From a virus (lineage: Duplodnaviria; Caudoviricetes), in IMG/VR virus record IMGVR_UViG_3300022909_000060, positions 1 to 36,044 of that record: 36,044 bases of DNA. One strand, given 5' to 3'. The notes under the pieces were generated by a model, which saw nothing but the letters and a program-made list of their open reading frames with translations, ran no database searches and was not told where the DNA came from. Position 1 is the first letter of the stretch. Each line of letters starts with the position of its first letter. Shown here one piece after another: positions 1-36,044 of this stretch. Position numbers and translations under genes: made by a program.

Positions 1-92
1 TTATTTTCATCAAAGTAGTCAGCCAAAACAACGCCGCCGACAATGGCGAAAAAAGAAACCAAACCCAAAACCCAAAGCAAATTCAAAATCAT
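1..92 (-). CDS. small membrane protein, 3' end runs off the window (MILNLLWVLGLVSFFAIVGGVVLADYFDEN...)
   Basis: ATG at 92-90 on the minus strand, GGGAGG Shine-Dalgarno (SD) at 106-101, one hydrophobic helix, own promoter upstream; not in the ORF track. Confidence 0.65.
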   Translation of the reverse strand, partial: MILNLLWVLGLVSFFAIVGGVVLADYFDEN

Positions 93-120
93 GGCAAGTG
101 CCTCCCTATTCAATGCAAGC

Positions 121-149
121 ATTATCGCATAGGCCGGGCCATAGCGCAA
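121..149 (-). promoter_or_regulatory. sigma70-type promoter, divergent from the rest of the window
   Basis: Minus strand TTGCGC-17 nt-GATAAT with a TGn extension and an AT-rich UP-like tract. Confidence 0.65.
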
Positions 150-220
150 CAAAAATAAATGGTAATATATCACAAAAAAATTGCTTGCAATCCGCCAGGA
201 CCTGGGGTAGGCATGGGGGC

Positions 221-239
221 GGTAATGAGACTCATTCTC
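221..239. promoter_or_regulatory. Fur-box-like palindrome
   Basis: GGTAATGAGACTCATTCTC matches 15/19 positions of GATAATGATAATCATTATC; perfect core inverted repeat AATGAG-A-CTCATT at 224-236. Confidence 0.45.
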
Positions 240-343
240 ACCTGGCTCGCTGTCGCACACCCACACGTAAAACTTTGGTAATTTTTCAAGAGCAAAAACA
301 ACGAAAATTGTAAAAATACGAAAGCTCCTTCCAAAAAAATTTC

Positions 344-372
344 TTGACAATTTACCCCCAACTCTGTATAAT
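344..372 (+). promoter_or_regulatory. consensus sigma70 promoter for the six-gene envelope operon
   Basis: TTGACA (344-349), 17-nt spacer, TATAAT (367-372), A-tract upstream. Confidence 0.9.
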
Positions 373-441
373 TTAAATTGAAAATGGAGGTATCCCCAAA
401 AAAATTTTTAATTAAGACGAAGCTTTCGCAACTATATAAAC

Positions 442-1029
442 ATGGACAATCTTGACTCAAGTTTAATTCGAATTCTTGGAATTGGAGTTGTTATTATTTT
501 TCTTGCGTCTTACGCAGGTGAGAGGGCTCACGGTCAAGTTATTCAAACAGAGAGCATTACTGAAAGCACCATCACTACAAACGGAAAAACGGAGACTACT
601 TTAAAATCTCCCCCTCCTTCAGCAATTTCTCCTACTATCAACACTTCAAACTCTGACTTGTGTACTTTTGGAGTAGCAGGAGCGATTCAAACACAAATTC
701 TTGGAATCTCGACAGGTACGCAGTTCACAGACGAAAACTGTGAGAGATTAAAAAATTCAAAAACTCTTTATGATATGGGTATGAAAGTAGCCGCAGTTTC
801 GCTGATGTGCCAAGACCAACGCGTCTTTGACGCAATGATGCACGCCGGAACTCCTTGCCCTTATAATGGAATGATTGGAGATGCGGCGAAAGCAGGCTGG
901 GCGAGCGATTCCGGCGAAGAGCCTTCTTCTATAGAAGAGGATGAAAGTATATTAAATGATAAAGACGTTCAAACAGGTGCTGCTACCGGCGGCATTGGTG
1001 CTTTACTCGCATTACTCTTACTCCTCTGA
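442..1029 (+). CDS. exported Cys-containing protein with C-terminal hydrophobic anchor (envelope operon ORF1)
   Basis: N-terminal signal-like segment, four Cys, amphipathic beta-hairpin candidate CTFGVAGAIQTQILGISTG..DENC, ends GGIGALLALLLLL. Confidence 0.75.
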   Translation: MDNLDSSLIRILGIGVVIIFLASYAGERAHGQVIQTESITESTITTNGKTETTLKSPPPSAISPTINTSNSDLCTFGVAGAIQTQILGISTGTQFTDENCERLKNSKTLYDMGMKVAAVSLMCQDQRVFDAMMHAGTPCPYNGMIGDAAKAGWASDSGEEPSSIEEDESILNDKDVQTGAATGGIGALLALLLLL

Positions 1030-1813
1030 AATTGTAAATGGAGCGACCCCGAACGCAGCATTGTCGGGGTATCACTGGGTAATGACTAATTTGCTTCCAC
1101 AGCAGGCAGGATTAACTGTGAACAATATATTTTACCGCTATACTACGGAAAAAGAGCGAGAGGATAGCATGATTGTGTATGTTCAGAACGAAGATACATT
1201 GAACGAAGGGCAATACATATTTCGTAGTGTAGATGACTGGACGGGGTTACCTGGCAATACAATTGTTAAAAGCGTTCCTTTGCCAGAGCTTTTAGGTTCT
1301 CGATTCGGAGATGGTTCTATAGAAGTAGAAGGCTCAGGTACAGTTTCGGATGCAACGGTAATTTACTCATACCGTTACGACCCTTGCTTCAATCCTCAGT
1401 CAGATCCATCTTGCGAAGGTTATATACCTGAGATACCGGAAATACCAGAGCCGGAAGATCCTCTTGAAGATGAGTATGTACAAGATGAATTAGATCGAAA
1501 AGCAGTAATGAGAAATGCGGAAGACGAAGAGGAAGAGCGAGAGAGCGTAGAAAAGAATGCAGAAGAAGTCGATGAAGACTTTTTAGAGGCTCGACTCGGA
1601 CTTACAAGTGTAATAACCCTTGAAACTGCAACGCTACCAGTTTCTGCACTTCCATCGACATATAACTTAACGCTTCCTGATGGTGTACTGCCGTCAGGAA
1701 AGCCGCTAAAAGATTCTGTGAATATTGCACAGAGTAATCGAAGGTTGCAGTTTGCCCAAGATAAAATGCACTTAGACTTAGTAAAGTCACAGTATAGGAG
1801 AAATACGAAATGA
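956..1813 (+). CDS. exported protein, possible tip or adhesin component (envelope operon ORF2)
   Basis: Signal peptide, beta-rich N-domain, DPCFNPQSDPSCEGY disulfide motif, PEIPEIPEPE linker, acidic helical region. Confidence 0.7.
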   Translation: MIKTFKQVLLPAALVLYSHYSYSSEIVNGATPNAALSGYHWVMTNLLPQQAGLTVNNIFYRYTTEKEREDSMIVYVQNEDTLNEGQYIFRSVDDWTGLPGNTIVKSVPLPELLGSRFGDGSIEVEGSGTVSDATVIYSYRYDPCFNPQSDPSCEGYIPEIPEIPEPEDPLEDEYVQDELDRKAVMRNAEDEEEERESVEKNAEEVDEDFLEARLGLTSVITLETATLPVSALPSTYNLTLPDGVLPSGKPLKDSVNIAQSNRRLQFAQDKMHLDLVKSQYRRNTK

Positions 1814-2304
1814 AAATGAAAACCTTTTTAGCAGCCGCTGTTTTTTCGGCATCTGTTGCTGCAGAGAACGTACCAATTAATGGAACTGTTGAAGGTCAGT
1901 GTGTTGTAATTCCAGATATTTCTGGTGTGTACGGCAACCCTTCTTCAGACAAGTTGAGCACTTCGCCAATAGATGGAGGTGTAAAGCCTTCAGTACGATT
2001 TGACGTAATTATTGCAGACTACTACAAAGCTGTCATCACTACTCCAACTCAGTTTAGTGCTGCACCCGCTTTGAACGACGTAGTAAACTGGACAGGTGAT
2101 GTACTTGTAAAAGAAGTAACAGATCCTCTCATGTCTGACTATGACACTAATAAAGTAGAATACAATGATACTACTGAGTATGACCTGACTGTTGCAGGTA
2201 GTACTTGGTTTGAAATGGATTCTACAGCAGAATATGGTTATAACAAGCCATTCCCTGCAGGACAATACACAGCAGTAGTAGAAGCGAACTGTATCGCAAA
2301 ATGA
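1810..2304 (+). CDS. fimbrial/pilin-like subunit (envelope operon ORF3)
   Basis: Signal peptide ending SVAA; mature N-terminus VPINGTVEGQC resembles the pilin I-x-G-x-V-x-x-x-C donor strand; C-terminus PAGQYTAVVEANC resembles the pilin G-x-Y/F-x-A strand; 164 aa. Confidence 0.6.
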   Translation: MKMKTFLAAAVFSASVAAENVPINGTVEGQCVVIPDISGVYGNPSSDKLSTSPIDGGVKPSVRFDVIIADYYKAVITTPTQFSAAPALNDVVNWTGDVLVKEVTDPLMSDYDTNKVEYNDTTEYDLTVAGSTWFEMDSTAEYGYNKPFPAGQYTAVVEANCIAK

Positions 2305-2678
2305 AATCTTTTGTTTTTCTCCTACTGTTTCTAGGAGTGAGTGCAGCTTCGGCTCACTCCTGGACTCCTACCTATTTTGAGTTTAGACCTTCTCATCTAG
2401 CGGGAGTGTATGTAACGGAGATGACATTATTCAACAAGCGAGAGGACGCAACGTATTATTCCGTAGAAGTACGAGATAAAGATTTTAACTCAGTTTCTTT
2501 TCGCACTAGTTCACCATTTTATGCGATAGAGTATTTAGAAAAGCAAAAGATTCGTGTATATGTTTCTCAAAAAGACTTAGATAAAGCCTTATACATTTGC
2601 TCTCGTTCCCGATTTCCAGCAGGTACAAAAGCGAGTAGTTTAGTGAGTTCTCGAATATGTTCAAAAGTACGCCCTTAA
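2301..2678 (+). CDS. single-domain PapD-like periplasmic chaperone (envelope operon ORF4)
   Basis: Signal peptide ending ASA; TPTY..MTLFN..YSVEV..PFYAI..KQKIRVY pattern like the PapD N-domain; ends RICSKVRP (cf. RIKLFYRP); Cys pair in the last strands. Confidence 0.55.
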   Translation: MKSFVFLLLFLGVSAASAHSWTPTYFEFRPSHLAGVYVTEMTLFNKREDATYYSVEVRDKDFNSVSFRTSSPFYAIEYLEKQKIRVYVSQKDLDKALYICSRSRFPAGTKASSLVSSRICSKVRP

Positions 2679-3094
2679 TATTATTATGTTTAATAAGTTT
2701 TTCTGCTTTTGCACAAAACTCCAATCTAAATTTGTCGATTCCTCAAACCCCGCAGTCATATCAATCTGATAGAGTGAGAGCAGGAGATTTGGAGTGCTCT
2801 GCAGCAATTGGGTCTTCGACAAACGTTGAGTTCGGGGTCGTAGGAATTTTAAATCAACAAGATCCTACATACTTTGCTTCGGCTACAGATCCTTATTTTA
2901 ATTATAATCCAGATTCGTTTATAAAAGATGTAGGCGTCTATGGAAAGATTACAATTCCTTTGGGAGCACCAAAGGAAAGACTAAATTGTAATACTCTTTA
3001 CCAACTAGAATTAAGAAAGAAAAGATTAGAAGTACAAAGACTTGAACAAGAATTGCAGCAGCTAAGAGCAATGCAATTTGTAGGAGATGAGTAG
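2657..3094 (+). CDS. exported protein with beta-hairpin and coiled coil, possible oligomeric outer-membrane component (envelope operon ORF5)
   Basis: Signal peptide ending AFA; two Cys flanking amphipathic strands TNVEFGVVG and DVGVYGKITIPLG; C-terminal heptads LEVQRLEQELQQL. Confidence 0.65.
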   Translation: MFKSTPLILLCLISFSAFAQNSNLNLSIPQTPQSYQSDRVRAGDLECSAAIGSSTNVEFGVVGILNQQDPTYFASATDPYFNYNPDSFIKDVGVYGKITIPLGAPKERLNCNTLYQLELRKKRLEVQRLEQELQQLRAMQFVGDE

Positions 3095-3576
3095 TGGCAA
3101 CTGAAATAGAAATCGGAGGAGTAAAATTTACTGGCGGAAAAGCTTTCGCAATCATAACTGCTCTTTCAACTGCAGCCGGTGTTGTATGGGGGGCCGCTGA
3201 ATTCTGGGGAGACTATATGGGCATGAGAGAGCGTATCGAAAGCTATGAAAGTCCAGACTTATCCCACATAGAACAGACTCTTGCAGTACAAAGTGAAGAG
3301 ATGGCCACACTACGAACAATTATGGAGACTTTAGAAATAAAAGTAGATAATACAGAAGATAGTCTTTCTGAAGATATGGACAAAGTACAAGACCTTGCTA
3401 GAAAAGTTGATGATAAAACTGCAGAGACTCAACGTGAAGTTAGAGACGATGTATATGCAATGGAACAAAAGTTGAACGATAGAATGCGAGGGCTTGATAG
3501 TGACCTGCGTACTCTTCGTAAAGATTTAGAAGAAAAGATCCAGCTCATACTGGACAATCCTTTGAATGACCAATAG
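3094..3576 (+). CDS. membrane-anchored coiled-coil protein (envelope operon ORF6)
   Basis: GTG start overlapping the previous TAG; one TM segment (AFAIITALSTAAGVVWGAA) followed by a long charged heptad region. Confidence 0.75.
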   Translation: MATEIEIGGVKFTGGKAFAIITALSTAAGVVWGAAEFWGDYMGMRERIESYESPDLSHIEQTLAVQSEEMATLRTIMETLEIKVDNTEDSLSEDMDKVQDLARKVDDKTAETQREVRDDVYAMEQKLNDRMRGLDSDLRTLRKDLEEKIQLILDNPLNDQ

Positions 3577-3672
3577 CGGAATAATCAACTTTTTACCTTC
3601 ATGAGAGTAATCAGTACTCTTATAATTATTTATTCAATAAGCTATTTATAACCCCCTTCGCAAAAAAACGCC

Positions 3673-3701
3673 TTGACAAATCTGCTGAAAACCCTTATAA
3701 T
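3673..3701 (+). promoter_or_regulatory. consensus sigma70 promoter
   Basis: TTGACA-17 nt-TATAAT with upstream A7 tract. Confidence 0.9.
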
Positions 3702-3760
3702 ACAAAAATGAAATTGTAGAGAATTTATTTTCTTAAAAAAAGTGTAAATAAGAATTCCAT

Positions 3761-3931
3761 ATGATAGAAGTAATTTATAAACATTGGACCAAAGGACATG
3801 AGTTACGAGTAATCGGAACTATGCCGAAAGAGTATAATAATGAAGCTTCCTCCCGTTTTGTAATTGAGAAAAAGGATGGAACTTTAGAAGACGTAATAAA
3901 AGAAACTGTAATTCGAATACGAGAAGTATGA
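3761..3931 (+). CDS. hypothetical protein, 56 aa (MIEVIYKHWTKG...RIREV)
   Basis: First substantial ORF after the promoter; ATGA overlap with the next ORF; below the track cut-off. Confidence 0.65.
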   Translation: MIEVIYKHWTKGHELRVIGTMPKEYNNEASSRFVIEKKDGTLEDVIKETVIRIREV

Positions 3932-4068
3932 ATCATCTACAAGAAGTAAAAATGACTTACTGGCAGCACCTTCGACACGCTTGGAGTATAGCATTTATTT
4001 TATTTATACACGGAATTTTTCCTCAAATATGGAAGTCAAAAGCAAGTGAAAGTATTAATAGGGTGTGA
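3928..4068 (+). CDS. small membrane protein, DUF6356-like (MNHLQEVKMTYWQHLRHAWSIAFILFIHGIFPQIWKSKASESINRV)
   Basis: HL..V..TY.QHL..A...IH..FP.....AS pattern; ATGA-coupled. Confidence 0.6.
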   Translation: MNHLQEVKMTYWQHLRHAWSIAFILFIHGIFPQIWKSKASESINRV

Positions 4069-4639
4069 ATTTAGTGGTACAGTGCGCGACTGCTTTCTCG
4101 CAATGGGACATGATGCAATTTCCTGCGATCTTCTACCAACAGAAGCTCCAGGACCTCATATCCAAGGAGACGTAGTTGAAGTTTTATACAATAATGAGTG
4201 GGACCTTGCTATTTTGCACCCTCCATGTACTTATCTTGCTTCAAGCGGTTTGCATTGGAATAACAAAATTGAAGGAAGAGCTCAGAAAACTGAAGATGCG
4301 CTCGAGTTTATTACTACTTTATGGAATGCCCCTGTAAAGAAAATGGCAATAGAAAATCCTGTCGGGTGTATAAATACTCGACTAAAGTTTATGCCAAGAC
4401 CCCAATACGTCCAGCCCTATAATTACGGAGAAGATGCCTCAAAGAAAACGGGCCTGTGGCTGAGGGGCTTGGCACCTCTTGAACCAACTGAGTATATACA
4501 CCCAAGGATGGTAAATGGAAAACCAAGATGGAGCAATCAAGGCGACACTGGTTATGATAAGTTTGGTGGTGGTCAGGGCAAAGAACGCTCTGTCACCTTT
4601 TTTGGAATCGCATCTGCGATGGCCCTGCAATGGGGATAA
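4046..4639 (+). CDS. phage-type C5 cytosine DNA methyltransferase
   Basis: KVLIGCEFSG (motif I-like), catalytic HPPC (motif IV), IENP (motif VI), C-terminal RSVTF.GIA.AMA.QWG. Confidence 0.75.
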   Translation: MKVLIGCEFSGTVRDCFLAMGHDAISCDLLPTEAPGPHIQGDVVEVLYNNEWDLAILHPPCTYLASSGLHWNNKIEGRAQKTEDALEFITTLWNAPVKKMAIENPVGCINTRLKFMPRPQYVQPYNYGEDASKKTGLWLRGLAPLEPTEYIHPRMVNGKPRWSNQGDTGYDKFGGGQGKERSVTFFGIASAMALQWG

Positions 4640-4651
4640 AAGGAAAATAAA

Positions 4652-4849
4652 ATGATTGATTTACAAAATTATGTAAATGGTGAAAATACAGACGGAAAAC
4701 CTGCAGTAACTATTCGATTTGATGAAACAAAGCATCCTTCAGAATGGAGTACTGTTCAGTATATGACAGATTTTTTGGCTGCTTCAGGATTTAGCTCCGC
4801 AACTATTTCTGCGCTTCAGGCAGTAGTAGATGCCAACAGCCCATCTTGA
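4652..4849 (+). CDS. hypothetical protein, 65 aa
   Basis: AAGGA SD; fits the gene packing. Confidence 0.6.
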   Translation: MIDLQNYVNGENTDGKPAVTIRFDETKHPSEWSTVQYMTDFLAASGFSSATISALQAVVDANSPS

Positions 4850-4979
4850 TACTGAAGTAGAGGATTTCTTAAAAAAGAATCCTAATTGTCCTAATCCAGA
4901 ACATAGTCCTAGGACTGTGGAATATTTAGTGCGTATGTATAAATACTATAAAGAGCAAAAAAATGATAGCCCATCCTAA
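4830..4979 (+). CDS. hypothetical protein, 49 aa (MPTAHLDTEV...CPNPEHSPRTVEYLVRMYKYYK...)
   Basis: Fills the gap and overlaps both neighbours; not in the track. Confidence 0.55.
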   Translation: MPTAHLDTEVEDFLKKNPNCPNPEHSPRTVEYLVRMYKYYKEQKNDSPS

Positions 4980-5562
4980 TTTTTCGCAACGTAATATAAA
5001 TTATATATTTTCTCAGCTAGAAATAGATGAGATTATTGAAAAGCATACTTTGTGGTTGCAAGATGACCCATTAGGGGAAAGGGCTTACTTAGCTTATGCG
5101 AATTTTGACGGATTAGACTTTTCAAATAAAAGCCTTTTAAATTTAGGGTTTGAAAACTCTTCGTTTGTTGGCTGTAATTTTGACGGAGTATTTACAAACC
5201 ATTGTAGTTTTAGAAATGCTAATTTTACAGGAGCTGAAGTTACAAATGCTAGGCTTGATATTTGTAATTTTTTAAACTCAGACTTTACTGATGCGAGTTT
5301 AACTGGAACTTCTATAGCAAGCTTTGGCAACAACAGAGAAATAAAAAACATAAATGTAACTAAGTATTTATTTACTTATACAGCTACTCATATAGGGCTA
5401 GATTGTATGTGGTTTGAGATAGATTGGTGGAAAAATGCAACTTTTGATGAAGTACAGGCACTATCTCCACAAGACGAAGATATGGCCCTAATGTACTCCC
5501 TACTACAAGATGTAGGGCTCCCTACTGTGGAAGTATCTCCTGCAGTGCCTTATAGGGTATAA
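4963..5562 (+). CDS. pentapeptide-repeat protein
   Basis: KH.LWL....GERAYL leader, then ANFDG/LDFSN/CNFDG/ANFTG/SDFTD/ASLTG repeats. Confidence 0.85.
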   Translation: MIAHPNFSQRNINYIFSQLEIDEIIEKHTLWLQDDPLGERAYLAYANFDGLDFSNKSLLNLGFENSSFVGCNFDGVFTNHCSFRNANFTGAEVTNARLDICNFLNSDFTDASLTGTSIASFGNNREIKNINVTKYLFTYTATHIGLDCMWFEIDWWKNATFDEVQALSPQDEDMALMYSLLQDVGLPTVEVSPAVPYRV

Positions 5563-5565
5563 TAA

Positions 5566-8500
5566 ATGGCTATTGTTACACAAATAGTTCCTACATCCGC
5601 TAATAACAACACAGGTGCCTCGCCTGAGACTCTAGGCACCACTCTAGAGCTTGGAGATACTCTTAGATTAGATGTTGAAGGGCAAGCGTCTAATTGGACA
5701 TTTTCGCAGGCGGATAGTTTTTTTAACAGTACAGATGTTGGGGGTACCCACGTCTCTAACAGTACCGAGAATGATAGCGATGATACCTATGACATTGATT
5801 GTGATGGGAGTTACCCTTCTGGCTCTCAAACTACTCTGAATGTTTTTAAATCCGCGAATAGCGTATCACCTTATTATGTTTTAACAGTTAATACGCAAAG
5901 CTTAGATCCCACTATAACTAAAGATCTTATTCATAATGGAAGTAGTATTAATGGCTTTCCTATATACTATTCTCCAAATGGAAACGTAACATTTAGTTAT
6001 ACAAATGGAGGAGCATATACTCGTTACAGAGTTATAACAACTTCAGCATCTTCATCTCCAAGTGGAACAGTTATCAATGGTAGAGGCTGTGGTAATGCAG
6101 TAGGAACTTCAGGAACTATTGATATTGAATACAAAGCTACTGGAAATGAACTGTGTAATATTGAAGGAAGCCAAGTATCTTACAAAGTCCAATATCGTCC
6201 AAGAAATCTAGCAACTACTTATCAAGATACAGGAACTACATTTACTTTAACTCATATTGTAAGTAGCCCGGGAACTATAAGTGTTTCTAATGCGGGTAAT
6301 AGTTCTCAAACAGAAACTGTCACAGTGTCCTGTGCAATTAATCCTCCTACCGATTGTATATTAGAGTTTAGCACTTCGAGTTCTTTTTCTAGTAATGTAG
6401 TTGCTGCGGATGCTAATAGAGAAGCAGATTTTTCTCAGACTAGGAATACTACTGTAACTTATTATGCCCGATTCAGAAATACTACTACAAATGCGGTAAC
6501 TTTTGGGACCTATCCTAGTGTATCACATACAGTAAACTACTTAGCATTAAACGATAATGAAATAAGTATGGCGGTACAAAGTGCCTCTATAGGCCCTTAT
6601 TTCTCTGAAAGCTACGTTTTCAGTTATACAAATGGAGGAGCTTCAGCAGAATATAGATTAGTATCAAATGATACTCCTAGTTTTGAAGTTGATTCGGCTT
6701 CGGGATCAAGTGGGTCTTGGTCAATAAGTAGTTCGGAATTGCCGCCAGTAAATACTACATGGACTTACTTTGTTCAGGGGCAGAGACTCTCCTCCCAAGG
6801 GGGAGAGCCAAATAGTTGGGCACAAACTACAATAACAGGAAGTTCTAACAATGAAATAACAGTATTTAGACAGAATTATACTCCGCCAGACACAACTTTC
6901 ACAGCATCTAGCCCTACTATTGATTGGGACGCGACATCTTTTACTACTACTCTTACAGGAGTTCAAGTAGGAGACGAAGTACGAGCAGTACTAACCTCAA
7001 ATACAGCAGTACTCTTTGAAAATTTTACGACTGTTACTTCCACTACCTTTAATTTAGTATGTAATAACTCTACAGTAGACTCTACGAATCTTCCTTATGG
7101 CACTGCCACTAGTGTCAGGATTCAAGTTAGACGTCCTGCGTCTGCAGATGGAGATGGTAATACTTCTGCTGCTACCACTTTTAACGTAACACGAAACTAC
7201 AGAGTGGGGCCTTTTACAAATGTGTTGATAGACGAGCCTTCGGGAGCTTCCGCCACAATTGGAGCTCAAGCATATGATGCTTATGACCAAGGAGATGTAG
7301 AACCTGTAAGAGTAACAGGGTCAGGAGTAATTTCTGGGGCTACTTATATTGGAAGAATTATAAGTGGTACTACAAGAGGAGGAGCCACCCAAGGAATTAT
7401 ATACAGTCAAGTTGCTTCAGGAACAGAACCTAACGCTGAAACTACTGCTGGGGGTTGTACCCTTTCACAGCTACCTACACCAGGATATACTGTAGGTGAT
7501 CAATTAACAGTTTCTGGCTCAAATATAAACGGCGGCACAGATGCCGTTGTAACTGTAGATACTGTCAACAGCTCGGGCGTTATTACTGCTGCAAGTGTAA
7601 CAGGTACAGCCTCCAACACTGATACTTTTTCTGGAGTAACAGGTAGTGTAATACAAGGTAGTGGTACCAATCCTCCTAACTTCACAGTAACTTTATCCAA
7701 TAATACTTACAGCTCTGTAGTAATTCAAACACCTAATACTTCTGCGAACTTTGCAGTAAATGATAAAATTAAAATTTTAGGAAGTCAATTTGGTGGTGTT
7801 GACGTAACAAATGATCTTATATTAAAGGTCACACAAGTAACCTTTGGTAAAATTCAGGCAGTTGTAGTTGATAGTGGCGTCGCACCTGATGTAGATCTAT
7901 TATTTACAAATGTTTCTTATACTACAGGAAGTTTAGATTCTACTGCTACTATTAATATCAGAGTGCAAGGAACAAGCTATAGTGTAGTAATAACCTCAGG
8001 AGGTGCAGGAAATACTTGTGGGTATAGAATTACTTGTATTGTTCCTACAAGTCTTGGAGGAGATGGTACCACTGAACATGAATGCCAAGACAATGCGAGC
8101 AATCAAACTGAATTTACTATAACTCGATCCGCCTATGTGCAGCCGGATACAACTACAAACCAAATGACTATAACAGGTACAGGAGTTGTAAGTGATGGTT
8201 TTCAAGAGTGGTTAATAGCAAATAATAATACAACTACAAATCCTTCGTTAGGAGTTACTGGAACAGAGACTAATCAAAAATACAGAATAAATAATGGATA
8301 TGTTCCCAACAATGCTAGTGAAGTACTTTATTATAGTTTTGGAACCGGTAACTCTTCTTTATCTGCAACAATAACAAATTCCGATATAGTAACAGGAACC
8401 GGTATTAATTATTTTTTATATACTCAAGTACCAGAAGTAGAGGACGGACAAGATGATTCTGTATGGAGTGTTGTAACTACAAATGGTAGCACTTTAGTTA

Positions 8501-10314
8501 GAGGGTTTATTGATAGAGAAGCAGCTTTAGTTTCCCCAACAATAACTTTAAGCTCTACCGCTATAAATAGTGCAGATTATAGTAAAGTTGTTCCTTACAT
8601 AAGAATTGCAGATACTGGAGCTGCACAAGATGCAGGAAATCTACAAGTAGCTTTTTCTACAACTAGCTCAACTCCCTCAAGCTGGATTACAAGAGATACA
8701 GGAGGTCTTAATAAAGATGGATACTACTATTCTATGGATGCATCGTATAGTAGAACGTCTCAAACGGTTTATATGGGGGTACGAAGAATAAGCGCAGTAA
8801 CTGGAGCTACAACAACTCCAAGCTATGGAAACGTTAGTATTACCTCAAATACTAACTTACTTGATCCAGGAGGAGCGAACTTAAGCGTATATCTTAATAA
8901 CAATAATAATTCTAGCTTTGCAGGATATGTAGGAGATGGTAATAATGAAATTCGTTTATTTAACGGGGATACCGCTACTGAAGTAGTTACTCTAGAAGGC
9001 CTTAGTAATCCAACTGCAGATGTTATTGATGTAAATGACGATTCGCCAAGTTCCTCTTTTTTCTTTACAAACACAACATTTCAAAGTCAGTATGGAATAG
9101 ATATTACTAGTGGTTCAACAGCAGGATCCCCTGTATTAACAGTAGGAGATGAGGTTGGAAATCAATTTTTACCAATTGGAGATACTTCAGATACCATTAA
9201 CTTAATTACTTCTGAACTTCCTGCCGTTGGGAATAGGGTTGACTATGAAGTTTGGAGACGACAGCTTGTTACTAATGGAGGAAGCGGCACAAAACAATAC
9301 CCTAATAATGCAGCATCAGAATCAGAATTTTTTGCACGTCGTTTTGACTTGGCAGATGATACTATTACAGTAACGGGAGTTCGTCAAACTTTAGCAAATA
9401 ATCACTCTACAGATTTAGTTTTAACTATAACAGACGGAAACTCTTCAACTCAGTATCAACTCTATAGTCAAGGTGCAGTATATGATACTAGAGTAGGTAA
9501 CGGAACACTTACAGCAACTAATCCGGGAGAACTGCCAACTGCAGGAAATACTCGAAGTTATAATATTCAGTATCGACAAGACGGTACAGGCGATACTTAT
9601 CAAAATACATCAGGTACCGGCACAAGTTTTACTCTTGGCCGTCTTGCTGCAATGGATTTGGGAACTTTAAGTAACCCTGTTTCCGTAGAAGCAACAACTT
9701 CTAGTGCAGTAATAACACTTTCCGGAGCCGTAGGAAATATAACGGCCTTGCTAACTAAAAATTCTGGAGGCGGTACAGTTCGACTTAGTAAAAATGGACA
9801 AACTTTTGCAAATAGCACTGCGTCAGGAACTTCTATTACAGTGGTAGATGCAGACACTTTACAAATTGTAGCAGAGACACCCTCTAATTATAGTAATACA
9901 ACACAATCAACTTTAACTCTTACTCAGGACAGCGTTACAATTTTTTCAGATACATTTTCTTTTACTACTGAGAGCAGCCCAGGAGGAAGTGCCGGAGGCG
10001 GGGGTGGAACTGGTGATTATGGATTAGAAATAAGAGATTCTTCTGGTAATGTTATAATTACAAATTCTGATAGAGTAGGAGATTTTTGCTATGCTACTAC
10101 AGTAAGTGTGGCCAGCGGAGCATCTACGGGAGTCTCGACGACTCAATCAATCGGAGGAAATGTAGTAATAATTGAAAATAACTTAAATCCCAACAATGAG
10201 GACGACCGAGTTTACGCAACTTTAGAAAACAACGGTAAGCAAGTACGAATTAATATGCTTGGGGTAACGGCAAGCACAAATTTAACATTTAATGTTTTAG
10301 TGTTTAGTGTTTAG
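5566..10314 (+). CDS. large modular tail fibre / receptor-binding-like protein, 1582 aa
   Basis: Thr/Ser/Gly/Asn-rich beta composition, recurring ELPxxGNxxxY modules, C-terminal GDYGLEIRDSSG motif, followed by a fibre chaperone. Confidence 0.7.
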   Translation: MAIVTQIVPTSANNNTGASPETLGTTLELGDTLRLDVEGQASNWTFSQADSFFNSTDVGGTHVSNSTENDSDDTYDIDCDGSYPSGSQTTLNVFKSANSVSPYYVLTVNTQSLDPTITKDLIHNGSSINGFPIYYSPNGNVTFSYTNGGAYTRYRVITTSASSSPSGTVINGRGCGNAVGTSGTIDIEYKATGNELCNIEGSQVSYKVQYRPRNLATTYQDTGTTFTLTHIVSSPGTISVSNAGNSSQTETVTVSCAINPPTDCILEFSTSSSFSSNVVAADANREADFSQTRNTTVTYYARFRNTTTNAVTFGTYPSVSHTVNYLALNDNEISMAVQSASIGPYFSESYVFSYTNGGASAEYRLVSNDTPSFEVDSASGSSGSWSISSSELPPVNTTWTYFVQGQRLSSQGGEPNSWAQTTITGSSNNEITVFRQNYTPPDTTFTASSPTIDWDATSFTTTLTGVQVGDEVRAVLTSNTAVLFENFTTVTSTTFNLVCNNSTVDSTNLPYGTATSVRIQVRRPASADGDGNTSAATTFNVTRNYRVGPFTNVLIDEPSGASATIGAQAYDAYDQGDVEPVRVTGSGVISGATYIGRIISGTTRGGATQGIIYSQVASGTEPNAETTAGGCTLSQLPTPGYTVGDQLTVSGSNINGGTDAVVTVDTVNSSGVITAASVTGTASNTDTFSGVTGSVIQGSGTNPPNFTVTLSNNTYSSVVIQTPNTSANFAVNDKIKILGSQFGGVDVTNDLILKVTQVTFGKIQAVVVDSGVAPDVDLLFTNVSYTTGSLDSTATINIRVQGTSYSVVITSGGAGNTCGYRITCIVPTSLGGDGTTEHECQDNASNQTEFTITRSAYVQPDTTTNQMTITGTGVVSDGFQEWLIANNNTTTNPSLGVTGTETNQKYRINNGYVPNNASEVLYYSFGTGNSSLSATITNSDIVTGTGINYFLYTQVPEVEDGQDDSVWSVVTTNGSTLVRGFIDREAALVSPTITLSSTAINSADYSKVVPYIRIADTGAAQDAGNLQVAFSTTSSTPSSWITRDTGGLNKDGYYYSMDASYSRTSQTVYMGVRRISAVTGATTTPSYGNVSITSNTNLLDPGGANLSVYLNNNNNSSFAGYVGDGNNEIRLFNGDTATEVVTLEGLSNPTADVIDVNDDSPSSSFFFTNTTFQSQYGIDITSGSTAGSPVLTVGDEVGNQFLPIGDTSDTINLITSELPAVGNRVDYEVWRRQLVTNGGSGTKQYPNNAASESEFFARRFDLADDTITVTGVRQTLANNHSTDLVLTITDGNSSTQYQLYSQGAVYDTRVGNGTLTATNPGELPTAGNTRSYNIQYRQDGTGDTYQNTSGTGTSFTLGRLAAMDLGTLSNPVSVEATTSSAVITLSGAVGNITALLTKNSGGGTVRLSKNGQTFANSTASGTSITVVDADTLQIVAETPSNYSNTTQSTLTLTQDSVTIFSDTFSFTTESSPGGSAGGGGGTGDYGLEIRDSSGNVIITNSDRVGDFCYATTVSVASGASTGVSTTQSIGGNVVIIENNLNPNNEDDRVYATLENNGKQVRINMLGVTASTNLTFNVLVFSV
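5995..6641 (+). repeat. 20-nt exact direct repeat within the fibre gene (5995-6014 and 6622-6641)
   Basis: AGTTATACAAATGGAGGAGC occurs twice, in frame, 627 nt apart (SYTNGGA). Confidence 0.85.
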
Positions 10315-10324
10315 GAACTAAGTT

Positions 10325-11029
10325 ATGGGATATGGATTAAAAGTTTTAAGTGCGGGCGGGTATACCCAAATTAATACCGATACTACAACTAAAAATACAT
10401 ACCAAATAAAAGCAACTGGAACTACAACTTCTTTAGCCCAGTCTGGCGGGGACTGGATGACAAAATTAGTATCAACAGGAGTCTCAGATAGTAATGCTTT
10501 ATTTTTTGTAAGGCCTCAGTCTCGAACAGGAGACCCTATGTGTTATGCTTATAAAGCTTCCTCTGGCAATTGGGGCCTCACAGCAGATGGAGCGTATGAC
10601 TGGGATTGGGCAGTATTTGTTCCTGCAACTTCGATTGGAAATGCTCCATCAACAGGAGAATACGGCTTAGTCGTATATGATTCTTCTGGAGATATTGATC
10701 CTGAGAATATAATTTTTAATGGATTTGACACAAAAGCTATGAGAATTCAAAATGTACTGACAGGAAGTGCTACTGCAGATCCAGGAAGCACTGGGTATGA
10801 TTGGTATGCTATGCAGCAGCAAAAGCATCAAAGAGTTCGTCCAGCAGGAGCAATCACACCTGGTTTTGTAAAAACTTGGGTTACTCAATTTAATAATGAT
10901 ACAAATAAAACAATTTCTCAAACTGTAGCTGAAACCGCAACTTTTTCAGCAATAGGAGGCACAGAAGAGGACCCAATAGAACAAGTAGGAATTTTAGGGG
11001 ACCCTACAACTTTAATAGTGGAGATATAA
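10325..11029 (+). CDS. tail-fibre/tip-associated protein
   Basis: Two YGL motifs (MGYGLKV; GEYGLVVYDSSG) matching the C-terminus of the preceding protein. Confidence 0.6.
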   Translation: MGYGLKVLSAGGYTQINTDTTTKNTYQIKATGTTTSLAQSGGDWMTKLVSTGVSDSNALFFVRPQSRTGDPMCYAYKASSGNWGLTADGAYDWDWAVFVPATSIGNAPSTGEYGLVVYDSSGDIDPENIIFNGFDTKAMRIQNVLTGSATADPGSTGYDWYAMQQQKHQRVRPAGAITPGFVKTWVTQFNNDTNKTISQTVAETATFSAIGGTEEDPIEQVGILGDPTTLIVEI

Positions 11030-11494
11030 ATGAAAACATTTGCAATTACAGATAAAATAACAGGTCTTGTCGAAGGCGTAGTATCTCCTGCAAGAGATGA
11101 TATACTAGTAGATGAACAGTCGTGTCCTTTTAATACTAATGCGCTATATAGAGAAGTGCCCGAAGATTTATGGCAAACTTTTGATATGAACACCTATTGG
11201 TGGAATAGAGATATGTGGAGAGTTCGTCCTCATGCTCCTTCTAAGCATCATGAGTGGAATGTCGAACAAGTTATCTGGGAAATTAACTCGGAATCTCTCT
11301 GGACAGAGATTCGTAAATTAAGAAATACATACCTTACTCAGTCTGATTGGACTCAAATGCCAGATGCCCCACTTACAGAAACTCAAAAAGCAGAGTGGCT
11401 ATCTTATCGTCAAGCTCTACGAGATATTCCTGCTAATAATCCAAATGTAGAATTTGTAGCTGAGGTCAACTGGCCTACACCGCCCACCACATAG
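11030..11494 (+). CDS. tail fibre assembly chaperone
   Basis: IRKLRNTYLTQSDWTQMPDAPL...W.SYRQALRDIP...WPTPP signature; GGAG SD. Confidence 0.85.
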   Translation: MKTFAITDKITGLVEGVVSPARDDILVDEQSCPFNTNALYREVPEDLWQTFDMNTYWWNRDMWRVRPHAPSKHHEWNVEQVIWEINSESLWTEIRKLRNTYLTQSDWTQMPDAPLTETQKAEWLSYRQALRDIPANNPNVEFVAEVNWPTPPTT

Positions 11495-11505
11495 AAATTT
11501 AACCC

Positions 11506-11534
11506 TTGACAAATTATCTCTATCTGAGTATAAT
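11506..11534 (+). promoter_or_regulatory. consensus sigma70 promoter; predicted +1 coincides with the terS ATG
   Basis: TTGACA-17 nt-TATAAT, then 6 nt, then ATG at 11541. Confidence 0.9.
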
Positions 11535-11540
11535 TAGAAC

Positions 11541-12005
11541 ATGACTAAAGAAGTAACAACCATATCGCCGGAAGGACTCGAAGTTGCCAATTGTTATTTG
11601 CAGTATGGCAACATTCGTGCTGTATGCGAATACATGGGCGTTCCAGAAAATAAAGTAGTCGAAGTTTTAAATAAACGAGAAGTAAAAAAGTATATTGATA
11701 CTGTTTACTTGGATATGGGCTATCGTAATAAGAATAATATTGCGACTGTTCTAGACGAAATGATACAAAGCAAACTGGAAGAAGCTCAGGAAACTGGCGT
11801 TTACTCTTCAAAGGATCTTGCTGACCTACTTCAAATGGCACATAAAATGAGAATGGATGAGATTAAAGCTCAAGCAGACTTATTGAAAGTTGAAAGTACA
11901 AATATTCGTAATCAAACAAATGTTCAGATTAACGATACTGCGCTACCTTTTGGACAAGGCAACTATGGCAAGCTCATGGAAAAGTTGTTAAATGGAAACG
12001 GGTGA
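11541..12005 (+). CDS. terS: terminase small subunit, T5-like
   Basis: ISPEGLEVANCYL, HTH-like segment, SSKDLADLL..HKMRMDE; lies upstream of terL. Confidence 0.8.
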   Translation: MTKEVTTISPEGLEVANCYLQYGNIRAVCEYMGVPENKVVEVLNKREVKKYIDTVYLDMGYRNKNNIATVLDEMIQSKLEEAQETGVYSSKDLADLLQMAHKMRMDEIKAQADLLKVESTNIRNQTNVQINDTALPFGQGNYGKLMEKLLNGNG

Positions 12006-12210
12006 TAAAAATAAACTTATTCAGCTTGAGCGAGAACTAGCTTCACATGAAATACAATGTGAAGAACGTTGGAAAACTACTTTTAATCGTCTTGAAGATA
12101 TTGAAAGCGGAATAAAACGAATTGAAAGCAGAATTATACTAGCCGGAGGAAGTATTATAGTTTTTCTGGCAGGAGTCATAGGTTCGCTATTGACTAAGGG
12201 TGGATTATGA
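11992..12210 (+). CDS. XhlA/holin-like small membrane protein
   Basis: HE..CEERW coiled coil followed by a single C-terminal TM helix. Confidence 0.55.
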   Translation: METGDKNKLIQLERELASHEIQCEERWKTTFNRLEDIESGIKRIESRIILAGGSIIVFLAGVIGSLLTKGGL

Positions 12211-12449
12211 TTTTTGAAAAACGCGGACGTTGGTGTTACCGAGATCCAAAGGGAAAGCTACATAAGTTTTCTTCTGAAGAAGCAGCACGCGAGTATGCAG
12301 GAGAGCAGCCTGCTCCTGTACAAAACTTTCATGAGGCTATAGAAACTCCTGTTATTACGGAGGAAAATTTCTCTGAGTCTTTTGAAGATGAGAATCCAGT
12401 CACTGAAAATGGCCAAGACTGGAAAGATTGGTCTCCGGGAGAGATGTAA
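12207..12449 (+). CDS. hypothetical protein, 80 aa, acidic C-terminus
   Basis: ATGA-coupled ORF. Confidence 0.65.
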   Translation: MIFEKRGRWCYRDPKGKLHKFSSEEAAREYAGEQPAPVQNFHEAIETPVITEENFSESFEDENPVTENGQDWKDWSPGEM

Positions 12450-12520
12450 TGTGGACTAAACCCAGCGCAATTGATATGCGATTCGGTTTCGAAGTTACGA
12501 TGTACGTAGCTAGGAGTTAA
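12449..12520 (+). CDS. pqqA: PQQ precursor peptide PqqA (MWTKPSAIDMRFGFEVTMYVARS)
   Basis: 23 aa with WTKP and RFGFEVTMY, including the E-x-x-x-Y pair; TAATG coupling and upstream GGAG; missed by the ORF track. Confidence 0.92.
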   Translation: MWTKPSAIDMRFGFEVTMYVARS

Positions 12521-12522
12521 AC

Positions 12523-12696
12523 ATGCCAGCAGGAAAAGGAACTTATGGAAAGCGTCGTGGACGTCCTTCAAAGAAAAAGCCCATGAAAGGAAAAAAGAAA
12601 AAGTCAATGGGACTGACCGCAGCACAGAAAAAGCTACCGATGGCTCTTCAAAAGGCCATAATGAAGAAGAAGCGTGGCGGCAAGAAAAAGAAGTAA
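12523..12696 (+). CDS. very basic 57-aa protein with an AT-hook-like RRGRPSK motif
   Basis: AGGAG SD at 12512-12516; 24/57 residues K/R and no D/E; missed by the track. Confidence 0.75.
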   Translation: MPAGKGTYGKRRGRPSKKKPMKGKKKKSMGLTAAQKKLPMALQKAIMKKKRGGKKKK

Positions 12697-12862
12697 GGGC
12701 AGAGCGGCGAAAAAGAGACCCGTGCCTACAAACAAAAAGTTGTACGCACGAGTAAAGGCACAAGCCAAACGTAAATTTAAAGTTTACCCTTCGGCTTATG
12801 CAAATGGTTGGCTTGTAAAAACTTACAAAGCGCAAGGCGGTAAATACCGCATGGGAAAATAG
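12674..12862 (+). CDS. small basic protein
   Basis: P.NKKLYARVK..AK.KF..YPSAYA..W....YK..GG.Y pattern; K/R-rich. Confidence 0.75.
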   Translation: MAARKRSKGRAAKKRPVPTNKKLYARVKAQAKRKFKVYPSAYANGWLVKTYKAQGGKYRMGK

Positions 12863-12863
12863 T

Positions 12864-12941
12864 ATGGAATTTGTAATTGGAGTTGTACTCGGTGCAGCAG
12901 CTCATTGGGCTTGGGTAAAGTGGGGCCCTGTTCGTGGCTAA
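12864..12941 (+). CDS. 25-aa membrane microprotein (MEFVIGVVLGAAAHWAWVKWGPVRG)
   Basis: Exactly fills the gap between two ORFs; hydrophobic and Trp-rich. Confidence 0.55.
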   Translation: MEFVIGVVLGAAAHWAWVKWGPVRG

Positions 12942-13221
12942 ACCACGAGGTGGTCTAACTAAATGGTTTAAAGAAAAATGGGTAGATATCTCTCGTCCAA
13001 AAAAGGGCGGGGGATATATGCCTTGTGGTCGTAAGACTTCTAAGAAAGGTAAGTATCCAAAATGTGTTCCAGCTTCTAAAGCAGCACGCATGACACCAGC
13101 ACAAAGAAAGTCTGCAATTCGTAGAAAAAGAGCAGCCGGTAATCCCGGAGGCAAGCCGACTATGGTAAAGACATTTACCAAGCGAAAAGCGAGAATGAGG
13201 CGTGCCCGTAAGAAAGGTTAA
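12934..13221 (+). CDS. small basic protein (DUF5872-like)
   Basis: GLTKWFKEKWVD...CGR...YPKC.P..KA..MT pattern; K/R-rich. Confidence 0.7.
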   Translation: MAKPRGGLTKWFKEKWVDISRPKKGGGYMPCGRKTSKKGKYPKCVPASKAARMTPAQRKSAIRRKRAAGNPGGKPTMVKTFTKRKARMRRARKKG

Positions 13222-13345
13222 AGGCGGATATAAGTGGGGTAAGTCTGGAAAGGTTTACAAAACTCGTAAAGCAGCTTTAAAGCAAGCCAGAGCAATTTAT
13301 GCTTCTGGATATGGAAAAAAGCGTGGCCGTAAAAAGAAAAGGTAG
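13202..13345 (+). CDS. 47-aa basic protein (MPVRKVKGGYKWGKSGKVY...KQARAIYASGY...)
   Basis: GTG start; overlaps both neighbours; missed by the track. Confidence 0.65.
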   Translation: MPVRKVKGGYKWGKSGKVYKTRKAALKQARAIYASGYGKKRGRKKKR

Positions 13346-13628
13346 AAAGAAGGATCCTCGGTTAGCACGTGCTAAGGTAAAGGGGTATAACAAACCAAAA
13401 CGTACTCCAGGCCACCCGAAGAAGTCCCACATCGTCGTAGCAAAGGTAGGTGATAAAGTCAAAACGATTCGATTTGGGCAGCAAGGCGCAAAAACAGCGG
13501 GTAAGCCAAAGAAAGGGGAAAGCACTGCAATGAAGAAAAAGCGTGCGTCTTTTAAAGCTCGTCATCGCAGAAACATTGCAAAGGGCAAAATGAGCGCAGC
13601 TTATTGGGCAGATAAGGTGAAGTGGTGA
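13323..13628 (+). CDS. small basic protein (IRFGQQG...SFKARH...SAAYWA.K.KW)
   Basis: Track ORF 13299-13628; start moved to GTG 13323 to match the local overlap pattern. Confidence 0.75.
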   Translation: MAVKRKGRKKDPRLARAKVKGYNKPKRTPGHPKKSHIVVAKVGDKVKTIRFGQQGAKTAGKPKKGESTAMKKKRASFKARHRRNIAKGKMSAAYWADKVKW

Positions 13629-14398
13629 ACAAAACTTATACAATAAGATCTGAAGATATTTTTAGTCCTATACAGGTAGTAACACTTGCCGATAAAAATG
13701 GAAACTTAATATCTAGTTTTGGCACAGCATCTAACATTACTATTGCTGCCGGAAATGTAGAAGGTTACTCTCATATAAATAAGTTTGGATATCGAAGTAC
13801 AATTCCAAATAGTTTTCAAACAATTTGGGATGGTACTACAGACTATACTTATAGATCCGCAGCAGTAGTTTCTGTAATTTCTGACACTCCTCTTTCTGAT
13901 GACGGCGGAACTGTAGAAGTACAAGGGCTAGATGAAAATTATGTTCCTGCAACAGAAACATTAACAATTGGAGGTTCTGCATCTAGTACTCAATTTGTTC
14001 GGGTATTTCGAGCCTTAATGCTTACGGCAAATACTGGTACTACGAATGTAGACGATATACGAGTACAGAACGGTAGTGATGATGTAGCAATTATTAAAGC
14101 AGGAGCAGGCCAAACTCTTATGTGTGTTTACACAATTCCTGCAGGCAAAACCGGTTATTTACTTAAAATAAACGGATCGATAGATGCAAATAATGATGCT
14201 CTTTTTAGACTTTATGCTAGATCTTTTGGAGGAGCATTTAATGTAAAAGGACAGTTTGGAGTATTTGCTTCTGGGTTTAATTATGACTATCCTGTACCTT
14301 TAGAATTTGGCGAAAAGACTGATATAGAAGTCAAAGCTCTTTCACAGAATAATGTCGGTGGCGGTGCCATATTTGATCTTATTCTGGTAGACAATTAA
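13622..14398 (+). CDS. hypothetical beta-rich protein, possibly virion structural
   Basis: 258 aa, INKFGY..TIW..V.GLD.NY pattern, no signal peptide. Confidence 0.6.
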   Translation: MVNKTYTIRSEDIFSPIQVVTLADKNGNLISSFGTASNITIAAGNVEGYSHINKFGYRSTIPNSFQTIWDGTTDYTYRSAAVVSVISDTPLSDDGGTVEVQGLDENYVPATETLTIGGSASSTQFVRVFRALMLTANTGTTNVDDIRVQNGSDDVAIIKAGAGQTLMCVYTIPAGKTGYLLKINGSIDANNDALFRLYARSFGGAFNVKGQFGVFASGFNYDYPVPLEFGEKTDIEVKALSQNNVGGGAIFDLILVDN

Positions 14399-14406
14399 TA
14401 TATCGT

Positions 14407-14733
14407 ATGGAAGAAGAAATGAAAGAAAAGGGGTTTCATCCAGCAGATACAAATGGAGATGGTAAAGTATCTCCCGAAGAGCATAAAATGTATATGGAGT
14501 TTAAGCGTAAAGAGCTAGAAGATGCAGATGCAATGCGAGATGCTCAACGTAATATGACTTGGTTTGCTTTATTCGGAATGTTATTGTACCCAGCTTTGGT
14601 TTTAGGAGCAGATTTTATAAATTTAGACAAGTCAGCAGATATACTAGGAGATATGGCACCGACCTACTTTGTAGCGGTTGCAGGCTTGGTAGCAGCGTTC
14701 TTCGGCGCACAGGCGTACCAAAAAGGAAAATAA
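14407..14733 (+). CDS. holin-like two-TM protein with an N-terminal EF-hand-like loop
   Basis: DTNGDGKVSPEE loop, two TM helices, basic C-terminus, upstream of spanin-like genes. Confidence 0.6.
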   Translation: MEEEMKEKGFHPADTNGDGKVSPEEHKMYMEFKRKELEDADAMRDAQRNMTWFALFGMLLYPALVLGADFINLDKSADILGDMAPTYFVAVAGLVAAFFGAQAYQKGK

Positions 14734-15020
14734 TGTGGAGGATGTTGCCACTCATACTATTAAGTAGTTGTGTGGCGGTTTCTCCTAACTTGGAAAGACA
14801 TATAGATCCTAATTCAGAGCAAATATTTTATACTTTTGAATTAGGAATATCTTACCCAAAAAAGAAATTTATGACCCCAGAAGAATGGGAGGAGTACAAC
14901 TCCGTACCAGATAGCCAGAAGGATGCTCTGTATGAAGAGTACAAAAATAGGGAAGAAGTTGAAAAAGATTGGGATAATTTTATTGACAATTGTCTTTTGG
15001 CCCTTACGCTCGATTGTTAA
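14733..15020 (+). CDS. lipoprotein
   Basis: MWRMLPLILLSS-C lipobox; TAATG coupling and AAGGA SD (track start 14559 is too far upstream). Confidence 0.65.
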   Translation: MWRMLPLILLSSCVAVSPNLERHIDPNSEQIFYTFELGISYPKKKFMTPEEWEEYNSVPDSQKDALYEEYKNREEVEKDWDNFIDNCLLALTLDC

Positions 15021-15201
15021 TCTTTTTTTAAACGAGTGGGAAGTTATTATCTGGTATGAGCCTTCGAAAAAAACGTCCTACCAGTTTAAATGGTTAGAGA
15101 AATGCGAAGCAACTCACATAAAAGGCAGACTTGTGTCCGGGGAACCTTTTGAGTTACGAACTCAAGATGCTTTTAATTTTCAAATTAAAAAGGTAAAATA
15201 A
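14923..15201 (+). CDS. hypothetical membrane-anchored protein
   Basis: Basic N-terminus plus TM helix; the start may be 14932. Confidence 0.6.
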   Translation: MLCMKSTKIGKKLKKIGIILLTIVFWPLRSIVNLFLNEWEVIIWYEPSKKTSYQFKWLEKCEATHIKGRLVSGEPFELRTQDAFNFQIKKVK

Positions 15202-15202
15202 G

Positions 15203-15625
15203 ATGTTCGGAATGTTAAAAATGCTTCCTTTAGTACTAGCAATAGCTGGAGCAGGGTATGCTTACCATACTACAAAAGTAAGTCAACTAGAGGCTGCTGT
15301 AGCAAAACTAGAAAGAGATAAAGTAATTCTACAAGAAAATGCAATTCGACTAGAAGCGGGGTGGGAAAGAGAAGTAGCGGCCCGAGAGCAGATAGAAGCA
15401 AATCTTGAAAAACAGATAAAAGTAGTAGGAGAACTTACTGAAAAGAATACTGCAATGCAGGCTGAAATGGATGATTATCTGTCAATTTTTAAGCGGCATA
15501 ATCTGACAAAGTTAGCACGAGCCAAACCTGGATTGATAGAGCCTCGTATTAACAATGGTACTGCAGAAGTATTCAGAGCAATAGAAGAAGCGAGTAAAGA
15601 GGTTGAAAATGCGGATTCTTTATAG
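15203..15625 (+). CDS. inner-membrane spanin (Rz-like)
   Basis: N-terminal TM plus long coiled coil; overlaps a downstream lipoprotein gene. Confidence 0.7.
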   Translation: MFGMLKMLPLVLAIAGAGYAYHTTKVSQLEAAVAKLERDKVILQENAIRLEAGWEREVAAREQIEANLEKQIKVVGELTEKNTAMQAEMDDYLSIFKRHNLTKLARAKPGLIEPRINNGTAEVFRAIEEASKEVENADSL

Positions 15626-16040
15626 TTTATTATTGATTTTAACAGTAGCGGGTTGTTCAAGTTTTACTCCGTCTTTGCCAGAACCAGAAGTGCGAATTAA
15701 AACTGTTACGGAGTTTCGCACTTTAGACATATATCAACCTCCTCTGCCAAAAGAAATTGGTTTACAAGATGTAGAATTTTTTGTAGTTACAGAAAAGAAT
15801 TTTGAAGAACAAGTAAAAAGGCTGCAAAAAATTCAAGATGGCACATACGTACTCTTTGGTCTGACTCCACAAGACTACGAAAATATGGCATATAATTTAC
15901 AAGAACTTCGTAGATATATACGTCAACAAAAAGAAATAATTATCTATTACCGTAAAGCTACACAAAGTGACGAAGGTACTGATTCACAAGATTGGATAGA
16001 AAGAAACCAAGAAGTTCTTGAAGATCAACAATCTGAGTAA
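15609..16040 (+). CDS. outer-membrane spanin lipoprotein (Rz1-like)
   Basis: MRILYSLLLILTVAG-C lipobox, Pro-rich segment, GAGG SD. Confidence 0.7.
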   Translation: MRILYSLLLILTVAGCSSFTPSLPEPEVRIKTVTEFRTLDIYQPPLPKEIGLQDVEFFVVTEKNFEEQVKRLQKIQDGTYVLFGLTPQDYENMAYNLQELRRYIRQQKEIIIYYRKATQSDEGTDSQDWIERNQEVLEDQQSE

Positions 16041-16045
16041 TTTAT

Positions 16046-17350
16046 ATGGCGGTACAAGTAAGTAGAGCTGATATTATATCACAAGAAATTTTAGATTTAC
16101 AATCTGAGACACGTTTCTTAAAACTACCAATAGATCCATATTTGGATTTATTAGGAGTTGTTCCTCTTCCATCACAAAATGCAATTATAAATGCGATAAA
16201 TAATTCTAAATATCGCTTTGTTTGTGCAGCGGTTTCTCGGCGTCAAGGAAAAACCTATATCGCAAACATTATTGGGCAATTAGTATCACTAGTTCCCAAT
16301 TCAAACATTCTCATAATGTCCCCTAACTATGCACTGTCTCAGATTTCTTTTGATTTACAGAGAAATCTTATTAAGCACTTTGATCTGGAAGTTGCAAAAG
16401 ACAATGCAAAGGACAAAGTTATAGAATTAACTAACGGGTCTACAATCCGCATGGGCTCGATAAATCAAGTAGATTCCTGCGTAGGTAGAAGTTACGACTT
16501 GATTATATTTGATGAGGCAGCGTTAGCAGACGGAAAGGATGCTTTTAATGTTGCACTTCGACCTACTCTAGATAAAGAGAATTCAAAAGCTTTGTTTATC
16601 TCTACACCTCGGGGTAGGAACAACTGGTTTGCTGAATTTTTTGATAGAGGTTTTAATGATGAATTTTCCGAATGGTGCTCGATACGAGCGACTTATCAAG
16701 ATAATCCTCGAATGTCTGAGAGCGATATTGAGGAGGCTCGAAAAAGTATGTCCGATGCTGAGTTCCGACAAGAGTACGAAGCAGATTTCAATACTTATGA
16801 AGGACAGATATGGAACTTCGATCACGAAAAATGTATAGTAAATAATGACGTTTTAGAAACTCGAAGAATGGATGTATTTGCGGGACTTGACGTTGGTTAT
16901 CGAGACCCAACTGCTTTTTGCGTTGTTGCTTATGATTGGGATGAAGGTCTGTACTATGTACTGGATGAATACCTGGACGCCGAAAAAACAACGGAACAAC
17001 ACGCGGTAGTAATTAGAGATATGATTGATAAGTATGATATTGATTATGTATATATAGATTCCGCAGCACAGCAGACTCGATATGACTTTGCACAAAATTA
17101 TGATATTTCAACTGTAAATGCAAAAAAGTCGGTACTAGATGGAATCGCTCACGTAGCGGGTATAGTTGACAATGATACTTTAATGGTCGATCAAAGATGC
17201 GGAGAAGTGTTAGCCTGCTTAGATCAATATCAATGGGATCCAAATCCAAATCTGGCAAAAGAAAAGCCAAAGCATAATCGAGCCTCACACATGGCGGATG
17301 CACTTCGATATGCTTTGTACTCTTTCGAAACAAGCCAGAGCGGGTTTTAA
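16046..17350 (+). CDS. terL: terminase large subunit, T5-like
   Basis: Walker A SRRQGKT, Walker B LIIFDEAA, ISTP, nuclease motifs GLDVG and HMADALRY. Confidence 0.95.
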   Translation: MAVQVSRADIISQEILDLQSETRFLKLPIDPYLDLLGVVPLPSQNAIINAINNSKYRFVCAAVSRRQGKTYIANIIGQLVSLVPNSNILIMSPNYALSQISFDLQRNLIKHFDLEVAKDNAKDKVIELTNGSTIRMGSINQVDSCVGRSYDLIIFDEAALADGKDAFNVALRPTLDKENSKALFISTPRGRNNWFAEFFDRGFNDEFSEWCSIRATYQDNPRMSESDIEEARKSMSDAEFRQEYEADFNTYEGQIWNFDHEKCIVNNDVLETRRMDVFAGLDVGYRDPTAFCVVAYDWDEGLYYVLDEYLDAEKTTEQHAVVIRDMIDKYDIDYVYIDSAAQQTRYDFAQNYDISTVNAKKSVLDGIAHVAGIVDNDTLMVDQRCGEVLACLDQYQWDPNPNLAKEKPKHNRASHMADALRYALYSFETSQSGF

Positions 17351-17372
17351 AGATACCTAAGAAAAATAATTA

Positions 17373-17401
17373 TTGACAAATTACCTTCCCCACGATATAA
17401 T
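17373..17401 (+). promoter_or_regulatory. consensus sigma70 promoter for the head genes
   Basis: TTGACA-17 nt-TATAAT. Confidence 0.9.
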
Positions 17402-17414
17402 TCTGGTAATAAAT

Positions 17415-17798
17415 ATGAAAAAGCTCAAGAGAGATCCAATAAAATACATTCGAGACCGAGCTAAATCCAAATACGAGAAAGGTTCTGAATGTTACATCTG
17501 TGGAAAGCAAACAGAACTTGATTTTCATCACTTTTATTCTCTTAGTCCTTTACTAAAACAGTGGCTAGGCAAAAAACAGAAAGAGAGACCGTTACACTAT
17601 ACTGATGAGTACATTGTAATTTGGAGAGATGAATTTATTGAAGAGTGTCACAGTGAGTTTTATGAAGAAACTGTAACAATCTGTCACGATCATCATTTGC
17701 AGCTTCATTCCATTTACGGAAGAAACCCTAGCCTTGGAACTGCTAAAAAGCAGAAAAGGTGGGTAGAGATTCAAAGAGAAAAACATGGCTTGGTATAA
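17415..17798 (+). CDS. HNH-type (nicking) endonuclease between terL and portal
   Basis: CYICG..LDFHH and TICHDHH..LH motifs; same position as the T5 nuclease; ATG 17415 (the track start lies in the -35 box). Confidence 0.8.
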   Translation: MKKLKRDPIKYIRDRAKSKYEKGSECYICGKQTELDFHHFYSLSPLLKQWLGKKQKERPLHYTDEYIVIWRDEFIEECHSEFYEETVTICHDHHLQLHSIYGRNPSLGTAKKQKRWVEIQREKHGLV

Positions 17799-18981
17799 AT
17801 TTGGGTTTGGCTCTAAAAAAGATACGGAGATTGAGGAAAAACTCAATCCGATTCAGCCGTACTATAATAATATTACAGAGCCTTCTCGTGAATTTACTTA
17901 TAGCTATGAGCGCGCGTATGAAGACCTTGAAATTGTCAATCGAGGCGTAAATATTGTCGTAGATGACTGTGCAGAAATTGACGCAATTGTACACCAAGAA
18001 AATTCATTTCCGGGTGCAGTAAAGGGCGTAAAAGCGAGCAAAGTATCAACACTTTTAAACCGCGAGCCTAATCCTTTTCAAGATATTTCTTCTTTCCGCA
18101 GAAACTTATTCACAGACTATATTTTAGACGGAAATATCTTTATTTATTTTGATGGTGTACACCTATACCATCTTCCTGCTAGTAAAATGACTATTCACGC
18201 TAGTAGGACTACTTTCGTTGATTATTACTCTTTCGACGGAGGACAAAATTTTAACACAGACGAGATTATTCATATTAAAGAAAACTCGTTTTACTCTATT
18301 TACCGTGGAGTTTCTCGATTAAAGCCAGCGTTAAGAACAATGGTTTTAATGAAGAATATGCGAGATTTTCAAGATAACTTCTTTAAAAATGGCGCTGTTC
18401 CAGGCCTTGTTCTTAAATCTCCAAATACTCTGTCTGAAAAAATTAAAGAGCGTATGATTCAATCTTGGACTGCTCGATACAAGCCAGATGCTGGAGGCAG
18501 ACGCCCTCTTATTCTTGATGGTGGCATCGAAGTAGATAAAATCTCAAACGTAAACTTTCGTGAAATGGACTTTCAATCGGCAATTCAAGAAAACGAAAAA
18601 ATTATTTTAAAATCTATTGGAGTACCTCCAATTTTATTAGATTCAGGAAATAATGCAAACATTCGTCCAAATATGCGTTTGTATTATCTAGAAACAATAA
18701 TGCCTATTGTAGAAAAATTAAATGCAGGATATAGTAGGTATTTTGGATTTAATATAGGTGAAGATATTACGAATATTCCTGCCTTACAGCCTGAGCTACG
18801 AGACCAAGCAACTTTTTATACTTCTCTCGTAAATGCAGGAATCATTACCCCAAATGAAGCACGAGTAGCAATGAACTTTGATGAACTACCCGATGCTGAT
18901 GAAATTAGAGTACCTGCTAATATAGCAGGAAGCGCTGTCGAGCCTAGTCTCGGCGGAAGGCCCACAGAAGGAGAAGAATAG
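17785..18981 (+). CDS. portal protein, HK97 family
   Basis: LLNREPNPFQ, LDGNIF, EIIHIK, FFKNGAVPGLVL, GVPPILL, GIITPNEAR. Confidence 0.95.
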   Translation: MAWYKFGFGSKKDTEIEEKLNPIQPYYNNITEPSREFTYSYERAYEDLEIVNRGVNIVVDDCAEIDAIVHQENSFPGAVKGVKASKVSTLLNREPNPFQDISSFRRNLFTDYILDGNIFIYFDGVHLYHLPASKMTIHASRTTFVDYYSFDGGQNFNTDEIIHIKENSFYSIYRGVSRLKPALRTMVLMKNMRDFQDNFFKNGAVPGLVLKSPNTLSEKIKERMIQSWTARYKPDAGGRRPLILDGGIEVDKISNVNFREMDFQSAIQENEKIILKSIGVPPILLDSGNNANIRPNMRLYYLETIMPIVEKLNAGYSRYFGFNIGEDITNIPALQPELRDQATFYTSLVNAGIITPNEARVAMNFDELPDADEIRVPANIAGSAVEPSLGGRPTEGEE

Positions 18982-19287
18982 ATGGCAGTTAGACAAAAAC
19001 AGCTAGTTTTGGACATTGCATATAAGCACTTCAAAGAATTTGAACTGCCACTCGACATTGAGTATAAGTCTTACATGAATATCGTTGGGCCTAAAGAAGC
19101 TCTTCACGCTATTTCAGTTAAGCGCAGCTTTAAAGCATGGAAGTATTTAATTCACGCGTTAAAAGTCGCTCATCCAGATTTATTGGAGCCGCCTAAGCCC
19201 GCACCAACCCCTGCACCAAAGGCAGTCAAGCCTAGTCCTTTGAGCAAGCCTGCCCCTGCAGAAGAAATGGATAGTGACGATGAATAA
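18982..19287 (+). CDS. hypothetical protein with Pro-rich tail
   Basis: ORF between portal and protease. Confidence 0.65.
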   Translation: MAVRQKQLVLDIAYKHFKEFELPLDIEYKSYMNIVGPKEALHAISVKRSFKAWKYLIHALKVAHPDLLEPPKPAPTPAPKAVKPSPLSKPAPAEEMDSDDE

Positions 19288-21304
19288 GATTTTTAATCTA
19301 ACTTCTACGTTCAAGTCTTTAGATATAGATGACGATGGGGGCGTACATATTTGTGGTATGGCTAGTACCTCTGATTTTGATCGTGCAGGCGATACTATTG
19401 ATGCAACTGCGTGGACAAAAGGTGGTTTAGCCAATTTTGAAAAGAATCCTATTATTCTTTTTAATCATGACTATAACCACCCAATTGGTAGAGCAACTGG
19501 TGTCAAGGTCACTGAAAACGGCCTTGAGCTAAAAGCAAAAATTTCAAAAAGTGCTGTAGTACCTTCTGGTGCTGTAGCGGACCTTGTTAAAGACGGTGTC
19601 CTTGGAGCCTTTTCTGTCGGTTTCCGAGTCAAGGATGCTGATTATCTTAGTGAAACCGACGGATTAAAGATTAAGGATGCTGAATTATTCGAGGTATCAG
19701 TTGTATCTGTACCTTGTAATCAGGCAGCAACTTTTTCATTGGCTAAGTCTTTTGACTCAATAGATGAGTACGAAGATTTCAAAAAACAATTTAAAAACTG
19801 TGTGGATCTAGCCGGTCAGTCTCTGGCTAAAACTGAAGATTCAGAAGTAGCTAGTGACACACCGGAAAGGGACTACAAAGTCCAAAAGGAGATCAAAATG
19901 TCGGAAGAGAACAAAACTCCCGAAATCGACCTGGAAGCATTCGCGAAGCGCGTAGCAGATGAGACTGCTGCAAAGATCGCAATGAAGCAGGCTGAAGAAA
20001 AAGCTGCTGCAGAGAAAGCTGCTGCAGAAGCTCAAGAGAAAGCTGCTGCAGAAGCAGAAGCAAAAGCTGCTCAAGAAGAAGAAGTAAAGTCAGCTATCAA
20101 AGTTGGCGTTGAGTCAGGCGCTGAGCGCTTGGTTGCTGACGTTGAAGCTAAGCTGGCTGAAAAAGATGCTTCTATTGAAGAAGTACTCGCTAAGTACAAG
20201 GCTGACTTGGAAGAGAAGAACGAAGAGCTTACCAAAATGCGTGAGTCTAAGCGCGTATTTGCTGACCGTGCAGAAAAGGGCGACCTTTCTAAGTGGGGCA
20301 AAGACTTTATGTATGGCCACCTTCTCGGCGTAATGACTGGCAAGGGCTGGGATACTGACTATTCACGTGGTATTATGGAAAAGGCCGGTATCAACTATGC
20401 AGCTAACGCTGCTGATATTGCACAAGAAGTTTCTACTCGTATCGAGAAAGAAATTATGCTTGAGCTGAAGCTTGCACAAGCATTCCGTGAGCTTACTATC
20501 AATTCTCAGACTCAGGTACTGCCGATTCAAACTGATGCAGGTCCTGCAGCTTGGGGTTCAAACACTGATACAGCAGGTAACTTGGAGAACCGTCCAGAAG
20601 TTACTAACGCTCAGTACAATGCTAAGCAAGTAATCCTGAAAGCTACTCGATTGATTTCGACCACTTTCATGGACAACAACATTGATGAAGAAGTTCTTGT
20701 TAACTTGATGCCAATGCTTGTTGAGTCTGTTGCACGTGCTCACGCTCGCGCTGTAGACAATGCTATCATTAACGGTACTTCTGGTGGTGCTGAAGGCTTT
20801 AACGGTCTTGAGGCTCTTGCTGGTACTAACCTGTTTGCAACTGATGTTACTGCTGCCGGTGTTGGTGCTGTTACTGCATCTGACTTCTTGGACGCACGTA
20901 AGCTGATGGGTAAGTATGGCATGATGCCTGAAGACTTGGTATACGTTGTATCGCAGAAGCGTTACTACGACCTGATTGCTGATGCTGGCTTTGCTGACAT
21001 CACTGATGTAGGTTCAGACGTTGCTACCAAGATCACTGGTTCAGTTGGTGCTATCTACGGTACTCCTGTAGTAGTATCTGACCAACTCGAAGCAGAAGCT
21101 GCAAGTGCCTCTATGGGCTACGCTGTTAACGTTCGAAACCACGTAATTCCTCGTCTCCGCGGTGTATCTGTAGAGCAAGATTACGAAGTACTAAACCAGC
21201 GTCGAGTAATCGTTGCTAGCCAGTCTCTTGGCTTCAACCAGCTCGTTGCTAACAACGGTACTACTGACGTATCTGTTGTTAAGATTGTCCAAGCGGCATC
21301 TTAA
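19280..21304 (+). CDS. prohead protease fused in-frame to the HK97-fold major capsid protein
   Basis: Protease motifs DRAGD, ILFNHD..PIG, FSVGF, EVSVVSVPCN; then Ala/Glu/Lys scaffolding domain and capsid fold; no stop between them; start may be GTG 19274. Confidence 0.92.
   Translation: MNKIFNLTSTFKSLDIDDDGGVHICGMASTSDFDRAGDTIDATAWTKGGLANFEKNPIILFNHDYNHPIGRATGVKVTENGLELKAKISKSAVVPSGAVADLVKDGVLGAFSVGFRVKDADYLSETDGLKIKDAELFEVSVVSVPCNQAATFSLAKSFDSIDEYEDFKKQFKNCVDLAGQSLAKTEDSEVASDTPERDYKVQKEIKMSEENKTPEIDLEAFAKRVADETAAKIAMKQAEEKAAAEKAAAEAQEKAAAEAEAKAAQEEEVKSAIKVGVESGAERLVADVEAKLAEKDASIEEVLAKYKADLEEKNEELTKMRESKRVFADRAEKGDLSKWGKDFMYGHLLGVMTGKGWDTDYSRGIMEKAGINYAANAADIAQEVSTRIEKEIMLELKLAQAFRELTINSQTQVLPIQTDAGPAAWGSNTDTAGNLENRPEVTNAQYNAKQVILKATRLISTTFMDNNIDEEVLVNLMPMLVESVARAHARAVDNAIINGTSGGAEGFNGLEALAGTNLFATDVTAAGVGAVTASDFLDARKLMGKYGMMPEDLVYVVSQKRYYDLIADAGFADITDVGSDVATKITGSVGAIYGTPVVVSDQLEAEAASASMGYAVNVRNHVIPRLRGVSVEQDYEVLNQRRVIVASQSLGFNQLVANNGTTDVSVVKIVQAAS
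19898..21304 (+). CDS. major capsid protein from an internal in-frame start, 468 aa
   Basis: AAGGAG-6 nt-ATG at 19898, in frame with the protease. Confidence 0.8.
   Translation: MSEENKTPEIDLEAFAKRVADETAAKIAMKQAEEKAAAEKAAAEAQEKAAAEAEAKAAQEEEVKSAIKVGVESGAERLVADVEAKLAEKDASIEEVLAKYKADLEEKNEELTKMRESKRVFADRAEKGDLSKWGKDFMYGHLLGVMTGKGWDTDYSRGIMEKAGINYAANAADIAQEVSTRIEKEIMLELKLAQAFRELTINSQTQVLPIQTDAGPAAWGSNTDTAGNLENRPEVTNAQYNAKQVILKATRLISTTFMDNNIDEEVLVNLMPMLVESVARAHARAVDNAIINGTSGGAEGFNGLEALAGTNLFATDVTAAGVGAVTASDFLDARKLMGKYGMMPEDLVYVVSQKRYYDLIADAGFADITDVGSDVATKITGSVGAIYGTPVVVSDQLEAEAASASMGYAVNVRNHVIPRLRGVSVEQDYEVLNQRRVIVASQSLGFNQLVANNGTTDVSVVKIVQAAS
19990..20075 (+). repeat. coding EKAAAE-type repeats in the capsid scaffolding domain
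   Basis: AAAGCTGCTGCAGA occurs three times, plus a partial copy. Confidence 0.7.
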
Positions 21305-21315
21305 TATACTTTTAC

Positions 21316-21346
21316 AAACTGGGGAGGTTCGCCTCCCCAAGTTTTT
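21316..21346 (+). terminator. Rho-independent terminator after the capsid gene
   Basis: GGGGAGG-TTCG-CCTCCCC stem-loop followed by a T tract. Confidence 0.9.
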
Positions 21347-21358
21347 ACTAATTGATTT

Positions 21359-21940
21359 ATGGCAGATTTAATTACATTAGAAGAGTATAAAGACTCTAAA
21401 AACTTGTCAAGTGTCAAAGATGATGCTCGTCTTCGCACACTTATTGAATCCGTAAGTCAATTAGTAAAAACTTACTGTGGCAATTCAATTATTGACCACT
21501 ACTCTACAAACAAAGTAGAAACTTTTAATATTAACTGGCATACTCATATTGTTCAACTTACAGAAAGTCCTGTAAATACAATCGTATCTGTAGAAGAAAG
21601 AAATACCTACGAAGACTCTTATAATACTTTAACTACTGCTGCCTATGAATATTATTTTGATGCTACTACAGATAGTGTTATTCGTACAACAGGTGGAAGT
21701 AGTTATAAGAACTGGAGGCAAGGGCCAGGAGCGGTTCGTGTAACTTATACTGCAGGATACGCAGAAACTCCTGCAGATTTAAAACTTGCTTGTCTCGATT
21801 TGGTACAATATTATCATAAAGAAGAGCATACTCAACGCCGAACTCTCGCAGGTGCTACTGTTGAAAATCCTGGCACTGGAGACGGAAGAGGATTCCCTGA
21901 CCACATTAAACGTGTCTTGGATATGTATAAGAACTTTTAA
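21359..21940 (+). CDS. head completion / head-tail connector
   Basis: LITLEEYK...VKTYC, VRVTYTAGY..TPADLKLA, FPDHIKRVLD.Y. Confidence 0.85.
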   Translation: MADLITLEEYKDSKNLSSVKDDARLRTLIESVSQLVKTYCGNSIIDHYSTNKVETFNINWHTHIVQLTESPVNTIVSVEERNTYEDSYNTLTTAAYEYYFDATTDSVIRTTGGSSYKNWRQGPGAVRVTYTAGYAETPADLKLACLDLVQYYHKEEHTQRRTLAGATVENPGTGDGRGFPDHIKRVLDMYKNF

Positions 21941-23283
21941 TGTCTAAGACCGCATTAGATGAAGCTATAAAAGGCATAAAGCGTAGGCTAGAAAAAGACT
22001 CACAGACTTATAGAAGTTTAGTTTCTGATAAAAAAGTTCATTCAATTACAGTTAGTGAACAAAAACTTAAAACTCAAATAAAAAAAGAAATGTTATCTAG
22101 GGGAGGGTATCGAGAAGGTCAACTTCCTCAAAGTATTATAGATATAATTGATACTGAAGTTCCTAAAATGTGTAAAGGTATGTATGAAGATTTTCGAAAT
22201 TTTAATACAGATACTAAGCAAACTGAAGTTAAAGATTTACGAGGAAATTCAAAAAGATTTACTTTTATTTTAAGTGCTAAACCAGGAAAAACAGCCAATA
22301 TTTTCAATCAGTTTAGACTAATAAAGCAAGAAAATCAAAGAGACCTAATAAAGAAATTAAAGGCTCAAATAAAAAAATTAAATAAAAGTAGATCAGAAAA
22401 TAATAAAATTAGAAATATTACACGAAACTTTCTTGATATTGGACACCAAGAAGGTTCTGCCGTATCAGAACAAAGAAAACAAGAAGTAGAAAAAGCCTTA
22501 TTTGACTGGTCCTCTGACAATAACAATCCTATTGTTAAACAGTTTTTAAAAGAATTACAAAGTATTACTAATTTTAAAATTACTAAAAATTCTTCAAAAG
22601 GCTCCGCAGATACAGTAAAAGTAGAATTAGAAAGTAAATTTCTCAATAGACAAAGGGGCGGTAGTATAGAAAAAGCTGCTGGTATTCAACTAACAGAAGA
22701 TATCCAAGCTATTATAGAAAAAATGGATGCGTTTACTTGGGTGAATCAAGAAGGCTCTGATTCTAAGTTTACAAAAATTAAAAAAACTGTAAAAAATCCT
22801 TTTGCTAAGGTATCTAAGAAAAATAAAAAAATAAAAACAAATTTTTCGGAAGAAAAAATAACATATGGAAAAAGTAGGGGAAGCACAAAAAGTAAAACCA
22901 CAAAAGCAACTGCTTCTAAATATAAAGATAGGACGCCAGTAGCTATAGAAGGATTTGACTCTAATGATAGACAAAGCTTATTTCAATTAGCAGTATTGAT
23001 TAACCAAAAATTACCACAAACAGTTGCGAATAATATGGGAGACCCTCGCTTGAACTATAGAAGTGGTAGATTTGCTTCTTCTGTAAAAGTCACTGAAGTA
23101 ATGGCGACTAAAAAAGGCTACCCAAGTATTGGATACACCTACCAAAAAAATCCCTATCAAACTTTTGAACGGGGGTACGCTAAGGGCTCAGACGATAGAG
23201 ACCCTAGAAAATTGATTGATGCGTCCATAAGAGAAATTGCTGCCGAAATGGCAATTGGAAGATTTTTTACGAGGAGAGTGTAA
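21940..23283 (+). CDS. tail completion protein, T5-like, long and Lys-rich
   Basis: C-terminal LNYRSGRFASSV...PYQTFE...RDPRKLI..SIREIA; synteny. Confidence 0.65.
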   Translation: MSKTALDEAIKGIKRRLEKDSQTYRSLVSDKKVHSITVSEQKLKTQIKKEMLSRGGYREGQLPQSIIDIIDTEVPKMCKGMYEDFRNFNTDTKQTEVKDLRGNSKRFTFILSAKPGKTANIFNQFRLIKQENQRDLIKKLKAQIKKLNKSRSENNKIRNITRNFLDIGHQEGSAVSEQRKQEVEKALFDWSSDNNNPIVKQFLKELQSITNFKITKNSSKGSADTVKVELESKFLNRQRGGSIEKAAGIQLTEDIQAIIEKMDAFTWVNQEGSDSKFTKIKKTVKNPFAKVSKKNKKIKTNFSEEKITYGKSRGSTKSKTTKATASKYKDRTPVAIEGFDSNDRQSLFQLAVLINQKLPQTVANNMGDPRLNYRSGRFASSVKVTEVMATKKGYPSIGYTYQKNPYQTFERGYAKGSDDRDPRKLIDASIREIAAEMAIGRFFTRRV

Positions 23284-23745
23284 ATGAGCACGGATGTAAA
23301 AAGAATTTATTCTACTCGTCGTATGTCTATTGTAAATGCTCTAACAGAAAAGTTAAAAGAAATTGACGGAGATGGAGAATTTCATAGTAATTTATTCGGA
23401 AATGTACATCCTCGACTAAAATTTTGGGATGAAGTAGAGGAGTTTCCCGCTGTACATTTGAACGCAGGACAAGAAACACGAGACTATCAAGGTGCAGGGT
23501 ATAAGGATAGGTTTCTATCGGTTACTGTAAGAATGTATGTAAATGAAGAAGATGCAGTAGATGCACTTGATATGTTAATTGAAGATATTGAGACAGTTAT
23601 TGAGAAAAATTCTCGATTGGCGTATATAGACCGCAGAGGAGCTACTCAGTACACTCAACAAATTTCCATTGTTAGTATTACAACTGACGAAGGAGTGCTT
23701 GAACCGCTGGGGGTAGGAGAAATCTTACTTGAGGTTCGCTATTAG
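23284..23745 (+). CDS. tail terminator
   Basis: KFWDEVEEFPAV..G.E.R.Y, TDEGVL.P.GVGE; precedes the tail tube gene. Confidence 0.8.
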   Translation: MSTDVKRIYSTRRMSIVNALTEKLKEIDGDGEFHSNLFGNVHPRLKFWDEVEEFPAVHLNAGQETRDYQGAGYKDRFLSVTVRMYVNEEDAVDALDMLIEDIETVIEKNSRLAYIDRRGATQYTQQISIVSITTDEGVLEPLGVGEILLEVRY

Positions 23746-23788
23746 AGACGACTGGCAAGAACAAAGGTTCACGTCCAAGTCCTCTCTA
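23743..23788 (+). promoter_or_regulatory. interrupted RNA hairpin in the leader of the major tail gene
   Basis: TAGAGA/TCTCTA, GACT/AGTC, GG/CC and GAAC/GTTC nested pairings; no U tract; ends 6 nt before AGGAG. Confidence 0.5.
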
Positions 23789-23806
23789 CAACATAGGAGA
23801 TAAACT

Positions 23807-24913
23807 ATGGCAACATTACAATTTAGTAGAAATACTAAAGTCTATCTTGAACAGGGTTCAAATATCTGGGAAATTCCTGTACTTGATGGCTATTCATTTT
23901 CTCAAGCGACAAATGCTTCAGAGATTACTTTAAACGAAATGTCAAGCAGCGCGGGAGTATCTCGTCGTGCTCGTCAAATGTTTACCGACTCTTATGCACC
24001 TGCTGAGTGGTCTTTCGCTTCTTATGTTCGTCCAAATACAGGCGGCTGTGTAGAAGAGGCTCTCTGGGCAAACTTTGTAGCTGTAAACGGGTATACTTCT
24101 GGCACTGATACTTGGACTGCCGGCGTAACCAAGTCTAGCCCCTCCACTACATTTGACTTCGATGATTCAAATAGCACTACTCTTGGCATTTTTAATCTAT
24201 ACTTTGTTCTAGGTGCCTGCGGAGATGCAGATGAAAATTACACTAGTGGAGAAGGCAAGTATTCTATTTATAAAATAGAAAACTGTGTAGCAAACTCTGC
24301 CTCTATTGATTTTGAAATTGATGGTATTGCTACAATCAACTGGAGTGGTTTTGGTAAAATTATCACTGAAGTTGCAGATTTTGATGCTTCAGGAACTCTT
24401 GATACAAGCACTACCTCTACAAGTAACTTTATTCGAAACCGGCTTACTTCTTTAACAGTTACAGCTACCGACAGTACTACCTTTCCCGGTGCTTCAAGCA
24501 ACGGCGTTTACAACGTAACTCTTACTGGAGGTAATGTTACTTTTGAGAATAATATTACTTATCTAACTCCTGAGACTCTTTGTACTGTAAATCAGCCTCT
24601 TGAGCACGTAACTGGTACTCGTAGTATTTCGGGTAACTTTACCTGCTATTTGGATGGAACTACGGGCGGAAGCGAAGATCTTTTCGAAGATATTATCGAA
24701 GCAACGAGTACTGTTACAAATGAGTTTGCTTTGTCTTTCTCTATTGGAGGAGCAAATGCACCTAAAGTTGTAATTTCAATGCCTCAGTGTCACTTGGAAG
24801 TCCCTCAGCACTCTATTGAAGATGTTATTTCAGTAGATACTACGTTCCACGCACTACCAAGCACAGTAAGCGAAACCGATGAAGCAACTATTGCATACAC
24901 CGGCGCAGCTTAA
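23807..24913 (+). CDS. major tail tube protein, T5 pb6-like
   Basis: SRNTKVY..WEIPVLDGYSFSQ, PAEWSF.SYVRP, TGTRSISG.FTCYL; AGGAG SD. Confidence 0.88.
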   Translation: MATLQFSRNTKVYLEQGSNIWEIPVLDGYSFSQATNASEITLNEMSSSAGVSRRARQMFTDSYAPAEWSFASYVRPNTGGCVEEALWANFVAVNGYTSGTDTWTAGVTKSSPSTTFDFDDSNSTTLGIFNLYFVLGACGDADENYTSGEGKYSIYKIENCVANSASIDFEIDGIATINWSGFGKIITEVADFDASGTLDTSTTSTSNFIRNRLTSLTVTATDSTTFPGASSNGVYNVTLTGGNVTFENNITYLTPETLCTVNQPLEHVTGTRSISGNFTCYLDGTTGGSEDLFEDIIEATSTVTNEFALSFSIGGANAPKVVISMPQCHLEVPQHSIEDVISVDTTFHALPSTVSETDEATIAYTGAA

Positions 24914-24928
24914 TTATATACTTGACTC

Positions 24929-24952
24929 AAAACCCGCTTCGGCGGGTTTTTT
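24929..24952 (+). terminator. Rho-independent terminator
   Basis: AAAACCCGC-TTCG-GCGGGTTTTTT. Confidence 0.92.
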
Positions 24953-24976
24953 ATTACTCCTTCAAAAAAATACTTC

Positions 24977-25005
24977 TTGACTTTTTAGCTTCTCTAAACT
25001 ATAAT
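24977..25005 (+). promoter_or_regulatory. sigma70 promoter for the chaperone, tape measure and tip genes
   Basis: TTGACT-17 nt-TATAAT with upstream A7 tract. Confidence 0.85.
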
Positions 25006-25049
25006 TACAAAATAAATAATTTTTTACTCTCACAAAAAAGGATATATAA

Positions 25050-25472
25050 ATGAGCGATTCACCCGTATCTCTTGCGAGTCTAATGACTCCAAGCAAAACT
25101 GTTTCAATAGACTTTCCTGGTTTTACAGGTATGCAAGTAGACTTATGTTATCTTGCCCGAGAAGAGCTGCTGAAGCTTCGTAAAAAGTGTGTTACTACAA
25201 AATATGACAAGAAAACTCGTCAACCCGAAGAAGTATTAGACGAAGATAAGTTTCTTGTTGAATACTGTAAATCAGTAATCAAAGGCTGGTCAGGGCTAAA
25301 ATATCGTTACCTAGAAGAGCTTCTTTTGGTAGATGTTTCGCAATTTGACCCCAATGATGAACTTCCCTACACAGCAGAGAATGCAGAGCTGCTAATGAAA
25401 AACTCAACTACCTTTGATACTTGGGTTACGGAAAGTGTAGGTGACCTTGAAAATTTTACTGGGAACAAGTAA
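25050..25472 (+). CDS. tail assembly chaperone (gpG equivalent)
   Basis: Lies between tail tube and tape measure; IKGWSGL motif; AAGGA SD. Confidence 0.85.
   Translation: MSDSPVSLASLMTPSKTVSIDFPGFTGMQVDLCYLAREELLKLRKKCVTTKYDKKTRQPEEVLDEDKFLVEYCKSVIKGWSGLKYRYLEELLLVDVSQFDPNDELPYTAENAELLMKNSTTFDTWVTESVGDLENFTGNK
25451..25457 (+). other. -1 ribosomal frameshift slippery site A AAT TTT
   Basis: X XXY YYZ heptamer in frame; the -1 frame is open from 25451 to 25882. Confidence 0.8.
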
Positions 25473-25882
25473 GGCAAATTCAGTCCTTACTTAATCGCTT
25501 TGTACAGGAAGAAGATGTAAGCTTTGATGTAAATAAGTATCTGCTTCTATGCGAACAATTAGGTCAAGAACCAGACCCTGCCAAAATGCCGCTCGAACCT
25601 TCTGATTTTCCAGAAGAGGTTCAAGTGGCATTTTTTATGTTTTCTCTACTACCAGATCACTGGGAAGGTATGAGTGGAACATATATGGGAAAGTATTGGG
25701 ACGGTATAGATTATTTTTTCAAACTATACGAAATAGAAAATCCCAAAATTATATTATACTTAATGAAACTGTACGAAGGGTCGATAGTTTCATATAGAGC
25801 AGAAAAAGCCGAGAAAAAACGAAAAGCAGATGAGCGAAAAGCAGGCGGTGGAAAAAATTACACCCATAATGTAAAAGGCTAA
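25451..25882 (+). CDS. tail assembly chaperone C-terminal part (gpT equivalent), reached by frameshift
   Basis: Frame is open 45 codons upstream of the track ATG 25586 (..KYLLLCEQLGQEPDP..). Confidence 0.75.
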   Translation, partial: KFYWEQVRQIQSLLNRFVQEEDVSFDVNKYLLLCEQLGQEPDPAKMPLEPSDFPEEVQVAFFMFSLLPDHWEGMSGTYMGKYWDGIDYFFKLYEIENPKIILYLMKLYEGSIVSYRAEKAEKKRKADERKAGGGKNYTHNVKG

Positions 25883-28800
25883 TGGCGAAGAACAAGATAG
25901 AAATTGATGTCAGAGTAGACGATAAAGGTACTACTAAAAAAGTCGCGCTCGCATCAAAAAAAGCTGCACAAGGGTTAGATAAAGCAAGCAACTCCAGCCG
26001 TACTTTTGATAGAAATTTAAAGGGAGCAGCACAAGCTTCTGCTAACGGCACTAAAAACTTCTCAAAAATGGCTCAGGGAATGACCGGAGGCCTTGTTCCT
26101 GCTTATGCTGCTTTTGCTGCTCAAGTTTTTGCTCTAACTGCCGCCTTCGGGTTTTTAAAAAGGGCTGCGGACTTAGAAAATTTAAGAAAGTCACAAGTAA
26201 ACTTTGCCCAATCTTCTGGACTAGCAATTAAATCCCTTACAAGGCAATTGCGAGAGGCCTCTGGAGGAATGTTAGGATTCCAAGAAGCTGCTCAGGCCGC
26301 AGCTATTGGTGTTGCTAAAGGTTTTAGTGGGTTGCAACTTGAGCAGTTAACCGAAGGTGCTGCCAAAGCGGCCGGGGCTTTAGGAAGAGGCTTTGACGAT
26401 ACTTTTGATAGACTTCTTAGAGGTGTTTCTAAAGCTGAACCAGAATTACTAGATGAATTAGGTATTACTTTGCGACTTGAAGAAGCTACGCAACGATATG
26501 GAGATGCTATTGGTAAGTCAAAAGATCAATTAACTGCAGCAGAGCGAAGCCAAGCTGTATTTAATGAAACAATGAGGCAATTAAATGCTACTTTTGGCGA
26601 CCAAGATACCTATGTAAACCCTTTTATAATCTTATCAAAAACTTTTGAAGATATTATACAAAAAATACAAACTAAACTTCTTCCCGCTTTTACGGCTTTT
26701 GCAAATGTTATAAATCAGAATGCGACTGCAGCTGCAGTAGCTTTTGGCGCTCTCGCAACTATTATTCTTGCTAATATTGCGGGTCTCGGTCCCGCTCTTA
26801 AATCTGTAATGGTAGGATTAGGTTCTGGGTTTATGAGCAGCTCCCGTAGTATACGAGATACTTTTACAGGACTTACAGAAGCTGTGGGAAGCGGAATTAG
26901 TAGAGCTGCAAAAGCAGCAGTATATGAAATTGAATTTGCAGAATTAGAACTTACTGAAAGACTTGAAAAGTTAGGAGGTGCAAATGTTAAAGGTGCTGCG
27001 GGTAAATTGCAAGCAGGCGGAGTAAGTAGTGTAACTGTAGGTAAGTTAGCTGCAGGAGAAGAAGTAACCCCTCGTGCACTAGGCCGGCTAAAGAAAGACC
27101 TACAAAGAGTACGAAAAGAGCTACAAGATACTGGAGAAGTTGCAAAAGGAGCGTTTGCTGGAGCAACTCTAGAAGCCGTAGATGACTTAGAGGCAGAAAT
27201 TGAAAAAATCGGAAAAACTACTTTAAGCACTAAAGAAAAAATTCAAAAATCATTCGGGAAAACGACAGTTAATGCATTGGACAAAGTATCCAGAGCCGCA
27301 AAAAGAACTGGCCAAGCCTTTATTCTTGTAGGGAAAGGAGCAAGAATAGCTGGAGGCGCTATAAAAGGTATGACAAAAATAGCTACTAAACTATTTTTAG
27401 TTGCGGGAGTTGTTTCAGCAATTATAACTGCCTTTGAGAAATTAGCTACTACTCCGATTACTGTAATAGACGGATTTAAGTCTTTTCTTTCTGGGCTCGC
27501 AAAAGGTCTTCAAATAGCTTTAAACTTATTTGCAGATGGACTAAATGCTCTTTTAGATAATTCTGTGGTAAGAAGATTATTGGGCATAGAAGAGGGGGAG
27601 AGAGTTATAGGTAGATTTACTTTTGCGGATGATATTGATACGAAATTAAACGCTTTAGAAGAGAAAGCCCTTGCAGTTTTTGGACTAGATAGAGAAGGGC
27701 TTCAAGGAATAGAAGACAATACTCGAGCTCAACAAGCCCAAGAAGAAGCCGTTGCAAATTTACGAGACAGATATGCAGAACTACGCACAGAAATAGATAC
27801 TATTACGGCAGGTATCAAAGATCAGGAAGATCCTTTTAGAAAAACTCAACAAATTGCAACAGCAATTGCAACTCTTCCAATTGAAGGGGCCCTAAAAAAA
27901 GCCGCAGAATCTGGTGATTTTGGTAAAATATTCGAAGAAATTTTAGGAGATGTAGACCTTAGCGCTTTAGGCATCCCCTTTGCAACTGCAGTCGCAGAAA
28001 ACAATATTCCTAAAATTCAAGAACTTAGTGCAGCAGCAACTACTTTTAATGCTAGTTTAGCTTCGATTAAAGATGCGTCAGCAAGTTTAAGGCAAGATAT
28101 CGGAACAGGAGATCCGCTTGGTGCAGAAATACTTTTAAAACAGCTAATTGCTGCTGCAAAGGCTGGAGATGCCGCCGCTATAACTCTTGCTAGAGAGGGA
28201 GGACTTTTAGATCTTTTAAATGAAAATGCAGGAACAGACGCAAAAGGGCTACTTGCAAGTTTACAGAGAGTGCGTCTAGAAATGGAGTCAATTGCAGATG
28301 ATAAATCAGCTCTTCAAATAACTCAAGTTAAACAATCAAGAGCTCCCGGAGCTGTGGGCAGGCAGCAAGGATTAGATTTTGCAGCACAAGAGGCAGTTAT
28401 TGCAGTACGAGAAAAAACAGCATTATTACAACAGTACCAACTTGCAGGTCAGAATCTTGCAGGAGATGAGCTACTGCTACACCAACAAGAAGTAGCTCGA
28501 AGGCAGAGGGAGATAGCATTACTGGAAGAAAAAGCAACCGTAGCCTCCACGAATGCAACAGAAATAGGACAACTTGGAATAGCTGTAGGAGACTCTCTTG
28601 CTTCTAGTATGCAAAGTGCTTTTGATGGTCTTATTCAAGGCACAATGACTGCAAAAGAAGCATTTGGAAATATGGCAAAAAGTATGCTAAAAGCAATAGC
28701 AAAAGTTATTTCAGAATTGCTAGTAGCAAAACTTCTTACTGCTGCTCTTGGAGGCACTTCATTCGGAAACTTCTTAGGAATCCCCAAAAGTCGCTATGGA

Positions 28801-29163
28801 GGAGTTATAGAAGAAGCACGAAGCGGAGGAGTTCTATCTCAGGGCAAGAAAATGCCGGGTTATTCTATGGGCGGTGTCGCAAGAGGTTCTGATGCAGGGT
28901 ACCCTGCAATACTTCACGGAACAGAAGCGGTTGTGCCACTTCCAAACAATCGTTCAATTCCTGTAGATTTAAAAGGTGCAGGACAGCAAAATAATGTAAC
29001 TGTAAATGTTTCTGTAGATTCAAATGGCAATGCTCAACAAAACTCTCAGTCAAATGGGCAACAAGGCGAAAATCTTGGAAATGCAATTGCAGCAGCAATA
29101 CAAAAAGAGTTGCAAAATCAAAAACGTTCGGGCGGAATACTTAATCCGTATGGAGCCGCGTAA
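25882..29163 (+). CDS. tape measure protein, 1093 aa
   Basis: Ala/Leu-rich helical, ELLDELGI motif, hydrophobic patches, C-terminal GG..HGTEAVVPLP and ELQNQKRSGGIL. Confidence 0.92.
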   Translation: MAKNKIEIDVRVDDKGTTKKVALASKKAAQGLDKASNSSRTFDRNLKGAAQASANGTKNFSKMAQGMTGGLVPAYAAFAAQVFALTAAFGFLKRAADLENLRKSQVNFAQSSGLAIKSLTRQLREASGGMLGFQEAAQAAAIGVAKGFSGLQLEQLTEGAAKAAGALGRGFDDTFDRLLRGVSKAEPELLDELGITLRLEEATQRYGDAIGKSKDQLTAAERSQAVFNETMRQLNATFGDQDTYVNPFIILSKTFEDIIQKIQTKLLPAFTAFANVINQNATAAAVAFGALATIILANIAGLGPALKSVMVGLGSGFMSSSRSIRDTFTGLTEAVGSGISRAAKAAVYEIEFAELELTERLEKLGGANVKGAAGKLQAGGVSSVTVGKLAAGEEVTPRALGRLKKDLQRVRKELQDTGEVAKGAFAGATLEAVDDLEAEIEKIGKTTLSTKEKIQKSFGKTTVNALDKVSRAAKRTGQAFILVGKGARIAGGAIKGMTKIATKLFLVAGVVSAIITAFEKLATTPITVIDGFKSFLSGLAKGLQIALNLFADGLNALLDNSVVRRLLGIEEGERVIGRFTFADDIDTKLNALEEKALAVFGLDREGLQGIEDNTRAQQAQEEAVANLRDRYAELRTEIDTITAGIKDQEDPFRKTQQIATAIATLPIEGALKKAAESGDFGKIFEEILGDVDLSALGIPFATAVAENNIPKIQELSAAATTFNASLASIKDASASLRQDIGTGDPLGAEILLKQLIAAAKAGDAAAITLAREGGLLDLLNENAGTDAKGLLASLQRVRLEMESIADDKSALQITQVKQSRAPGAVGRQQGLDFAAQEAVIAVREKTALLQQYQLAGQNLAGDELLLHQQEVARRQREIALLEEKATVASTNATEIGQLGIAVGDSLASSMQSAFDGLIQGTMTAKEAFGNMAKSMLKAIAKVISELLVAKLLTAALGGTSFGNFLGIPKSRYGGVIEEARSGGVLSQGKKMPGYSMGGVARGSDAGYPAILHGTEAVVPLPNNRSIPVDLKGAGQQNNVTVNVSVDSNGNAQQNSQSNGQQGENLGNAIAAAIQKELQNQKRSGGILNPYGAA

Positions 29164-29606
29164 TGGCACGACAATATAGTTTTACAATAAGCACAGCAGA
29201 CTTACAAAGTATTTTTGGAGATACAGGAAGAACTCAAAGTTACGAGGTTAAAGCAGATAGAGGATTGAATCGACAAGTAAGTTATTCTTTACTAACTGCA
29301 AATTTTGGAGATGGATATGAACAAAGAGCTTTAGATGGTATAAATACTAAGCAAGAAGGTATTTCTATTTCTTTTAATAATAGAAACTATAAAGAAGCCA
29401 ATCTAATTGCTGCTTTTTTTGATTTAAAGCAAGGATTAAACTTTGATTTAAAAGTAACAAATACTTTATTTGACCCAGAAAATACCACATCCGATGGAAC
29501 GCCAGAAACAATTCGCGTTGTATGTGACAGCTATAATTTAGTATATGTCCACGATACTGCAGTTTCTATACAAGCAACACTTAGACGAGTTTACGAGCCC
29601 TCATAA
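29163..29606 (+). CDS. distal tail protein, lambda gpM-like
   Basis: FGDGYEQR..DGIN signature. Confidence 0.85.
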   Translation: MARQYSFTISTADLQSIFGDTGRTQSYEVKADRGLNRQVSYSLLTANFGDGYEQRALDGINTKQEGISISFNNRNYKEANLIAAFFDLKQGLNFDLKVTNTLFDPENTTSDGTPETIRVVCDSYNLVYVHDTAVSIQATLRRVYEPS

Positions 29607-30526
29607 TGGTAGATTTAATTGATACAGTACAAGACCAAGAAATAGATGATGCTTATTTAGAGCTTTTTGATATTAATTTACGTTGGGTAAATTCTTCTGG
29701 AACTATACAGACGGACAGAGTTCACTTAGTTGATGGGCTTGATAACGAGAATTTAAATTTATGGATGCCTTATGATAATGCAGGAACCTTAGTGTGGGCG
29801 GAATATATTGCTTGTCCTATACAAATTTCCGGAGTATCTATGTCTGCGGCGGGGGCAGCAGCTAGACCTACCCTAACCATAGCGAATGTAGTTTCTTTAG
29901 TTAGAAATATAAGTGGGTATGATGGGCCGAGCTATGGAGATGGGGATTCTGATGAAACTAACTTTTCTGGAGGAGGCAGCTATAACGAAGATGCCAATAC
30001 AATTCTTGCAGAGTTAAATATTGCAAAAAATGAAGATATTTTGGGTTCGACTGTAACTCATAGAAAAACTCTAAGAAAAAATACTTATGTACAAATAAGT
30101 GGAACTAAGTACACCTATGAAGATAGAAGTACTCCCGTGACAGGTATTCCTACTCCAAAAGAGTTTCCTTCTGGAAAATATGTTTTAGATAGAATTTCTG
30201 CAGAAAATAATATAATGGTAGAGTTTGAATTATCTAGTCCTTTTGATGTACAAGGAGTAAAAATTCCAAATAGATATGTAATTGGCAAGTATTGTCCTTG
30301 GGATTATAGAGGGGCTGCTGGAGCAACAAATTCAATTAAATCAGGATGCACTTGGAATGGTGGAGGCTTCACCATAGATAATGAGCCAACTACTGCTAAT
30401 AGTGCAACGGATGTATGTGCAAAAACTGTGCAGGCTTGTAAGCGTAGATTTCACGGAGGTATTAATACTGATAGCGATATTCCGTTGCCTTTTGGAGGAT
30501 TTCCTGGAAGTCGTAAGTTTAAGTAA
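29606..30526 (+). CDS. tail tip protein, lambda gpL-like
   Basis: RPTLTIANV, VEFELSSPFD, four-Cys tail CPWDYRG..C..DVC.K....C..RF, PFGGFPG. Confidence 0.88.
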   Translation: MVDLIDTVQDQEIDDAYLELFDINLRWVNSSGTIQTDRVHLVDGLDNENLNLWMPYDNAGTLVWAEYIACPIQISGVSMSAAGAAARPTLTIANVVSLVRNISGYDGPSYGDGDSDETNFSGGGSYNEDANTILAELNIAKNEDILGSTVTHRKTLRKNTYVQISGTKYTYEDRSTPVTGIPTPKEFPSGKYVLDRISAENNIMVEFELSSPFDVQGVKIPNRYVIGKYCPWDYRGAAGATNSIKSGCTWNGGGFTIDNEPTTANSATDVCAKTVQACKRRFHGGINTDSDIPLPFGGFPGSRKFK

Positions 30527-31212
30527 TGATTGAAGAAATACAAGAACATTTTGAAAAAGAATACCCACGAGAAGGATGTGGAATAATTGGAATTGTAAAA
30601 GGTAAGAAAAAGTGGTTTCCTTGTAGAAACGTAGCAGAACATGAAGATGACTTTGTACTTTCTTCAGAAGATTATTTTAATATAGTAAAACGTTGTGATA
30701 TTCTGGCAATAGTGCATAGTCATCCGGATGCAAGCAATGAGCCTAGTATTACCGACACGAACTACTGTAATGCATTAGGAATACCTTATTGGATATTTAG
30801 CTATCCTGAAATGGATTTAAATATAGTAGAACCACAAAAACTTAGTCATCCTCTTATAGGAAGAGAATACAGTTTTGGAAGTGCAGATTGTTTTGAAGCA
30901 GCTAGAGATTGGTTGGCGAAAGAAAATATATTTATTCCGAAACGAGAGCCTTTTGAAGATAATTGGTGGGAAAAAGGATTAAACTATTTTTCGGAAAAAA
31001 GAATGAACGAATGGAATTTTAAAAAAGTAGAGAATCCAGAAAAAAATGATGTATTACTTTTTCAAGTTCAATCAGATGTTCCAAATCATTGTGGTATTTA
31101 TATAGGAAACAACGTTTTCTTTCACCATGCAGAACATCGTTTGTCTTGTAGAGAGCCCTTAAATGCTCTGTGGGTAAAATATTTAGCAGGAGTTTATAGA
31201 TATGATTCGTAA
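30526..31212 (+). CDS. tail tip assembly protein, lambda gpK-like (JAB + NlpC/P60)
   Basis: PREGCG, HSHP...PS..D, DCF, NHCGIY, FHH. Confidence 0.9.
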   Translation: MIEEIQEHFEKEYPREGCGIIGIVKGKKKWFPCRNVAEHEDDFVLSSEDYFNIVKRCDILAIVHSHPDASNEPSITDTNYCNALGIPYWIFSYPEMDLNIVEPQKLSHPLIGREYSFGSADCFEAARDWLAKENIFIPKREPFEDNWWEKGLNYFSEKRMNEWNFKKVENPEKNDVLLFQVQSDVPNHCGIYIGNNVFFHHAEHRLSCREPLNALWVKYLAGVYRYDS

Positions 31213-31912
31213 GGTTTATTTAGACGGAGAAATGGCAGAAAAATTTGGCTCTGAGTTTACTATTAAGGCCAAGACTACTGCGGATGTTTTTCGAAATCTT
31301 GAGTGTAATTTTCCAGAGATGAGACAATATCTTATGGAATGTCATGAAAAAGATATTGGATTTCTATGCCAAGTAGGAGATGAAGCTCTACAGGATGAAG
31401 AAGAGTTGCTTCTTTCGTTAGGCGAAGGGGATGTATATATTTCTCCACAGCCCGCAGGCTCTAAAAGTGGTTTAGGAAAAATACTTGCAGCAATAGCAAT
31501 TGTAGCAATTATGTTAACCCCCGGCCTTAGAGAATTCTTTATTACTACTAGTTTAACTTCAGTGGGGCCATATGCCGCAACGTTTTCCTATGGCTTAACA
31601 ACAGCAGGTTTAGTTGCTGCGTCACTAGCAGTAAACTTAGCACTTACAGGAATACAGCAGATGATGGCTCCCGATCCTTCTGTAGATGATTTTAATAATG
31701 ATAAAGAAACAAGCTATTTATTTCAGGGAGCAGAACAAAATGTTATAGAAGGAGACCCAGTGCCTGTAGTTTATGGACAATTAAGAGTACCAGGTAGACC
31801 AGTAGGCTTTGAAGTTAGAAATAAAGAGGGAGTATTTTCAAACACGTACAGTAATGGGGGCACCTTTGGCAACTATGGACCCTGGAAAGCATATGGCTAC
31901 GATAAAGACTAA
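31202..31912 (+). CDS. tail assembly protein, lambda gpI-like
   Basis: VYLDG..AEKFG, SYLFQG..N...GDPVPVVYG. Confidence 0.85.
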   Translation: MIRKVYLDGEMAEKFGSEFTIKAKTTADVFRNLECNFPEMRQYLMECHEKDIGFLCQVGDEALQDEEELLLSLGEGDVYISPQPAGSKSGLGKILAAIAIVAIMLTPGLREFFITTSLTSVGPYAATFSYGLTTAGLVAASLAVNLALTGIQQMMAPDPSVDDFNNDKETSYLFQGAEQNVIEGDPVPVVYGQLRVPGRPVGFEVRNKEGVFSNTYSNGGTFGNYGPWKAYGYDKD

Positions 31913-31933
31913 AGCTAAAATAGAGAATTATTT

Positions 31934-34900
31934 ATGACTACACCAGTAAAAAGTAACCAGCAACATATTTTTATTCATGATGCTATCTGTGAAGGACCAG
32001 TAGAAGGACTTCTTTACGGAGAATCTTCTGTATATTTAAATAATAATCGTGCTCGCCCTTTAAACCCCGATGCTCCGTATGCTCCCTTAAATGGTAAAAT
32101 TGAATTCACAAGTACTTCAGATACTACAGGATCCTTATCCTCTAATATACCAGGTAAATATGTAGGTACTCCTAATAACACGAATTATCTAGTAATTAGA
32201 GGAGGAAGTATTGAAAAAAGTGGAACTCCTGTAAATAATAGTGGAGTTTTTACTATAACAGGAGATGCTAGTTTTACAAGTGCTTATACTACTGAAGATA
32301 ATCTAAATAAAGTTATTGCGCTTGTTTCAACTGATGAAAGTAATCAAGTATACTTACTAGGAGAAGGAAAATTAGACGGAACTAAATTGACGTTCACTCC
32401 TTTAAATCCTCAGTATGATACTGCAATTATTGTTCAAAATCAAGATTACAAAGTTCAATTACTAGAAACTTTAGAAATTTCAAGCATCGCTGTAGACAGT
32501 ATTACAGTTACAAGTGGTCCATCTTTAGGAGCTAATGGAAGTAGTCCATATACTTATTATATTTCTGGCTCAATACAACCAGATGCGGAAAATCCTGACG
32601 CAGATGCTCCTTCAGTACAAAAAGTAAAAGTACAGTTTAGAAACGGCTCGACCATACAAGATCCAATTGTAGAACTAAACGGTGTAGGAGGAGGCTCTTC
32701 TTATACGGGCAATCCTCAAGATGCTACTCCCCAGCAATTAAAACAGCTTAATGTCGCTGCTTGGAATGCTTCACAGTCAGGTACTCCTGAAAATAAAGTC
32801 CCAAAGTCGGACACTCCCGCAGGAGACCCATTCCCAAGGTACGAGGGAGGTAATTATCCTGAAGGAGAGAGTATTGCTACTGAAGGAGCCATATCTCCCA
32901 CAATTATTTCTGCAACGGATTTTGGAGTAGCTGAATCTAGCATTCCTTTACTTGATGAAGTAAGAGTAAGTATTAGTTATAACTCTTTGTATGCAATAAG
33001 TAAAAAAGACGGAGAAGAAACTACAAATACTGCTATTTATTTATTTCAAATTCGAAAAAAAGCACCTGGCGCCAGTACGTTTAATGAATGGCAAAATGCT
33101 TTTAGTGACGGGGGAGACACAACTGTTGGGCAAATAAATCACACAGCAAAAAATAAAAGTGCGATATCTTTTGAGCATTTTATTGACTTAGAGTTTATTA
33201 AGCCTTTTGAGGATTTTGAAATACGAATTACTCGACTTACTCGACATAAGGGACGAGCGTGCTTATCCCAAGGACAAGATGCAGGAGACGATCAAGAGCT
33301 TGAAGCGGGTGATTCTACATCATTTATAAGTAATATTACAGCTATAAATAGAGATAAATTTTCGTATCCTCATACTGCTCATGTAGGAATTTTTTTAGAC
33401 TCTCGTGAGTATAGTTCTGTTCCTAAAAGAAGTTATGAGATGCGAGGTATGCGGGTGCACGTACCTAATGGATATATACCCAGAGACTATTCGAGTACAG
33501 GAGATGCTACTTATCCTGACTTTTGGGATGGCACTATGTCTCAATCTCGATTTTATACAAATAACCCTGCCTGGGTATTTTACGATATAATTGTTAATGA
33601 CCGTTTTGGTGCAGGAGAATGGATAAAAGAAGACGATGTAGACCTTTATGCTCTGTATAGAATTTCTAAATATTGTGATGAGTTAGTAGACGATGGAAAA
33701 GGAGGTACTGAGCCTCGCTTTACAGCAAACTTATACTTATCGAAAGCTACTGACGTATACAAAGTTTTAAAAGATATGTCTACCATTTTTACATCCTTAA
33801 TATATTGGATGGATGGAAAGATGACTACAATTCTCGATGCCCCAGGAGACCCAGTTTATAACTTTTCTAGAGCCAATGTACTTGATGGAGCATTTAGTTA
33901 CGAAACTACTGGTCAAAAAACAAAGACAAACCAAGTTGTTGTTACTTGGAATGACCCGGAATTAAACTATGAACAGAGCACTCTTGTAATAGAGGATAGA
34001 GCCTCTATAGTAAGAGAAGGGCGCATAATAAAAGAGAACGCCTTTGCCTTTGGTTGTACTTCAGAAGGCCAAGCACAAAGATATGGAAAATGGAAGCTTT
34101 TTACCGCTCAAGGCCAAACTGAGATTATATCTTTTAAAACAGCATTAGAGGGTGCTTTTATTCGTCCTGGAGATATCATACAGGTACAAGATACTGCTCG
34201 ATATGGAGCAAAATTTAGTGGTAGAATTGCAAGCGCAACGAGTACCAATGTTACTTTAGACAGACCGGTTACTCTAGGTTCCTCAACCTACGAATTGGCT
34301 GTAATTATAACTGAACCTGCTGCTTTTTATGTCGGAGAAGGTACTGTAAATATAAGAAATGCGGCTGATGATGCTAATGAAGAAACTTATACCAGAGGAG
34401 AACGAATAACTCGTGCTTGGGTAGATGATAATAATAATGGTACTCGAACATTACAAACTGTAGATACTGAAGCTAAAGCATCTAATGCGTGGACTAAAGA
34501 AACAGGCGGAGAATTTTTACCCACTACTTGGAAAGAGGATTCATATGTCGAAAGCAAGTCTATTAGTAATAATCAGTCAGATGTTACTAGTCTTACCGCA
34601 AGTTTTAGTACGACTCCAACCGCTAATTCAATCTGGGTAATCACAGAAACAGAGAGTGGAACTCCTACTGCTGGCTCTGCAGACCTTTATAAAGTACTCA
34701 GTATAGCTCAAGACGATAAAAATATATATAGTATTAGTGCAGTAGAACATACAAATGACAAATATGCCTACGTAGACAATCCAGATTCAATATTAGACTT
34801 ACCAAATGATGTCTTTCCTACAGAGCCAGAATTTGCTGTTGCTCCAACACAAATTCGTGTATTGCAAACTTCCGATGCCTCCCGTCCCGATGAAGAACTT

Positions 34901-36044
34901 CAAATAGAATGGGATTATCCTGCTTTAGTAGATGTAGGGGGCGGGGAACTACAAGAAACTACTCGATATTTAGATGGGTTTGAAATAGTTCATAATGTTC
35001 CCGGAATTGAAAGTCCTGTAAATGCAGGAAAACGAGCACGAAATTATACTTTTACTAACGTTCCAGACGGAAGTTATTTTTTTAGAGTACAGGCTATTTC
35101 TATATCTGGAAAGCGATCGGACTGGATAACTGCACGTTATCTTGTAGACGACCCCTTCAGTGATAATGTAAATAGAATTAAAGGGCTTCAGACTGAAGGT
35201 TTAACTACTCATTTTCCTTATATTACTAATCAAACCGGCATTCTTGGAGCTATACGGGGAGCATATGATACTACAGGTAGTGTAACATATTCCACGAATG
35301 ATGTGGTTACCGACGGAGGTCAGAGCTACTATTTAAGTGGATCTGATACAAATGTAGGTCATGTGTCTGTTTCAGCGGATAACACAGCAACTCCAGGAAC
35401 TTGGACAGAGTATAGTGCAGGAATACTTAAATTTAATGATTCAGGTGAAAATGTAGTTCTTGCTCCTAGCAAATTTAGAAGTGACGAAACTGTCTCATTA
35501 ACTTCTGGGTATACTCTTGATTGTAGTGCAATAAACTCTCTTGGGACTAACTTTCCTGGAATTCCAGGAGGTAATCCTAGAGTAGCTTATGTTGTTTTAG
35601 ACCACGGCTCTTCTGCCTTGAAACTTATTAAAGCAGATTTTGATGAAGCACTTAATCTATTTTATTGGCAGGATTTAAGCATCTATGACCCTACAGACAC
35701 AAATGCTGTATGGAGTGCCTTAACAGGAACTGCTACTGTAGCTGCGGGATCAAATAAAGTAGTAGGCACTGGAACTACTTTTACCTCGCTAAATAATTTA
35801 AACAAATTAAAATTTAGCACTACAGGTTCTTCTATTACTCCAAGTGGGATAACTTGGAGTAGTGGTATCGCTACTGTATCGGCTACAGGACATGGATTAG
35901 TTGTAGGAGATATAATAACTATTTCCGGAGCTAATCCTGAAGGATACAATGAATATACTGTTACAATTTCTTCAGTCGCTAGCGATGGCAACTCCTTTAC
36001 TTACTCTATAGGAACAGACCCCGGCACATATGTTTCTGGAGCTA
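31934..36044 (+). CDS. central tail fibre / tip attachment protein, lambda gpJ-like, truncated by the window end
   Basis: ATG 31934; DAICEGPVEG, SYPHTA, TNNPAWVFYD, EPRFTAN, AFGCTSEGQA.RYGKW, RPGDIIQV, FN3 domain; spot checks give the same frame to the end; absent from the track because no stop codon is in the window. Confidence 0.9.
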   Translation, partial: MTTPVKSNQQHIFIHDAICEGPVEGLLYGESSVYLNNNRARPLNPDAPYAPLNGKIEFTSTSDTTGSLSSNIPGKYVGTPNNTNYLVIRGGSIEKSGTPVNNSGVFTITGDASFTSAYTTEDNLNKVIALVSTDESNQVYLLGEGKLDGTKLTFTPLNPQYDTAIIVQNQDYKVQLLETLEISSIAVDSITVTSGPSLGANGSSPYTYYISGSIQPDAENPDADAPSVQKVKVQFRNGSTIQDPIVELNGVGGGSSYTGNPQDATPQQLKQLNVAAWNASQSGTPENKVPKSDTPAGDPFPRYEGGNYPEGESIATEGAISPTIISATDFGVAESSIPLLDEVRVSISYNSLYAISKKDGEETTNTAIYLFQIRKKAPGASTFNEWQNAFSDGGDTTVGQINHTAKNKSAISFEHFIDLEFIKPFEDFEIRITRLTRHKGRACLSQGQDAGDDQELEAGDSTSFISNITAINRDKFSYPHTAHVGIFLDSREYSSVPKRSYEMRGMRVHVPNGYIPRDYSSTGDATYPDFWDGTMSQSRFYTNNPAWVFYDIIVNDRFGAGEWIKEDDVDLYALYRISKYCDELVDDGKGGTEPRFTANLYLSKATDVYKVLKDMSTIFTSLIYWMDGKMTTILDAPGDPVYNFSRANVLDGAFSYETTGQKTKTNQVVVTWNDPELNYEQSTLVIEDRASIVREGRIIKENAFAFGCTSEGQAQRYGKWKLFTAQGQTEIISFKTALEGAFIRPGDIIQVQDTARYGAKFSGRIASATSTNVTLDRPVTLGSSTYELAVIITEPAAFYVGEGTVNIRNAADDANEETYTRGERITRAWVDDNNNGTRTLQTVDTEAKASNAWTKETGGEFLPTTWKEDSYVESKSISNNQSDVTSLTASFSTTPTANSIWVITETESGTPTAGSADLYKVLSIAQDDKNIYSISAVEHTNDKYAYVDNPDSILDLPNDVFPTEPEFAVAPTQIRVLQTSDASRPDEELQIEWDYPALVDVGGGELQETTRYLDGFEIVHNVPGIESPVNAGKRARNYTFTNVPDGSYFFRVQAISISGKRSDWITARYLVDDPFSDNVNRIKGLQTEGLTTHFPYITNQTGILGAIRGAYDTTGSVTYSTNDVVTDGGQSYYLSGSDTNVGHVSVSADNTATPGTWTEYSAGILKFNDSGENVVLAPSKFRSDETVSLTSGYTLDCSAINSLGTNFPGIPGGNPRVAYVVLDHGSSALKLIKADFDEALNLFYWQDLSIYDPTDTNAVWSALTGTATVAAGSNKVVGTGTTFTSLNNLNKLKFSTTGSSITPSGITWSSGIATVSATGHGLVVGDIITISGANPEGYNEYTVTISSVASDGNSFTYSIGTDPGTYVSGA

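Follow-up and report, generated by a model that had tools for sequence, protein, structure and literature searches.

A three-gene module of marine phages and some bacteria predicted to assemble a donor-strand fibre without an usher

Results

The window analysed here is a 36,044-nucleotide stretch from a marine, T5-like phage, the whole of an IMG/VR record that is only ~37% complete. Near its start a sigma70-type promoter with a perfect TTGACA-17-TATAAT arrangement (344..372, + strand) precedes six ORFs on the same strand: ORF1 (442..1029), ORF2 (956..1813), ORF3 (1810..2304), ORF4 (2301..2678), ORF5 (2657..3094) and ORF6 (3094..3576). Neighbouring ORFs overlap or abut, and the unit ends before the next perfect sigma70 promoter (3673..3701, +). 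This layout agrees with the original prediction of one perfect sigma70 promoter ahead of six overlapping or coupled ORFs. Because it is one of four perfect consensus copies on the + strand of the window (at 344, 3673, 11506 and 17373), the promoter at 344 is of the type usual for this phage and is not special to the operon. Salt-marsh metatranscriptome contigs covered the operon and its flanks alike; since they offered no silent control stretch for comparison, this coverage is not proof of operon transcription, and contig depth cannot rank the genes.

Signal peptides on five ORFs, paired cysteines and a sixth protein with a membrane anchor and coiled coil had been proposed, and all of these features were recovered. 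When the alignments were inspected by eye, ORF1–5 displayed signal-peptide-like N-termini; of the six, only ORF1, ORF5 and ORF6 stood out in a crude hydropathy scan (19-residue window >1.6). Invariant paired cysteines were found in ORF1 (C74/100/123/139), ORF2 (C144/153), ORF4 (C100/120) and ORF5 (C47/111). For the ORF3 pair (C31/161), C161 was invariant and C31 at least 90% conserved in one alignment, and both were invariant in a second. ORF6 lacks Cys and has an N-terminal hydrophobic membrane segment followed by a coiled coil, which ends in a conserved NPL motif; its coiled-coil database matches were non-specific. Pfam, NCBIfam and PHROG scans gave no family name for any of the six ORFs, and with no named PHROG match the suggested proximity to the position of the T5 llp gene found no support.

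Structure prediction suggests that ORF3 is likely an incomplete, pilin-like Ig domain. Its AF2 model (pLDDT 92) has about six main strands and leaves residues 1–12 outside any sheet, and the strand list points to an open groove. This free N-terminal extension (mature residues 1–12) is conserved and follows the alternating hydrophobic pattern V-x-I-x-G-x-V, with the alternation maintained across families that are only ~20% identical. An invariant G133-x-Y135 at the start of the last strand resembles the Gly and Tyr described as conserved in strand F of FGL subunits in the available part of PMC4169507. The top Foldseek rows were the chaperone-usher pilins CfaB (E 5e-4), FimG/F, CS17, the PapG pilin domain and CsuA/B, which is consistent with the pilin patterns originally noted in ORF3, at a distant level of similarity (TM 0.40–0.47). 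VIA-align ranked Ig domains of staphylococcal MSCRAMMs and of integrins at the top (Z ≤ 7.5), with no chaperone-usher pilin among the 50 matches listed, and profile searches with ORF3 and ORF4 against PDB sequences returned nothing significant. In Fim/Pap pilins a disulfide joins strands A and B. The ORF3 cysteines instead lie at both ends of the fold, where a disulfide between them would tie the first strand to the last and could shut the groove.

ORF4 is predicted to be a PapD/FimC-type chaperone consisting of the N-domain alone. The mature protein is a single domain of 107 aa without a C-terminal membrane helix (model pLDDT 93), and in a search spanning lengths of 62–231 aa the aligned homologues were of similar single-domain size. 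Foldseek gave 22 matches at E ≤ 0.001, and all those listed in this range were chaperones of chaperone-usher systems, including FaeE, PapD, DraB, SfaE and Caf1M (TM 0.51–0.68). VIA-align likewise matched SafB (Z 9.9), FimC (9.7), YadV (9.6), CfaA (9.3), PapD (8.8) and CsuC (8.3); a glycosidase Ig domain came first with Z 10.1, level with SafB, and MSP domains scored similarly. Both methods thus agree with the earlier likening of ORF4 to the N-terminal Ig domain of PapD. The invariant Cys pair lies in the last two strands, recalling the F1–G1 disulfide of FGL chaperones.

ORF5 (~125 aa; 126 aa in the window) combines an exported-type start with alternating hydrophobic/polar predicted beta-strands around a variable loop, followed by Cys and a coiled coil (phrog_37374). 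A Pfam scan of ORF5 gave no match. Its Atlas model was poor (pTM 0.32), and the nearest Atlas structures outside its own family, of the TolC family (TM 0.48) and YadA-anchor clusters (TM ≤ 0.39), fell below the bar for naming a family; an OEP match to the homologue in Vibrio phage pVp-1 was also sub-threshold (E 0.065). A three-copy complex prediction (score 0.21, mark 0.42) speaks neither for nor against an assembly; the true oligomer may exceed three. With two to four predicted strands per chain, a large oligomer would be needed to pass a folded pilin. Support for ORF5 as a channel or platform subunit is indirect. Clustering at 90% leaves no fewer than 6,526 relatives for ORF5 alone, and an estimated ~920 IMG/VR stretches match it.

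All six genes occurred in the same order in 41 of 59, 69 of 78 and 59 of 78 marine viral loci (overlapping sets of closest matches), in line with the co-occurrence elsewhere that the original reading called for; as far as can be judged from coordinates, loci short of six genes are cut off by the edge of the contig. The six genes are nevertheless not one inseparable system, for ORF3–5 were found without ORF1, ORF2 and ORF6, and ORF1 and ORF6 without ORF3–5. The cassette is two modules, B (ORF3, ORF4 and ORF5) and A (ORF1, ORF2 and ORF6), a division that is new here.

Direct tblastn searches of 50,697 annotated phage records with ORF3 and ORF2 found nothing, and the link from ORF3 to cultured Vibrio phages was reached via ORF5. 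In Vibrio phage pVp-1, pVp-1_0077 and pVp-1_0078 match ORF3 and ORF4 (hhalign 94.7% and 94.0%) and the next gene matches ORF5. A pVp-1-type pilin is carried by 179 of the 50,697 records, and the triad genes were adjacent in all six Vibrio phage records inspected. In the three jumbo/T4-like Vibrio phages the third gene had no match to the pilin profiles (4.5%) and the chaperone match was weak (5.8%).

In 14 alphaproteobacterial genomes the triad also stands on the chromosome, as an operon of three genes. In all 14 strong bacterial ORF5 loci the pilin and chaperone genes lie directly upstream in the same order, their profiles match the phage families (97.1% and 93.3%), and in the five genomes viewed the operon is flanked by housekeeping genes. 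A GTDB scan with ORF3 returned only seven bin contigs (1.7–28 kb). Searching 400 genomes from the class of a Pseudomonadales bin (G001) twice did not find ORF5, and among 301 genomes of the family of a Rhodobacteraceae bin (G002) it was present in that bin only; the two G002 contigs with the full six-gene cassette are probably binned phage.

Pfam scans detected no usher among the 34 ORFs of the window, which covers ~37% of its genome, in line with the original reading, nor among 26 long ORFs from cassette-bearing loci. A standard usher at homologous loci had been named as evidence against a distinct system; none adjoined the genes at the loci scanned. The ~800-aa proteins next to the Vibrio triad were weighed as candidate ushers but dismissed, having neither a signal peptide nor an usher Pfam match. 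Nine of the 14 triad-bearing bacterial genomes, whose completeness was not given, had no PF00577 match and the other five had unlinked matches only; the usher-like genes exceeded the Pfam cut-off in two of these five.

In module A, ORF1 combines a signal-peptide-like start, a Thr-rich stretch and a Cys-bounded predicted beta-hairpin with helices (phrog_20531), and ends in a conserved Gly-rich hydrophobic tail, missed in the first reading, that is likely a C-terminal membrane anchor. Its homologues occur in cultured pelagiphages and roseophages without ORF3–5, and an ORF6 homologue occurs in pelagiphage HTVC115P without the triad. ORF2 has an exported-type N-terminal domain, a C-x8-C motif, an acidic linker and a conserved C-terminal region of ~40 residues. 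The protein at the ORF2 position in pelagiphages differs in its N-terminal domain and matches ORF2 only at the C-terminus (hhalign 21%). By eye the C-terminal half of ORF2 is acidic and not pilin-like, and ORF2 is missing from triad-only loci.

Because ORF3–5 and ORF1/ORF6 occur apart, the roles first suggested for ORF2 as tip or adhesin and for ORF1 as a pilus channel are doubtful. Of the two proposed channel subunits it is ORF5, the only other gene that stays with the pilin and chaperone, that retains its candidacy. ORF1 and ORF5 were also compared as paralogues, and this was unsupported (hhalign 8% and 3%, with signal peptides alone aligned). Since ORF3, ORF4 and ORF5 recur without the other three genes, ORF5 is the constant third partner and, judged from sequence, likely an usher substitute or anchor.

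Discussion

On balance we think it probable that ORF3–5 are a conserved module, shared by phages and some alphaproteobacteria, whose products assemble into a thin donor-strand fibre at the host envelope with no usher involved. Given their signal-peptide-like starts and invariant Cys pairs, the three proteins would leave the cytoplasm through Sec and become oxidised in the periplasm. The half-size chaperone ORF4, whose fold is predicted with high confidence, would then complement the open groove of ORF3 with its own last strand, in the manner of PapD-type chaperones, and the free N-terminal strand of ORF3 would permit head-to-tail chaining by donor-strand exchange. In the least certain step, the amphipathic beta-strands of ORF5 may let it oligomerise in the outer membrane while its coiled coil lies in the periplasm, and ORF5 may thereby serve as an assembly site, anchor or pore replacing the ~800-aa usher. 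In phages of the window type, module B is inserted into a second, independent envelope module A, comprising an anchored hairpin protein (ORF1), a variable exported domain on an acidic stalk (ORF2) and an inner-membrane coiled coil (ORF6); module A likely displays or anchors the variable domain.

The textbook view is that donor-strand pili of two-membrane bacteria require an usher. The module resembles chaperone-usher pili (alternate CFA/I CfaABCE; FGL Caf1/Saf/Afa-Dr/AAF; classical Fim/Pap; archaic Csu) in its pilin-like Ig fold, which is extended at the N-terminus and has G-x-Y in its last strand, and it shares the PapD N-domain chaperone fold, signal-peptide-like starts and operon organization. 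It differs from them in that the operon neither contains nor adjoins an usher gene, ORF4 has one Ig domain where their chaperones have two, Cys lie at both ends of the ORF3 fold, the 126-aa ORF5 belongs to no known family, and lytic phages carry it. TolC/OEP proteins, YadA anchors and curli CsgG share with ORF5 predicted amphipathic beta-strands and a long helix, whereas ORF5 is far smaller and all its matches fell below the family-naming bar; we know of no link between these channels and donor-strand pili. Superinfection-exclusion proteins (T5 Llp, Cor) and spanins are likewise envelope proteins that phages encode close to their tail or lysis genes. They come as single genes or pairs and lack a pilin fold, they show no sequence match to the six ORFs, and the window has separate spanins. 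A further parallel is the Pam pilus of CPR bacteria, which according to the available text combines donor-strand pilins and PapD/FimC-like chaperones with no canonical usher (PMC13278184), as predicted for ORF3–5. The same text reports Pam as CPR-specific, with two-domain pilins, two-domain, membrane-anchored chaperones and hosts without an outer membrane, and its main text does not contain the word 'phage' (PMC13278184); in contrast, ORF3 and ORF4 are single-domain proteins and ORF4 has no C-terminal membrane helix. The other literature searches, which covered few subscription journals and no supplements, gave nothing relevant to such a system among the matches listed.

The genomic surroundings of the triad bear on how its product might leave the cell. 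A fibre or pilin–chaperone product could be made in the periplasm with no pore and be freed by lysis as virion decoration, decoy or matrix, with ORF5 as nucleator or terminator. A pore would be unnecessary for a lytic phage, and the triad precedes holin and endolysin genes in pVp-1 and Thalassa and lies between a capsid gene and the head-tail adaptor in vB_VhaS-tm. In all six Vibrio loci it is also 3' of a ~770–860-aa protein that lacks a signal peptide and looks virion-associated (phrog_10818 in the three scanned), a placement suggestive of some tie to parts of the virion. However, neither a phrog_10818 match nor a large neighbour was found at the corresponding place in the window or the jumbo phages, and the 14 bacteria that carry the triad on their chromosomes do not lyse for release. 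We regard this route as unlikely.

We consider it improbable that all six proteins form a non-polymeric trans-envelope complex, with ORF6 in the inner and ORF1/ORF5 in the outer membrane, that assists outer-membrane disruption during lysis or sets its timing, with only an accessory role for the Ig proteins. A T4 late-promoter motif lies 5' of ORF1 in 56 of 119 loci (a count without a shuffle control), the membrane anchor and coiled coil of ORF6 give it an i-spanin-like layout, and module A homologues are often near terminase or lysis-type genes. But the window already encodes two Rz-like spanins, and ORF3–5 travel without ORF1, ORF2 and ORF6 and occur on bacterial chromosomes; such a reading could hold for module A alone.

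We find it quite improbable that the triad, as an orphan pilin/chaperone set, uses a host usher or other export machine or disturbs host pili as a decoy blocking phage receptors. The unlinked usher-like genes in five of the 14 bacterial genomes would allow this; the nine genomes without an usher match, the missing second domain of ORF4 and the retention of ORF5 at every triad locus inspected argue against it. It is very improbable that ORF3 and ORF4 are Ig domains of a generic periplasmic kind (PapD/MSP-like and MSCRAMM-like) that join ORF5 in a small, non-polymeric adhesin or receptor-masking complex: VIA-align did not single out pilins for ORF3, and MSP/ASH domains are also PapD-like in fold, but adjacent pilin-like and chaperone-like folds with a conserved alternating N-terminal extension are unlikely to arise by chance.

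The three genes occur together in cultured Vibrio phages and some bacteria with no usher beside them, and therefore likely represent an undescribed envelope-fibre route. A lytic phage would most likely use the fibre late in infection, so that the infected cell sticks to particles or to neighbouring hosts; superinfection shielding comes second. More tentatively, ORF3–5 may represent an undescribed pilus pathway of minimal size, with a ~125-residue protein oligomerising into an outer-membrane assembly pore in place of the usher; the pathway would be exchanged between alphaproteobacteria and lytic marine phages of several families and would give infected cells the phage's own pili. The cultured Vibrio phage and the chromosomal homologues make the idea directly testable. 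If true, a three-gene set of ~1.3 kb that makes do with half a chaperone and a tiny partner would amount to a new export or assembly route and to the smallest kit of this kind, and phage-built pili would be a new way for lytic phages to alter cell adhesion and aggregation in the sea.

Architecture and conservation of the cassette

The six coupled ORFs (window 442–3576, plus strand) and the perfect promoter ahead of them (344–372) were borne out in the sequence, the promoter being one of four in the window. These four TTGACA/TATAAT elements (344, 3673, 11506 and 17373) all lie on the plus strand and are of the T5-like strong host-polymerase type. The envelope features ascribed to the products by the original prediction also held: ORF1–5 have signal peptides as judged by eye on alignments, paired cysteines are conserved in ORF1–5, and ORF6 combines an N-terminal membrane segment with a coiled coil. 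ORF1 ends in a conserved hydrophobic tail. None of the six ORFs was named by any family library scanned.

When IMG/VR was queried with ORF3, ORF5 and ORF1, the complete set was present in the same order in 41 of 59, 69 of 78 and 59 of 78 loci, respectively; these sets overlap, comprise closest matches only and include one near-copy of the window. As far as coordinates show, genes missing from incomplete loci fall past the contig end. The flanks vary between phage backbones, and additional genes are sometimes inserted ahead of ORF6. Of 119 distinct loci, 56 have a T4 late-promoter motif ahead of ORF1 and 13 a sigma70-like motif (raw counts, made without a shuffle control). As had been proposed, no usher, the ∼800-aa outer-membrane export pore, lies near the cassette: Pfam detected none in 26 long ORFs, two from the phage Thalassa and 24 from cassette loci (which hold 34 ORFs of at least 550 aa, the remainder being duplicates or scanned separately).

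The window record (36 kb, ∼37% complete) carries T5-like head, connector and tail genes and lambda-type tail-tip genes (Pfam, PHROG). Its head proteins are nearest to those of cultured T5-like phages (35–40% identity), and salt-marsh libraries contain near-identical sequence. A single 676-aa ORF (19274–21304) encodes both prohead protease and major capsid protein as a fusion; in the closest cultured T5-like phages these are two genes. A 1582-aa Thr/Ser/Gly-rich ORF (5566–10314), without Pfam or PHROG match and with a 234-aa ORF and a gene for a tail-fibre assembly chaperone downstream, is likely the receptor-binding fibre. Between it and the cassette lie a DNA methyltransferase-like ORF (phrog_757; 4046–4639) and a pentapeptide-repeat ORF (4963–5562). 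Many phage loci that are otherwise unrelated share, next to the cassette, small Lys/Arg-rich basic ORFs and a small EF-hand-like membrane protein (13299–14733; families F6, F8, F17 and F23). Beyond the lambda-I-like tail gene, 31915–36044 has no listed plus-strand ORF of at least 70 aa, open-ended frames falling outside that listing, and may be a long tail-tip gene that continues past the record end.

The cassette consists of two modules

The original prediction implied that the six genes co-occur elsewhere. Their order is indeed kept in the IMG/VR loci, but they are not one unit: ORF3–5 (the triad) and ORF1/ORF6 also occur apart, and the cassette is made of two modules, ORF3–5 and ORF1/2/6.

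Searching with ORF5 matched 28 records of cultured Vibrio phages. In pVp-1 the two genes upstream of the ORF5 homologue match ORF3 (94.7%) and ORF4 (94.0%), while ORF1, ORF2 and ORF6 were not found there; the pVp-1-type pilin is present in 179 of 50,697 records. In all six phages inspected (pVp-1, Thalassa, K450, 252E42.2, D71 and vB_VhaS-tm) a pair of large proteins lacking signal peptides, possibly head or tail fibres, precedes the triad; at Vibrio phage loci L075 5715–10821, L236 1531–4890 and L234 879–4893 they belong to phrog_22875/32509 and phrog_10818. Directly after ORF5 comes a small ORF that resembles a lipoprotein and has a Thr-rich tail (phrog_16916; L075 12008–12166, L236 5996–6208; unannotated in vB_VhaS-tm), in these phages perhaps a fourth member of the module. 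In vB_VhaS-tm the capsid gene lies on one side of the block and the head-tail adaptor on the other. In the large phages 2.275.O, D479 and 1.081.O, genes resembling the chaperone, ORF5 and the pilin stand in a different order; the ORF5 match in 2.275.O is independent (E 7e-10) with weak flanking-gene matches, and the profile matches in D479 and 1.081.O are circular. Distant full-length pilin homologues on short contigs (P0322, P0332, P0336, P0342, P0345 and P0349) connect the pilin families of the window, the Vibrio phages and the bacteria.

Among 401 genomes of the class of bin G002 (Alphaproteobacteria by its title), ORF5 was located on a 1.5-Mb chromosome contig of genome G535 (E 2e-13), behind pilin-like and chaperone-like genes and flanked by a CorA transporter and, on the other side, a gene we take to be oxidoreductase-like. 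Extended searches detected it in 5 of 151 genomes of the G535 family and 13 of 301 of its order, the latter including one weak match without neighbours; 400 genomes from the class to which the Pseudomonadales bin G001 belongs gave no match. The order pilin, chaperone, ORF5 holds in all 14 distinct strong bacterial loci, nine of them retrieved with profiles from the first five, and the bacterial pilin and chaperone families match the phage families at 97.1% and 93.3% (profile match). In one genome (G869, locus L256 55–2799) a 915-aa YadA-head protein lies ∼4 kb upstream of the triad; it is absent from the other four regions viewed.

Conversely, ORF1 homologues occur in 15 records. Five of these were inspected (HTVC115P, Mosig, HTVC202P, CRP-810 and ctXG6705), and ORF3–5 were not found within the stretches fetched from them. 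ORF6 homologues are present in three of the five; the ORF2 equivalent is assigned mostly by position (profile match 21%). In Roseobacter phage CRP-810 (L070 4833–6641) the ORF1 and ORF6 profiles match genes whose deposited names, 'OmpA family protein' and 'lysozyme', look wrong. The ORF1 and ORF6 homologues of ctXG6705 (L074 4893–6640) are unannotated. ORF1/2/6 are best, if tentatively, read as a separate anchor that would display a variable domain.

Predicted folds

The suggested PapD likeness of ORF4 was upheld by its predicted model (pLDDT 93): Foldseek matched the N-domain of the chaperone-usher chaperones FaeE, PapD, DraB, SfaE and Caf1M (E 1e-4 to 1e-3), and VIA-align returned SafB (Z 9.9, rmsd 3.0, 97 aligned) and FimC (9.7), tied with a glycosidase Ig domain (10.1). 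ORF4 is a single domain, equivalent to the N-domain only. The ORF3 model (pLDDT 92) shows about six main strands in a beta-sandwich, and its residues 1–12 are free. Its proposed identity as a pilin is likely, not certain, because Foldseek favours pilins (CfaB, Fim, CS17, PapG and CsuA/B; TM 0.40–0.47) but VIA-align puts MSCRAMM/integrin Ig domains first (Z ≤ 7.5). The assignment also draws on an alternating N-terminal extension, the adjoining chaperone and an invariant G-x-Y in the last strand (compare PMC4169507). ORF5 has alternating hydrophobic strands flanking a variable-length loop, then a cysteine and a coiled coil; its Atlas model is poor, and the nearest outside look-alikes, TolC-family and YadA-anchor proteins, are under the naming bar.

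Proposed mechanism and alternatives

We propose that the ORF3–5 products are exported, that the chaperone ORF4 would complement the pilin ORF3, that ORF3 would polymerise by donor-strand exchange, and that ORF5 would form an outer-membrane platform or pore. The reason for assigning ORF5 this part is that no other cassette gene is kept with the pilin-chaperone pair in every context inspected, including non-lysing cells. A fibre system of this design is the probable reading. Assembly in the periplasm, after which the product would be released at lysis or attach to virions, is unlikely. A lysis complex is more doubtful still; the window encodes two Rz-like spanins (Pfam, PHROG). Use of a host usher by the triad appears yet more improbable: PF00577, positive in an E. 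coli control, was not found in nine of the 14 triad genomes (completeness not stated), and the other five have matches at unlinked sites, two over the cut-off. Least likely is an Ig complex that does not polymerise.

The proposed fibre system would work like the chaperone-usher pathway, but without an usher and without a two-domain chaperone; because these two defining features fail, we do not class it as a member. The Pam pilus demonstrates that chaperones of this kind can operate without an usher (PMC13278184), but its host cells have no outer membrane and its architectures are different. Open papers yielded no description of the triad or cassette system. The cassette is real and, as far as the literature was searched, undescribed, and there is a fair chance that the triad represents a new pathway.

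What the first reader, a model, noticed from the sequence alone, without database searches (positions are those of the whole stretch)
12449..12520. Stand-alone phage pqqA (PQQ cofactor precursor peptide) in the packaging/lysis operon
Seen: a 23-aa ORF MWTKPSAIDMRFGFEVTMYVARS, coupled to the upstream gene by TAATG, whose last codons also contain the SD of the next gene. No pqqB-E is present in the window. Established: PqqA is the ribosomal precursor whose Glu and Tyr (E-x-x-x-Y) are cross-linked by the radical-SAM enzyme PqqE with PqqD. It is consumed stoichiometrically to make PQQ for periplasmic methanol, alcohol and glucose dehydrogenases. Inference: the phage supplies only the consumable substrate to boost host PQQ and respiration, a 72-nt auxiliary metabolic gene; alternatively it is a decoy for PqqD/E. 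It also implies a PQQ-using host such as a methylotroph or other proteobacterium. I recall pqqA-like annotations in uncultured phages, so its presence may not be unprecedented, but I know of no functional test.
Basis: partly seen in the sequence, partly recalled or inferred. Interest (0 to 1): 0.88.

Follow-up and report, generated by a model that had tools for sequence, protein, structure and literature searches.

The report
Phage-borne PQQ precursor gene pqqA
A T5-like estuarine phage carries an intact 23-codon copy of pqqA, the peptide bacteria use up to make the cofactor PQQ, with none of the processing enzymes in its sequenced part, likely to keep a probably methanol-eating host making PQQ during infection; phage pqqA has been reported before, but it is common, mostly unannotated and apparently untested.

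Summary
Observation confirmed. 12449-12520 passes the PqqA cut-offs (PF08042 42.6 vs 21.1 bits; TIGR02107 40.7 vs 20), keeps Glu15/Tyr19, has an SD plus TAATG coupling, and holds the next gene's SD. No pqqB-E lies in this 37%-complete T5-like phage record. It is an accessory insert: 1 of 68 related clusters has pqqA in this slot, and of another sequence type. Orphan viral pqqA is widespread (about 3,300 IMG/VR stretches estimated), under purifying selection, and keeps E-x3-Y in 120 of 120 copies picked by leader alone. It sits unannotated in all six Methylophilaceae phage isolates returned from 50,697 phage records. The nearest cellular peptides are Methylophilaceae, which keep a median of 4 matches per genome. 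Best reading (0.65): a substrate-only auxiliary gene that feeds host PqqB-E; function and host are inferred. Viral pqqA as an auxiliary gene is in print (Lake Baikal, PMC7678222), and this scan found it before on other DNA (194 notes). Value lies in prevalence and testability in cultured OM43 phages.

The parts
12449..12520 (+). pqqA, 23-aa PQQ precursor peptide; Glu15 and Tyr19 form the E-x3-Y core
12437..12451 (+). SD (GGGAG) and TAATG stop/start overlap coupling the upstream gene to pqqA
   Evidence: sequence; 26 of 30 distinct junctions in relatives have TAATG/TGATG at the start of the downstream basic gene
12512..12525 (+). AGGAG SD of the next gene inside the last pqqA codons, which likely explains the atypical Arg-Ser end
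   Evidence: sequence; Asn at position 22 in 102 of 111 other viral copies; the causal link is inferred
11506..11534 (+). perfect sigma-70 consensus promoter (12 of 12) upstream of terS; likely drives the unit that contains pqqA
   Evidence: consensus match only
11541..12005 (+). terminase small subunit (context)
   Evidence: phrog_3802 E 7.6e-39
12207..12449 (+). 80-aa upstream gene with an acidic tail, no family (context)
12523..13628 (+). run of small lysine/arginine-rich genes including DUF5872 (context); homologues also flank a second viral pqqA type
15203..17350 (+). two Rz-like spanins and terminase large subunit (context)

Best explanation
The phage carries an intact orphan pqqA whose peptide is likely translated during infection and is predicted to be processed by the host's own PqqD/PqqE, protease, PqqB and PqqC into PQQ, which would keep a probably methylotrophic (Methylophilaceae-like) host's periplasmic dehydrogenases supplied with cofactor. 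Shown: the gene, its intact leader and core, its coupling signals, its absence from most relatives, its spread across unrelated phages and the purifying selection on it. From the literature: PqqA is the consumed precursor, bound by PqqD and cross-linked at Glu/Tyr by PqqE.
For: Family cut-offs passed. In other viral copies 116 of 118 have an ATG, 117 of 118 an SD-like motif and 117 of 118 a stop at the same place; pN/pS at the 13 codons not fixed by the search pattern is 0.23/0.62, and 0.09/0.53 for the Methylophilaceae type. 120 of 120 copies picked by leader alone keep E-x3-Y. 0 of 80 viral loci have pqqB-E against 74 of 80 bacterial loci. Of 12 hits in 50,697 phage records, 9 are the six Methylophilaceae isolates. 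151 of 151 Methylophilaceae genomes have pqqA, median 4 matches, and 27 genomes of at most 1.4 Mb keep a median of 3; PMC4109929 reports 3-12 pqqA copies with single pqqB-G. Nearest cellular peptides are Methylophilaceae, 17 of 19 residues against at most 15 elsewhere. RNA contigs cover the gene in 6 of 6 metatranscriptomes. Two different pqqA types occupy the same slot in this clade.
Against: No experiment links viral PqqA to PQQ or burst size. The host already has several copies, so extra supply may not be limiting; PMC9851590 names PqqB and PqqC as possibly rate-limiting. The gene is dispensable in this clade: absent from 67 of 68 clusters and from 2 of 2 near-complete relatives. No cellular peptide identical to this one was found; the Ala-Ile/Val-Asp/Glu-Met motif occurs in 1 of 361 Methylophilaceae genomes, and all 5 metagenome hits are phage contigs. 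Position in a packaging/lysis unit suggests late expression, leaving less time for a metabolic gain. RNA evidence is contigs only, without strand or level, probably from one campaign.
Confidence: 0.65

Rival explanations
1. PQQ is made from the viral peptide, but the gain is not methanol respiration: it serves as a redox protectant or supports a non-methylotroph's glucose or alcohol dehydrogenase.
For: The host of this T5-like clade is unknown. A sister lineage carries a different PqqA type (Tyr at position 7) not found in 401 Gammaproteobacteria genomes searched. An antioxidant role of PQQ is recalled, not from a call.
Against: Among isolates the gene is confined to methylotroph phages although the search also detects the distant Acinetobacter type. 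The nearest cellular peptides are Methylophilaceae.
Confidence: 0.13
2. Near-neutral hitch-hiker: a short, highly expressed host gene picked up by recombination and carried along with the mobile cassette of small basic genes.
For: Patchy in this clade (1 of 68 clusters plus this phage). 39 of 67 Tyr7-type viral copies lie beside homologues of the same basic genes. L456 shows a mosaic break just downstream.
Against: Low pN/pS and intact start, SD and stop across 111 distinct viral alleles. Presence in all six methylophage isolates returned, in unrelated gene contexts. The insert preserves coupling on both sides.
Confidence: 0.12
3. Decoy or sink: the peptide occupies PqqD/PqqE, or another peptide-binding host protein such as a defence component, without yielding useful PQQ.
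For: This allele differs from host peptides at positions 8-9 and at the C-terminus. PMC11118758 reports a host PqqA-annotated family co-expressed with PD-T7-2 and type II RM systems (correlation only).
Against: 120 of 120 leader-selected viral copies keep both reactive residues. The commonest viral peptide is identical to a named Methylophilaceae PqqA (L005), and an identical peptide is a substrate. The odd C-terminus is explained by the embedded SD.
Confidence: 0.08
4. DNA-level role, such as an integration or recombination site matching host pqqA copies, or cellular contamination of the assembly.
For: Methylophilaceae hold many orphan copies (10 of 40 loci have pqqB within about 1.5 kb), so lack of pqqB-E alone does not prove a viral origin.
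Against: Synonymous sites vary freely (pS 0.53-0.62). The gene is flanked by terS and terL and recurs in five other assemblies. 45 of 47 sampled viral loci have PHROG hits.
Confidence: 0.02

Closest known systems
Viral PqqA of Lake Baikal population VP_266 (Coutinho et al. 2020, PMC7678222; passages read)
   Same: Phage-encoded PqqA proposed as an auxiliary gene that boosts PQQ in Methylophilaceae hosts; untested.
   Different: That virus is T4-like, freshwater, and also reported to encode methanol dehydrogenase. This one is T5-like, estuarine, and pqqA is coupled into the terminase/spanin unit with no other PQQ-related gene seen in the sequenced 37%.
Orphan pqqA copies of Methylophilaceae (PF08042/TIGR02107; PMC4109929 passages)
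   Same: Length 23, Met-Trp start, Ala7, MRFGFEVTMYV core, up to 19 of 23 identical; often away from pqqB-E.
   Different: Viral location; Ile8-Asp9 and an Arg-Ser end that doubles as an SD.
Unannotated pqqA of the isolates Venkman, MEP301, MEP401, MEP402, Melnitz and P19250A
   Same: Orphan, intact, with SD; 15-18 of 23 identical.
   Different: Other phage families and gene contexts; most have no overlap coupling to neighbours.
T5-like phages (Demerecviridae) as the backbone
   Same: Best isolate hits are Pectobacterium DU_PP_V/My1, T5-like Vibrio and enteric phages: TerL about 49%, protease/capsid about 36%; relatives of 95-101 kb.
   Different: An uncultured clade; protease and capsid are one ORF; no isolate above 60% identity.

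Membership tests
PqqA (PF08042 / TIGR02107) | Score above curated cut-offs | tested here: met
   42.6 vs 21.1 and 40.7 vs 20 bits
PqqA (PF08042 / TIGR02107) | Glu-x3-Tyr core near the C-terminus | tested here: met
   Glu15, Tyr19; role of these residues from PMC10906245 passages
PqqA (PF08042 / TIGR02107) | Short stand-alone ORF with N-terminal leader and translation signals | tested here: met
   23 aa, W-x-x-P leader, SD and TAATG
PqqA (PF08042 / TIGR02107) | Bound by PqqD, cross-linked by PqqE, converted to PQQ | not testable with these tools
   needs biochemistry; the peptide is below the complex-prediction size limit
pqqABCDE biosynthetic operon | pqqB-E adjacent to pqqA | tested here: not met
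   none in the window; it is not filed as an operon. Orphan copies are normal in Methylophilaceae
Auxiliary metabolic gene | Host-type metabolic gene flanked by viral hallmark genes | tested here: met
   between terS and spanins/terL; five other assemblies
Auxiliary metabolic gene | Expressed during infection | tested here: inconclusive
   covered by contigs in 6 of 6 RNA runs, both junctions bridged in 5 of 6; no strand or level
Auxiliary metabolic gene | Alters host metabolism to the phage's benefit | not testable with these tools
   no experiment available
Demerecviridae (T5-like) | Family-level genome similarity and phylogeny | tested here: inconclusive
   best hits are T5-like at 36-49% identity; no tree built

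The most novel reading that the evidence does not exclude
pqqA is a near-universal, repeatedly captured, substrate-only auxiliary gene of methylotroph phages. By supplying just the consumed 23-residue precursor after host shut-off, thousands of unrelated aquatic phages keep PQQ synthesis and methanol oxidation running in infected cells, and the peptide type marks the host. This phage would then be a T5-like virus of OM43-type bacteria, a group absent from the isolates returned here, that gained the gene in a slot its clade has filled twice.
Probability: 0.45. Interest if true: 0.72.

Novelty: new member of a known kind. Interest (0 to 1): 0.5.

Why it matters
If functional, it shows a phage can steer a cofactor pathway with 72 bases by supplying the consumed precursor, with no enzyme, and that infected methylotrophs may keep oxidising methanol in coastal water. 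Gene callers miss it: none of the six GenBank isolate regions inspected names it, and 8 of 10 viral peptides looked up are absent from a 15-billion-protein collection. Because cultured phage-host pairs carry it, the question is directly testable. The idea itself is already in print for one uncultured virus.

Tried and rejected
Host assignment did not resolve. The GTDB scan for the Ala-x-Asp-Met type gave 114 loci, mostly Burkholderiales and relatives at 13-16 of 23, best 18 of 23 in a Methylophilaceae genome. The metagenome scan gave 5 loci, all phage. IscU of a complete relative gave no taxon names. The 70-kb metagenome contig of this phage is not held. The Tyr7 type was found in 0 of 401 Gammaproteobacteria; other classes were not searched. 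PMC12542740 (passages) has nothing on phage pqqA. The 168-aa reverse-strand ORF 12329-12835 was rejected as the real gene: it shrinks to 52 aa in variant L456 while pqqA is unchanged. A phage-encoded radical SAM partner was not found in this record or two near-complete relatives. An integration-site role was rejected on free synonymous change. RNA cover thins upstream of 11,500 in several runs, but the runs were found with this stretch, so it is not used to place the transcript start. NCBI taxonomy lists other methylophages (HIM624-A, phiHIMB624-A, MEP431-434, Venkman EXVC038S, MG-MtP1, RSA-MfP1); none was returned, EXVC038S seems absent from the collection, and the rest could not be checked, so 'all isolates' means the six returned. 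The tail genes beyond 21,359 were not scanned against Pfam.

Full report
Observation. Its ATG overlaps the TAA of the 80-aa upstream gene, a GGGAG lies 7 nt before it, and its last codons contain AGGAG 6 nt before the next ATG at 12523. It passes PF08042 (42.6 bits, cut-off 21.1) and TIGR02107 (40.7, cut-off 20) and is the only match in the record. A profile built from other viral copies scores it 57.5 bits; 200 shuffled windows reach at most 12.6. PqqB, C, D and the N-terminal part of PqqE give no tblastn hit in the window, nor do TIGR02109 or radical SAM profiles. The record is a 36-kb, about 37%-complete virus fragment.

The phage. Neighbours are terS, a run of small basic genes (DUF5872), two spanins, terL, HNH, portal and a fused protease-capsid gene. 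Best isolate hits are T5-like at 36-49% identity; two near-complete relatives are 95 and 101 kb. A 12-of-12 sigma-70 consensus promoter lies at 11506-11534, just before terS, so pqqA probably belongs to the packaging/lysis transcript. The stretch occurs in 20 runs, 19 salt marsh and 1 estuary, 6 of them RNA; the salt-marsh runs may be one campaign. Contigs cover pqqA in 6 of 6 RNA runs and bridge both junctions in 5 of 6. DNA run X1 is nearly flat while RNA runs X18 and X19 show capsid contigs near depth 200 against 0-8 around them, a hint that these libraries hold transcripts of an active infection. Contigs give no strand or level.

An accessory insert. Of 101 related loci that span the slot (68 clusters), one cluster, L164/L393, has pqqA, and it is a different type with Tyr7. 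Whole-record searches of 27 further relatives found none, including 2 of 2 near-complete ones; 3 positive controls rang. In relatives the downstream basic gene starts at TAATG/TGATG in 26 of 30 distinct junctions. Here pqqA has taken that junction and supplies a new SD for the next gene, which likely explains its Arg-Ser end where 102 of 111 other viral alleles have Asn22. The same 72 nt recur in L328 and L453-L456. In L456 the upstream gene differs at about 27 of 243 nt (my count) and the sequence diverges again about 50 nt downstream, while pqqA is unchanged, which points to recent modular exchange. The closest different allele, 19 of 21 residues, is in an unrelated phage contig, L452.

Spread among phages. 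A pattern scan of IMG/VR returned 120 loci and an estimate of about 3,300 stretches from 3 of 64 parts. Of 118 analysable, 116 have an ATG, 117 an SD-like motif (loose test) and 117 a stop at the same position; 81 are of Methylophilaceae type. At codons not fixed by the pattern pN/pS is 0.23/0.62. pqqB-E are found beside 0 of 80 viral loci against 74 of 80 bacterial loci. Because host orphans are common (10 of 40 Methylophilaceae loci have pqqB within about 1.5 kb), I checked viral origin: I sent 94 of 150 prepared proteins, from 47 of the first 50 loci (three apparent repeats dropped); 45 of 47 have a PHROG hit at E of 1e-8 or better, 11 of them structural or packaging genes, most others replication or recombination genes. 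A second scan fixed only the leader; 120 of 120 copies keep Glu15 and Tyr19. A Tyr7 type has 67 loci, none with pqqB-E, 39 of them beside homologues of this window's basic genes.

Isolates. In 50,697 phage records tblastn gives 12 hits: 9 records of six Methylophilaceae phages (Venkman, MEP301, MEP401, MEP402, Melnitz x4, P19250A), one uncultured spring phage and two Acinetobacter 'phage' contigs, of which the one inspected is a bacterial pqq operon. A second query returns the same 12. In the six isolate regions inspected the gene is unannotated or overlaid by an antisense 'hypothetical'. Other methylophage names in NCBI taxonomy could not be checked.

Host. 151 of 151 Methylophilaceae genomes have pqqA, 701 matches, median 4; 27 genomes of at most 1.4 Mb keep a median of 3 (matches are not strictly copies). 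Over residues 2-20 the best cellular matches are Methylophilaceae at 17 of 19. Other bacteria reach 15, both in the 114-locus GTDB scan and in 28 of the 30 top loci of a 400-genome Gammaproteobacteria sample, all with Tyr/Phe7 (that sample had 60 positives, a tally that includes four unpublished genomes whose sequences were not used). No exact cellular match exists in what was searched. A Methylophilaceae-type source is therefore likely; that this phage infects one is inferred, and its clade's second type argues for mixed hosts.

Mechanism. PqqA binds PqqD, is cross-linked Glu-Tyr by PqqE and is processed by a protease, PqqB and PqqC (PMC10906245, passages). One peptide yields at most one PQQ. 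Methylophilaceae multiply pqqA but not the enzymes (PMC4109929, passages). In a PQQ-overproducing mutant pqqA and pqqE expression rose most, though that paper also names PqqB and PqqC as possibly limiting (PMC9851590, passages). That T5-like phages shut off host expression, and that PQQ is lost by excretion and adduct formation, is recalled, not from a call. On this basis the phage likely replaces the one consumed component and leaves catalysis to surviving host enzymes (0.65). Rivals: PQQ made for another benefit or host (0.13), hitch-hiking (0.12), decoy (0.08), DNA-level role or contamination (0.02).

What is known. PMC7678222 (passages) reports viral PqqA as an auxiliary gene in a T4-like Baikal virus of Methylophilaceae. 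PMC13188868 (passages) lists viral pqqA, D and E among auxiliary genes. Main-text searches of the isolate papers found no mention of the gene: PMC8163748, PMC8024684 and PMC10580990 have 0 'pqq', PMC9004378 has 1, in the medium recipe; their supplements were not read, and the P19250A paper was not read. PMC13037479 and PMC12801897 (passages) add nothing. Nine library searches (listings) showed no functional test and no survey of prevalence; subscription journals are mostly outside the library. This scan noted phage pqqA before on other DNA, 194 notes in at least 148 genomes, looked up after my own result on the isolates.

Verdict. A real gene and a new member of a known kind. What this window adds is a T5-like carrier, clean translational splicing into the late operon, two independent captures in one slot, and evidence against a dead-core decoy. 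Interest 0.5, resting on prevalence and on the cultured phage-host pairs that make the test possible.

Noticed in passing
window 442-3576: Six adjacent genes, several with N-terminal hydrophobic or signal-like starts and only unnamed PHROG hits. The 164-aa gene at 1810-2304 matches viral clusters in the ESM Atlas and, at 0.94, a spore-coat-U domain cluster (15% of members). Possibly a fimbria-like module; similar genes sit next to terS in L456.
   Followed up: partly
window 12523-13628: Run of very basic small proteins conserved across the clade and found in unrelated marine phages; the 109-aa gene has a weak hit to a minor head/DNA pilot family (phrog_220, E 0.003). The run often flanks viral pqqA.
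   Followed up: partly
window 14407-14733: 108-aa protein with an EF-hand-like motif (below cut-off) and hydrophobic helices, just upstream of the spanins; possibly a calcium-binding membrane or lysis protein. A homologue directly follows pqqA in L013/L614, L649 and L676.
   Followed up: no
window 11992-12210: 72-aa protein with a below-cut-off match to GTA head formation protein NF048001.
   Followed up: no
window 12476-12508, run X17: A foreign contig with a Methylophilaceae-type pqqA leader aligns here and lifts the bin to depth 182 against about 6 for the phage, so a host-type pqqA sequence is abundant in that RNA library.
   Followed up: no
L207:2461-2556 and L209:2067-2195: GenBank annotates antisense 'hypothetical proteins' over the real pqqA in Melnitz and in MW202481.
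   Followed up: yes
L208: 'Acinetobacter phage MD-2021a' record CAKLQF020000010.1 holds ppk and a full pqqA-E operon and looks like a bacterial contig.
   Followed up: yes
L608:1560-1937 and L612:2092-2688 (G154): The complete relative carries an IscU/NifU gene (PF01592) and a gene that looks like polyphosphate kinase 2 (recalled label, not tested).
   Followed up: partly
L613-L679: A second viral PqqA type (Tyr7, Phe20) in 67 IMG/VR loci with no cellular source found in 401 Gammaproteobacteria genomes.
   Followed up: partly
window 19274-21304: Prohead protease and major capsid protein are one 676-aa ORF, whereas T5-like isolates annotate two genes.
   Followed up: no
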